This document shows positions 1-64,000 of a DNA stretch of 64,000 nt, piece after piece. Source of the DNA: Geosiphon pyriformis uo1. Its lineage: Eukaryota; Fungi; Glomeromycota. Each line of letters starts with the position of its first letter. Position 1 is the stretch's first letter. The notes under the pieces were generated by a model that was given only the letters and a program-made list of their open reading frames with translations, did no database searches and had not been told where the DNA came from. The stretch is from positions 1,302,001 to 1,366,000 of the forward strand of contig JAAOMT010000295.1 in assembly GCA_016748015.1 (NCBI GenBank), in the 5' to 3' direction. The position numbers and the translations under genes are program-made.

Positions 1-1447
1 AAAATGCTTAGTAAATACTAATTTAAACGTTGTTACTATTTATATTAATAGTTTGATTAAAGATTTAGGATTTTATAATACTATTGCTAATGTTTTTGCT
101 TATTTTTCAGATTTTAGTTTTAAAATAGGTTTGGATATTTATTTTTATTGAAATTAACTGAATTGTAAATAATAGTTTTGGTTTTAATCTGTATTTTAAA
201 AAGAGGTATAGTTTTGATTAACTTAAATAATTAAATTGTATTAGATATATTGAATTCTAATTTAACTATTATTGGTCTTAATTTTTGCAATAAATACTAG
301 ATTAAACATTACTATATTAATAAAACTATTATAAATAAAAATTTATTAATCTACTGCTATAAAATTAAAGACTATTTTGGTATTAAAGCCAATAATTACA
401 CAGATATAATTGCAAGTATTTTTATAAATTCATGTTTTGTTTTGTTTTTTAATGTTTATAAGTAGTATTTAATTGCTAATAATCAATTTATTTTTTGGAA
501 ATACTTATTATTTTGTAATAAGATTGTTTGATTTTGTTTGTTATGCTAATTAAAAATTCAAATTTACTAAAAAATTTGTGAATGAATTCTTGGTTTATAA
601 TTTTAATCTGCTGTATATTATAATAGTATAACACCTAAATAAACATATATATACTAGATTGACTGATTCAATTTTTCCTGTTCTTTATTTTTATTTTATA
701 AAAGCTTTGCACAAAAAATTGCCAATTTTTTTGAAAAAAAAAGCTATATAATATTTTATATTCAAGTACTACTTGCTTATATTGTAATTTGTTAAAAAAT
801 TTTAACTATATCTTTTGGTATAGATCTAATTTTGCTGCTAAAAAGAATGCAATTTTTGATATTATTGTTAAATAGAAAAAATTATCTGGCCAATTAGTTA
901 CAAACTCTTTGGTTATTTAATTATTGCATAATATAAAGTCTAATAATTATTTATATATGATTATTATAAAAAATTTTGTTTTGAAGAATTTGTTTTTAGA
1001 GGCTACTAAAGTGTTTGTTGAAAATTCGGAGGCTGTTATAGACATTATCAATTTTGTGCATAATGTAGTAACTTGTTATGAGTTGAATATTTGGTTTTTA
1101 AATACTAATTTAAGAAAATTTTATGAATCTTATAATTCTGATAGTTGCTAATAGATCAGTGTTTTGTGATATTGGCAGTTTGTTATTATGTGGCTTTGAT
1201 ATAAATATCTGTAAGTTCAGCTTTAGTTATGGTATTCTAATTAATTTTGGTCTTAATGTTTTTTTATCTTGAGTTTTTGTGGTGGCATCTGTGCCTCTTG
1301 CAATATAAGCTTGTAGTGTTGTTTTGATTGGCTTGAGTGGCTGGTTATGTGTAGAAAACACATGAGCCATGATTATTTTAGAATCTTATACAATTGTATT
1401 GTAATAAGTAGTGATTGGGCTGCATTCATAGAATTAATAAAAAAAAA
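1..1447 (+). mobile_element. Degenerate non-LTR (LINE) retrotransposon, 3' part of ORF2 plus 3' tail and poly(A)
   Basis: Around 700-815 the sequence reads KALHKKLP..KKLYN..Y...CLYC, a decayed C-terminal zinc-knuckle region of LINE ORF2. The tail at 1335-1430 (GAGTGGCTGG..TGTAG..GAGCCA..GTAGTGATTGGGCTGCA) matches the LINE 3' end at 19107-19200, then an A-run follows. The element runs off the left edge. Confidence 0.65.
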
Positions 1448-2646
1448 TGATAAGAAACCAAATATGGATGGGTATTGATTTTATGATTGGTATGTGAGAT
1501 TTTCTTGAAAATTTTTTTGTTTGATAACATAATATAAATATGGTAATTATAACACTAAAGCATTATTAAAATAAATTATATGGTATTTAAATACCAAATA
1601 ATGTGGTTGTGTTTACACAAGTATAATGAAAAAATAAGCATGGTTTTACAAATATATGATTTGTAATTGAACTATTATAATTAAATTTGCACATTAAAAT
1701 TTTAATTTTAATAAAAAAATTTATTTTGGTTTACTTTTAATGCTTCCAAAATTTTCAAGATTATTTATTTTTTGTACATGATTTCTAAAAGTTCATCCAC
1801 ATCAAATTTTGAAGCAAAATAAAGAATTTATTCTGGTTACTTTTATATTTTTTTATTCGTAGAGTGGGATACGAAATTTTATATTTTAAATTCTTGAACT
1901 TTGCTATCTAAGTGTGTGGAGCTTTATTCGGTATTCATCGAGATTCCCCTTAAGAATCGCTTTAACTTTTTAGTTAAAATCTTAACCCGTTACTTAATTC
2001 GAAATTCGGTTTGTTTGTAAAACTCAACGGGCGTAAACTTTTGACAAGACAATATCGAAAAACTAGAATTAAGGCATGATGAATGAAAGGTACTTTTACT
2101 TTTTTACCGATAAAATATGTAGACTCCCAGTACTGAAACACCTTTAAACCCAAAGAGCATTAGTTTTGAGTTTCTCAAGGTATTAGTAATCTGTGAAGCG
2201 TGAAATGATATAAATATTTAGGTTTTATTGAAGACTCCATTGGCCATTGCTTTAATGACTAAACAATTTATTCCCAATTTTTGTGCTACAATCGGTTAAT
2301 ATCGTATGTTCATGATAATGTGAAAGGTTAATCTTAATTTCACAATAATAAATCCTAATTTATTAATCATAATTTTTAAATTCCCCGTTCTTTGAACTTC
2401 CGATTCCCATGTTTCAACCTGTCAAACAAAAACAGTGATAGCCACATGATCCTATTAGAACTTCCAAATTGTTATCCTTAATTTAAAATTGCATCATAAA
2501 AAATTTCCTTTGCATGAAAGAATTTGTCAGCATAATATGAAATTTGGTGGAAAACCTTTAGCTATATAATCTCGAACTTGAAAAGCATAAAATCTAAACC
2601 CAACTACCTTTTGAAACTGAGAGATCAATCGAATTAAAAATTTAAA

Positions 2647-3773
2647 ATGTCCAAAGAACTTACAATGAAAAGAAATTCTTCCATAAAAACTCCGTACAGT
2701 AGTATAAAAGATATTAAATTAATGAATATAAAAGATGGTACACAGTTCTCGGCACATACATTATGGCAAGATTCTCCAGTTTTGGTGCTCGTTGGTAGGC
2801 TAAAAAGCAAAGAATACAATTTTCAATACCAAACTTATTACAAGTTTTTTTTTAAATATCCCAATTGAATCTCGCTGAATTTGTTTAGTTCGTCGGCCAG
2901 GCTGTTGGATTTGTCGTAACGAAGCTCTCAAATTGTCATCACATCGAGATTTAATTACTGATAAACTTGTATATATATATATATATATATATATTATTTG
3001 AATTAAAGGTTTATTATTGATTAAAAGATCGAGGACTAATTTAAAAGGAATTTGTGTTTTTGAAACCCAAATAAATAGGGAATAAAAATGATCGCAGTGA
3101 TACAAGAAAATATTGAACATGAAGCCGAAGAATTTAACAATCTTTTTTGGAAAAGTGAAATTTATTGGGACATGGAAAAGATGTTTTATCGTGCACTTGG
3201 GTAAATAAAATGATTTATTTTGTATTGATATTTTTCAGGAATTATTAATTTCGGTCTAATAATTCTTTTTCATACATTCTAGAGATGGGGAAATTCGATG
3301 GAGTAGTAATACAAATCTGTTACGTCCTTCAGTTTTGAGAAAATTTATAAAAAGTCGAAAATTCGTAAGCATTTAATTACTTTTGAGTTTTACCATCATA
3401 ATACCAAAAATCTTGATTCCATATATCAAACCGGATTATTTGTCTTTTTAAATTTTTGTCACAGCAAGTTGGAGGTAATTTCAAAGGTCAAGGTCGAATC
3501 TTGGGTGGTCTGTACATAATTTCTGAGGGCTCAAAAGGCATCGCATTCGAACACCGCGAGAAAATTTTTGGTGATTCTCCAGACTTGGATCAAGTTCTTA
3601 CTTTATGTAAAGAAATTTCAATAAAAGATCTGGATGTTGGTATGCAAGATTCTGTCAAAAGAGCGATTGGTGCCGCTAAAGTTTGTCAACTGAGAAGTCC
3701 AAATGGATCCGGCAATTGTGGTGGGTTGAATGGAATGTGTCCCGATGATGATTCTGATCAAGAATCTGATTAG
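2647..3773 (+). CDS. Peroxiredoxin-like 2A / AhpC-TSA_2 (FAM213/SelU-like) thioredoxin-fold redox protein, 5 exons, about 246 aa
   Basis: Manual splicing with phase-consistent GT-AG introns: 2647-2794, 2889-2968, 3079-3200, 3283-3364, 3465-3773. It yields LW....V...VRRPGCWICRNEA...EIYWD.EK.FYRALG...GNFKGQGRILGGLYII...EHREK.FGD, the PRXL2A-family signatures with an intact CxxC. Confidence 0.88.
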
Positions 3774-6700
3774 TTAAATATTTTTTGGCAATTGTATATC
3801 ATTACCCATTTTTTAATGCAATAAAAAAAAAGAAAGTTTCTTTTTCTAAAATAGTACTGAGAATAAATTCTTTTGCTTATTAAAAAAAGAACACCTCTGC
3901 TACTCTTGAAAAAGTTGATTTAATTTTTCTCAAGAATGGTTTATTAATCCTTTGTATTTAAATCACTTGTTCTGGTGATTAATTTTATTGCTTCTTATGT
4001 TACAATGCATAAAATAAATTGTTGCGCCGTAAAAGGAAAATTGAATTTGAGCGTGGAAAATTCAAAGTTGAAAAGATTCATTCAGTTATAAAAATTATTG
4101 GCACTGACACTATTGCCCAGCAGGCTAACTTTAATCTTTGACTGGCCATATTAATAAATTTTCATGGCAAAAATAAACAACTCTCTCGCAATTAGTGAAA
4201 ATGAGAAAAAGTTTACCATAAAATATTATTTTCCAAGATTTTCATAAAATGAGAATATATTTAGCAACTAAATGGATTAAAGCATAAACTTTGTTAGAAT
4301 TTTGCACGAGAAATTATAAAATTATCGAGTTATATTCATGGAAGAATGATATTAAATGCAAAATTAAAACCCTTTTATTAAAGAATAGTTTGAAACATTG
4401 CATTTTTCAAGGAAATAAAATAAATCTTTTACATAGGTAGATATTTTTCTAATTAAAAGCAAACTTTTACTGAATATAAATATGCATTGAAAAAAAATTA
4501 AAAAGTTGGACAACATTATTTTTTTTTTTTTGAAAAAAGAAACCATGATCAAGTCTCAAAGTTTTGTTATTGAAAAAACTTAAACATTACTTAAGAAGAC
4601 AAATTTGATATGATAAGACTAAAAAACTTAAATATTTAAAATACATGTGACTAAATAATTTAATTCTAATTATAAAAAGTTAAGTTAACGATAAATTGGC
4701 AGATTCTTAAAATAGTTAAAAAGAAAATTAATTTTTACAGAAAAATATATATATATATATATAATTAGATTTAACTTGTTTTACTATTCAATAGACAATT
4801 GAAAAAATTTTATCTCATTATAAGGATAAAAAATTTCATTAAAAATTTCTAAAAAAGAAAAATTATTTTTATAAGTATCTTGTTTTGTAAAATAATTTTT
4901 TTATTGGATCAATCTGTAAAAAACAAAAAAGAATTTTGGGGAAATGAAAATTTTTCGATTTTTTTTTCTTGAAAAGCCTCACATAAACTTTAATTAAAGT
5001 CTGTTAGTTTTCGTTATGATATCTTATCAATTATTCAAGCATTAGATTATAACAATTCAAAATTTATGAAAATTATTTAAACTTTATGTAAAATTTATTC
5101 TAAAAAGTTAAAAATAATTTTTAAAAAACTATTATTGGGAGATATCACAAAAAAACGTATTCTTCTTTTTGGGTAAAAAATTTAGAAGTTTGAAATTATT
5201 GTCAAACTTCATTTTTGACGTAAATACAACAGAAAATCATAATTTTATGGAAATTTTTTTGCCTTCAAAAATGGCTAATTTATCAATAAGTTCTTAAAAA
5301 AATATACATCTTATCTCAAAGAATTTAGATTTATTTATTCCACAATTGCTATTAAAAAGAACAAAAATAGTGTTTACTGAAAAAGAAATTTGAAAAAAAG
5401 CATATAGATAAATCGCTGCTTTATTCAAGGTTCCCTTTATAATTATAATAGATATATTCTGCAACAGCATATTTCGGGGTCGATTTATGAAAAAATATGA
5501 GTTTAAACTATTTCAAACAAATGATTGAAAAATTGGTATAAATAAAGTTGGAACCTTGAATAAAAAATATGCTTTTGTTTACAATCACTTGACCAATGGC
5601 AAACCTTTTCAAAACTTAAGAGCAGTAAAAATTAACACGCAAAATTTTATTTTGAAAAGACATTTGATAAATAAATTCTCAAAAAAACCCAGAGATTCAT
5701 TTAAAACGTAAAATACAGCTACAAAAAATTATAATCAAGTTTTTTTTTCTGATAATTAAAAAAATATATTTTTTGTTGTTATTATAATAATAATAATAAT
5801 AATAATCAAACAATAAATAATAGAAAACTAAAAATCTTCATAAAAATCAATAAAACATGCAGAGGTTTTAAAAAATCTATACAAAATTTATTTAATCAGA
5901 AAATAAGCTCAGCATTTTGCATTGAGATTTGAATTTGCAAAAAAAAAAAAAAATTCTAAATTTCTAATCAATAATCTAAATGTATATATCTTTATTTGCA
6001 TAAAAAAAAGTTTTCTGTAATCCCAAACAAATAATATTAAGTTATATAAATTTTTTGATATAATGGTATAATAATAAAAGTTTTTAAAATAGTAAATGCC
6101 AAAATTTTTAGTTTAAATATAAGTTCAGAACTAAATTTAAGTAAAGTTGGGGTTGAAAATATTGGAGAGCTAAAAATAGACGTTTAACTTTTTTACGAGC
6201 GAGAAATTGTTTTTGTGAACCAAATTGATTCTGATTATAAACAATTTTCAGATTTGGACAATATATGCGAAAATCCGAAAAAGTACGAGTTGGGAACTAA
6301 TTCGTTTCAGCATAAATTATTTTTTAGAATTATAAATGCTTTTTACAGTTTTTACCTAATTAGGAATAAGAATTTCTATTCTAATGACTAAAATTTCAGA
6401 GTGACAAAAAATTTATCAAGTTAAAAAAGTTTTTATTTTATATAAACATATAATTTTCAATTGAAAAACAAACGAAAAATCTTTTACCTTACTTGTTTTT
6501 TAAAGGAAAGTTTAATTTAATTGATTCTTGTTTAATTTGGTTATACTATAAATATCAATAAGTAGTAAAAACTGAAGAGAAAGGTTGTTGGATAATAAAA
6601 GGAAACAATTTTTTTATTGATCTTTCTACAAAGATTTCCAAATCTTTGATTTTGTTTTTAATTCGTTCAGAACTCTAACTCAAAATTTGTAGAAAACTTG

Positions 6701-7726
6701 ATTATTTTATCTTTCTTTCGAGATGTGATAAGATGGCTGTGATAAGCTCTTTAAATCTCTTTTTTACTATTAAAAACTTGAAGATTTTTCAAGATAGCGT
6801 GGTAAAAAAAAAAAAAAATTTGGCTTTTGAGAAAAATATGATATTAAGTTAATTCAGTTTTCTGCTTAAAACATATAAATTTTTTTGTAATCGTTGTTCT
6901 TGCAAATATAATTTTGTATGATTTTCAATTCTTTCAAATTGATTAGATAAAATATTATCTCCTTTGAAGTTTCTTGCTTTAAATTGGCTAAAGATAATTT
7001 TTAACCTATATATATATTGCGATGTGAACAGCAAAAAAAAAAATAGAGTAAAAATTTTTCTATTCTATACTATATATTCACAAAACAATTCTTTATATTA
7101 AAAATTTTTATATTAAAGTGGAATAATTATTGAACTTTTACATATATATATATATATATATATTTAATCACAATTGTAATGATTAACGACTTGTTGTTTC
7201 GATGCATAAATTCCACCAAAGGGAATGTTACTTCCCTCGAGATGGGATAAAAAAAGGATACAATTTAATGTATTAAGAAGAAAACTTCATTGTTCTAGCT
7301 GTTTTATCTTGCTGTCAGTTTCTAACGAATGTAGTTTGATTTGATAACTTTCATTTCCTTTCGGCCCCCCCCCCCTTCATTCACCTTAAATGGTAAATCG
7401 TCGTGAATCAAATGTATTTTATCTGATTAGCACTACATATTTACATAATATTTGGGCCGGTAACACAGGCCCAGTTTTGTTGTCGCATCAAAAATGCTGA
7501 TACATGTGACACGAGAGATAGTTGATCATACTGCGTTCAACTTGATTTTTTATATTTTTTAAGCGATGAGAAATTTTTCTTTTGCATCCATTTTTCATTT
7601 GAAGCAAAAAAATCCTCAATTATTAACGAGTTAGGACCAATTTTACTAGTGACATTGGAAATTAAAATTCATTCTTGTACGAATTATTGGGGAACAATGT
7701 TAAAAAAACGTCACGATATGTTTGTG

Positions 7727-7763
7727 GTATTATTATTATTATAATCATTAGTATTATTATTAG

Positions 7764-7850
<87 letters not shown>

Positions 7851-7864
7851 CTATTATTATTATT
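7727..7864. repeat. (ATT)n microsatellite with AGT interruptions
   Basis: Directly visible; it explains the poly-Ile ORF 7675-7881. Confidence 0.95.
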
Positions 7865-9097
7865 TAAGACATGATTATTAAGAAAAATTAAATTGGGATT
7901 TTAACGTTTGTAAATAATTTATATTCATTCATTCGACTCTTTTGGATTTTTTACAAGATTTGGGTTTTAAAATTAAAAAGATTTATACCGAATATATTAT
8001 TAACTTTAAGACTTCCAATATTTAATCGATATTAACAAAACCTTAAACTTATCTAACTCTCGAAAATGTGTTCAAGTTGACTCTTTAAGGTAAAGATTCT
8101 TGTGAAAAACTTTCAAAATAACTAAAAATACGTAATGAATCGACTTTACGTGAAGTTTCCCGCTTTTTTTTTTTTATAGGAAATTTTTTGTTTCAAAAAG
8201 GAGGTTTTATAATAGAATTTATAATAGGTTTGAAAGAATGATCTATAAAATTTATTTTACTCAATTTTCTAATTGTAGTCCTAAGAAATTAATTAAAATC
8301 GATGCGATTATAAGAAATGGTTTTTTTTTTCACACGAAGCATATATAAAGTAAACTAATTTGATTCCCAAATTTTTTTCAAACAAATATTTCTTTTGAAG
8401 TAACGATTACCCCCATTTGAAAAAAAAAAAATTTCTCTATAGAATTCTCTTTCTCACGTAATTTTTTGCTTTTATTATAATTTTTGAATGAAATTCGATC
8501 TAATTTCTTTCCTTTTTTTAAAGAGTGGTTATCTAGATATGAAAAAAATTTTTTTGGTAAAAAAATTATCTAAAACTTATAAAAAAAAAAAAAAAAAAAA
8601 AAGATAGTTTTAAATAAAATTTTTTGGTTTAATTAAATATGTTTGAAGATTATCAGTTTTATTTTAAAAATTATTTTTTTAATTATTTTTTTTTTGAATA
8701 ATAAATTATTATTATTATTATTATTATTGTTATTTTAAATTTATGAGAATATATGATTAAAAAATGATTATATTTAAAAGAAAAAAAATTATTTTTTTAC
8801 TTAAAAAGTTATGATAAATAAATAAATAAATAAATAATTTTTTTTTGTGTATATACAATTTATAATATATAATAATAATTTTTATTTTTTATTTTATTTT
8901 AAAATAGTTTAAATCTTATAATTTTATAATTTTTATTTAAAAAAAAATAAAGTAAAAGGAAAATGATATTCTTTTTTTAAAAATATATATATATAAACTT
9001 TTTTTAAAATTAAATTATTGAAAAGAAAAAAAATTTTCGTTGGGAATTTTCAATTTTAGTTTTTTATTAATAAATAAATAAATAGATAAATTTTAAA

Positions 9098-9180
9098 ACA
9101 AATACAATACAAATACAATACAAAATACAATACAAATACAATACAATACAATACAATACAATATAATAAAATACAATATA
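9098..9180. repeat. (AATAC)n pentanucleotide repeat; a (GAAT)n tract follows at about 9437-9490
   Basis: Directly visible tandem repeats. Confidence 0.9.
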
Positions 9181-9773
9181 ATAAAAATAAATGTTTATTT
9201 GTTTTTTGTTTTTTTGAATAAATTTTTTTTTTTTTTAACTTTTTTGAAATTTACATATTGTAAAAACGTTATTTGAGACACCTTCTTTATTCAGATGATA
9301 CTTTTAACCATATATAAACAATGTTTTTCGAATTGAAAATTTTTGTTTTAACAATAGATACATAGAAAATTTTATTGAAGGGGCAAGAACAAATATACAT
9401 ATGTCTTAAAAAATTGAATTTTTCATTGGGTTTTTTGAATGAATGAATTAATGAAATGAATGAATGAATGAATGAATGAATGAATGAATGATTACTACCG
9501 TCACCACAACCACCACCATCACCATCACCACCTCACAAAAAGACAAGAGCCAAAATAGAAAGGCTTCGGTAGATTTTAAAAAAAAACTAAAAAAAGAAAA
9601 AAAAAAAATTTTTCATCTACCGAAAATGTTCTTTTTGTTATAGTAAAGGGATAATTTTAATGATTGACACAAGGTACAAAAGGTTTAATTTCTTTTTGTG
9701 TAAAAGTCAATAGTAGAATTAAATGGATTTAATATATATATTATTTTATATATATATATAGAGCTTATTTTCA

Positions 9774-10991
9774 TCATGTTGAATAATGTGCATGCTCAAG
9801 ATGATATTTTAAACCATTGGGATTTTTGTATCGCTTTTGACAATTAAAAAACTTACATTGAAATGGTTTATAAGGGGATTTTGGTTCTTCTATATCCGAA
9901 GGAATTCGATGACCATTTTTGTCATGATACTTTAATCCATTCGGATTTTTATATGTTTTAGAACAACCAGGGATTAAACATTTAAATGGTTTTTCAATCA
10001 TTACTTTTTCTCGCTCTGTTTTTGAAACTTTTTGACTCTTTATTTTACCAGTAATACTACCAATATTATGGTGAGGTGAGTTTTCAGGTGATATTTCTGA
10101 TGATAATAATGTAACAACGGTATCATCAGGTGATGAATAATCACTTCGTATAGATGAATGTTCCAATTGAAATTTAGCTGTTGATGAGGGGTATTCCGGT
10201 TGAGATTTTACTGTTGACGGGTAATTTATATTAAGTTTTCCAATGGATGGGTATTCTAATTGAAGTTTCGGTGATGATGGATAATCTAGATGAAGCTTAG
10301 AGGTAGATTGATATTCCAATTGTGAATTTGAGGTTGTCAAATATTGAAGTTGCGATTTTGTAGATGATGAAAGGTATTCTAGGGATGGTTTTGAACTGGA
10401 TGATGCTAGTTTTGGTAACAGTGGCTGTGAAAAGTTATTTGTGACAAGATCAGTTTGTGCTTTAGTTAAATTATAAGAGGAAGGGTGAGTCAAAGTAGAG
10501 GGATGATAATAACTAAGCTTTTGAAAACATGTATTATTCGGTTGAGAGTTGAACGTTGTCACATCATTGTCCTTGATCATCCTACTATTTTTATTACTGT
10601 TGGTGTTAGTGTTGTTGTTAATGTTAATGTTAATGTTGGTGTTGGTGTTGGTATTGGTGTTGGTGTTGGTGTTAATGTTGGTGTTGGTGTTGGTGTTGGT
10701 GTTGGTGTTGGTGTTGGTGTTGGTGTTGGTGTTAGTGGTAGTGATGGTGGTGTTGGGGTTAGGGTTGTTATTGTTGTTATTAAAATTATTAAAATTATTA
10801 TTATTAATAAAATTATTATTATCAATATTATTGTTATTATTATTATTATTATTATTATTGTTATTGTTGACGTTTGAGAAAGTTGTAAGTTGTTGAATAG
10901 TATCCAAGGTTCGGTAGGTCGGTAAAGAAGGGTGTAAATATTTGGTCGTACACATTTGGTGTTCTCCATAATTTTGATCATTTACGGACAT
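9774..10991 (-). CDS. SFP1-like C2H2 zinc-finger transcription factor with Asn/Thr-rich N-terminal region, about 405 aa, single exon
   Basis: Two C-terminal fingers KPFKCLIPGCSKTYKNPNGLKYHDKNGH and KPFQCKFFNCQKRYKNPNGLKYHLEHAH; the YKNxNGLKYH motif is typical of fungal Sfp1-type fingers. First ATG (MSVNDQ) is at 10991; the ORF track starts upstream at a TTG. Confidence 0.85.
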   Translation of the reverse strand: MSVNDQNYGEHQMCTTKYLHPSLPTYRTLDTIQQLTTFSNVNNNNNNNNNNNNNNIDNNNFINNNNFNNFNNNNNNPNPNTTITTTNTNTNTNTNTNTNTNTNTNINTNTNTNTNTNTNINININNNTNTNSNKNSRMIKDNDVTTFNSQPNNTCFQKLSYYHPSTLTHPSSYNLTKAQTDLVTNNFSQPLLPKLASSSSKPSLEYLSSSTKSQLQYLTTSNSQLEYQSTSKLHLDYPSSPKLQLEYPSIGKLNINYPSTVKSQPEYPSSTAKFQLEHSSIRSDYSSPDDTVVTLLSSEISPENSPHHNIGSITGKIKSQKVSKTEREKVMIEKPFKCLIPGCSKTYKNPNGLKYHDKNGHRIPSDIEEPKSPYKPFQCKFFNCQKRYKNPNGLKYHLEHAHYST

Positions 10992-12433
10992 TTCTGTGAT
11001 ACTTTTTCTGTTGGTTTTTATGATAAAAAAAAAATTTCTGCGAGGTCTGTTTTCTTTTTCTTTTTTTTTTTTCTTTTTTTGCAATTCTGTTGGGTATTTA
11101 TATGATAGAGAATGAGATCAAAAATGTGACATCATTCTTTTATTAATGAAAAAAATCGTTTTTTTTTTTTTTTTTTTTCACAGTAGATCGGTGTTAGAAT
11201 GATACTTGAGGCAGGAAGGCGTGTTAATTCCCCTTTTAAAACAGAACTGGGGGAACAAGTTGACAGGCCAGTAGTTTAAAGAGAGAGTCAAAAAGGTTCA
11301 TTGGATGGTTTTGAATACTTTTTTACTGCAAAAGCATGCTCATACATGCTTAATCCTGCATATACAATGACGATCTTTTACTTTGAAATTTCAAAGGGGT
11401 AAAAAAATTGTGGGGTGTAAGAAACAAATGCCGATTATACCTTTTTTTAGTATCACCGATGAGAAGAATTTCTGACTAAGGACGTAAATTAATAAAGAAA
11501 GCAAAGATCATCCGATTAAAGTACATTGTTGAGTAGTGTGTGTGTATTAAGCACCCTCGAATTGACGATTAAACATATACCCTATATATATATATAGGGT
11601 ATATATGAACATATATCTAATGTATATCTTATGTATATATATGTTATTATAGCCCCTGGGTCAAAAGAAATATTTTTACGATGGTGGATGAAATATATTT
11701 TTTTTCTGGTTCCTGACCAATGAATAATAAAAAATACAAACAACCTGGAAAAGTTTGTTTTCTGAAAATCTGTTTAGTTGGTCTCAAAACTAAACCCGTT
11801 TTATTGACAAAGTAGTAGTAACACACACACACATTAAAGATCCCTGTCAACCCTTTGCATGTTTGATTCATAGAGAAAAATGATTTTCAGTGACGAAAAA
11901 TGGAATAAGGTTAGAAATGTGGTACAAAAAGATTTTTATTATTAGAATAGTATCATGGTCAAATTTGATTCATACTTATATATATATTATGCGTGGTGGG
12001 TTGGTTGGTTCGTTAGTTGTTCTAAATTTCAAGAAAGAAATTAGGTTTTCAAAGGTAACGAAACAATTTTAAATCACTTCTGCAGAGAAACTCGGTAGAT
12101 TTGTGAATTAAATATTTGGCAATGCATTACCAAACTGCATTAATCTAGCCAAAGGGTTCAATTAAGGGCGTATGTTAAGCAAAAAAATTTGCCATCATAT
12201 CAGAATTTAAAGTTTAGGCTGAAATTTTTTGCAACATGAAAAAGCTCGAATCGCTTTAGCAAGTGAATCTTTTGAAATTTTTTCTAGTAATTAAAAAATC
12301 AAGAAATTCTAAAGAGAGACAAGTGGAATTGTGTGTGCGTGAGAGCCTATTAATCAAAGTTTAAACTTGGGGGTTTTTTAAAGAATGTGTAGAGATATTC
12401 TAAAAAAGAACTTTAATACTGTAAATGGTTATA

Positions 12434-12491
12434 TAATAGTAGTAATAGTAGTAATAGTAGTAATAGTAGTAATAATAATAATAATAGTAGT

Positions 12492-12535
<44 letters not shown>

Positions 12536-12603
12536 TATAATAATAATAATAATAATAGTAGTAGTAGTAGTAGTAGTAGTAGTAATAATAATAGTAGTAA
12601 TAG
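12434..12603. repeat. Compound (TAG)n/(TAA)n microsatellite
   Basis: Directly visible. Confidence 0.95.
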
Positions 12604-12857
12604 CTTAGCTTAATAGATTATAAAAGTACTGTGAGAAAACAAATAAAATTTTAGTTTTTAGAGAATCGCACCATATTTGAAAAAAATAAAAAAATAAAAA
12701 AATAAAAAAAAAAAAGTTTAAAAATAATCATTTAGAAAAGAGAGATATGATAATGTTTTTAAGTTTATTATTATTACAATTATGTAATATTAAAATTAAA
12801 ATGAAAATTCATATAATTGGACAGAGTTTCTTTTTTTTTTTTTTTTTTTTTTTTTTT

Positions 12858-12877
12858 NNNNNNNNNNNNNNNNNNNN
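12858..12877. other. Assembly gap (20 N) inside a poly(T) tract
   Basis: Run of N flanked by long T homopolymers. Confidence 0.99.
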
Positions 12878-13186
12878 TTTTTTTTTTTTTTTTTTTTTTT
12901 TTTCGAAATGAAAATTTTTTTAAAATACTCAATCAAGTATAAATTGAAAAACCAAGAGTTACTATTAAAATGTAATGCAAAAGTGTCAATTAATATAAAA
13001 AAAAAATTTTTTTTTTTATTTTTCCGAATTTGAACGCACTTTTTATAAAATTGTAAATGAATATATCATTTTTAAATATTTTATGGGTCACAATTTCAAA
13101 ATGGAAATTTCTCAAATCATTTAAATTAATTTAAATTAAATTAAAATACTATTACCAAGCACCTTTGTTGATACAGTTACCTAGAG

Positions 13187-13249
<63 letters not shown>

Positions 13250-14295
13250 TAAAAGATAAGGTTTCAATTAAAATAATATATATATATAAAAATTTTTTTC
13301 AGAGAAATATTTAAATAGAATTGATTTTTTTTAAATAACTAAAATTCTTAATTCAATCTAATTTTAAAAAAAATTTTTATTTAAAATCAAAAAATTTCAA
13401 GATTATTCATGTTTTATGATAGTTAAACATTCATTAATTCATTCATTCATTCATTCATTCATTCATTCATTCGATGATGATAATAAGTAAAGATGAAAAA
13501 AAATTTTTTGACATGATTCTTTCCTATTCTAAATCAAAATATATCTTTATCAAACTATCAAAAAAAAAAATAGTTTTGTACTATAAAATTTTAAAAAAAT
13601 TTATTTTTAAAAAATTCAAAAAAGACGCCATACACTCAATTTTTATTTTTATTTTCAATGAATGTTTAATTAATATATATTGTTTAAACCATTTTTGGTA
13701 AAGTTTATAAACAATTTTGAGCTTAGTTTCAAAATTTGATAAAAAATTTTTTTTTTTTTAAAAACCCAAAATTTTTTTTCCTCGATTCTACGTTGAATAG
13801 AAGTTTCTCTTGTAGCTACTTACTAATCATTCGATTCTCACTCGAATTAATTTATCTGCCTGATCGATCAATCAATCTTAAAAATATTATGAAAAAATTA
13901 AACCCTCAGAAATAAATACCAGGTAAAGGTGTAACAAACTTTAAAAAAAAAATAAAGTTTTATTCTAACTGATAAGAAATCGTATGATTTTACTTAATTT
14001 ATAGAATTATAGTTAGTTAGGAAATCTTTCTTGTGTTGGAATCAGAGATTTCTAAGCATATAAAAGATTTTCATCCCTTTTTTTTATGGAAAGATTTTGT
14101 TCTCTATCAAATGAAACAACTAACTTTTACTGTATTTTATAAAATTTTCAATATTTTTCATCGTTTTGGGTCAGGCGGCATTTTTAAAATCTCTTTTTAA
14201 AACACGCCAAATTTTTATGATAACTAGTAATTTAAATTGTAAAATCAATAATAATTGATATTATTTGAAAGAAAACCATTCAAATTTATACAATT

Positions 14296-14347
<52 letters not shown>

Positions 14348-14349
14348 TA

Positions 14350-14386
<37 letters not shown>

Positions 14387-14548
14387 ACATTTTAATTAAA
14401 TTGATAAAATTTATTTTAAAAAAAAAAAAACGTTCCAATTAAAAAAATATATTTATTAACTCTTTTAAATAATAAGATATTAATTAAATTTGCATATTTG
14501 AAATTTATTAAAATAAAGTTTGGTATTATGTGGAATCCAGAGTTAATT

Positions 14549-15055
14549 TTACATTTTAAATTTCTAAATAAAATAAAATAAAATTACTATTTTAACAATT
14601 TATCAAATATATATATTGAAAATCTCATGAAAATTAAATTTTTTTTTTACCTTTTTCCCTGATTTTAACCCGATTTCTTCATAATATTCTTTGAGTATTG
14701 ATTCATGATTTTTTATATTCCGAAGTGGTTCCCATTCTCTGATTGGTTGATCATCGCCTTTTTTTTAAAAAAAAAAAATAAATATTATTATTATTTCGGT
14801 AATGATATAATAAAAAAAAAGTTTTGATTTAATTTAAATAATTTATGACCCTAAAAATAAGTAAAATAATTATTAATTTAATTCACATTGATACCTTTAA
14901 AATAATATTCAATAGCTACAAAAATAACTCCTTTTACAACTTTTAAATCATATATTTTCTCCACAAATGCTATATCCCCTTGTTCTATATCATCTTTCAC
15001 ATCTTCCCAAAATTTATCTTCTATTTCAATTTCATCATCAATATCAATATCAATA

Positions 15056-15149
<94 letters not shown>

Positions 15150-15312
15150 CATCATCATCATAATCATCATAAAAGTTATACAAGCTTTCATATCGTTTGG
15201 AAATTTTTTTCTTGCTTTCAGCTTCTATTTTAACCTTGGCTGCTTTCTTACTGGCAATATAATGAATTATTTGACTTGATTTAAAATTTCCTTTCCTAGG
15301 AAACAAAGTCAT
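14549..15312 (-). CDS. Small stand-alone chromodomain-like protein with acidic/poly-Asn N-terminal region, about 179 aa, 2-3 exons
   Basis: Exon 1 15312-14895 (ends ..IEYYFK G|GTATCA) joins in phase to exon 2 14757-14651, giving AFVEKIYDLKVVKGVIFVAIEYYFKGDDQPIREWEPLRNIKNHESILKEYYEE. This aligns with the chromodomain pattern VEKI.D.R..KG..EY..KWKG....TWEPEENL....LI.EF. Probable tiny last exon 14563-14549 (KFKM*). Confidence 0.7.
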
Positions 15313-15837
15313 TGTAAAATATCAAAAAAAAAATTTCGAATTTATCAATTATTATTTATTTTTTTGAAAGCAGCAGCAGCAGCCAATGAAAAAGTTGTTT
15401 AAAAATTACCTTTTTGAGAATAAAGTTCCATGATTATCATTAGGTAATTTTACGGACTCCTTATAATTCATAAAAAAAGAAGGAAAAACTTAATTGATAA
15501 ATCTTTCCCGAGAATTTTTATTGTTGCCCCTTTTTATCTACCTGTAAGATCTTCAATTTAGTTACTTTACGTGTATTTTTTTTAAAGATTTTATCACATT
15601 TCGTCATTTACGTCATTTTTACATCAAATCAATGATTTATTATTTGAGATTATACTGAAATAAAATAACAATATTTTTTTTTAATAGATTAAATTATTAA
15701 TATAATTTCTATTTGGACTTTTTTTGTTAATTTAATTGTTTAATTATCATCATATTTTATTAAAAGAATTTTTATTATATTTGTATATTTTAATTTCAAA
15801 TTTGGTTAATTTTATTATGTACATATACATATAAAAA

Positions 15838-15882
<45 letters not shown>

Positions 15883-16248
15883 GTGTAGTTTTTAAAATTA
15901 TTCATTAATATTTTATAATCAAATATTTAATATATTTTTTTTAAAAAATATAAATTTATTAAAATTTATGTTAATAAATTAAATACAATTATTAAAAATA
16001 TATTATTTTGAATTTAATTTATTATTTAATAACTTTTTACTTGTTCACTAGAATTTTATTAATAATTTTCATAAACTTGGAAAATTTTTATAATTTACAT
16101 AGTTGATATATCAACTTAATTTTCTAAATCCCAAATATTTTAGAAATATTATAAAGTGTAATTCATCAATTTTTTAACACGGTCAACAAGTTTACCAGAA
16201 AAATCTTTGAAAGAAAAAGTTCAAGTTAACACTTTATAAATGTCTTTC

Positions 16249-17531
16249 TTAGAAATTATTATTTTCTCTACGTATAGGTCTACCACCCCCACATCCTTCA
16301 CGAGACATAAAAAAGCCAAAATATGGACCTAAATGAGCAGTTGTCTGTTGAACTTGATAAGTGCTTCGAGAATTCTCAAATCGTAGGTTACAATTCTAAA
16401 AAAAAAAAAAAAACACGAATAAATATGAGAAAAAGATTTATCATATGTTAAAAAGTATAAATTCTACAAAACCTTATTCTCCATTCCTACAGGACTGGTA
16501 CATCGGTAAAACGAATCTTTCCCTTCATATAATTCTATTTGGTCATCTTCATACCTTTTCCAACAATCACAACTTTGATCTGGAACAATCCAAGTTTCCA
16601 TTGATGTGTGAGTCAAATAATTATCTCCAAAGAATAAAGGAGCATAATCGTCGTGAACTGTCACTCGTTCAACCCAAATTCTTTTCTGCATATATCTTAC
16701 AAAGATATCATTTCCTATGCGCGGGGCCCCGTAGGTAATTAATATCACCTGCCGCTTGGGCCAAAATTTGTTGAAAATTATTGCTGCAAAAGTGGCTAAA
16801 ACTAAAAAAAAATTTCAATGTGAAAAAAAACAGTCAATTGCAAAGAAAACAAAATAATTTTTTTTAAAAATGATTATTTTACTTACCTGCGCCCCCGCCA
16901 TGTCCAGTAAGAACGAGAGTATATTTGTCATACTTTATGTTATTATCTACATATTGTGTCAACATTTTCAAGGTCTGATTGGCTGCAAGACTCCAATACT
17001 TTATATAAAATCTTCTTAAAATCATGGCATTTACCCAATTCTGATAAGGAACGTCTATCAGTTCTGGTGTTTCCCCCATACTATCAAGTTGATCATAACT
17101 CAATTCTGGTGTCTTGAATGTTGCAAATATTACATCAATAATCTGCTTTGGATCCAGTGGACTTTGAAAATTCATGAAAGTTTCGATCATAACTATTTTT
17201 CCATTTTAATCATTTTTCTCAATAAAGATTTGGTTGAAGAGCATGATTTCTTAAAGAAAAACGAAAAATAAAATACGTTACTAAATTTTTCTGGTTCAAG
17301 AAGAATAGGTGTTTCGGAAATATCTGGGCAATAAAGGTGCGCAGTAAATAATGTTGCTGAAGACAAAAATCTTTCAGAGATGGAGACTTCTTTGATTGGG
17401 GGTGGGATAAAATTCGGAAGTGTGAATGTTTTATTGGACCCGAAAGGATCTTTAACTTTTAATGAATCAGTGGGCAAAAAATTTAAGAAAGATAAGAAAA
17501 TTATAAACCAAAAAAATAAAAGAGTATTCAT
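16249..17531 (-). CDS. Secreted class-3 lipase-like protein, nucleophile Ser replaced by Gly (GHGGG), 4 exons, about 343 aa
   Basis: Exons 17531-17282, 17192-16887, 16801-16473 and 16395-16249 are all in phase. Hydrophobic signal peptide; LVLTGHGGGAVLA elbow; ITYGAPRIGNDIF, RVTVHDDYAP, H..METWI, CDC and AHLGPYFG, which are Lipase_3 hallmarks. Confidence 0.88.
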
Positions 17532-17621
17532 TGCTTTTAAAAATGAAAAATAATAAATAATAATAGCTTTAAATATGTTTTTTATTCCATTAAAATTTGC
17601 TGGTCAATTTTCCTCTTCACT

Positions 17622-17653
<32 letters not shown>

Positions 17654-17985
17654 TCAATCTCATGTTTTGAAAACAAAAATTAATCAATTCAATCATAAAT
17701 ATTGGATAACCAATGGATTATGCTATGTGTGTGTGTGTGTGTGTGTGTTAATGTTTGTAGAAAAGTTCCGCATAAACAAATATGATGATAATCTTGGTGC
17801 ATCAGAGAATGATCATAGATTAAAAAATAATTTTAAAATTTTGAACATGAATGAAACTCTTTCTTTATGATTCTATCTTTATTTTGAGGTCGAAAAAACT
17901 TAATATCTAAATGAGAATAAATTAAAAAATTAAAAGTTTCATGAATTTTAATAAATATTACAAAGATGATTTTGCTTTTAAAAAA

Positions 17986-18101
17986 TTAGATCACGTATAG
18001 GAAAAGCATGAGCCACGTCTTGTATATAACATTCGTATGTTGTATCTAATAGATAGTGGTTGGGTTACACTTGGAGAAGCAGGTAAAAAAAAAAAAAAAA
18101 A
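17986..18101 (+). mobile_element. Very short LINE 3'-end retrocopy (SINE-like) with poly(A)
   Basis: GATCACGTATAG..CATGAGCCACG..GATAGTGGTTGGGTTACAC followed by an A-run; same tail motifs as 1335-1430 and 19107-19200. Confidence 0.6.
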
Positions 18102-18538
18102 GTTTTTATGAGAATAAAAGTATCCAAAGACTTGAACCAAAAATAATTTTTTTACGAAAAATTCTAATTCATTGATTTAATATTTATGTATTTAAATTTA
18201 TTCTGTTATAGTTTTAATTGCAATAATATCATGATAAATAAGTTATCCAAAAAATGAACATGTCTTGTAAAATTTCATTGAATAAAGAGCATTAGATAAT
18301 GATAAATTTGAAAAATATATGAATTAATCAACTTGTAATTAAAATTTAATTGTAATTTACATTAATTTCATATATAGTAATTTACTTGACTCACAATTTT
18401 AAGCATATTAAAAAACTATTGTTAAATTTTTGAATAAATTAATATTTTACAACTTAATTAAAATTAAATAATAACAAAAATTTTAGATTAAATATTATTT
18501 AAAACTTAATATTACTTAGATCAATAAATAAATGAAAT

Positions 18539-19202
18539 GAAATGCATCAGGTGTGGTGGGGTGGGATGGAGAACTCTGACCACTCATTTTTGTGTGTTTC
18601 GAATGCTGCTATTCAGAAGAAGATTATCAAAGATGGTGCTGATAGGTGGGCGACTTTGTCAGATCATTCTATATTCTTGATTCTCGGGTCTTGCAGGTTC
18701 TTGATGATGCGGTCGCGTCTGGTAACCTTTATATGGCTGTGGCTAAGGGTTTCATTTTTATGGATTGGTATAGGGACTCACTTTCTACGTTTGAGTCTGT
18801 TTCCAAGGCTGTCCGATGCATTGTGGCTTTTGTTCGTGGCTTGGTAGTTGAACATAGGGACAGCATTTGGTGGAATGTGAGAAGAGAGGTCTGATAGTGG
18901 GTGACAATTTTGTTCTGCTCAATGTTCGTGGCTCACCGGTTATTAGGTCTAGGAGCTCTGCTCGCAAGGAATGTTTTGGTCACGGTTTGTCGGTGTGTTT
19001 TGGTCTTGCTGTAGGTCGGCAGTTCGTTTCAGAAAGGTTTTGTAGAGCTTTCGGGACTGCAAGTGGGTCGCATTTGAATGTTGTGTAGTATAGCCTTGAT
19101 TAGCCTGAGTGGCTGATCACATGTAGTCAAGGCGTAAGCCACACCTATTTTAGAGTATTTTTTGCTATATTGTAATAGGTAGTGGTTGGGCTGCACTTGT
19201 AA
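18539..19202 (+). mobile_element. 5'-truncated LINE insertion (ORF2 C-terminal CCHC region plus 3' UTR) with 16-bp target-site duplication
   Basis: Identical AATAAATAAATGAAAT at 18523-18538 and 19203-19218. Translation gives CIRCG..MENSDHSFLC (zinc knuckle), then LYMAVAKGFIFMDWY..HRDSIW, with frameshifts. Shared 3' tail. Confidence 0.8.
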
Positions 19203-19654
19203 AATAAATAAATGAAATTTATATTTTTAACTCAATTTACATAATTACCAAATCCAAACAATTCTTTTAGTTGTAACACCAATACCGTGTAATTCTACCT
19301 TAATCGTTTGATCTAACTCACATGATTATTAAGGTTTAAACTTAGGACATTATGAATCAAAATTTGTTTTCTCAAAAAACTGAACTCCTTTGTCCCACGT
19401 GAAATTGCCAAAAACCAGGCCTTTTCTGCTTCAACTTGACACCCTCCACCCTCCACCCTCCACCCTCCCCTCCCCTCCCCTCCCCTCCCTCCCCCATAAT
19501 TTCTACCTTTTTCTCAGATCTCTGAAATCTTTTATTGCCAAACTATATTCACCAATTCTCACTCATTTCATCACGATTTGACATGCCTAAAAAGAAAATC
19601 GAAAAAGTCATAAAATACTCTGTTGAAATTTAACAATTTAGTGAGATTGTTAGA

Positions 19655-20887
19655 ATGTACGAAAATTTTCAACCTGAATCCCCTCTGCTACCACCTTCTA
19701 GAATGATAACCATCGATATCCCTTTAACATATTCAGAAAACAACATTGTTGATTTACCTGATTTATTAAAGGAATCTAGTGTTTTACCCTTAACTCCTCC
19801 AAGACAAAATGAAACAGCCTCCGAGTCTGATTCGTCGAGTAAAGGATCAGAAGATTTTCAAACCCCTGATCCTCAATCTTCATCCTGAATCGGGTGATTT
19901 CTCTTTAGAAAAGGATCCCTTTCTTCGTCGTATTCTTGAAAATGCGGAGATTAACAAAAAAGTGACAAAGTTTGAGCAAGAGGTAAAGTAAGCTTTTCAC
20001 AAATTCGACTTCAAAGAAATACTATTTTTCCCTTTTTTTTATCTTTTACAAAAAAATTCAAAGAAAGAAAACAAGAATAGAAAATTATAATTTTTCTAAT
20101 CCATTCATTGATTATAGTGAGTTAGCCCCATCACAACGCTATACTGGAAAGATTCGCCTCTCTGTTTATGGTTTCTTTGTTTAGAGGTTCTCTACAAATT
20201 GAGGACTCGAATATTTAGTATGATTCTCCACAGCTTCATCTGGTTTGTCTTGTTGCCAAACCTCCAAATAGAAATATTTATTTATGTTTCGGTTTCCTTA
20301 AATTAGTGATGCCTCACCTGATACGAAAAAGGTCTCATCTAAACCGCTATGGACGCTAGGGCACGAAAGACATTGAAGATAGATCATACAACCGCCGAAG
20401 ATAATAGCAATAACACTATCAATCAGTCAAAGAAAACCTCATCATCACAGATTTTACATTCTCAAATTATTAAAGTTTTTGTCCCTCAAAAATTAATCTT
20501 CAAAGACAATTATCAAATTTCATCAATTAAATATTCCAGTCAGCCTATTTTGAGAAGATCAAGCCAGTCTTCTTTGAAAAATTTAAATTATGCGTTCTCT
20601 TCAAAGACCGCAAATATGATTAAAGATTCTTCCATGTCCATACATGCACCTCCTCCACCATTACTACCATCACTAACACCAACACCTAACAGAAATGGTA
20701 CAATTGCTTTCATAATCAATCCCAATATCTCAGTCAGAAAATAAAAACAATAGTTTATATCACAGAAAAGATATAACTCCTCCTCCTCCTCCTCCTCCTC
20801 CTCCTCCTCCTATTCCGAGATACATTCCAGAAGTTAACAAAACTTCAGGGAAAACTCTTAAATGTTATACTGTGGTGGGTATCTACC

Positions 20888-20966
<79 letters not shown>

Positions 20967-21434
20967 CCACTTACTGCTTACTCTAGATCGTAGAAATTTG
21001 ACTATTGGAAAAATTGAGCTCACTCTTTTATTATTGATTGACTTTTAGGAATCTATAAATCCGAAAGTGCAAAAAATTTTGGACACATTTAAATAAGAAG
21101 TAGGTGCAGGTACGTTAATCAAGAAAATTTTCATAGTTTACTCTATCAAAATAAACTTTTGTTAATCATTTGTCATTTGTCATTTTCACTCCTTCAGAAT
21201 CTTTTGCACTTAAAAATATATTCCCTCCTAATCTTAAATTTCACTTATTGGCTACGATAACCAAAGGCTACTAATATAACGAGTTTAATGAGAAATATTA
21301 ACCAATAATTTGCCACAGAATAAGTATACAGTCATGAAGAATGGAATAAATTAGTTTATCCGAGTATTTGGGATGAAGTTAAGGAAATTGTTTCTTTGCC
21401 TTATAAAGTCTTTAGCAATGCTAAGGAAAAGTGA
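19655..21434 (+). pseudogene. Disrupted multi-exon gene for a Ser/Pro-rich protein ending in EEWNKLVYPSIWDEVKE..SLPYKV
   Basis: Coding-like segments 19655-19983, 20349-20879 (poly-Pro from a CCT repeat), about 21050-21110 and 21199-21434 need frameshifts (about 19870 and 20730) and contain in-frame stops. The C-terminus is shared with gene 37473-38195. Confidence 0.55.
20884..20968. repeat. (TACT)n tetranucleotide microsatellite (intronic)
   Basis: Directly visible. Confidence 0.95.
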
Positions 21435-22029
21435 ATTTGAATTTGAAGAGTTTTCAAGAATAGTCTACTTAAGTTCTAGTAAAAATTCAGTTACTATGAT
21501 TTAGGCCCTCTTGCCCTTTTCTTAATTCATTTTTCTGATGCATTGAGCTCACATATTTCGAATACTTATTGTAAGATTCTTTAAAACAGTCTTGAAACAA
21601 TGTAAGAATGAGTCATTTTGAAAAAAAAAACTTTAGAAAATGCAAAAAGTCTAATACTTGTAATCGAATATGTTTTTTGAAATATTTTAATGTCATTTAT
21701 AATTACACTTTTAGGTTTAACTATACCGTTCAATTGGATACAATTATGATGTGCAAAGAAAAATTAATTCATGTGTGAAAAAATAAAATTAATTATAAAT
21801 TTTTATAATTATACTTAAAATTTTTTTTATTATAGGTCAAATTATTACAATGAGTAAAATACTGCAAAAAATATAAACTATGAAAATGATAATAGTGATA
21901 ATAACAACGACATAAAGAAACTATAACTTAGCAACTTATGTTATAATTATAGATTCATTAAAATTGGCTAATGGCAATAATAATGTGTTTAAGAAATAAA
22001 ACTTTAGTTGAAGAGTATTTAAAAAAATT
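21336..22029 (+). repeat. Direct duplication, copy 1 (copy 2 at 38091-38846)
   Basis: By-eye alignment: shared coding end, diverged proximal 3' UTR, near-identical distal about 320 bp. Confidence 0.9.
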
Positions 22030-25000
22030 CATTGCAAAAAATTTTTTGTTAGAGATATAATATCATTAATTACAGGTCAAAAATTATTACTAAAAATATA
22101 TTGTTTGAATTATTTATCTTGATATTATTTGAAAAAATTAAATTTTTTATTTTTTATTAAGTTAATAAATATTTCGTGATATATATTTGTTTGAAAAAAT
22201 TTCATAATTTGTAATTAAAAAATTATTTAAAAAGGTCAAGATTATAAATCTAGTTCATTACAAATTATTTATTTAATTAATTTAGTATATTTAAATTTAA
22301 GAATTAGAAATTAGAAAGTAAAAAATGAACATTATTTTTTAAAATAAAAAATATATTAGTCTTAAAAGCAAAAAAGAAAAAATCTAATTCTATACTAAAA
22401 TTTAGAATTACTTATAAATAAAGGTTTAATTGAAATAATATAAAAATATTAAAAAAGTCTTGAAATATAGCTGATTATTATATTTTAAGAAAGTAAGTTT
22501 ATAATAAAAGATTTATTATTTGAAAACTTGCCTATTTATAAAATTTTAACTATAAAAAAAGAATATGAATATTTTATATAATTCAAGTTGACTTTGATGA
22601 ATTGGTTGCAAGATTTATTTAAATTCTTAAAAAATAATATATGAAAAAAATTATGAGACTTTTAATGGATTCGATTGCGAAATTTCTTAACATGAACAAG
22701 TAATTAAATAAAATTTTTCAATCGGTAAGAGATTGTAATTAATATAATTATGATGCGTTTTTATTTTCATTATTTAATTTGTAAAATACCATGTCTAATT
22801 CACAATTAGAATTAATGATATAGGGAATAAAAAATTTGTATACTTTAATACCTAATTGGTAATTAATTTCTCAAAAATAATTACCTTTTTTAAAAAATTG
22901 TTCATCAAATGAGTAATTTTTGAAAAGCTGATTTAAAACATTATATTTATTTATTGATTGAATTTTTCAATCTTGGCGAAATTAATTTAATTCAATTTTA
23001 TTAATCATAAATGACACGAAAACATAATGTTACTTTTTTTATATATATATCACTAATACTGAAATATTTATCTATCTATTTTTGATTTTTGATTTTTTTG
23101 AAGAAATTGATTTTTATGAAAATTTAATGCTTAAAATTTTAAATAAATATTTAAATTTCTTTGTTTTTATTACATGTGAATTATATTTTTTTTCAAATAC
23201 TTAATTTTTTCTATTGAAAACCATGCTACTAATAATAATAATATTTTTTTCAAATTGTTGATAGCAAATAAGTTTATTATTGATATTAAATTTTTTTTAA
23301 CTGTTATATTATTATTATTTGTAACAACTTGTTATACAAAGTTTTGAAAAAACAATTTAATATTAATCTTTGATTATAACTGATTAGCTTCTAATTCAAA
23401 TTTTTTATTTTAAAAAATTTGTTATTATTATTAGATTTATTTTTGGATAAATTAAATTTGAATAAAAAGTTTATTATTTTGGTTTGTATTTTTTAATCTT
23501 AAAAAAATATATTTTATTTATTTAAATACTGATACATAAAGAATTGACTTAAAAATATCTGCTAAAAACTTCATTTAAATTGTTAATTGTTTTTTTTTTA
23601 TTGTTTTTTTGATAAAAAAAATATATTGAAAGTTTTAAAAAGTATAATCAACAATAATTTCAATCTTTGATATAATAAAAAAAATTTAAAATTGTGTAAA
23701 TAGTTTGTAATTTTTAATCAAGTATATAATAATTGATATAATTTTATGTTTAATTTTTATTTTTAGAATTGATTAAAAATAAATTATAAAACTAAAAGTA
23801 AAGTTTTTTTCAAACTTAAGAAACAACAACTTATAAAAGAATATTTTCTGATTAAATTACTTAAAATGGATTAATTTTTAATAAAGAAAGTTTCAAAATC
23901 AAAATTTTAACATGAATTTAAAATATGAATTTAATGCTTTAGAATAAATTAATTAAAATCTTATGTATTTTTGGATAAACACTTTTTATTTAATTGAAAT
24001 GCAGAATTAACAGTTCTTAATATTCTCAAATACTTGTTATAATTTTTTTTAAATAATTAATTTTCTAAAATACAAAGTTTCATCGGATAAAAATTAATTC
24101 ACTCTTATTTAGAAAATTTTGTAATTTATAAATACTTTCAAAAATTTTTATGTGATATTGGCTTCAAATTTCAAAAATTATGGATTAATTAGTTTTTGAA
24201 ATATAAAATAAAGCTTTTGTGAAATTTTTGGAGTAATCATCGAATGAGATATTAATTAATTAATTTTTTTGTAATCTTGGATTTCTTATAACTTAAAATT
24301 AAAATATCAGTAAACATGATTTTCTTTTCTTTATTTAATTTATTTAAAAATTATTTCAAGTAATTTCTTCCACAGTTCAAACCTTTTGTTTTATTTTTGT
24401 GAAAATGGCTGATATGGAATTATATTTAATGTATTTATTGCCTGAAAGTTAAAATTATAAAATTATGAAAATTTTTTATTGAAATATTTATTTGAAATTT
24501 TGCAAAATTAGCTCAATTAATATTGTCATTTTCAAAAAATCTTCTGAATGTTATAGATGAAAAAATTTATTTTGGGCAATATTCATTGACAATTTTATCT
24601 CGAAATGATTATTGTCAAATATTTTCGGAATCGAAAGTATTCGCAAACAAAAATTGACTATTCAATATGGTATTTCATTTTTAGTACTCAAAATATAAGA
24701 AACTCCCTCCTTTATTAGTTGTTCAAAATGCTTAAACCATTATTAAATTTAATTAAATGAGGTACAGTTTTAGCAAAAAGTTAGAGAGGAGTCAATTAAA
24801 ATAATTTAAAACTGATAAACTTTTGATTTCAATTCATGCATTGTCAAAATCATTTTATTAATCAGTAAATCATTAATTCAATATTGCTGAAATATTTAAA
24901 TTAATTATATATTTTTACTAATTTTTGCTAATTGCCTTAGATCAAAATATGTAATATCTTTAATTTTAAATGTTTATAACTGACTATTAAACTTTTTTCC

Positions 25001-25926
25001 TTAGAGTTTTCTTAAATTATTAGAGAATGAAAAAAATTCTTTGTAAGTCCTAGTTTTTCAATACTTTTAATTAGCTAAGCAATTTATATATAGTTTTTTA
25101 ATAAATTTTTAGAAACCATGTTAAAAGTGTAATAGTTTTTTTTCAAGATCGAATTTCAAAGGCTCAAGGCTTCAGCTTAGCCGGAATTTGCAATCATAAT
25201 TGGTACTTTGATTCCCTTACCCTAGAAAACAGAAGTTGAAGTAGACATATTTTACGGGTTTGTTATACTGCAGGAGTTCTGTAAGTAAATTTTCGCATGG
25301 TGAAATAACATCCAAGATTTTCCCTCAAAAAAGGAGAATCTTGCGTAAGATCGATCGACGAAAAACGTGGAAATACCCTTAAAAAAAATAAATCATCCCA
25401 ACAATGGTTAAAATCCAATAATGAAAGAAACGCACAGATCCCCAGTTTTGTGCATGCCTCCTGCCCATATGGCAAATTTTGAGATTTCCTCTAAAGTCGA
25501 TTAATTTAAGTTTTGTTTCCGGCTTTAGGTGAAAACTTGTTCAATAGTAGGAGATTCGATCATTTTATGCAACGCAAAAATTACAGGAAAATGTCAATCT
25601 GGTTTGTGTTGTCCTTCCTGTTTCGTGCAGTAATGTATCATTCCATCATATTGCGCCTTTGAATGAGATTCCATTGATCTTACTTGCATATTATTAATGG
25701 ATTAAAAATTTTGTAAAGATTTTGAATGATATATAAAAGAACATGGCCTCCGTTGGATTTGACAGCATAAGAAAAACCCATTCTATCGAGACTAAACTTA
25801 TCTCTCTTACTCAAACAATCACTATTATACTACATCAATCACTTTTGTCTCTTATTTCAACGCCATCTATAGTGTATTCCTTACCTAATAAACCAACGAG
25901 TTAATTTTACCTTTTTACGAAGCGAT

Positions 25927-26068
25927 ATGGAAATTTCAAATATCGAAAATCAAACCTCAACAAACGATTCCTCAACTTCCTTGACGACTGACGGGTCAAA
26001 CCTTTTGACAACTGAAACTTATCCGAAATGTTTTCTCCTTCCACCAGACCAGCGACCAAATGAGTCAC

Positions 26069-26118
<50 letters not shown>

Positions 26119-26346
26119 CCACCATCTACCATCCCAAAAGAAAATAATAGCTCAGCTCATGAAAATTCAAAATCACGAGTTAACGGAATTTCTACCTTAA
26201 ACGAAAATATGTTCTTTGCTGGTAATCCTAATGGTTTCCTTCGCTTTAATACGATGCCAGCTGTAGTAAGAAGAAATAAACATCGAAGAAATAAGAGTGT
26301 TTTGTTGGACGCTATTTTTGAGGATCCTTCAGAAGGATCTTCCTGA
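25927..26346 (+). CDS. Hypothetical Ser-rich intrinsically disordered protein, 139 aa
   Basis: ATG-initiated single-exon ORF with coding-like GC content in an AT-rich context, a poly-Ser (TCA)n tract and a basic C-terminal motif cluster. Confidence 0.6.
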
Positions 26347-27593
26347 GTCGAGATCAAAGGTGGAAGCCTTTATGAGTGATATTGTTTACTTGTTTTTTTT
26401 TTGTTTTTTTTTTTTCGAAAACTTCAATCTGCATTTGATTTCTATATTTAGCATGGAGCTGAAAAACTTCTCATCAAAAATAAACGAACATTTTATGAAC
26501 TTTTTGGTTTGCATTAGTGAACATTTTCATCATTTTAAACATTCATATTAACTATTCTCAAAGAACAATAATCATAAAATAACCTATCCATTCAGATGAA
26601 ATTTATATTTAGCCTCTTTAACTATGTTTACGTTTATCTATGTTAAGATCTTGGTGACAATAAGCTTTCGATATAGCGGTATTTGTCAAGAATTTTCTCT
26701 AATAAACTCATATAAATTGCATCTTTTTTTATAGACAAGTATGGTCAAAAATTTCCGAACAAAAATAGCTAAAATATTTGTCACACAAAAGCTTATAGAA
26801 TTCTCGGTCACATTTGACGAATTTTATTATCAATTCATGACAATAACAGTCAATAAATAGACTTTAGTTTATAAAATGATCTATTAGAAATAGTTAATAA
26901 TGAGAATGGTTGAAATTTTTTTGGTTTCATTGCAAGAAATGGGAGGTCTGGTATCCATTTAATATAGACGAATTTTGGCTTTATATTCAATTTTTGTCTT
27001 CCCTCCCAGAAAGGAAGGAGCAAAATTTAACGAAAATTTTATTGGTAGAATTTCTTGAAGATAAATGATACCATTTCTTTTGAAATTATATCATCCCTTT
27101 GTGATTTTAAAACAGTTTTTATTGAACTTTAAATTATCAAACATGGTTACTTGTAACAAAAAATAGATGTATGGTTTTTTTCGAAAAATCCAATAAGAAA
27201 TCATTAACAAAAAATAAGAATTTTTCTTAAATCAGGGTCGAAATTATTTTTTAAAGAAATAAAAGCTACGAGTAAAATTGAATTTACAATTTTTTAAATT
27301 TAAAATAATAAAAAAGATAATAGTTGTGATATAAGTTAATTAAGACTTTAATAATTAAATATTTAGAATCTATGCTTAAAAATTCTTAATAAATTAACAC
27401 CAAGTATTTAATTCATGTAAAATATACTGAAATAAATATATTTTAATCATTTTAAAAGTTATTAATTTTAGAATTTGGGGCTCTGGATTGAAAAGTTTTT
27501 CAAAAACATAATTTTTAATTTAACATTCAGATTTTAGGATGGAAATCCAAGTTGATGTTTACTCAGCATTAAAAAAGGGTTATAATTATTATA

Positions 27594-27626
<33 letters not shown>

Positions 27627-28779
27627 TGTATATATTTTTAAATTTTCAAATCAAAACGTGAATCGAGAATCTTTTAAATAGTTAGATATCGGCGATACCA
27701 TGCAATTTTAATCATACGGCAACAAAGTTTGATTTTAATTAGGGAAATTTAAAAACAGACTTAAATTTAAAATTCGGGCAGTTTCCCATTCAAAATATTC
27801 ATCATGAAAATTTCGTCAAAAAAACAATCATGAAGTAGGCAAATTTCTATAATATCACCCTAAATTGTAAATATAACCAGCCGTTGTGAACTTTTCTTTT
27901 TTTCATTACAAGGTCTCCAACAATTACTAATATTTCTTCAAGCTGTAGGATGTTTCCCTAGTAAAGCTGGAGATTCACCATCTTTCATATTTAAAGCAAG
28001 ACTGAATATAAATAACTTTAGTACAAAAAATGCCAAACATATTTTTCATTGTCATTGTAATTTTGAATGTAAAAAAAGAAACGGCTAATTTTTAATTTAT
28101 TTGACTAAAGTTAAAAATTTGAACCCTTCCATAGCAGCATTATTTCTTTACAATATTTCGATTTTCAATCTTTGAACTCATTTTTTTTACTTAATATAAC
28201 TTGAAATATTTTGATAACCACAATTAAACTTAATGTAAAAATATGATTGAACAAAATACTTGTTGGATAAAGAGAGCCAAATTTTGTAACAGTTTCCATT
28301 TTAAGAAACAAAAACTTTGGAACAATAATTAAAAAAATGAGTCAAGACCATTTTAAAAAAATAACTATTATCAATTCGATAGTATTTAAGATAAAATTCA
28401 TACTCTCTTATATGATTCCCAAAGTTATACACAATTATTTTGTTTAAAAATAGATTAAAACTATTCAATAAATTTATATTCGAAGAGTGACTAGTAGAAT
28501 TTTTTCAATTTAAAAGCATGTATGGCCACAATAATGGAACTATTATCTTTTTTTTTGAAACCTCAATGTTTATAATTTAAAAACTTTTTAATATATATCA
28601 TAAAAATATTTGATTTAAAAAAAAAATTCCTTTAAATACATCAAGATTTTAATTAAATAAGCCAGCAATTTAGGTAACAAATAATCAAATAAAATTTCAA
28701 ACATGAAAACCAATAAATTTTTAATGCATTTTAAAAGCATTTAACATGATAAGATACAATTGCACGAATTGTTAAAGAA

Positions 28780-29046
28780 AAACATAACTTAAAAAAAACT
28801 GATAACAAACAGCTTACAAAATGAGAGAAATGACAAATTTGTTATCTCAAAACTATACTTTTTTTCATCTGATAAATAGAACCAGCCAACATGTTTTTAT
28901 CGGAGTGCCTGCCATAAAGAGACATTCGGCCATCCTAAACACTATAGCAAATGGGATGAAACTCCATATCTTGCTTGTGGAGAAACTCTGTGAATGGATC
29001 AAAATTTCAGGAATAGGAGCTACATGTGGTACAACGTGTCAATATA
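28780..29046 (+). mobile_element. Isolated Ty3/Gypsy pol fragment (Cys-rich inter-domain region)
   Basis: Reads TCFYRSACHKETFGHPKHYSKWDETPYLACGETL/CEWIKISGIGATCGTTCQY (one frameshift), collinear with the decayed TCYYYKTYY*KQFKYPK*...FCFTYREL..YN*ID....VCD*TC*Y at about 60430-60600 in element B. Confidence 0.6.
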
Positions 29047-32000
29047 ATTTAAATAAATATATATATATATAATTGTTTCTGCCAAAAAAAACATCTATTA
29101 ATTTTAAAAAATTGAAATCCTGAAAAATGCAATTATTATTTGTAATAATTTGTATATTATAACAAGTTTCAACAATCTAAATTCTATTGCTATTTTTTTA
29201 TTTCATCCCAAATTGGAAATATAGGATATAAAAAGTTCAAATAAAACTTCTGCTCGAACCTACTTAACGTAAAAGTAAAATTATTCAATAATAAGCCTCA
29301 AAATTTAGCAAAAAAAAACACTTAATCACCTTTTTAATTCTTAAATACTGTTTAAAAAAAAAGGAGACACTAATCTTGAGTATAAAAAGTAAATTTTTGC
29401 TATGAGTCATGTGGAATCATTAATTTCTTATACAAAATTAAAATTTTCAAAAAAAAAAAGGTTCCAAAAATAAATTTATGCTAAATACTTTGAAAATTAT
29501 TTTTCGTATTTTTGCCCGTATTTATTTTCATTGAAATATTGAGACTTTCAAGAACAAATATATGTAAAATATTTAAAAAAAATGAGATTTATCATATAAA
29601 AAATTTAAATTGGTAACATTAATTGAAAATATGCCTTAAAATTTGTATATTTATTTTGTGACTTATAATGTCTACACTTAATATTTTTTTCTAATACACT
29701 AGTTGGTTATTTTATGCCAACAAACTTATTTATTATAAATTTTATTTTTTTTAATTAAAAAATAAACATGAAATATTATTAATATGTTAACTAATTTTTC
29801 TAATCAACTCAACTATTTAAGATTAAAGTATAAGTTATTTTAATATATGATTCATTTTTTTAAAAAATGAAAATATATTTATAAAAATATTGTGGCTAAT
29901 TTTCAATTTACTCATAAAATAATTGATTAAAAAAGACTTTACAATTAAAACAAAAAAAATTCAAAAACCAACAATATAAGTAATAAAGAAAATTTTATAG
30001 AAAATTTATAGTATAATTACTTTTAAATTAATATAAATCATAACTAATCCCAAATCCTCGAAATTTAAATATGGTATGCAATTAAAAGGCCAGCAATTTA
30101 TTAAGTAGCTTTAAAATAATAAAATTTTCAAATTAAATTTATGTATTTTTTAATAGTCAAAGCTCAAAATAATTTTTTTTAATCAACAAAAAACAGTGAG
30201 TTTTTAATAAGCTTCATTTATATCTTAAAATTTTTCTTTATTTCAGCCACAGCAAATATAAAATAAATTTTCAATTCCAAATTCGATATTAAAAGTAAAA
30301 GTTTTAATTTTAATTTGGGGAATCAAAAATATTTCCAGGGCTAAGAAATTCGTTTAATATTGTTTCAAATCTTTTTATTTATTAAAATATCTAATAGTGA
30401 CAATAAAACTCTATTATAATTGTTGATAAAGTTCTCCTGCAATCTTTTGATTGTATGAGTCGTTTTTATTTAATACCAAAGTAGCAGTAAAAAAAATGTA
30501 TGCATATCATGTGTTTTAACAATTTAAAATGAAAAGTTAAAAAGTTTGTAATTTTTTATGTTCAAATTAGACATCTTTTAAAAGTTATTATTATTATTAT
30601 TATTATTATTTAATATCAAAGATATAAAAAAAGTTTTTATTTTTATTATTTAAAATTCTTTTTGCATAATTTTTGTAATAAATCCAATTTATAAAATATT
30701 TTTACTTTATAGGTATGTTGTCAAATCAAATAAGTATTATTTTAAAAGAATTTTTTACATGTTTTTGTCAATAATAATTAGTTCATCTGGTGTTTATACA
30801 ATTTTCATTTTAAATAATTAATTTTCATTTTTGAATTAATCTTAATTTTTAAATAAAGGTATAATCTTTTTCTTATAATTCAATAGAAGTGTTTCAATTT
30901 TAATTTTCAATTATTTGATTTAAATTATCAAACAATCTTGATTATATTCTTTCTTCTTGTTCATTTAATTATTTTACCATAAAATATTTCTTGTGAAATT
31001 TTTTTATTCATCTTCAATCCATTAATACTGTTGTAATAGTATCAAATTCAGTGTTAAATCAAAATTTTTGATAGAAATTATATGATGATAACGAATTATG
31101 TTGTGAGATTTTTTCTTTGAAATATTCACTGTCCAATAAAAATTTGAAAAATATCTAAATAAGATAAAATTCAGTTATGTAAAAAAAAAAGTAGGTTTAA
31201 TTAGAGATTCTAAATCAACTTGGGTTGAAATAAAATTTTTTGTGAGTTTTTTCATTAGTAAATGATACAAATTTGTTAGAAATTTTGATTTTGTATTCAT
31301 CAAAATAACTCTTTGAAATTTATTCTCCCTAACATCAAGTATAAAATAGTTATCCACATATTTTTGAAAGCTATTATTTGTGAAAATAATTTTTTTGAAG
31401 AGCTACGTATAAAAGCTTCAAACATTTTTCTATTATTAATTTTTAAAATAATAAAACCTATCGTGGTGGTTTTTAATCTGGCTTAAGAATAGTAAAGTTT
31501 ATTTTAAAAAAATGAATTTGAAAGATTTTTGGGCCCAATTTTAAGAGATATACTGTTAAAAGATATACAATATTACTTTTTACTTTTTTATTTAGAATTA
31601 AATTAAAATTTTTGAAAGATAATAGTTCAGGAAAAAATATTTTTATTCAATTTTGGCTTAAATTTCCAAAAAAAATTGTGATTTAATAAATTACGATAAA
31701 TTAGTTAAAATGTAAATAAAAATAAATAAATTCAAACTTTTTTGTAATGTGCCAAAAAAAATATTTTTATATAGTTTTAGAGACTTTTTCTTTGTGTTGC
31801 TTTAGTTTTGAAAATTTTGGAATTTTATACATAATATTTACCACTATGCTCTAATAAAGACATGTAATAGTTTTCAATGGAAATTTGCTTTCAATTTTAT
31901 TGACAATTATCATGTTATCAACTTATTCTGGACTAGTACAAAAAAAACTAAGGATGAAATACTTTTCTCAACTCAAATATATGATCAAGAAAATTACAAG

Positions 32001-33172
32001 GTCACGAGACTACAACAAAATGGTCAATTATATAAAAAAACTGTTTGTATGTACCAGTTTTATGTTTGTAAATTATATAATTTCAAAATAATAGATACTT
32101 GAATAATTGGAAAATAAAAGTAAAAATATATCGCAATTTATAATTTATTTTATCATTCAAAAAGCAAATATTTTAATTTGAAAACTTTTTTTAAAATTAA
32201 ATTTATTATCACAAGACATCAAACAGTCATGTTAAAAGGCTAATTTTTTTTTTAAATTTCAAAAATTTGCCTTTATTCATTTTCATAATCAAAACATTAA
32301 ATTTGAAACTAAATTAAGAGATATTTCAGAAATTATATTCAAGATATTGAACTATATATTCACCTATACTTGAATCCAAATTCTTGAAACTTAATTGACT
32401 CAATTTACAAAAAATGAAAGTGTTACTTTAAAAAAAAATTGATGATCTATTTGAAAAGTCATTGGAATCAAATTCTCTTAGTTTTCTCATCAAAAATTAC
32501 CATGCTAACTTTGTGACTAAATCATAAAAAATCAAAGAATATTTTCGAAGCAAGTTTCAAAATATAATTAAGAGATATAAAGCTTTTGGTTTTATAAAAA
32601 GAGTTTCTGATATACCGTTCATTTGAATAAATTTGTTAAAATTTTAATTTTAATTAAAGTCATTTATTAACATTTGAAGTATCATTTTACTTTTTCAAAA
32701 ATTTAAAAGTTTTCAAGGATTTAAAAGTTTTCATCCCATTTACTAAAAAATAAAATAAAATATTTTCTATTTTCAAGAAAATTTTTAGTGAAATATGATG
32801 ATAGGTAAAAATAAAATAAGGCGTGTACATTCGTTGGAACTGATATCTCGTCAATTCATTATTTCCTTGAGTTGATGCTTTAAATTCAAGTCATTAATTT
32901 ATTGGTAATTCACTCTCACATTTATTTATTTTAGTCAAAGCTTGCTCAGTAGCAAGGGAAGTCTTCATTTTTATTGAAAACTCAAAAATTATTCTCATGA
33001 ATTCAAATAATTAAACAAGTTCAAATTTCCAAAATCTTTTTTCAATGATCCATCAAATGAATAAGATGTTAAAATTAATAAAAAATTCCTAGATTGTTTA
33101 TCTTCCCATCGATCGATCATAATTTTTCTAGACTTCAGAACCGAGAAAACCTACCTTTTATCAAACGGTCAA

Positions 33173-34182
33173 TCATTTTTTAGCAATACGTTGATTCCCT
33201 ACATCCAATACATCTCCAATATATCCACATGAATATCTTAAAAAGCCATTAAATATGTCAAAATCAGTGTCATACAAGTATTGAGCTATTAAATTCCTAA
33301 ATGGTGTTTCATCCGCAAACTCTTGCCAAACTTTCAAAATCTTTTGATAAGATTCGCTACAAATTATTTTATTAGGAACAGGGAGTTCGTAAGTTTTAGT
33401 TAAGGTTGGTGGTGGATCGATGTCCGTAATTTTGATAGTGCGATTAAACTTGATTTTTCCGATGGGTTCAAGTAGTAGTAAGTCATTTTCGATGGTTAGA
33501 TTGAAGGTGATAGCGCGGACATAACGGTTTGTTTGGGCGTAGAGATCAAGCGAGCAATACCCTTTAAAAAGAAAAAATTGAGGATTTTAATCAAACATGT
33601 AATCAGGGATTAAACTATTCGAAACGAAATTATTATTATTGATAACATACCAAGACTTGAATCTTTAAAACAATAAGTTTTTCTGGTCCTCAACGCCAAA
33701 TACGCTTTGGCAAGGATTTCACCGGCATCGAAACCAATTTGAAGATCAGGGGTCATTTCATTATTTGTGTTGTTGTTGTTGTTGTTGTTGTTGTCAGTTA
33801 TATTTGCATTGTAGAAATACAGTCCAACTTTCGTAAGTTCATTATCACAATCAAATTGAATAACTCTAATTAAATCTTTAACACCACCCTCATCACATGT
33901 CTGTCCACAAAAATCATTTAATCGTGCTTCATCAAGATTCTGATTAATTATTTGTGTTCCATCGTAATCACAACTCTTGAAATTCGCAATTGTAGGTGAA
34001 ATGAATAATCTTCGTTGACAAGGGCTACATTGTGAGACATCGTAAAAATTTTCACAGGCAAATCGATCATCATAATCGAAAATAGTGTTAGAAGATACTT
34101 CTTCGTTTTGTTGACTTTTAGATTTAGATATAAAGAAAATTGACAATAATAAGAAGTGAAATAAAAGGGATTTTATGATCAT
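33173..34182 (-). CDS. Secreted cysteine-rich protein of unknown function, 2 exons, about 306 aa
   Basis: Exon 1 34182-33651 and exon 2 33561-33173 join in phase (CFKDSSLG|YCSLDL). N-terminal signal peptide; about 11 Cys; short poly-Asn insert. Confidence 0.8.
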
Positions 34183-37100
34183 TTTTTTAGTCAAAATTTA
34201 TTAAAATTTTCAAGTGATTAATTTTGAATTTTTTAAGTGAGTGAGTGAGTGAGTGAATGAGTGAGAGTGAGTGAGTTGAAATTCTCAATCTTAAATAAGA
34301 GAATTTTTTTTTTCCAAGGCTACATCAATTTTTCATTTTCAAGTAAGTTGATTGATGATAAAGTAGTTTCTCCGGTGAACTTGTTTTGTTTGGCTAGATT
34401 CGCTATGATCAATGAAACAACATCAATTAAAAAGTGACAGTCCACTAATTAAAAGATGACGAAAAGATTATTAGAGGAATTAATATTATTGGGAGAAAAA
34501 CTAACAATAGTTGTATTAGTATTATTTTTAAAAACAATTTTAATCTCTTCTAAGAGTAAATAGTAATATTTTTGTTTTGTTTTTTTTTATAAATACCTGT
34601 AAAAAGCTTTTATCCATAACCTTCGATAGAGAAAATTTTCTCGAGATTTTAACAAATGGTAGTTTGATATTTACAATTCTGAATTTTTCCGTGATAAACT
34701 GTTTATCTTGTTTGTTTATCTAATTTCTTTGAAATCACTTGTCATGAAATATCCCTTTTTTTAAAAGGAGTATTTGTTTCGATCTCTTATCACAGACCAG
34801 TTGAATTCAAAAATAAAATGTCTTCCTAACTCATAAGTTTTACAATGACTCTTTAAACCTTGAAGGGTTGAAATCATTTTCTAAAACAGTAAGCAAAGTA
34901 AAATTTTTCCTTCATTGAAAAAAATTAAGATTTTAACTTGAAAAAAAATAAAGTGGTTTTTCAAAAAATTACATAATCAATCAATTTTTATTTTATATTT
35001 AAAAATAAATCAAAAAATCAAATATTTATTAATAGAAATAAAGTATATTTAGAATTATTTTCTAATCTAAACTTTCAATATTTTAAACAAACAAACAAAT
35101 TACCACTTTAATCAAAAAAAAAAGAATTCAATAAAAAAATTATTTTTTGCTTATAATAAAACTTGACGCGATATGACATGATTTGCATATATATATTTCT
35201 TAAAAGTTTGAAAAAATATACAACACAATATAGTTTTAAAAAAGTTTAAAATAAAATTTTTTGATGAATTTATAACAAAATATAGTATATATCAAAAATA
35301 TTAAAGTAAAAATTAAACATAGATTTCAAAAAAAATCATTTACATTTTGATTGGCTAACATAAAGTTTTATAAGTAAATTTTATTATATACATATAAAAA
35401 AAGTCAGTTTAACAAAAAAATACTTTAAAAAATGACAATTTCCTTTTATACTTGAAATTTTTAAATAATTATAGATTAAACAAAAGTTTTTGTAACTTAT
35501 TATATTCACATAAACAAATTCAAAATTAAACTATTCTGAATTTATAAACTAAACACAAAAAATATTTGCCTAATTAATTCTCTTGAAATGATGGTTCATA
35601 TTAATAAAACTTTGTCAAGTTCTTTTCAAACGTGCAAATTTAAGCTTGGTATCAAGTAAATGTATAATTATCATTTGGTTGCAACTCTGTAAGCTCCTAT
35701 TTGAAAAAAATACATAGCTTGGTGTTATAAAAAAAGTTTTTTTTAATTTTCAAAAGAATTTTTTTTATCATCAAAAAAAAATTTCGAATTCTTATTATTC
35801 TTCATTCCTATGAATCTAAAAAAATATATATATATACGTAGAAAAAATATTTACTCGTATTTTGAAAAAAAGTCTGATAAAGTTTTTTGACTCTCAAAAA
35901 ATTCAAAATTCAAATAAAGTCTAAATGGAAATATTTTGTCTAAAAATCTCGTCCAGACTTCTGATACGATCATATTTTTAATTTTTAAAAATTAATTTTC
36001 ACTTATCAAAAATTGTTTCTACAGAAACCAAAAATCTATTTCTTTATTGATAAGTCATCCTTTTTTTTTCAACCATAAATTATTTCAATTCTTTATGAGA
36101 TGGATGAATATTTAATTAAAAAAATTAAATTACAACACCATCCTTTTTTTTAAGTATTATGATAAGAAAAATTAAAACCAAGAATAAAACATACAAAATA
36201 CTAATAATTAAAATAAACAGAATTCAAAAATAAATGAATTAATTAAATATAATTTATTAGTTTAAATATTTCAAAAGGAAAAATACAATATTTTTATAAA
36301 TCAAAATAATAAATTCAAAAAATTTTGAATTTTTTTTTTATTAATGTAATAATACTAATAAATTTTTACATACATGTTTATTTATTTTTAATGTCAAGGA
36401 CCTAAAACAGTCAATTATATTTAAAAAAATTTCAAAAAATAACTAAACAAATCTTATTATAAAATTGATTTTCCATATTTTAAAATATTTTTACTTTTAT
36501 ATATATCAATAAAAAATTTAAATAATATGTTAAAATATGAATAAATAAATATAAATTTAGATATTTATTGTGATTTAATTTTAAAGTTTATTGAATTGTG
36601 TAAATGAAAATTATTAAAATCAAAAACAAAAATATTACCAATTTCATTAAAATAAAGGTATAATAAAATAAATTAGATTTTGATTTATGATAAAAACGAA
36701 ATAAGGTTATTTGTCAAGTAAATAATTAATTATACATTAAAATTAAATACAAAATATTGAATTTTTTTAAAAATTTTAGTTAAACTTAAAAAAATTATTT
36801 AATTAAATAAATATTACTATTTTATGAAAATTTTTAATATTTTCATAAATAATAAATTAACTTATTAATATTTATTATAAATATATAAAAATTGGTTCAA
36901 CTTAACTTATTTAAATATATATATTAATATATACCAATAAATTTTATCCTTGATTGTTAATTTAATCCATATTTTTATAATTTAAATATTGGACTTACTA
37001 ATTAAAACTTACTTAATTGCCAAAAAAACCATTTTAAATAAAAATAAATTGGATATTTAGGTAGTTTTTTTTTTGTGTTATCTTAAATTTAATACAAATA

Positions 37101-37472
37101 AATTCACAAAACATGAAAATAATATCTTGCTAAAGCAATTCTATTATCAATATATAGACAAAATAATAAAACCTAAAATCAATACCTTAAAAATTTTTAG
37201 AGAAATAGTAAACTTTAAATTTTTAGATTAGCAAGTCTCTTATTTTCGAAATTGATCAATGCAAAAATTAAAAATATTACATTTTAAAAAAATTCTTTGT
37301 TAATTTAAAGCATCAAAAAAATAATTCACGTGATCCTTTAAAAAATTGGTTAACCTTAAATGCGAATCAATCATAATCTGATACATTAAAATAATAGAGA
37401 TTTTTGAGCATAAAATAAGCGTTCAATAAAGTTTGCTGCATATTAACCTTTTCTCTCAAATTTCTTTTAAAA

Positions 37473-38195
37473 ATGGTTTTAAAATGGGGATTCACCATTG
37501 GTAATGTGGTCAGCCTGAGTGCTTTTTTTAATAAACTAACTATTGATTGCGAGAGACACTAATTTCACCTTATCTTAAACGTCAACCATGAAAATTTATA
37601 GATGAGCAAATCAACTATAAAGGAGTGACAACTGCAAAACTTATTACTCCTCCCAAGGTTCCCGATGTTATTACGTTATCGCTTATTATTTCTGATCGAT
37701 TTATGCTTATAGGCACAAAGCCAGGTTCTAAATCTTATTTTGCTAATTTTCTTGAATTCATTCTAAATATCTTTTACTCTCATCTCAGAAATTCTAGAGT
37801 GGCTTCATTCCTACCCTGATATCATTTTGAAAGTGAGAATCTTTGATGACGATAATGTCCCACCATCAATTCATTTTCAGAATATCGTAATCGATCTTCT
37901 GGCTGATGCTCACATGCATCGTCATCTAGCCGATATTGTGAATCCACTTCACCATCCTGACGCAGCTTTCGAGAATGTTCGGCTAGAATTTAGAATTTCC
38001 AATCCGAAGACGGATGATTTACTGGAACCCCTTTTTAGATTAATCGTAACATCTGGGAGCAAATTATCCGAAATTGTGGATAGTATTGAGGAAGAATGGA
38101 ATAAATTAGTTTATCCGAGTATCTGGGATGAGGTTAAGGAAGTTGCTTCGTTGCCTTACAAAGTCTTGAGAGAGGATAACAATAACAGTGCCTAA
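37473..38195 (+). CDS. Hypothetical protein, 3 exons, about 185 aa
   Basis: Phase-consistent model 37473-37500, 37602-37724, 37789-38195 (the second donor GTTCTA is weak). The C-terminal peptide is conserved, mostly by synonymous changes, in the duplicate at 21336-21434. Confidence 0.6.
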
Positions 38196-38846
38196 GTAAG
38201 ATTGAATCGGAATTTAAAGGCTACCAATGAGTTTTACACTTAATCTCATTAATACAAAGTTTTCAAGCAAAATTGTTCTAGTAAACATAAAGTAAATACT
38301 CAGTTGGTCTGATTTAGGCCCTCTTGCCTTTTTTTAATTCCTTTTTCTAATTCATCGAGATCAGATATTAAATACTTATTATAATATTCTTTAAATCAGC
38401 CTTGAAACACTAAAAGAATCAGTCATTTTGAAAAGGACTTTAGAAAATGGAAAGGGTCTAATATATATAATCTAATATTTTTTCTTTAAATGTTTTGATA
38501 TCAAATTATAATCATTTATATTCACACTTTTAGATTTAACTACACCATTCAATTGGATATAATTATGATGTGCAAAAAAAAATTAATTCATGTGTGAAAA
38601 AATAAAATTAATTATAAATTTTTATAATTATACTTAAAAAATTTTATTATAGGTCACATTATTACAATGGGTAAAATACTGCAAAAAATATAAACGATGA
38701 AAATGATAATAGTGATAATAACAACGACATAAAGAAACTATAACTTAGCAGCTTATGTTATAATTATAGATTCATTAAAATTGGCTAATGACAATAATAA
38801 TGTGTTTAAGAAATAAAACTATAATTGAAGAGTATTCAAAAAGATT
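38091..38846 (+). repeat. Direct duplication, copy 2 (copy 1 at 21336-22029)
   Basis: See copy 1. Confidence 0.9.
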
Positions 38847-39744
38847 TATAAGATAATAATATTTGTATTATTATTATTTTTTTCTTGTAAACTTTCATTT
38901 ATATGTAAAAATTATTTTAAGTCAAAATTTTAAATCCAATTTATTAAAATTACTGCTTTAATTAGTCTAGTACATTTTATTTAAGAGTTGAAATTAAAAC
39001 AGAGTTTAAACAAAAAAAAATGGGAAATTAAAATAAATGTAAATAACTCAAAAATAAAAATTTTGCAAAAATTTTACATGCAAATTATATGATGTAAAAT
39101 TCAGAATTTTTAAATAAAATAAAATAACACTTTTAAAATATAGAAATTATTTTAAAAGTCAAATAAATAATGTGACTTACTCAAATTACAAAAAAAATTA
39201 TCATTAAATTGTAATAATATTTTTCAAATCCTATATTTTTAATATACAATAATTGTTAAGTTATATTTGAAAGCAAAACTAGAGTATTTAAATTAAAAAT
39301 ACCAACCAAGTTGAAGAAATAAAACAACAACAACACTAAAGACAGTTTTTAAAAAAGATAATAAAACTAATTAAAGACTTGAAACCGCAAATCTGTGTCA
39401 TGAATTATTTTTATTAAACTAAACTCAATATGTCAAATTGGTCAACTTTCTTATTCCTTTAATATCATCAATAAGTAGAAAAACGAGTAACTGAATAATC
39501 GTCAATTTAGGGCCTTTGATTTTATTAAGATATATCGGTAATTACAAATATATGTAAACAAAAATTGATGATTTTTCCGGATACTAGTTCTTCTATTTAT
39601 TGATAATATTAAAGAATAAAAAATTTTCCTCTGGCTTATTAAGGTAATCCGTAAATAATATTACATATATTTTCCACAGTCTTTGTATCCTCTTTCACTT
39701 ATTTAAAAAATAAATATAAAAATAAATTTTCATATTATCTTTAA

Positions 39745-41197
39745 ATGAATAAAAAAAAGATACCTCGATTTTTTCAGTTGCTAATTATAATAATAATTCT
39801 CGTTTCACTCTTTTTAAAAATTTTCACACAATCGATATTTTCACACAAAATTATTATTCTAGAAAAAAGTATTGAACACAATGTAAAAAATCATAAAAAT
39901 GAATCGAAAACAAGTGAAAATAAAAGATCATTTCAGGATTCAGAGTCTTCATCGTCGCATCTACAAAAAGTACCTTGGAATCTAAGGCAAGAAGAGTGGA
40001 AAGATTTGGAGATAATGGCTCATCTCGCCAATTTTGGATACTGTTATGAAATCAATAAAATTGGAAAGAAACTTGCTGCAAAATTTGTGAAAGGTAATTT
40101 TGAGTTTCAATTTCGATCTAACCAAATTTTGACCACTTATATAATTCATATAAATTCTTTTCAGCCGGTGAGTTTTTTGATGAGGAGACTTCACAGCTTT
40201 TTATTTATTTTAAAGGAAAAGTATGTATTTTTCAAAGAATCGTATCTATTGTTGAAGCCAATTTGAAAATTATAGTTCCACACAAATCTAATTGTTTTTA
40301 GGAACTGACAAAATCACAATGGATTGTAAGAAGAACGACTCTAGTTGGTTTTACATTTGAACCATACAATGTTAACTCATTGGTAAAAGTAGACAATGAA
40401 TGGTTTGGAAATTTTAAACAAATGTGGGCCAACATATTAGCGGTAATTATGGCTAGGTTAGCTCAAGAGCGTAAAAAAGGTGGGATAAAAGGGCTTTTTT
40501 TTACTGGACATGCTATTGGTGGTGGTATGTTTTTTTTGATTATATGTTCATAATGAAAAAAATTAGCATCTACAAACTAATTTTTTTAAATATTTTAGCC
40601 TATGCTACATTCGCAGCTCTATATTGGCGGTTGTTTAAAGCCAGTCAAAGTTCTCCCAATACAAAATCCTTTAATTTTCCCACCCAGCTTGTCACTTTTG
40701 GCGCTCCAAGGATTGGCAATATTGTCTTTGCCAGATTTTTAAACACATGGAGTTCCAAGAATGATTTCAGGGTGACCACTGGAAATGATCATGTACCCCA
40801 TTTCCCTGCTTCTATAAATGGCAATAATATCTTGAAACATTCCGAACTTGAAGTTTGGATCGAATCCCAATCCAAAAACTGTGATTGTTTAGAGATTGAA
40901 CTTTTCAAATGCCCTGGTGTTTTACCTTCAGTAAACGATGTGAAAAAATTACAATTTTCTAGAAAAGTCTTTATGTTTCCTCCTGATGAAGTAAAAGCTG
41001 GTGAAAATGAGGTAATTTTTTTAGATAAATGTTTTTCGCATTTGATAATTTATAATACATAATATATATTTTCTGCTATCTAGGAATGTAACTTGGGGCA
41101 AAAACATGATGATGTTCCGGGAGATTTTTTTCATAAAGGTCCATATTTTACTATCACCATGGGTGATTGTAGTGGTTATCCAAATATCAATATTTAA
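39745..41197 (+). CDS. Secreted or membrane-anchored class-3 lipase-like protein, nucleophile Ser replaced by Ala (GHAIG), 5 exons, about 384 aa
   Basis: Exons 39745-40093, 40165-40220, 40302-40524, 40599-41011 and 41084-41197 are all in phase. N-terminal hydrophobic segment; MAHLANFGYC, IYFKG, FFTGHAIGGAYA, VTFGAPRIGN, RVTTGNDHVPHFP, HSELEVWI, CDC and FHKGPYF. Confidence 0.9.
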
Positions 41198-41628
41198 TTT
41201 TTTTCTTTGTGGCAGCTACCATTAAAATGGTTATTTTGATATTCTCATTAAACTCGACAATCCCTCCCTCTTTCAAAAATTTTAATGGGAATATTTGCCA
41301 AATTTTCTTAAATCAATAAAAAAATTTCAAGCTTCAAAAGTAAAAGATACAATATTTAAACCATTATTTCTACTATAAAGCATAAAAGTAATACATATTT
41401 GATTGTTTTTATGTAATGGTCTTGAACTTTTCGTATTGATAAAAGAAAACAAAAACAATTAGAATTTTGAAAATCGATTTTTTACATCCTTAGGTTGAAG
41501 GTCATAATACAATTATTGATAAGATGAAAAAATATTTCTTTATTGACTAGCCTAATCGCCTGATTTGAACCTTATTAAGCATTTATTTATGAGAAAATAA
41601 ATCTAAAGACTGTAAAATAGTTGATAAT

Positions 41629-42150
41629 TGTCACAAATGACTAAACCAACATAACAATCAAATAATAGTTAAAAACAGGCTCAGACTTACTTAATAATAT
41701 AAATAATGTCACAAAACATCAATAATTATATTATTACAGATTAAAGTAATGTGCTAATAAATAGCAGAGGAATCAATTTCAAAATCACAATTGTTAATTT
41801 TTCAAAAAAATTATCTTTAATTATTTTAATAATTGTTTATTTAATAAATTACAAGAGTAAGTTTTTTACTTTTCAAGCTAATTTTGACAAATAAATATTC
41901 AGAAATTCAAAAAAAATATTGAATTAACTTTAATTTAAATTAAAGAAATATAAAAGTGTAATTAGTCAAATTATGATTAAAACTCTTTATAGCTTTAAAA
42001 GTTTCATTTATATACTTAATAAACAGAGTAAATAATCAAGTTAACAATAAGGTAATAATCAGATTATTGATCAGACCAATAATTTAGTTTATAACTAAAA
42101 ATAGGATGGCTAAAATATGTGACATTAATGACTAAAGAAATTAAAATTAA
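41629..42150. mobile_element. Degenerate solo-LTR-like relic related to the Gypsy LTRs of this window
   Basis: Starts TGTCACA. Positions 42033-42135 carry decayed 12-mers (AATCAAGTTAAC, AATCAGATTATT, GATCAGACCAAT) and TAAAAATAGGATGGCTAAAATATGTGACATTAATGACTAA, matching LTR-A 50411-50450. Boundaries approximate. Confidence 0.5.
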
Positions 42151-43469
42151 AGTATGGGAAAATTTATTTTTAAAATTTTAAAATTGAAATAAAATATATA
42201 CTATTCAAAAAAAGTTAAATTATTTAGTTAAAGATATGTTTTTTTTTATGTTATTGAATTATATAAAATAAGTTATTAATTGCTAAACCCTAATTAAGTT
42301 ATAATAAAGTGCCTAATAAAATTTATTTGCAAAACTATGAAGCTTTTAATATAAAAAGAGGTATTGCTATTTTTTATAATTCAAGTTGTGGGTTATTTAT
42401 TTATTCTCATATCTGAAATCCTTAATCTCGTATCACAAAAAAATAATAATATTGATAATTACTATTGAACTGACGATTTTAGTAAAAACCCAAAGTCAAT
42501 CCATACAGACTTTTTACACTAAATATTTTCTTAATTTATATTTGCTTTTAACAATTTATAATTAAAACGTTAAATTGTGAACACGGAATTTTTATTTATT
42601 TGTCTTCTTGCGAAAAATTAAAGTCACCTAAAATAAATAATAATTTTGAATTTTTTTCATGAGATTTAAAGGTATTGGGACCTATCTGGATGATAATATC
42701 GAAAACAGTACCCACTTCGGAAACCTCTCATTTATTAAACTCAGTTGCTGAATTGACGCTAAAGAGCATGAGATGCAAGTGTTCCATTGATCGGCTTTTT
42801 AAGGATCGTTATGTGACCAACCAACTATTGAATGCAAATTGATATTATATTTTAGAGTCCAAACTTCTAAAAGGAAAATTTGTATTAGCTGTATATTAGC
42901 CAAATCATAACCTGGCTACCTTTCATTAAAACTGGCTTTCTTGACATTATTTTTACCGTCCAAAGAATGCGTTTTTTTTTCAAGGAAATAAATGTATCGT
43001 TTGCAATATTATATTGATTGGAAACAAAACTTAGCTTTCTTATCGGGAAAGCTGCAAGAACGCTTGGATCTTTGATTTTCCTTCATATTTTTTATGTAGC
43101 TCTTCTTTTTTAAAATTTAGTTAATTATAAAGAGACTCAAATATTTTACAAGGCAGTCTTTCTGTCCCGCTGGTTATCAGCAAACATGACAAAATTAGAG
43201 GCTATCAAATCATCGGAATGTCTTTAACAACTTTGAATGTCCAGAGGGCGCTGAAACTTACATAGAAATGTGACTATTTCCCCAAAAACTGTTAGTGATA
43301 ACAAGAGAGCAAGTTTAGGTTTTGAGGTTTTGAGGTTTTGACTAAAACGTCAAAGTGAGTAGTTGATAGACGAAAGAATTTTAAAAGATTTTGCGCAAAG
43401 ATCTTTCAGTAAAAAAGAATGTAATAAATCACTATCATCAGTTTCTAATCAGTTTCGGAAATTATGAAT

Positions 43470-44930
43470 CTTCATCTGCTTCTTTCTAAGCTTGTGAATA
43501 GTTTGAAGAGATTATTAGAAACTATCAAAGATAGCTTTTGAGCCTAGTTTCATATTTCCACGTATTCGAATCCCAAACATCAATTCGCTACAATCCACAT
43601 TTTTTTCACCAAATCCCCAAACAATATTCTTTGACCCATTTGCAATTATCCGAAACATCTTTATTTTCTCAAGTTAAAATATCATTATTGCTGAAATTAG
43701 ATAAAAAGACTATAATAAAGAAATAAGTAAAAACCAATAAATGGGTGATTGGGAAATAGTTTCGAAAAGGTTTGCCAGGGATAAGAATGTATGTGAGAAC
43801 AAAGCAAAAATCCTGTGACTAGCTCCTTCCTTGAAAACGCCAGCTGAGTAGACATCATCTAACTTCAAATTTTATTAATTTCCTAAAAGGAAGACCATTC
43901 ATAGTTGCTTTTGAAAGGTTGATTAATGGTATTCTCAATCGAAACTTTCGGATCATTGCTTACAGCCCAGTTAACACAAATCGATGAATCAATAATGACA
44001 CATCCATCATTTTTACGCCTCTTCAAGAGCGATTTCAACCAGTCTTTAAATCTATACCATGGTGGTAAGATATCGATTGGGGGTTTTGGTTGTTTATCCT
44101 CTAAAATTGATCCAGAAGGCGAATGAGAATTTGTTGGCAGGCAAATAGTGGAAGGTTGTTCATAAGGATTAACAGCTTCTATAGATATTGATTGGTTTCC
44201 CAGCCTACAATCACAGCCGATCCTAATCTGATCGAGTTTTAAAAAACCTGAATGCAATCCCACAAGATTTGATGGGAGATTTGCATCAAGCTTTTGCTCA
44301 GGTACAGTAAGAATCACCTCGGTACGAATTTCGTTGCCGTTCAGTAAATCGATAGTCAAGGGAAAATCTATGGCTGGAACTATTCGAAAGAGCTGAATAA
44401 TGAGTTCCATGACATCGATCCTAATATTCCAAGAAGATTCAAGCTGTTCATGAAGCCTATTGAGATTTTGATTGGCAAACCATAACGAAATTTCTTTAGC
44501 TGAGACACCTTGATATAAAAAATATTTTATTAAAATCGACATTTGTTCAAACAAAAATAAATTAGCGGAACAATTAAAATTTCTTTTGAATATTCACCAG
44601 TTGCATTTTGTACAATTAATTTTAGTTCCATAAATGCCATACCCGGTCCAAAAGTTATCATTAAGGATTGACCATAACGTGACAAGATATTGAAGAACTT
44701 TTGGTTTGTTTCTTGGGTTCTACCAATTGCCATAATTTTCTCGCAAGGCTGGTTTGGATTTAGTGAGTCAACGCTGAAATTCAAAGGAAAATAAACAGTA
44801 AAGGGTTGCCCAAAAATTATTTCTTTATTGTGACCAAGTGGTTCAAAAATCCCTAAACTTTCTTTGAAGGTTAATATTTACTTGAGTGCAGTGCTTGTTT
44901 CACTACTTTTGACATAAAACACAAACCATA
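43470..44930 (-). pseudogene. Pseudogene or disrupted multi-exon gene of unknown family
   Basis: Long coding-like exons (about 44880-44600 and 44509-43950) join at G|GTGAAT...AG|GT. The upstream frame has TAA stops and no clear ATG; downstream exons have a frameshift and TGA/TAG stops where Trp/Gln fit. Confidence 0.55.
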
Positions 44931-45449
44931 TTTATTCAAATTTTGTTTTTTTTAACTGAAGAAGTTAAATTGATTGTTCTCTCAAATCGAAAGCAAGGTT
45001 GCCAAAAATTTTTTTTACATTATAAAAGAAATATTGAAGTTAACTTACATATCCAGGTCAGCTACTATATTCATACTCCTTAACTATCAAAAAAAATACC
45101 CTTACAACATGCTCCAAGACCTTCAGTGAATAAGAAATTTCTACGTATTACCATAAAGAGATGAAGGCATTGCAGCAAAATTAAGTACTACGGATAGCAG
45201 CGCCTTCCCTATGCCATCAAAACAAGGTAAAATTGATTTAAAGATCCGAACCATGAGAAAAAGAGAATTTTGATCAATATCACACTATAAAACCAAAGGT
45301 GATATTTTTTCGTCCAATTAAAAATTTAGAATAGTTTAAAATGAATATGATTTTAATTTTTTAATAAATTTATTCAAATTAAACAAAAATTAAAACAGCA
45401 ATGCTAAATTTATTTTAATTTAGTGAGTTAATTTAATTTAATTTAAATG

Positions 45450-45536
45450 CTTTAGCAAAGTGTGATCTAACCATTATTTAAATACATCCATATTAAACGT
45501 GGCTCATACGCTTTCTACACATGACCAACCACCCGA
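45450..45536 (-). mobile_element. Short LINE 3'-end relic
   Basis: Reverse complement reads GGGTGGTTGGTCATGTGTAGAAAGCGTATGAGCCACG..ATAATGGTTAGATCACAC, the same tail family as 1335-1430, 17986-18075 and 19107-19200. Confidence 0.55.
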
Positions 45537-46404
45537 AAAATATTATTAAAATACTTCAAAAAACATAAATTTAGAAAAATAAATATTTTTTAATATAAAT
45601 AATTGAACATTCATTAAATTGATCCATAAATAATAAATTTAAAATAATAATTAAATAAAATTAAGTATTATAATATAACAAAAATTAAAAAAAAACAAAT
45701 AAGTTTAAATTTCAGAATTTGATTAATATTTTATTTTGATATGCAATAGATCCTCAAAAATTAACACTCAACTATCAAGACAAATAAAGAATTTGTAATT
45801 TTGTTGATATTTTTGTTTTATCAAGAAGTTTTTAATAAAAAATAATTAATAAATATATTAAAATCATTATATTATCAACAAATATTTAAATACTTATTCA
45901 TACTAACATAGTGATTAATGAAAATGAATTTTTTATGAAAAAACCTGATAAATTTTATCAAACAAATTAATAAAATATTTGAAAACTTAAATAATTGATA
46001 TGTTAATATTAAAAAATAATAATTTAAAACTTATAATTATTTTTTTAACATAAAAGTAATTAAAAATTTAAGTATAATTATTTTTGGATTATTTATCGAA
46101 ACATTTTACATATCAAATAAATCAGTTTTCAAGAAATATATTCATAAGATGTATCTATCAATTAAAAATATTTATGTATTAGTTTTTACATACCAAAATA
46201 ATAAATAATAAATAGTTAGTATTTACTAATCATGCTTTAAGATTATAAATAATATTTTTGATAAGTATTAAATTATTTCAACCTTATAATTTAAGATATA
46301 AATAAAATATTTATATGTTTTTGAAATATATCAAATTGAGTAGTTTAATATCATATTTAACTAAAATCTTTACAAGTAAAATAACTACTTAAATTCTACA
46401 TAAA

Positions 46405-46980
46405 AAGTGATAAATTTATGCTTAAATGCATAGTAACAACAATATTATTGTCTTTCAACATACTTGAAAAAAAATTAAGAAAGTTTTGCTTATTATCAAA
46501 AACTTTTTATATGAAAGACAATTAGAACTTTATGGTTACTTCAATGAAATTATAGAAAACATAAAACTCTTAAAGAAAACAACTTCAAAAATACAAATAA
46601 AGATTTTGAAAATTATATAATTAGATGTTTTTAGAGTTTTAATTATTGTTAAAAAAGCCAAAAATTTTTGTAAAAAATTTCGTTTCTTGGATACAAAACT
46701 CATTTTATCTCGAATTTATACTTTATTAACAAAAGATTTTACCAAATTAATTAATTTTAAGTTAAACAACACTCTTTAAATAGAATATTTTATAAATAAT
46801 TTAATTTTACCAAAGCTTAATTTCTTTAAAAAGAATAATATTATAATTAAAAATTATAGTTTTTATTAATTATTACATATATTAACCAATAATAATATAT
46901 AATTAATCATTTTATTTTTAGATAATAGTCATTAATTTGACTATTAACTTAATTAATTACTTAATTATTGATTTTTTTTA
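46405..46980 (+). mobile_element. Heavily decayed 3' end (ORF3, PPT and start of LTR) of a Gypsy copy related to element A
   Basis: Translates DKFMLKCIVTTILLSF..YERQLELYGYF..KKTT..LDVFRVL..KKAK..LDTKLIL..YTLL TKDF.KL..FKL, collinear with ORF 50553-51215. 46780-46980 matches the reverse complement of 50380-50552 with C>T/G>A decay. Confidence 0.8.
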
Positions 46981-47030
46981 ATAACTATATAAGTAATGAA
47001 TTTTTTAACTATAGAAAGACATAAAATTAA

Positions 47031-47068
<38 letters not shown>

Positions 47069-47211
47069 TCATGTATTAATATTTCTTTTTTTTAATATTT
47101 TAATTTTAAGTATTTAAACATTTGTAAATAAAAAATTATTTATTGGTATTTACATATCTTTTTTTTGTTTTTTTTGTTTTGTATTAATAAAATTAGTCTG
47201 AAAGCTATCTG

Positions 47212-47679
47212 CTTCCTTTTATAATTTATTAAATAAAAAAATAATTAAAAAGCACAACAATAATTGTTATTAATTCTAAAAATTATTAAAGAAAACATAG
47301 AATAATAACAGTAGTATTATTTTGTTAATTATAAATTATTTTTAGATTTTTAGATTTTTTAAAAATTTAAGCAACTGTATTTTTAAGATTAATTGTGTAT
47401 ATTAAATTCTTATTAATTTAATTTGTTCTTTTAATTAAATTTCTTTTTTAATTATTTTTATTATTCTTAATAATCTTTTTTTTTTGTTATTTATTAACTT
47501 ATTACTCAAATTTATAATAATATAGTTATAAAATTATAATGGCTTAATTTTTTTAAAAATTTGAAAATAAAAAATAATTTATAATTATTTTATGTTTTAC
47601 TTTACTAATTTTTAAAATTAATAACAATTATTGTTGTGCTTTTTAATAATTTCTTTATTTAATAAATTATAAAAATAAG
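47212..47679. repeat. Long imperfect inverted repeat (foldback/MITE-like), arms about 47212-47380 and 47535-47679
   Basis: AAAAAGCACAACAATAATTGTTATTAATT on the left arm has its reverse complement AATTAATAACAATTATTGTTGTGCTTTTT on the right arm; pairing extends inward and outward. Confidence 0.75.
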
Positions 47680-48239
47680 AAATAAGCAAAAAAAATTAAT
47701 AAAAATTAATAAATAATTGTTTTTTTATTATTTTTAATTTTAAAAATGCTAAAAACTTATTTATTGCTAAAATATTTTTATTAAAAAACTTAATTATTAA
47801 GATTAAAAATGTTAAATATCTAAATAAAATAAGTTAAAATATTAAAAGTTTTGAAAATTTAAAAAATAGTTGTCAAATAAATAGATAGTTTTTAATTAAT
47901 AAAAGTTATATCATTAAAAATATTCTTAATAAAAAGCTTTTAAATAGTAAAACAGCTGGTTTGTTAAAAACTTCTAATAAGTTCTAAAACCATTATAATA
48001 TTATAATTTTAGATTTATTCTAAAAACTTTTGAATTTTTTTTATAAGTTAAAAATTGTTTGATTTTTAAAAAAACTTAAATTATATTATTAAGTTATTAA
48101 TTAATATATCTTTTTAATTTTTATTATTAATTAGCATATAATATTGATTTATAATTTATAATTTATTATTTATTATTAGCTAATTATAAGTATAATTAAA
48201 TATAAAATATAAAAACTTTTTTTTTACATTCCAAATTGT

Positions 48240-49041
48240 CTAAAAAACATATTTTTAAAAAAGAAGTTTTTTTATTTTTTTCTGTTGTTTTTTTGCAATA
48301 TTTTTTAAGTAAATAATTTCTTTGTAGTAAATATAATAACTGTCTTAGATAATAATATATCTAAAAAAAAAGTGTTTAAAAAAATTTTTTATAATCCTAT
48401 TAAAAAATTTTTTTCTTAGAAAAAAAACTTTTGTTAATAATATCAAATATTCTAATAATAAAAAAAATTTTTTTTTGGTTAAATCTGCTGGTAGTAGTGT
48501 ATATTCAGATATAAACAACAAGTTTGGTAATAGTAAAAATAATAGTATGATATTAAGTATTAATAGTAGCTTTTTTTTTGGCTTAGTGACAACAATTTCT
48601 AAAGCTAAAAAAGTAAATACTAGTTTTGAATGTAGTTTTTCTATTGGTATAATTAATTATAATATGAATAAAGATAAAAAACTTCTTTTTTTTTTCTCAA
48701 TAATTTTTTAGACAAAAAGTAAATTGATTTGAAGATTGTTAAAACTTAAGTTAAAATATTTATTAAAAAATTTTTTGTTTTAAACCTATTAGCTATAAAG
48801 AGCAAATCAATTATTGCAAAAACTTAAGCTATTAGATAACTTTTTTTAATAATCAATGGTTTTGAAAAAACTACTACTTTTTCAAAATTTGAAAAGATCA
48901 TTAAATTAATGTTTATATTAGAGGAAAATATAGAAAAAATTGTATTATTGACTAGAAAAAAAGACATTATTATAAACAATAATCTTAAAAAGCAAGATTT
49001 TTGTTTAAATTAGACTGTTGTAATTAAAAAAATTTTCATAA
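48240..49041 (+). mobile_element. Degenerate LINE 5' region/ORF1 relic, truncated by Gypsy element B
   Basis: Residual reading INGFEKTTTFSKFEKIIKLMF..EENIEK...RKKDIIINNNLKKQ...TVVIKKI is consistent with a transition-decayed fungal LINE ORF1 (recognition from memory, not a search). It stops abruptly at TGTTAC (49042). Confidence 0.5.
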
Positions 49042-49804
49042 TGTTACTAATAGAATTTTAGTTATTAATCAACATAAAATTACTCTTATAATTTCTATTA
49101 TTAATTAATATATATTAATATTTTTTTAATTATTACTTATTACCTAATCAAATTATTAAATATTACTATCTAATTAATAACTCAATTTGTACAATAAAAA
49201 TTAGGATGATCAAATTACATAATATTTCAAACTATATAATATCTAAAAATTTGCTAAAATAATGAATAGTATACTAAAATATTTAATAGTTTGTCAAAAT
49301 AATTTGTAGCTCATTAAAATATATCTTTAGTTTGTCTAAATTATAGTAAAAAGAAAAATTTAAATTTATAGACTAGTACTATAACAAATTGTATAAAAAA
49401 AAAGCTTTTTTTTTGAAAAAATATATCTTATTATAAATATTTTACTTTAGATTTATTCTAATTAGTACAATTCAAAAATAAAATATATTTTAAAAAAAAT
49501 TCAATTTTTAAAATAATTATATTTGACATTTTCCAAAACCCAATTAATGTTTTAAAATTGATTAGCTACTAATTTCAGTAATTTATTAGTAACTTTAAGC
49601 TTAAATAGAAAATAATTTTCTTGACAAAATTTTATTTTTTTTACATTTTTTTATTTTTTTTTATTTTTATTATTATTATTATTAGAATAGTCTATAAACA
49701 AAATTCTTGTAAAAAAGTTGACTTTTACAGCAAAATAACTATACATTTTTAATAAGCTTTCAGACAAGCAATTTCTGAAAAAAAGTTAACATTTATTATA
49801 ATAT

Positions 49805-50493
49805 TGTTACGGGTTGGAGTAACAAGCTAACAGATAGCAAGGGAGAACAGAATTGTAGGGTGATGGAAATAATCAAAGGGGATTCAACTTCAAAGAGTGA
49901 ATTGAATAAGTAAGGATTCAATGTGCAAGATCAGTCTTATAAAATATCTCAGTTACTATTTTTTTCAAGGATAACCAGGAAATCTGAAGATAGAGGAATA
50001 GTCCGTACTGTTAACAATTAATCACCACTGGTATTAATTCTATGCCTTCACTTTGGCGCTCTTAGAATTCAATATCAGGTATTAACTTGTGCTCTTCAGT
50101 CACGTTTATACAAATAGTCTTCAAATACTACAATTATTCAAACAGAAAAAGGCCAACAAGTAATTTTTTATCTTAAGATATTTAGATACTTGAAGATAAA
50201 AAAAGGAAAATTAGCGATAAGAGAGTGATTGAGATGAAATTGTTATTTTATTTATTTGATTCTTGTCTGAGAGATGATTTTCTACAGCTAAGAGACTCAT
50301 CACTTATATATCTGTTAAAAGTGATCAATGATCAGATCATTGATCAGATTAATGATCAGATTAATAATCAGATCAACGATCAGGTTATTGATCAAGTCAA
50401 TGATCACTATCTAAAAATAGAGTGGCTAATTATATGACATCAGTGGCTAATACATGTAATAACTAATAAAAATTATGAGTTTCAACTGTAATA
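49805..50493 (-). repeat. 3' LTR of element A (689 bp, 6 x 12-bp units)
   Basis: TGTTAC...GTAATA ends (terminal CA decayed); aligns end to end with 56829-57565. Confidence 0.93.
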
Positions 50494-50504
50494 TCATCCT
50501 CTCC
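50494..50504 (-). promoter_or_regulatory. Polypurine tract of element A
   Basis: Minus strand GGAGAGGATGA lies immediately before the 3' LTR. Confidence 0.75.
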
Positions 50505-50552
50505 AAAGAGATTGAGCTCCAGCAAAATCAAGCTATTTATAAGGTATTCTAA

Positions 50553-51215
50553 TTAAAAAATTTTGTCTAACTTAAAACTAACTAGTTTGTTGAAGTCTTT
50601 TGTGGATAGAGTGTATAGTACTTGAGGCAAAATAAGCTTTGTATCTAAGAGACCAAATTTTTGTATAAGAGTTTTGGCTTTTCTTGCAATGGTCAAAACT
50701 CTTAAGACATTTAAACGTATAATGCCCAAAATTTCTACTTGTATCTCTAAAGTTGTTTTCTTCATGAGCTTCATTTCTTTTATGGTTTTACCAAAGCGAC
50801 CATAGAACTCTAGTTGTCTTCTATATGACAAGTTTTTGTCTATGGGCAAAATTTCTTTAATTGTTTTTCCAATTGTGGTGAAAGATACAAGTATTGCTGC
50901 TGTTATGCTTTCTAACAGATACTTATCCATTTTGCTACCAATTTTTTCTCTTCTGGTAGTTGTTTTCTTTGGTCTGATAACAGTATGAGTTCCACTGTTG
51001 TCAGTTATTGTGGTCTGTTTTCCAATAGTCAAGGTAGCATTTGAATAGTTTTTGATCCAATATTCATGGAAAGTATAGAAAGCATTTTGAATGTTTTGAT
51101 CCAGAAAATAATTGTTCATGTTGATTGAAAATACCTCTGTTTTGGGAATAGTGCATTTATTTATACTTGGTTTTTGCTGATTATTTGGGTCGATATTACT
51201 ACAACTGGTAACCAA
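50553..51215 (-). CDS. Extra ORF (ORF3) of element A between integrase and PPT, function unknown
   Basis: Open for 220 codons (first ATG at 51120, MNNYFL, about 188 aa) while gag and pol are broken; a homologous decayed copy lies at 46405-46780. Confidence 0.65.
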   Translation of the reverse strand: MVTSCSNIDPNNQQKPSINKCTIPKTEVFSINMNNYFLDQNIQNAFYTFHEYWIKNYSNATLTIGKQTTITDNSGTHTVIRPKKTTTRREKIGSKMDKYLLESITAAILVSFTTIGKTIKEILPIDKNLSYRRQLEFYGRFGKTIKEMKLMKKTTLEIQVEILGIIRLNVLRVLTIARKAKTLIQKFGLLDTKLILPQVLYTLSTKDFNKLVSFKLDKIF

Positions 51216-54200
51216 TCAGATCGTTTGTGATATTTCTTAAGTTGCATGCTATGAACAGAGCAATCATTGAAGATTGTTTTATATTGATCTTGTAAGATAT
51301 AAGAACCATTGTTCAAAACTTTGTTGACTATAAAAGGTCTTTTCCACCAGCTAGAGAATTTATCACCATAGACATTGTCTCTGTCTGAATGGTATTCTAA
51401 AACTAAGTCACCAATACTTAAGGAAAGTGTTTTATATGTTTTTTTTTTCTTAAGCTTCTCTTGGAACTGTTTTATTTTTTCAAAGGCAATTATACGTGCT
51501 TCTACCAATGAGTCAAGAATAATACCAAGTCTTTTTTGCAAAATGTCTTTGTAATTCTCTATTGTTATTTCTTCAAAGGGTATTGTCTCAATGTTAGTTT
51601 CTATTGGTAGTGTTGTCATTCGTCCATAAAGTAGATAAAAGGGTTCATAACTTATTATGTCATGATTCACAGTTCTATAAGCAAACAAAGCTAAAGGCAG
51701 TACTTTGTTCCATAAGTTTGTTTTTTTACTTGTTTTGGCTAGAGTTTTATACAGTGTTCTATTAAAACGTTCTATTAGGCCATTTGTTTGTGGGTGATAA
51801 AGGAAAGAAAGTTTGTGACGTATTCCTATTTTTCTACAAAGTTCTTCAACCAGTGTACTGAAAAAAGCTCTTTCTTTATCAAATAATAGTTTTTTGAGGC
51901 AGCCATGGCAACAAATAATATCTTCATAAATGAAATTGGCTATTGAGACTGCTGTTTGATCTGGGGTGGCTCTTGCTTCTACCCACTTTGTAAGATAGTC
52001 AGTAGCTGTGATAATATATTTGTTGCCATCAAGAGTTACTGTTAAAGATCCAACAACATTTATACCAATTCTGTCAAATGGTTAACCAACAGAGATTGGA
52101 TGGATATCTTCTTTGTGATTGGGTTTTCCTTTTCTTTGGCAGGTATTGCAGATTTTAATGTATTCAGCAATGTCTTTTTCCAAGATAGGTCAATAATAAC
52201 AAACTAGCATTTTCTGAATTGTTTTTGTTTTTCCAAAGTGTCTAGCTAATGGATCAGTATGCATGTTGTAGATCACAATTTTTTTTTTTTCAAATCTAAT
52301 GACTTTTTGGAGGTGGTCAGGATCTTTTCTATTTCTTTTGTAAAGTTGGTTCTGGTGGATCAAATAGAAATTTGATTGTTTGCGCAATTGTTCTCTTTGT
52401 TGTCATGTGTATTTTGGTGGGTATTTTTCTTTACCCAAAAATTCCATTAAGGCAGAGTAGTTGTCCAAGTCCATTATTGTGTTTTGTTGTGGGGGAAGTT
52501 ACTAATAATTAGGTTGATTTGGTTTGAGAAGGTTTATTGTCACTGGATGGTAAGTCTGGAAAGAGTGTTGGTGTTTTGATGATAAGCTCCTTTGCAATGT
52601 TGTATATCATAGTCAAATTCATCCAGATGGAGTATCCAGCAAGCTATCCATTTGTGTTCCAGCTTCTTTTTGTTGTGCAGCCAAACCAAGGCTTGGTAAT
52701 CTGTTATCACCAAAAACTTCACACCTAGAAGATACTTGCTCTAGTAGCTGGTAGACCAAACTACTGCTAAGCATTTTTGCTCAGTGACTGAGTAGTTCTG
52801 TTTTGCTGGGGAAAGGGTTCTACTGGCATAGACTATGGCATGTTTCTTGCCATTTTTATCTTTCTGAGATAGGACAGTGCCAAGTTCAAAGCCAGATGCA
52901 TTAGTGTAGAGAATAAAAGGTCGATCTAAATCAGGTTGCTTGAGAATGGGTTCTGTAACCAGTTTTTCCTTCAAAGTTTCAAAGACTTTTTGCTGATGTG
53001 TGCCCCAGTGGTAATTGACATTTTTCCTAAGTAACTGATTGAGAAGAGAGGCGATTTTGGAGAAATCCTTGACAAATTTGTAATAATAAGAAGCCAAACT
53101 GAGGAAAGAGCATAGTTCATAAATGTTCATTGGTTGTTTGATGTTTTAGACTTTTTCAACTTTGGCTGGGTTAGGGAAGATTCCATCTTTTGTGATAAGA
53201 TAACCAAGAAACTGGGTGAATTGTCTTCCAAAGAAAGATTTGATTGGGTTGATCTTAAGGCCAGTATTTCTGAGGAGATCAAAAACCTTTTGCAAATATT
53301 CTAGGTGTTCATCTCAGGTTTTTGAGTATACCATTATGTCATCTAAATAGACTAGAACAAAGTTTTCTTTGACTGATTCAAACACTTTATCCATTAGGCA
53401 TTGAAAGATGGGAGGGGAATTGGTGAGACCAAAAGGCATGACTGTGAATTCATAGATGCCATACTTGGTGATAAAGATGGTTTTCTTTTTGCTTTCTGGC
53501 TCCATCTCTACTTGCCAGAATCCAGCAGTTAAATCAATGATTGAAAAGAAAGCAGCATCTTTAAATTGATCTAACATTGCATCAATCTTGGGAAGTAGAT
53601 ACATGTCTCTTTCAGTGATGGCATTTAATTGGTGGTAGTCAACACAGAAGTGTAGAGTTCCACTTTTTTTGAATACCACTACAACTGGAAAAGCCCATTC
53701 ACTCTTGGTTTCTTGTATGAATCCAAGTTTTTTCATCTGGTTTATCTCTTTCTTGATAAACTCATTATTGTGCCAATTGAATTGATATGGCTTCAAATGG
53801 ATGGGATGAATTTCTCTATTGGTGATGGTATGTTGTATCACATAGGTACATCCAGAGGTATCATCTTCTTTTGAGATAACTGGGCTATTTCTAGCCAGCA
53901 GATTTTCAATGTTTATTTTTCTTTCTTTTGGAGAGAGTTTTTTTTGTTCTACAACTAGTGATTGGATCTTGGTGGTTCATTTTCAAAGGACTTTTGTACT
54001 TTTTTCAATTTTTCTCTGGATATCAAACTGATTGGTTCCCAATCTTTGTAATAGATCAGACATGATTTGCATTCATCACTTGGAAAATACAAGGGTTTGT
54101 TGCACCAGCATCTGGCACAAGGACCATGCCACCAAAAACTGTATTTGGCTTTCTTGCCAGGTTTTTTTTCAAAGGTTCTTCTAAGGATATCATAATAAAG

Positions 54201-54900
54201 CCAGCAGATCAGCTTGCTATTTACAATGATTCCTTCTTTGTCTGCTTTAATATTGTCCAGTGGTTTGTCATTGCTGGTGAAGGTGGTATAGGCGAGTTCA
54301 GCTGTTTCTTTTTGCTCTTCTTGTTCTTTTTTTTTATCACTATCTTCATCATCTTCATTATCTGATTGTTCTTTTTCTTGGTTCTGTTTGGGTATTGGGG
54401 GAGTTGTCTAATGGCGGTACTTAACCACAATGGGTTTTTCACCACATCTGATGGTTAATTCACAAAGTTCATAATCAAGCAAAGCTTTTGCTTTCTTGAG
54501 CCATTCATTGCCAACAATGATAGTATATTCCTTGGCTTCAGAAACTTCCATGTCAGTTTCAATGCTGATTCCATTGATGCAGACAGGAATAGCTTTGGCA
54601 ATACCCAGTTCTTTTTTTTTGTCACCATATACATTGGTCATTGGTCTGATAGAAGGTTCATTAATTTTTCTACCAATTGCTTCTAAGAAGTGTTTGGCAA
54701 TGACACTAACAGATGATTTACTGTCTAAGATTAAGTCAATGAAGTATTCAGCCACTTGGGCTTTACAAATCAGAGGGGTAACATTGCTGTTGTCAACAAG
54801 TCCAGTTTGGCGAGGGTGCTTGTTGGTTTTTGGTGTCTTCTTCTTTGGAATCAAGGATTTGTGAAGATCTTTCCTGAACTGTGGGTAGGTCATTAACTGG
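51161..54900 (-). pseudogene. pol of element A (protease about 54410-54890, RT about 53100-53850, RNase H about 52540-52950, integrase about 51161-52470), disrupted
   Basis: LILDSKS (DSG decayed), CVDYHQLN, MPFGLTNSP, VYLDDIMVYS, YASRTLSPA, HTDPLARHFG, PFYLLYGR; split across several ORFs. Confidence 0.93.
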
Positions 54901-55219
54901 CCAAAGGTAATATGTGCTGGGGTTTCTATGAAATCTTTGACAACGGAATAGGGTCCAGATTTTTGTACAATTTCTAGGGGTTCTAACTTTGGAGGATTCT
55001 TAAAAACTTTAGCCTTTGGTGGGTTATTGTTATCAGTGGCAGAAGTTAAGGCTTTGTTGAGGTCTAGAACGAAATCAACCTTGGCTTTTTTCTTCTTTCT
55101 GGTTGGTTCTGAGATGTTGATTGCTAGTTCATCTATGTCATGGTCATTATCAGTTAAGTTAAAAGTGTAAAAGAGGTTTTCTTCTGATTGGCTTGTACTC
55201 TCACCCTTTGGAGATGCGC

Positions 55220-56776
55220 TTACCAGTTTAAAGGCTGATAAACAGTGGCTTCAACTAGAAGATCCTCTTTAAAGAAATTGATGTTGGCATGATTGGGTCT
55301 TTGATTGGAGACATTATTGTTGTTGTTTGGTTTATTGTTTTGGTTGTTATTGTTTCTGAAAGCTGGAAGAGGCAGTGGAAGATTGTTACAATCTCTTGAA
55401 TAATGTTCAGTTAATCTACAATGATAGCACACAAGTGGGCCATGATTTTGCTGTCTTTGATAGGGAGGTTGCTGGGGCTGGATAAAACGAAGTTCATATT
55501 TAGGTCTTGGTGGTTGCTGGTTATCTCTGACTGCTTGTGCCAACAGTTCTAATAACCAGGCAAGGTTAGCTGTGAGTTTATCTATTAATTGTTCATTTGG
55601 GTCTTTGGTTTGGGCAGCAAAAGAAGTAGTAGCTATTTGAAGAGCAGGGGCCATAACAGAAGCAGGAGTAAAAACTGGAAGTGTGGATCCCAGATGCATC
55701 CTTTGGTTATCTTCAATTCTTTGGGTGAGTTCAATAGTCATGTCTATTGTAGGGTTGTCTTTCAGAGCCAAGAGAGGCCAAAGAGCATAAGATAAGTCAG
55801 TTCTCAATCTTTTTGTAAAGAAATGAATTTTTTGTTCTTCTGTCCAGTTTCTTCTAGAGTCTACTTGCTTGATTAACTTTCTGATTGCTTTGGCATATTT
55901 GGTTACAACTTCACCAGGATCTTGGGTTCTTCTTTCTAATTCTATGTGCCACTTGGATATCAAGATTGGAGTTCTGAACTTGTTTTCAAACCAGGTTGTG
56001 AAAGAGATGTTGTTTTCTTCAGCATTTGCTGACATCCATCTAATAATTCTTTGATGGGCATTAGCATCAGTTTCCTGTGAGAACCAGGTAGCAGGAGAGC
56101 CTTGGAGGTAGCCACCAACAATTTGAAACTTGTACTCATCATCATATTGGTTGGCTGTAGCAGCTCTCTCAAAGTTATCCAACCATTCAATTGGATCTTG
56201 GGCATCACCTTTGAATAATGGTAATGGGGTGTTGTTTCTTCATCCTAAAGCAGTCTGTATACTTTGGAGAGCAATCAGAATGTTTTGTTGCAGAGGGTCT
56301 TGAGCCATTGGTTCAGGTGTAATTGTTTGTGTGGAGTGTTCTAATTTACTTGAAAAAAGATCAAAAACAGGAGCAGTTTGATAGCTTTCTTCTTCTGTTT
56401 CAAGAGGAGTTTCTGTTGATTGATGAGCAGCAATCCAAATGTGGATTTGATGATTTAGATATTCAAAATTAGGGGGCTGTTGTTCAAAGGTTGCAGAATA
56501 TAAAAGCTGATTGATACTGTTGTTTCTTCCTTCAAAGTTGTTTTCAAAATAAGCTTGGTCAAAGTAATAGATTGTATAAGCTGTGTAGGTTTCAGCTAAA
56601 TGCTTGTTTAAGAACCAGTTCCAAAAGTCTTGGAATTGTCTGCTGGATTGTTCTTCAATGGGAAAGCAAATCAAGCAGGAAAGCAAAGAATTGAGTTCAA
56701 TAAAGTCTAGATCATTTTTGTTGTGTGCTTTAAAGTGTTCTTCTGATTGTTGTGGCAGGTATAAATAATCACCCAT
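55220..56776 (-). pseudogene. gag of element A with long N-terminal extension; one internal TGA at 56240-56242
   Basis: ORFs 56240-56776 and 55220-56182 are in the same frame, separated only by a TGA (GGA TGA AGA, plausibly CGA>TGA). Capsid-like F.G...DP.EWL..FE motif and zinc knuckle CYHC....H...DC. Confidence 0.88.
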
Positions 56777-56812
56777 ACAATAGAAAACAAAGTGGATTTT
56801 GACAACTTTACA

Positions 56813-56822
56813 GGAAGCACCA
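56813..56822 (-). promoter_or_regulatory. Primer-binding site of element A (TGGTGCTTCC)
   Basis: Begins with TGG 6 nt after the 5' LTR and is complementary to a tRNA ending GGAAGCA-CCA (recalled for a Thr tRNA in yeast; unverified here). Confidence 0.65.
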
Positions 56823-56828
56823 CTTTTA

Positions 56829-57565
56829 TGTTATGGGTTAGAGTAACAAGCTAATGGATAGCAAGGAAGAACAGGATTGTAGAGTAATGGAAATAATCAA
56901 AGGGAATTCAACTTCAAAGAGCAAATTAAATGAGTAAGGATTCAATGTGCGAGATTAGTCTCATAAAATATCTTAGTTGCTATTCTTTTCAAGGATAACC
57001 GGAGAATCTGAAGGTAGAGGGATAGTCCATACTATCAACAATTAATCACTGCTGGTATTAATTCTATGCCTTCACTTTGGCACTCTTAGAATTCAATATT
57101 AGGTATCAATTTGTGCTCTTCAGTCACGTTTATACAAATAGTCTTCAAATACTACAATTATTCAAACAGAAAAAGGCCAACAAATAATTTTTTATCCTAA
57201 GATGTTCGGATACTTGAAGATAAGAAAAGAGAAATTAGCGATAAGAAAGTGATTAAGATGAAATTGTTATTTTATTTATTTGATTCTTGTCTGAGAAATG
57301 ATTTTCTATAGCTAAGAGACTCATTACTTATATATCTGTTGAAAGTGATCAACAACCAGGTCAATGACTAGGTCAATGATTAGGTCAATAATTAAATCAA
57401 TGATTAAGTCATTAATCAAGTCAATAATCAGGTCAATGATTAGGTCAACAGTCAGGTTATTGATCAGGTCAATGATCACTATCTAAAAATAGAATGGCTA
57501 ATTATATGACATCAATGGCTAATACATGTAATAACTAATAAAAATTATGGATTTCAATCATAACA
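56829..57565 (-). repeat. 5' LTR of element A (737 bp, 10 x 12-bp units)
   Basis: TGTTAT...ATAACA ends; TATA-like ATATATAAG on the minus strand at 57327-57335, just downstream of the 12-mer array. Confidence 0.93.
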
Positions 57566-60500
57566 ATATAACTATATAAAATAATTAGTATAGAATTGGT
57601 TATTCTACTTATAAGTTCAGCAGTTCAAATTATAGAGAATAATTTAAAAATAAATTCAGTTATCAGAGATTCAATTGCTTATAAAAAACATAAATTAACA
57701 GCAAACAGACATTAACAACATTCAAAAAAAGAAACCAAAAATTTCTGGTAATATTTGGTGTTCTTTTATGAATTAATACAGCAACAACAACTTCAAAGTA
57801 ATGACCATACTTAACATAATAACTTTAAAGTACTATTAATTAATTTATATTCACTGTAAACAAAGATTTAACATTCAAAATAGAATTAAAGTTTTTAAGA
57901 AATTATTATACCAATATATTAAAAACTGTGTTAACAATTATTTTTTTGAAAATTATAACATTTCAGAAGTTAGAGACAACTTTTATGAAAACTTAATACA
58001 TTATTTTTGCTTAGAAACAAAAGACTTTAATATTAAAACACTTGACATTTATTTTTAAGAACTCAACTTTAATATTATTTAATATTGTAAAGAAAAATAC
58101 TTAATACAATCTTAATATTTTTTAAACATAAAATTAGAGCTTAAAAATAACAACAACAAAAAACAAAAACAAAAACAAAACTCAAAAACAATCCACAACA
58201 CACTAAAAATAACTGCTAAATACTTATAAACATTTGAAAAAAGAATTAATATCGGATTATTATTCTTTATTATATCATATCTAATTTTATTTGCTCAACT
58301 GCAAACACCCAATTTATTTTTTATCTTGTTTTTGACTCTGAAAAATTTTATCTTACCAAAAAGCCCAACACAACAGCCTGAACAAACTTTTATTAGCACA
58401 AACTTTTTTAACTTTCTAACAAAAAATCAAAGTAACTACTCTGACAACAATAAAAACACTTCTGAATTTACTGAGAAAAAAACTGTTGAAAACAAAAATA
58501 CAGAAAAAATGGCAATTACTTATATCACAAAAATTATTGAATTTACTAGAAAAAATGCAGACACCAGTCCACAAAAATAGTTCAACAAAATTCAGAAAGC
58601 AGGAAATGCAAATAGATAAAATACAGCAATAATATTAAAAATAATTCTTTATTTTCTTCAAAAAACTACAAACAAATAGTTAAAAAACTTAAATGTATTC
58701 TTTGGAATCTAAAAAGCATTCAAAGATGCTTTTCTGAAACAATTTACCAACAACAATACCTTTATTATTCTTTGAAACTAATTTTAAATATCAAACAAAA
58801 ATTCTTTGAATTTGTTATAACCTATTTTAAGAAATTTAACAAACTTTTCTAACAATTTAACAATTAAAAACCAATAAATATTACCCTAATTCTTAAATTT
58901 TGGACCAATTTATAGCCAAATTAAAAAATAAATTAATCAAAAAAGTTTGTTTTTATGACTTAACAAACTTAATTACAGCTATTTGACATATAAAAAACTA
59001 TAAAATAACAATAAAAGAAACAAATTACACCAAATTTGTTAACCTTACAATTGACAAAACCAGCTTAATAGCTAAAGAGAAAATTGATTAACTTGCAAAA
59101 AAAGTTGAAAACTATTTTACCAACCAATAACAATAGCAATAACAAAGATATCAGCCATTCTAAAAATACAATCAAAATAATTTTTTATTATTATCAAACA
59201 ACCAATCTCAAAGCTGTTATTATTGTGGAATTTTGAAACACTAAAAACAAGATTGCTGAAAAATACAAAGAGATCAACAATCAAAAAACAATTAATATTA
59301 TTTCCAATCTTAGCAATTTTACTATCAATTTCTACTACTAACTTATTATTTACCAAGATCTTAATATTGAAACAATTACTATTCATCTGTTTTACAACCT
59401 ATTTAACAACAATATTTATAACTACCAGTTCAGCAATATTAAGTATTTGTTCAAAAATTAATTTAGCAAAACCAATTCACACTTTAAAATTAATTTGCAA
59501 CAAACAATAACGGATTCAATTCCAATAACTAATTAGTTTTTCAAAATCTAGCTCAACAAAAACCCAATTATTATTATATACAATCTAGCTATTTCACAAT
59601 ACCAAAAAAATCAGATTTCTAGTAAATAGTACTTTCTGAAAATAAAGCTGCAGTTTCAAGATAAAACTCTTTTAGTAATACTATTTTATCAGCTCAAATT
59701 GCCTTAAATACCAATCTTTCCAATATCTTTCTATTTAAATTCAAAGCCAATGAATAATTATTCTTATTCAGTAATGTAGCAATTATAAAACAAAAGACAA
59801 TTACAGCAATATACACTAAAGTTAAAATTAAAGAGAAACCAATTCAGTTAATCTTAGACAGTAAATCTATTAAAAACATTATTATTTACTAGTTAATACA
59901 ACAGCTATAATGAAATATTAACAGATTTGCTCAAACAGTCATTATTATAATAGATAATATAAAAAACACCAGTAGAAGAAATTGACAATTTTTTATTTAC
60001 CATTGATGGAATCATTATTCTAATTAAAATTTTTGTTATGAATACATTCTAATACTAAGATTTTGTCAAAAATAATTGACTCCTTAAAGCCAATGCAAAC
60101 TTAGATTAGGAAATCCAAGAACTCAAAATCTTATACCAAAGACAATATATCAGAGTACTTGCTATTTGTTAAAAAAAGTCTCTGTGTTTGAATTTGAAAA
60201 AGAAAAAAAATGCCAATTATCGAAACTTATATAGCTTTTGAATCAACATTTAATTAGACCAAAGAAACAGAACAAAAATTTTTCGAAGAAACTAATAGTT
60301 AAAACAAAGTTTAATATTCTAAACCAGAACTATAAAAACAATAATCTTATATTCTACATAAATGTAAAGACTACAACAAAAAGCTTTTATTAATAGAAAC
60401 TTGTATATTACCAAAAAAATACAAAACATGTACTTGCTATTACTATAAGACTTACTACTAAAAACAATTTAAATATCCCAAATAAAATGAGTAATAGAAC

Positions 60501-61119
60501 AACATTTTTTGTTTTACATATAGAGAACTACTACTAAAAGAATACAATTAAATTGATCTTATAATAAAAAAAAGAGTTTGTGATTAGACCTGTTAATATG
60601 TCTTATCAATTGCAAAAAAAGTTTGCAGAAAAATTTTTTTTAATACAGCATATAATAATGCTTTAAACAAATTCTATTATTATTTATATAATGCAAAAAT
60701 AATTTATAAACTGACTATAGTTTTGATTAATAGAAAAATCCAAAAAGACATTTACCAAATGAAAAAAGTTGAATACATTAAATACACTTTTGAAATCGCT
60801 AAATACAACTACAAAGATAAAGTAAAAGTATATTACCAAATTGCAAACCACACTTATCTGACCAAAAAAGCTCAAATTTATTGATTAGAGCAAATAAACA
60901 TTTAACTATGCAAAAAATGTGCCATGTCTTGTAATAACCAATAATGTTTGGAATGTTATGCTCTTAGTATTCTTTTGTCCAGTAAAAATGACAAGTACAA
61001 AATCGAATTTAGAAAATCTAAGTCAGAAGAAAAAATTACAACAATTTCAATTAATTTTACTAAAAATTAGCCTGCCATGCAATTCAAGTATTTTGACAAT
61101 AATAGTCAAAATACCAAGC

Positions 61120-61515
61120 CAAAAAAAGCTCATAAAAATAATACAATATATGATTTATAATATCTAAGAAAAGATACTTTGATTCTCTAACCTAAGTTCT
61201 TAACAAAAATTAATCTCAGAATTGCTCTTAAAATACTACCAAAAGTAATAATTTAAATTACTTTTCAATTATTTTTGGCCAGCAAAAAAATCAATATTAA
61301 AGGAAAAATTATAGATGCAGAATACACTAAAGATATTACAATCATGCTACAAAATAAAATTAATAAACTATTTAAGATTAAACATGCTAAAAAAATTGTT
61401 CAAGTAATTTACTTACTTTTAATTAACATTTTGGATTTATAATCAGTTAATTAAAGAAAACAATTAGACAAAAGTAATAGAAAAACTCAAAGTTTTGATT
61501 CAACTGAACAGTTTA
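61120..61515 (+). pseudogene. dUTPase domain inside pol of Gypsy element B (decayed)
   Basis: All five trimeric dUTPase motifs appear in order and in one frame in decayed form: KAH...IYDL (AGYDL), FQLF (SRSS), GKIIDAEYTK (GxIDxxYxG), KIVQ (RIAQ), RKTQSFDSTE (RGxxGFGSTG). Confidence 0.8.
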
Positions 61516-62302
61516 TAGTTCCAGTAAATATAGCTCTTAATACACAAAAAGAATCTTATCAGATTCTTTGATTTTTTTAACCAATTACCATTTTATCTTT
61601 TAGAAAACATTATGAAATTTACATTCACCCAAAACCAACTACCATCCAACAAATTATTGAATCAAATAAACAGATTTGTTTAACAAATAAATCTTAATTT
61701 TAAACATTTATATTTCAAAAAAAATGAAAAAATTCTGAATTACATTTTATAATTCCAACAAACATTCCATTATTTTATTAAATAGATTAAAAATTAAAAT
61801 CATACATAGCAATATCTTCCAGAATGAAATCTTTCAAACTGTTTATAATTTTATTAAAATCGTAAATTATACACTATTTCCAAATTCAAACATTATTTCT
61901 AGTACCAAAAACTATTATATTATAGAGAAAAAACTTTTTCAAATCAATATGGGTCTCTTAAAATCCCAACAACAAAAAAAATTGAAAAAATTAATTGTTG
62001 AATATGCTAATATATTCATCAAAGACAATAATAATCTCAAAAAAACTAATATTGTGCAACATTAAATTCACACAAAAAATGTTCTATCAAAAGACTAACA
62101 AGTCTATCAAGTTTTACTTGCCAGCCACCAATTCATAAAAAAAAAGTGCAATAAATGCTTAACAAAAGTTTTATACAATCATCAAAAAATCTCTGAACTT
62201 TATTAGTGGTCTTTTTTAAAAAAAAAATAAGAAAATCAGATTTTATGTAAATTATTGTCAACTAAATAGTATTACAATTAGAGATGTTTATTCACTTCCA
62301 AG

Positions 62303-63260
62303 TAGAGTTTTAATGTTTGGTCTGATTTGGTTTGAGTTTGATTAAACTACTGAATTGAATTGAATTCAAACAGAAAATTTGACAAAATTTCAAACTTGAA
62401 CTCAAACCAGACTTAAAATTATCAAACTTAAATTAAATCCAAACATATACAACAAGTCTGGTTCAAGTTTGGTTCGAAGTTTATAAATATGTTATAAAAT
62501 TTTTTATTATTAACATTAATAGCAGTTATTACAAAAAACTAAAGCAGTTTTCTAGTTAAATTGGCCAAAAATCATAAAAAAAATAACAATTTTACCTGTT
62601 AAAACATTTCTTAAATTAACTTGCAATTTTTCTGGTTATTTTGTTTTTTTTATAATATTTTCTTATTGTAACATATAATGTTTAGTAAAAAGTTTCTAAA
62701 TAGCACTATAAGAATTTGAGAATGCCCAAAGTTTTACCAAAAAATGATTTATGTACATATTTTGAGACTGTATATTTAGCTGTTTTTTTTTTATTCATTT
62801 AAATTTATCAAAATAGTCTTATACTTCAATATAAAAACTATATTTACTAAATATATTAATATTTGAACTATTTGGATTATCAAATTTTATTATTTCGAAT
62901 TTTGAATCTTTAGTAACATTGAATAATGCCAACAATAAATTTATTTTGGTAAGTTAAAAAGTAGAATTTTTTACATATATATTTTTATATACCTCTTTAA
63001 CTGATTATAATAATTAAACAAAATAATAATTAATAAACAAATAGTACAAGTTATATTTTTTTTTAATTTCATTGAACTTGAACAAGTTTATAAACTTCAA
63101 ACCAAATTCAAATTAAACTCAAACTTATTAAAAAAGTTTAATATTAAACTCAAACCAAACCTACTTTGAAAAATTGGTTTAGTTTAAATTTAGTTTATAA
63201 TTTAAACCAAACTTAAACAACACCTAAAGTTTGGTTTGGTTTGGTTTGATCAAAACTCTA
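62303..63260. mobile_element. Non-autonomous hAT-type DNA transposon (MITE, 958 bp) inserted in the RT of element B
   Basis: 12-bp TIRs TAGAGTTTTAAT / ATCAAAACTCTA (1 mismatch). 8-bp TSD CTTCCAAG (62295-62302) vs TTTTCAAA (63261-63268), differing only by transitions. Subterminal TTTGG/CCAAA repeats. Removing it restores the RT motif YSLPRID. Confidence 0.85.
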
Positions 63261-64000
63261 TTTTCAAAAATTGACAATATGCTAAATGATCTTGGAAAAG
63301 CCAAGTTTTTCTTAACTTTAGACTTAAAAAAAAATATTAACAAGTCAAAATAAATCTTAAAAATCACTTAAAAACAGCATTTACTATATAAAAAAAACTA
63401 TGAGTTTAATGTTATGCCATTTTAACTTTGCAATGTACCAGTAATATTTTAAAGACTCATGAATATTGTTTATGAAAAACTCTTATAACAATCAGTAGTT
63501 ATTTATCTTAATAATACTAATGTCTACTTATCAAGTTTCAAAGCTTATCTAATCTATTTGCAAAAAATTTTTCAATAATTACAGAAAGCAGAATTGAAAT
63601 TAAACATTGAAAAATGTTATTTCAAAAAAACAAGTTTAATTTTTTTTGAACATATTGTTAGTAAAAATGAAGTGCAATCCAATCCAAAAATAATTAGTGC
63701 TGTTAAAAACTTTTAGGTTTTCCAAAATATTATAGAACTAAAAGAATTTATAGGATTAATTTTCTATTACCAAAAGTTTATTAAAAAAATTTTTGAAATC
63801 ATTAAACTACTTAACTATCTAATTAATAAAAATATTAAATATTAATAGATTTAAGTCTAACAGCAAATATTTGATATTCTCAAAAAAAAACTCATTACTA
63901 TTTTAATTCTTATTTATCTTAACTTTAACAAAAAATTCTAGTTAGTCATTAATATTTTATATACAGCTTTTGGTACTATCTTATTATAATTAAATATCAA

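Follow-up and report, generated by a model that had tools for sequence, protein, structure and literature searches.

The question raised by this locus is whether transposons of Geosiphon pyriformis, a member of the Glomeromycota, are subject to a RIP-like mutational defence, as suggested in the initial annotation. We observed mutation that is transition-directed, affects both strands and all sequence contexts and is restricted to repeats, in a fungus outside the Dikarya. The window (the entire stretch of 64,000 nucleotides analysed) harbours a Ty3/Gypsy LTR retrotransposon, recognised by its paired LTRs, target duplication and gag-PR-RT-RH-IN order, together with older repeats and a host duplication that served as a control (Table 1).

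Table 1. Positions of the repeats, coding domains and control duplication in the window
Feature	Position	Strand	Remarks
Host duplication (control)	21336-22032, partner 38091-38849 (aligned as 21336-22050/38091-38867)	+	ordinary spectrum
Older inverted copy of LTR and adjacent internal DNA	46400..47520	+	heavily decayed, GC 13.8%
Target-site duplication of focal element, 4 bp	49801..49804 and 57566-57569	.	identical bases on both flanks
3' LTR, focal Ty3/Gypsy	49805..50493	-	689 bp; preceded by sense-strand purine-rich tract
Integrase, own Met	51194..52474	-	weak rve match; 59% identity to P0121, residues 1-428
RNase H	52741..53145	-	RT_RNaseH_2, E=5e-30
Reverse transcriptase core	53314..53976	-	RVT_1, E=9e-23
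Linker and aspartic protease	54408..55250	-	RVP_2, E=3e-5; active-site motif DSK (54725)
gag with zinc knuckle	55223..56776	-	weak zf-CCHC match; 84% identity to P0001, 518 aa
5' LTR, focal Ty3/Gypsy	56829..57565	-	737 bp, longer 12-bp tandem array
Second Gypsy, other family	58200..64000, left end approximate	+	more decayed; DSK 59857, YLNN 63504
MITE inside RT of second Gypsy	62303..63260	.	flanked by 8-bp target copies 62295-62302 and 63261-63268

The focal element is a dead transposon. Its gag is interrupted by a single premature stop, at a position occupied by Arg in relatives, its reverse transcriptase has kept YLDD (53349) and has a stop four codons after this motif, and its integrase carries three premature stops and Asn in place of the first catalytic Asp. 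Losses of DSG to DSK and of YLDD to YLNN had been pooled across two elements; the losses themselves are real and DSK is present in the focal protease, but the focal YLDD is intact, and YLNN, a second DSK and the MITE all sit in the second Gypsy (~58-64 kb).

Approximately 33 differences, transitions only, had been counted by eye in the first ~295 bp of the LTRs, and realignment gave exactly 33, with no transversions and no gaps. Across the full pair (49805-50493 against 56829-57565), 71 transitions and no transversions were found in 689 aligned columns, which sets Ti/Tv at 23 or more (95% bound). The alignment (to 50485/57557) contains a single 48-bp indel, located within the 12-bp tandem array; with the array left out, 54 differences remain in 591 columns. 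With C/G assumed ancestral, the copies have gained 34 and 37 changes, which fall on 23 of the 101 C positions and 48 of the 144 G positions (strand difference P=0.086), so both strands of both LTRs are affected, as had been proposed, and the two LTRs carry separate changes. The fraction of sites changed depends on the 3' neighbour, being 0.58 for CpG (14/24), 0.38 for CpC (17/45), 0.27 for CpA (24/88) and 0.14 for CpT (12/84). Runs of same-strand changes were looked for in the pair and none were found, and classical RIP indices were uninformative here (TpA/ApT of 0.77 in the focal internal region). The K2P distance is 0.115 with zero transversions; background divergence is thus under ~0.9% and the LTRs have mutated at least 13-fold faster, if background Ti/Tv is ~1, which bears out the earlier warning that LTR-based ages are inflated.

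Host DNA was spared, as the initial annotation had claimed. The control duplication shows 41 transitions, 42 transversions and 11 gap events in 707 columns, a spectrum distinct from that of the LTR pair (Fisher P=1e-14), and it is also spared when compared with the same load plus a minimal background (P=4e-4), although at 0.7 kb and ~88% identity with indels it would be a poor RIP target. Read-derived pieces of host paralogues gave 33 transitions and 34 transversions. CpG observed/expected is 0.80 in host non-coding DNA (231 of 290 expected) versus 0.13 in the transposon zone, hence the unique non-coding DNA does not share the spectrum of the repeats. Pfam scans of host ORFs, covering 31 frames, revealed no methyltransferase or deaminase domains.

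The neighbouring repeats are further advanced in the same direction. In 887 gap-free columns of the older inverted copy we counted 168 C>T/G>A changes, 32 reverse changes and 82 transversions, and 62-91% of C is gone in every context. The second Gypsy has a GC content of 20-22% and CpG observed/expected of 0-0.15. The 8-bp target copies flanking the MITE, a length that may point to hAT, are three transitions apart, and its 12-bp terminal inverted repeats have one difference. Older copies thus decay to 14-22% GC.

The relatives of the focal gag (best 120 of 204 matches) were all named Geosiphon pyriformis, and 117 of the 120 formed single-member clusters, so that no group of near-identical copies is apparent among these annotated proteins, although differing gene models may explain this. 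No gag relatives occurred among viral contigs. Alignment columns with fewer than 20 sequences (29 of 339) or without a majority were dropped, as were residues near gaps or in stretches below 55% identity. Among 2,137 residue changes, 1,872 fit C>T/G>A only and 89 the reverse only, against a single-base null of 14% (247/1,752) for the former. Codon-fixed non-CpG C>T/G>A changes were present in 630 of 4,478 cases (~14%) versus 26 of 6,851 (0.4%) for nine reverse-type changes, a ~37-fold excess, and the changes therefore do not all trace to ancestral CpG. In the protein data CpG changed ~6 times faster than non-CpG contexts, with CpG Arg codons kept in 75 of 369 cells (seven of nine flagged columns); the other two candidates, columns 97 and 210, are true Trp and Gln and were dropped. 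Read-derived contigs gave 1,496 transition and 199 transversion places family-wide and, together with the LTRs, equal effects on both strands (33% of places affected for G as well as for C). These counts come from read set X1, which may be the source of the window itself and is therefore not independent support (X2 and X3, with 23 and 1 records, were left out). Repeat contigs had a depth of 50-91, near that of single-copy DNA (83-100), and accordingly represent real copies and not an assembly artefact. Seven short RT loci in metagenome contigs, none spanning an LTR pair (CpG observed/expected 0.12-0.79), were left out of the conclusions. The family has spread from a near-single master with star-like divergence; C>T/G>A changes subsequently accumulated in every copy independently, with other mutation types nearly absent.

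All four dinucleotide contexts were mutated, in keeping with the 'relaxed context' of the initial annotation, but the spectrum is not flat, as CpG leads and a pyrimidine on the 5' side raises the rate twofold (protein data: T 0.185, C 0.148, G 0.092, A 0.075). On the 3' side CpA is the slowest non-CpG context (0.093, versus 0.134 for CpC and 0.135 for CpT). Strand overdispersion across copies was not found (0.81 versus a null of 0.79, P=0.40), nor were block clustering or strand-coordinated clusters within copies. In simulations, up to 20 single-strand rounds never reached the observed strand value, and 40 or more light rounds fitted equally well. The claim of a RIP-like defence consequently stands as to repeat restriction, C>T/G>A direction, both strands and a non-Dikarya host, whereas RIP in the strict sense is not supported: CpA preference is absent, and coordinated or clustered mutation was not seen.

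Judged from the sequences, the best explanation for the pattern in G. pyriformis is a C>T mutator that is confined to repeats, coupled to methyltransferases and gradual in its action; in our estimate it has an even chance of being correct. Methyltransferases would mark silenced repeats, CpG possibly by a DNMT1/DNMT5-type enzyme and non-CpG sites by a heterochromatin-guided DIM-2-type enzyme; marked cytosines would be converted to T and escape repair, seemingly in small steps spread across many cell generations and probably in vegetative nuclei. Conversion would be faster than ordinary spontaneous decay, either enzyme-coupled or through loss of T:G repair. The order of change, CG far above CH, is that expected of a methylome, by analogy with Phycomyces repeats, for which this order is reported (PMC11258239), and the clade of arbuscular mycorrhizal fungi is stated, in a paper citing another, to possess DNMT1, DNMT2, DNMT5, DIM-2 and RID (PMC8298701). 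Several points count against such a coupled mutator: both enzyme-coupled precedents are CpA-specific, whereas CpA is here the slowest 3' context in the protein data; the twofold 5' pyrimidine preference is unexplained; 40 or more light RIP rounds fit the strand data equally well; and heavily methylated Rhizophagus lacks the bias in the integrase control described below.

Purely passive decay, with dense all-context methylation, hydrolytic 5mC deamination, long-lived slowly dividing nuclei and a low replication-error background, is unlikely. The contexts rank by rate as methylation would predict, sites behave independently without clustering, and no CpA-specific step is seen, but the magnitude is difficult to reconcile with it. 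In methylated wheat transposons, passive 5mC deamination likewise makes CG and non-CG C>T changes faster than in introns and UTRs and LTR clocks fast, but there the effect of deamination is cited as ~tenfold, giving a Ti/Tv of 2.8, and transposons evolve threefold faster (PMC2996936). In Geosiphon, Ti/Tv is no lower than 23, the acceleration amounts to 13-fold or more (given a background Ti/Tv of ~1), and non-CpG C>T exceeds reverse changes ~37-fold. In Rhizophagus irregularis, 32.5-49.5% of C is reportedly methylated. Among the 252 distinct changes in four integrase clusters that include Rhizophagus-named members, however, no more than 81 were C>T-type; this is a weak control, drawing on a different gene and selected lineages (at most 15 members per cluster; cluster 3, with 3 members, left out). 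Within the limits of this control, methylation alone does not predict the bias. R. irregularis belongs to the same subphylum and is described as having highly CG-methylated transposons in a clade with five types of 5mC methyltransferase, but also many young, low-divergence transposons and no reported RIP signature (PMC8647823, PMC8298701).

True RIP, that is, premeiotic homology recognition with RID and/or DIM-2, many light rounds and a CpG-first relaxed context, is unlikely, and its particular form of homology-triggered premeiotic RIP in Geosiphon, with its own CpG-first, 5'-pyrimidine-favouring specificity, is quite unlikely. Neurospora-type RIP proceeds in episodic bursts with strand-coordinated changes; no such bursts were seen here, 40 or more light rounds being compatible with the strand data, and CpA preference is absent. 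The linked duplication, poor target though it is, was not hypermutated. The transition-only, repeat-restricted changes saturating to AT-rich relics speak for RIP, as do the single-member gag clusters (117 of the best 120 of 204 matches, which gene-model differences may cause) and the RID reported for the clade (PMC8298701). Neurospora crassa RIP, dependent on RID and DIM-2, shares with Geosiphon the C:G>T:A-only changes on both strands of repeats, the dead transposons and the AT-rich relics, but is homology-triggered, premeiotic and CpA-preferring (10.1101/115501, PMC12543289). According to published surveys, RIP-like signatures in a kingdom-wide screen are confined to ascomycetes (PMC12543289), while neither Gigaspora margarita (Venice 2020, as cited in PMC8647823) nor Mucoromycotina yielded any.

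An APOBEC/AID-like or other deaminase, acting during reverse transcription or on silenced repeats, or UV damage, is very improbable, and deaminase editing during reverse transcription is largely refuted. APOBEC editing during reverse transcription leaves clustered sense-strand G>A changes on one strand. In Geosiphon the 5' pyrimidine preference, highest at TC, would suit a deaminase, but the strands are equally affected, LTR changes are separate and unclustered, CpG is fastest, and the MITE and its target copies are mutated too; UV damage is contradicted by the lack of a tandem CC>TT excess (29 versus 32.1 expected; GG>AA 20 versus 19.3). It is hardly credible that the pattern reflects an ordinary AT mutation bias of the whole genome or an artefact of assembly or damage, for although the genome is AT-rich and the old, small control duplication has 38 of 160 inferred C/G sites changed, host non-coding DNA has kept CpG, host paralogues have Ti/Tv ~1, and the spectrum recurs in read-derived contigs at near single-copy depth.

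The closest parallel to the methyltransferase-coupled mutator is the Dim2 mutator of Zymoseptoria tritici, where functional dim2 is reported to yield more than tenfold more mitotic mutations, over 95% of them C>T, without meiosis (PMC8016269). It is likewise repeat-restricted, with methylation being presumed in Geosiphon, but over 98% of its changes are at CpA and CpG is spared; moreover, that system is from an ascomycete with the enzyme shown, whereas a Glomeromycota enzyme is here only predicted. The initial annotation was right in placing the signal outside Dikarya, but a signal there is not wholly unprecedented, as a RIP-index signal has been claimed for Zoophthora radicans, of another phylum and also with a Ty3-rich genome (PMC11105155); that claim uses dinucleotide indices, whereas the changes in Geosiphon are aligned and polarised. 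No report of RIP-like mutation in Geosiphon or Glomeromycota was found in the literature covered; the Geosiphon genome paper lies outside this coverage and may mention it. A search of 12 of the 19 supplements to the kingdom-wide screen, its genome table among them, did not turn up Geosiphon (PMC12543289).

A mutator of this strength in Glomeromycota would imply a broader distribution or an earlier origin of mutagenic repeat defence than has been assumed, and CpA-based RIP indices would miss the Geosiphon context. Whether it acts before meiosis or in vegetative growth can be tested and bears on the question of sex in mycorrhizal fungi: homology-triggered premeiotic RIP, if true, would place the origin of RIP before the Dikarya-Glomeromycota split, and the scars would then document, in the genome itself, recurrent sexual cycles in a lineage that has long been regarded as asexual. 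Age estimates for the Geosiphon genome, from Kimura landscapes as well as from LTR pairs, would come out much too old, and many of its annotated 'hypothetical proteins' are mutated pieces of transposons.

C>T mutation of repeats in Geosiphon pyriformis (Glomeromycota, Archaeosporales) is real, strong and family-wide; it is restricted to repeats, runs in the C>T/G>A direction on both strands, follows an order of sequence contexts and has struck the copies independently. The focal element was identified as a minus-strand Ty3/Gypsy retrotransposon carrying gag, protease, RT, RNase H and integrase. It retains YLDD and has DSK as its protease motif; the YLNN motif and the MITE, which the initial annotation had assigned to the same element, belong to a second, more decayed Gypsy (approximately 58–64 kb). 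Alignment of the whole LTR pair revealed 71 transitions and 0 transversions over 689 columns (95% lower bound of Ti/Tv, 23; chance of zero transversions at an assumed Ti/Tv of 3, 1e-9), without visible strand runs among the changes. The approximately 33 differences reported earlier, all C/T or G/A and without transversion or indel, were recovered as 33 transitions and nothing else in the first 295 LTR columns. The single indel of the pair comprises 48 bp, or four units of a 12-bp tandem array. With the 8-bp start of the left LTR as the reference and a perfect inverted terminus presupposed, the three other LTR termini show differences from it or its reverse complement at five positions, each of them C>T or G>A. 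An older inverted copy has lost 62–91% of its cytosines in every context. The decayed LTR copy retains two CpG at its host-gene-proximal end despite the loss of most other cytosines, which may mark the boundary of the mutated zone.

All 120 gag relatives listed (the best 120 of 204; top identity 83%) are named Geosiphon pyriformis; at least 120 public ‘hypothetical proteins’ of this fungus (P0001–P0120) are pieces of one mutated gag family. Relative to the majority residue, 1,872 of 2,137 changes are reachable through C>T/G>A alone in permissive classes that accept any codon pair, with 89 reverse changes, 30 mixed transitions and 146 requiring a transversion; a random single-base missense null places 14% in the C>T/G>A-only class. 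Derived states common to gag copies match independence (9,166 observed vs 9,397 expected), and thus the family reflects one burst from a near-single master, followed by private damage to each copy. The mutation load varies from 0.43 to 1.61 of expectation (5th–95th percentile). Read-derived contigs of the sequencing run X1, possibly the window's own source, differ from the focal element by transitions at 1,496 places and by transversions at 199, evenly across strands (G, 516/1,565; C, 391/1,180). Their summed depth over the element, a figure that is not a copy number, exceeds that of host DNA by approximately three orders of magnitude.

In 10.4 kb of host DNA, the small number of paralogous pieces yielded 33 transition and 34 transversion places (share threshold 5, vs 10 for the element), and the host duplication at 21/38 kb exhibits 41 transitions, 42 transversions and 11 gaps over 707 columns. 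Two findings that could have undone the initial reading of repeat-targeted cytosine mutation in relaxed contexts were not made. Unique non-coding DNA lacks the same spectrum, CpG o/e being 0.80 in host DNA outside ORF-like stretches vs 0.13 in the TE zone. Nor do all changes derive from ancestral CpG, as codon-fixed non-CpG contexts are hit as well: R>K 187/1,118, L>F 63/537, P>S 155/1,192, G>E 74/390, G>D 37/459, M>I 75/453 and H>Y 39/329. Reverse-type control changes in gag amount to 0–1.3%, approximately 37-fold lower by summed counts. In seven gag columns of apparent CpG-containing Arg codons, Arg is kept in 75 of 369 cells, which corresponds to approximately 0.8 hits per C and is around six times as high as the rate in non-CpG contexts. 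The gag protein data show no preference for CpA and a twofold higher rate after a 5′ pyrimidine; the LTR pair and the old inverted copy agree with this, most clearly in that 5′ G is lowest. No excess of tandem CC>TT was found.

Among other Glomeromycota, C>T-type changes account for 81 of 252 distinct changes in four integrase clusters that include Rhizophagus-named members and 22 of 65 in one cluster with Entrophospora-named members, vs 83–86% in four random 15-copy samples of Geosiphon gag; this control is imperfect, being a different gene in clusters capped at 90% identity, with metagenome members and probably selected lineages. R. irregularis is described as heavily methylated and rich in young TEs (PMC8647823, PMC8298701).

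We consider a gradual mutator coupled to a putative methyltransferase about as probable as all else together. Methylation would mark repeat cytosines, since the order of CG over non-CG matches that described for methylation in Phycomyces repeats (PMC11258239) and five methyltransferase types are reported for the AMF clade (PMC8298701). Conversion of marked cytosines would outpace passive decay, because Ti/Tv is at least 23 here vs 2.8 in wheat TEs (PMC2996936), a difference that also speaks against passive decay combined with a very low background rate, in itself a rather unlikely explanation. Mutation would fall in the vegetative phase, as bursts are lacking. The 5′ pyrimidine preference counts against the methyltransferase-coupled mutator, which does not account for it.

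Over 113 gag copies, the sense C>T vs G>A split varies as by chance (0.81 vs 0.79), with neither same-strand sharing between neighbouring changes nor block clustering, and simulated single-strand bursts were rejected at 20 rounds or fewer and allowed at 40 or more. One or few heavy passes are therefore excluded. True RIP in many light rounds (at least 40, single-strand) still fits these simulations, and is nevertheless unlikely; the sole non-TE duplication, with its 41:42 spectrum, is too old for a test of a homology trigger. The same even strands and lack of clusters exclude editing during reverse transcription and make a deaminase very improbable. Ordinary mutation or an artefact is scarcely credible.

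Among working models, the Dim2 mitotic mutator of Zymoseptoria (PMC8016269) comes closest; on present tests, the Geosiphon mutator belongs neither to that system nor to DIM-2-dependent RIP (10.1101/115501), because both are described as CpA-specific. RIP signatures were reported as undetected in Gigaspora margarita and Mucoromycotina (Dallaire 2021, PMC8647823) and as confined to ascomycetes in a 2025 kingdom-wide screen (PMC12543289), where Geosiphon does not appear in the 12 supplementary files searched (of 19). A claim of RIP in Zoophthora radicans is based on dinucleotide indices and caveated by its own authors (PMC11105155). An AMF-wide TE study gives an LTR cover of 41.2% for G. pyriformis, and a term search found neither ‘point mutation’ nor ‘CpG’ in its available text. 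Within the literature covered, to which the Geosiphon genome paper does not belong, the pattern is new as a form of repeat mutagenesis presumably linked to methylation.

Features of the window and their positions
Feature	Position	Strand	Remarks
AT-rich, CpG-poor stretch	1-1900		o/e 0.36 (first 2 kb)
Sfp1-like C2H2 zinc-finger gene	9774-11117	-	long Asn and Asn-Thr repeats
Class 3 lipase genes	16464-17603 and 39745-41062	- and +	further diverged paralogue elsewhere in genome
Relatively GC-rich stretch	18500-19230		open frames on both strands
Fragment of LTR tandem-array end	42027-42135		109 bp, 75% identical
Older inverted copy	46.4-47.5 kb		
Two retained CpG	46680-46713		decayed LTR copy
LTRs	49805-50493 and 56829-57565		4-bp target duplication on both flanks
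12-bp tandem arrays of LTRs	50324-50410 and 57349-57480		
Integrase	51194-52474	-	starts at own Met

The start of the integrase coincides with residue 1 of stand-alone integrase relatives, and the protein is not part of a Pol polyprotein. The stretch at the window's left end resembles another decayed repeat and has no match to the focal element; the frames of the GC-rich stretch gave no convincing Pfam match. The tandem-array fragment lies inside the host-gene region. The zinc-finger gene has 32 matches, 16 of which carry an organism name, in every case that of a non-Dikarya fungus.
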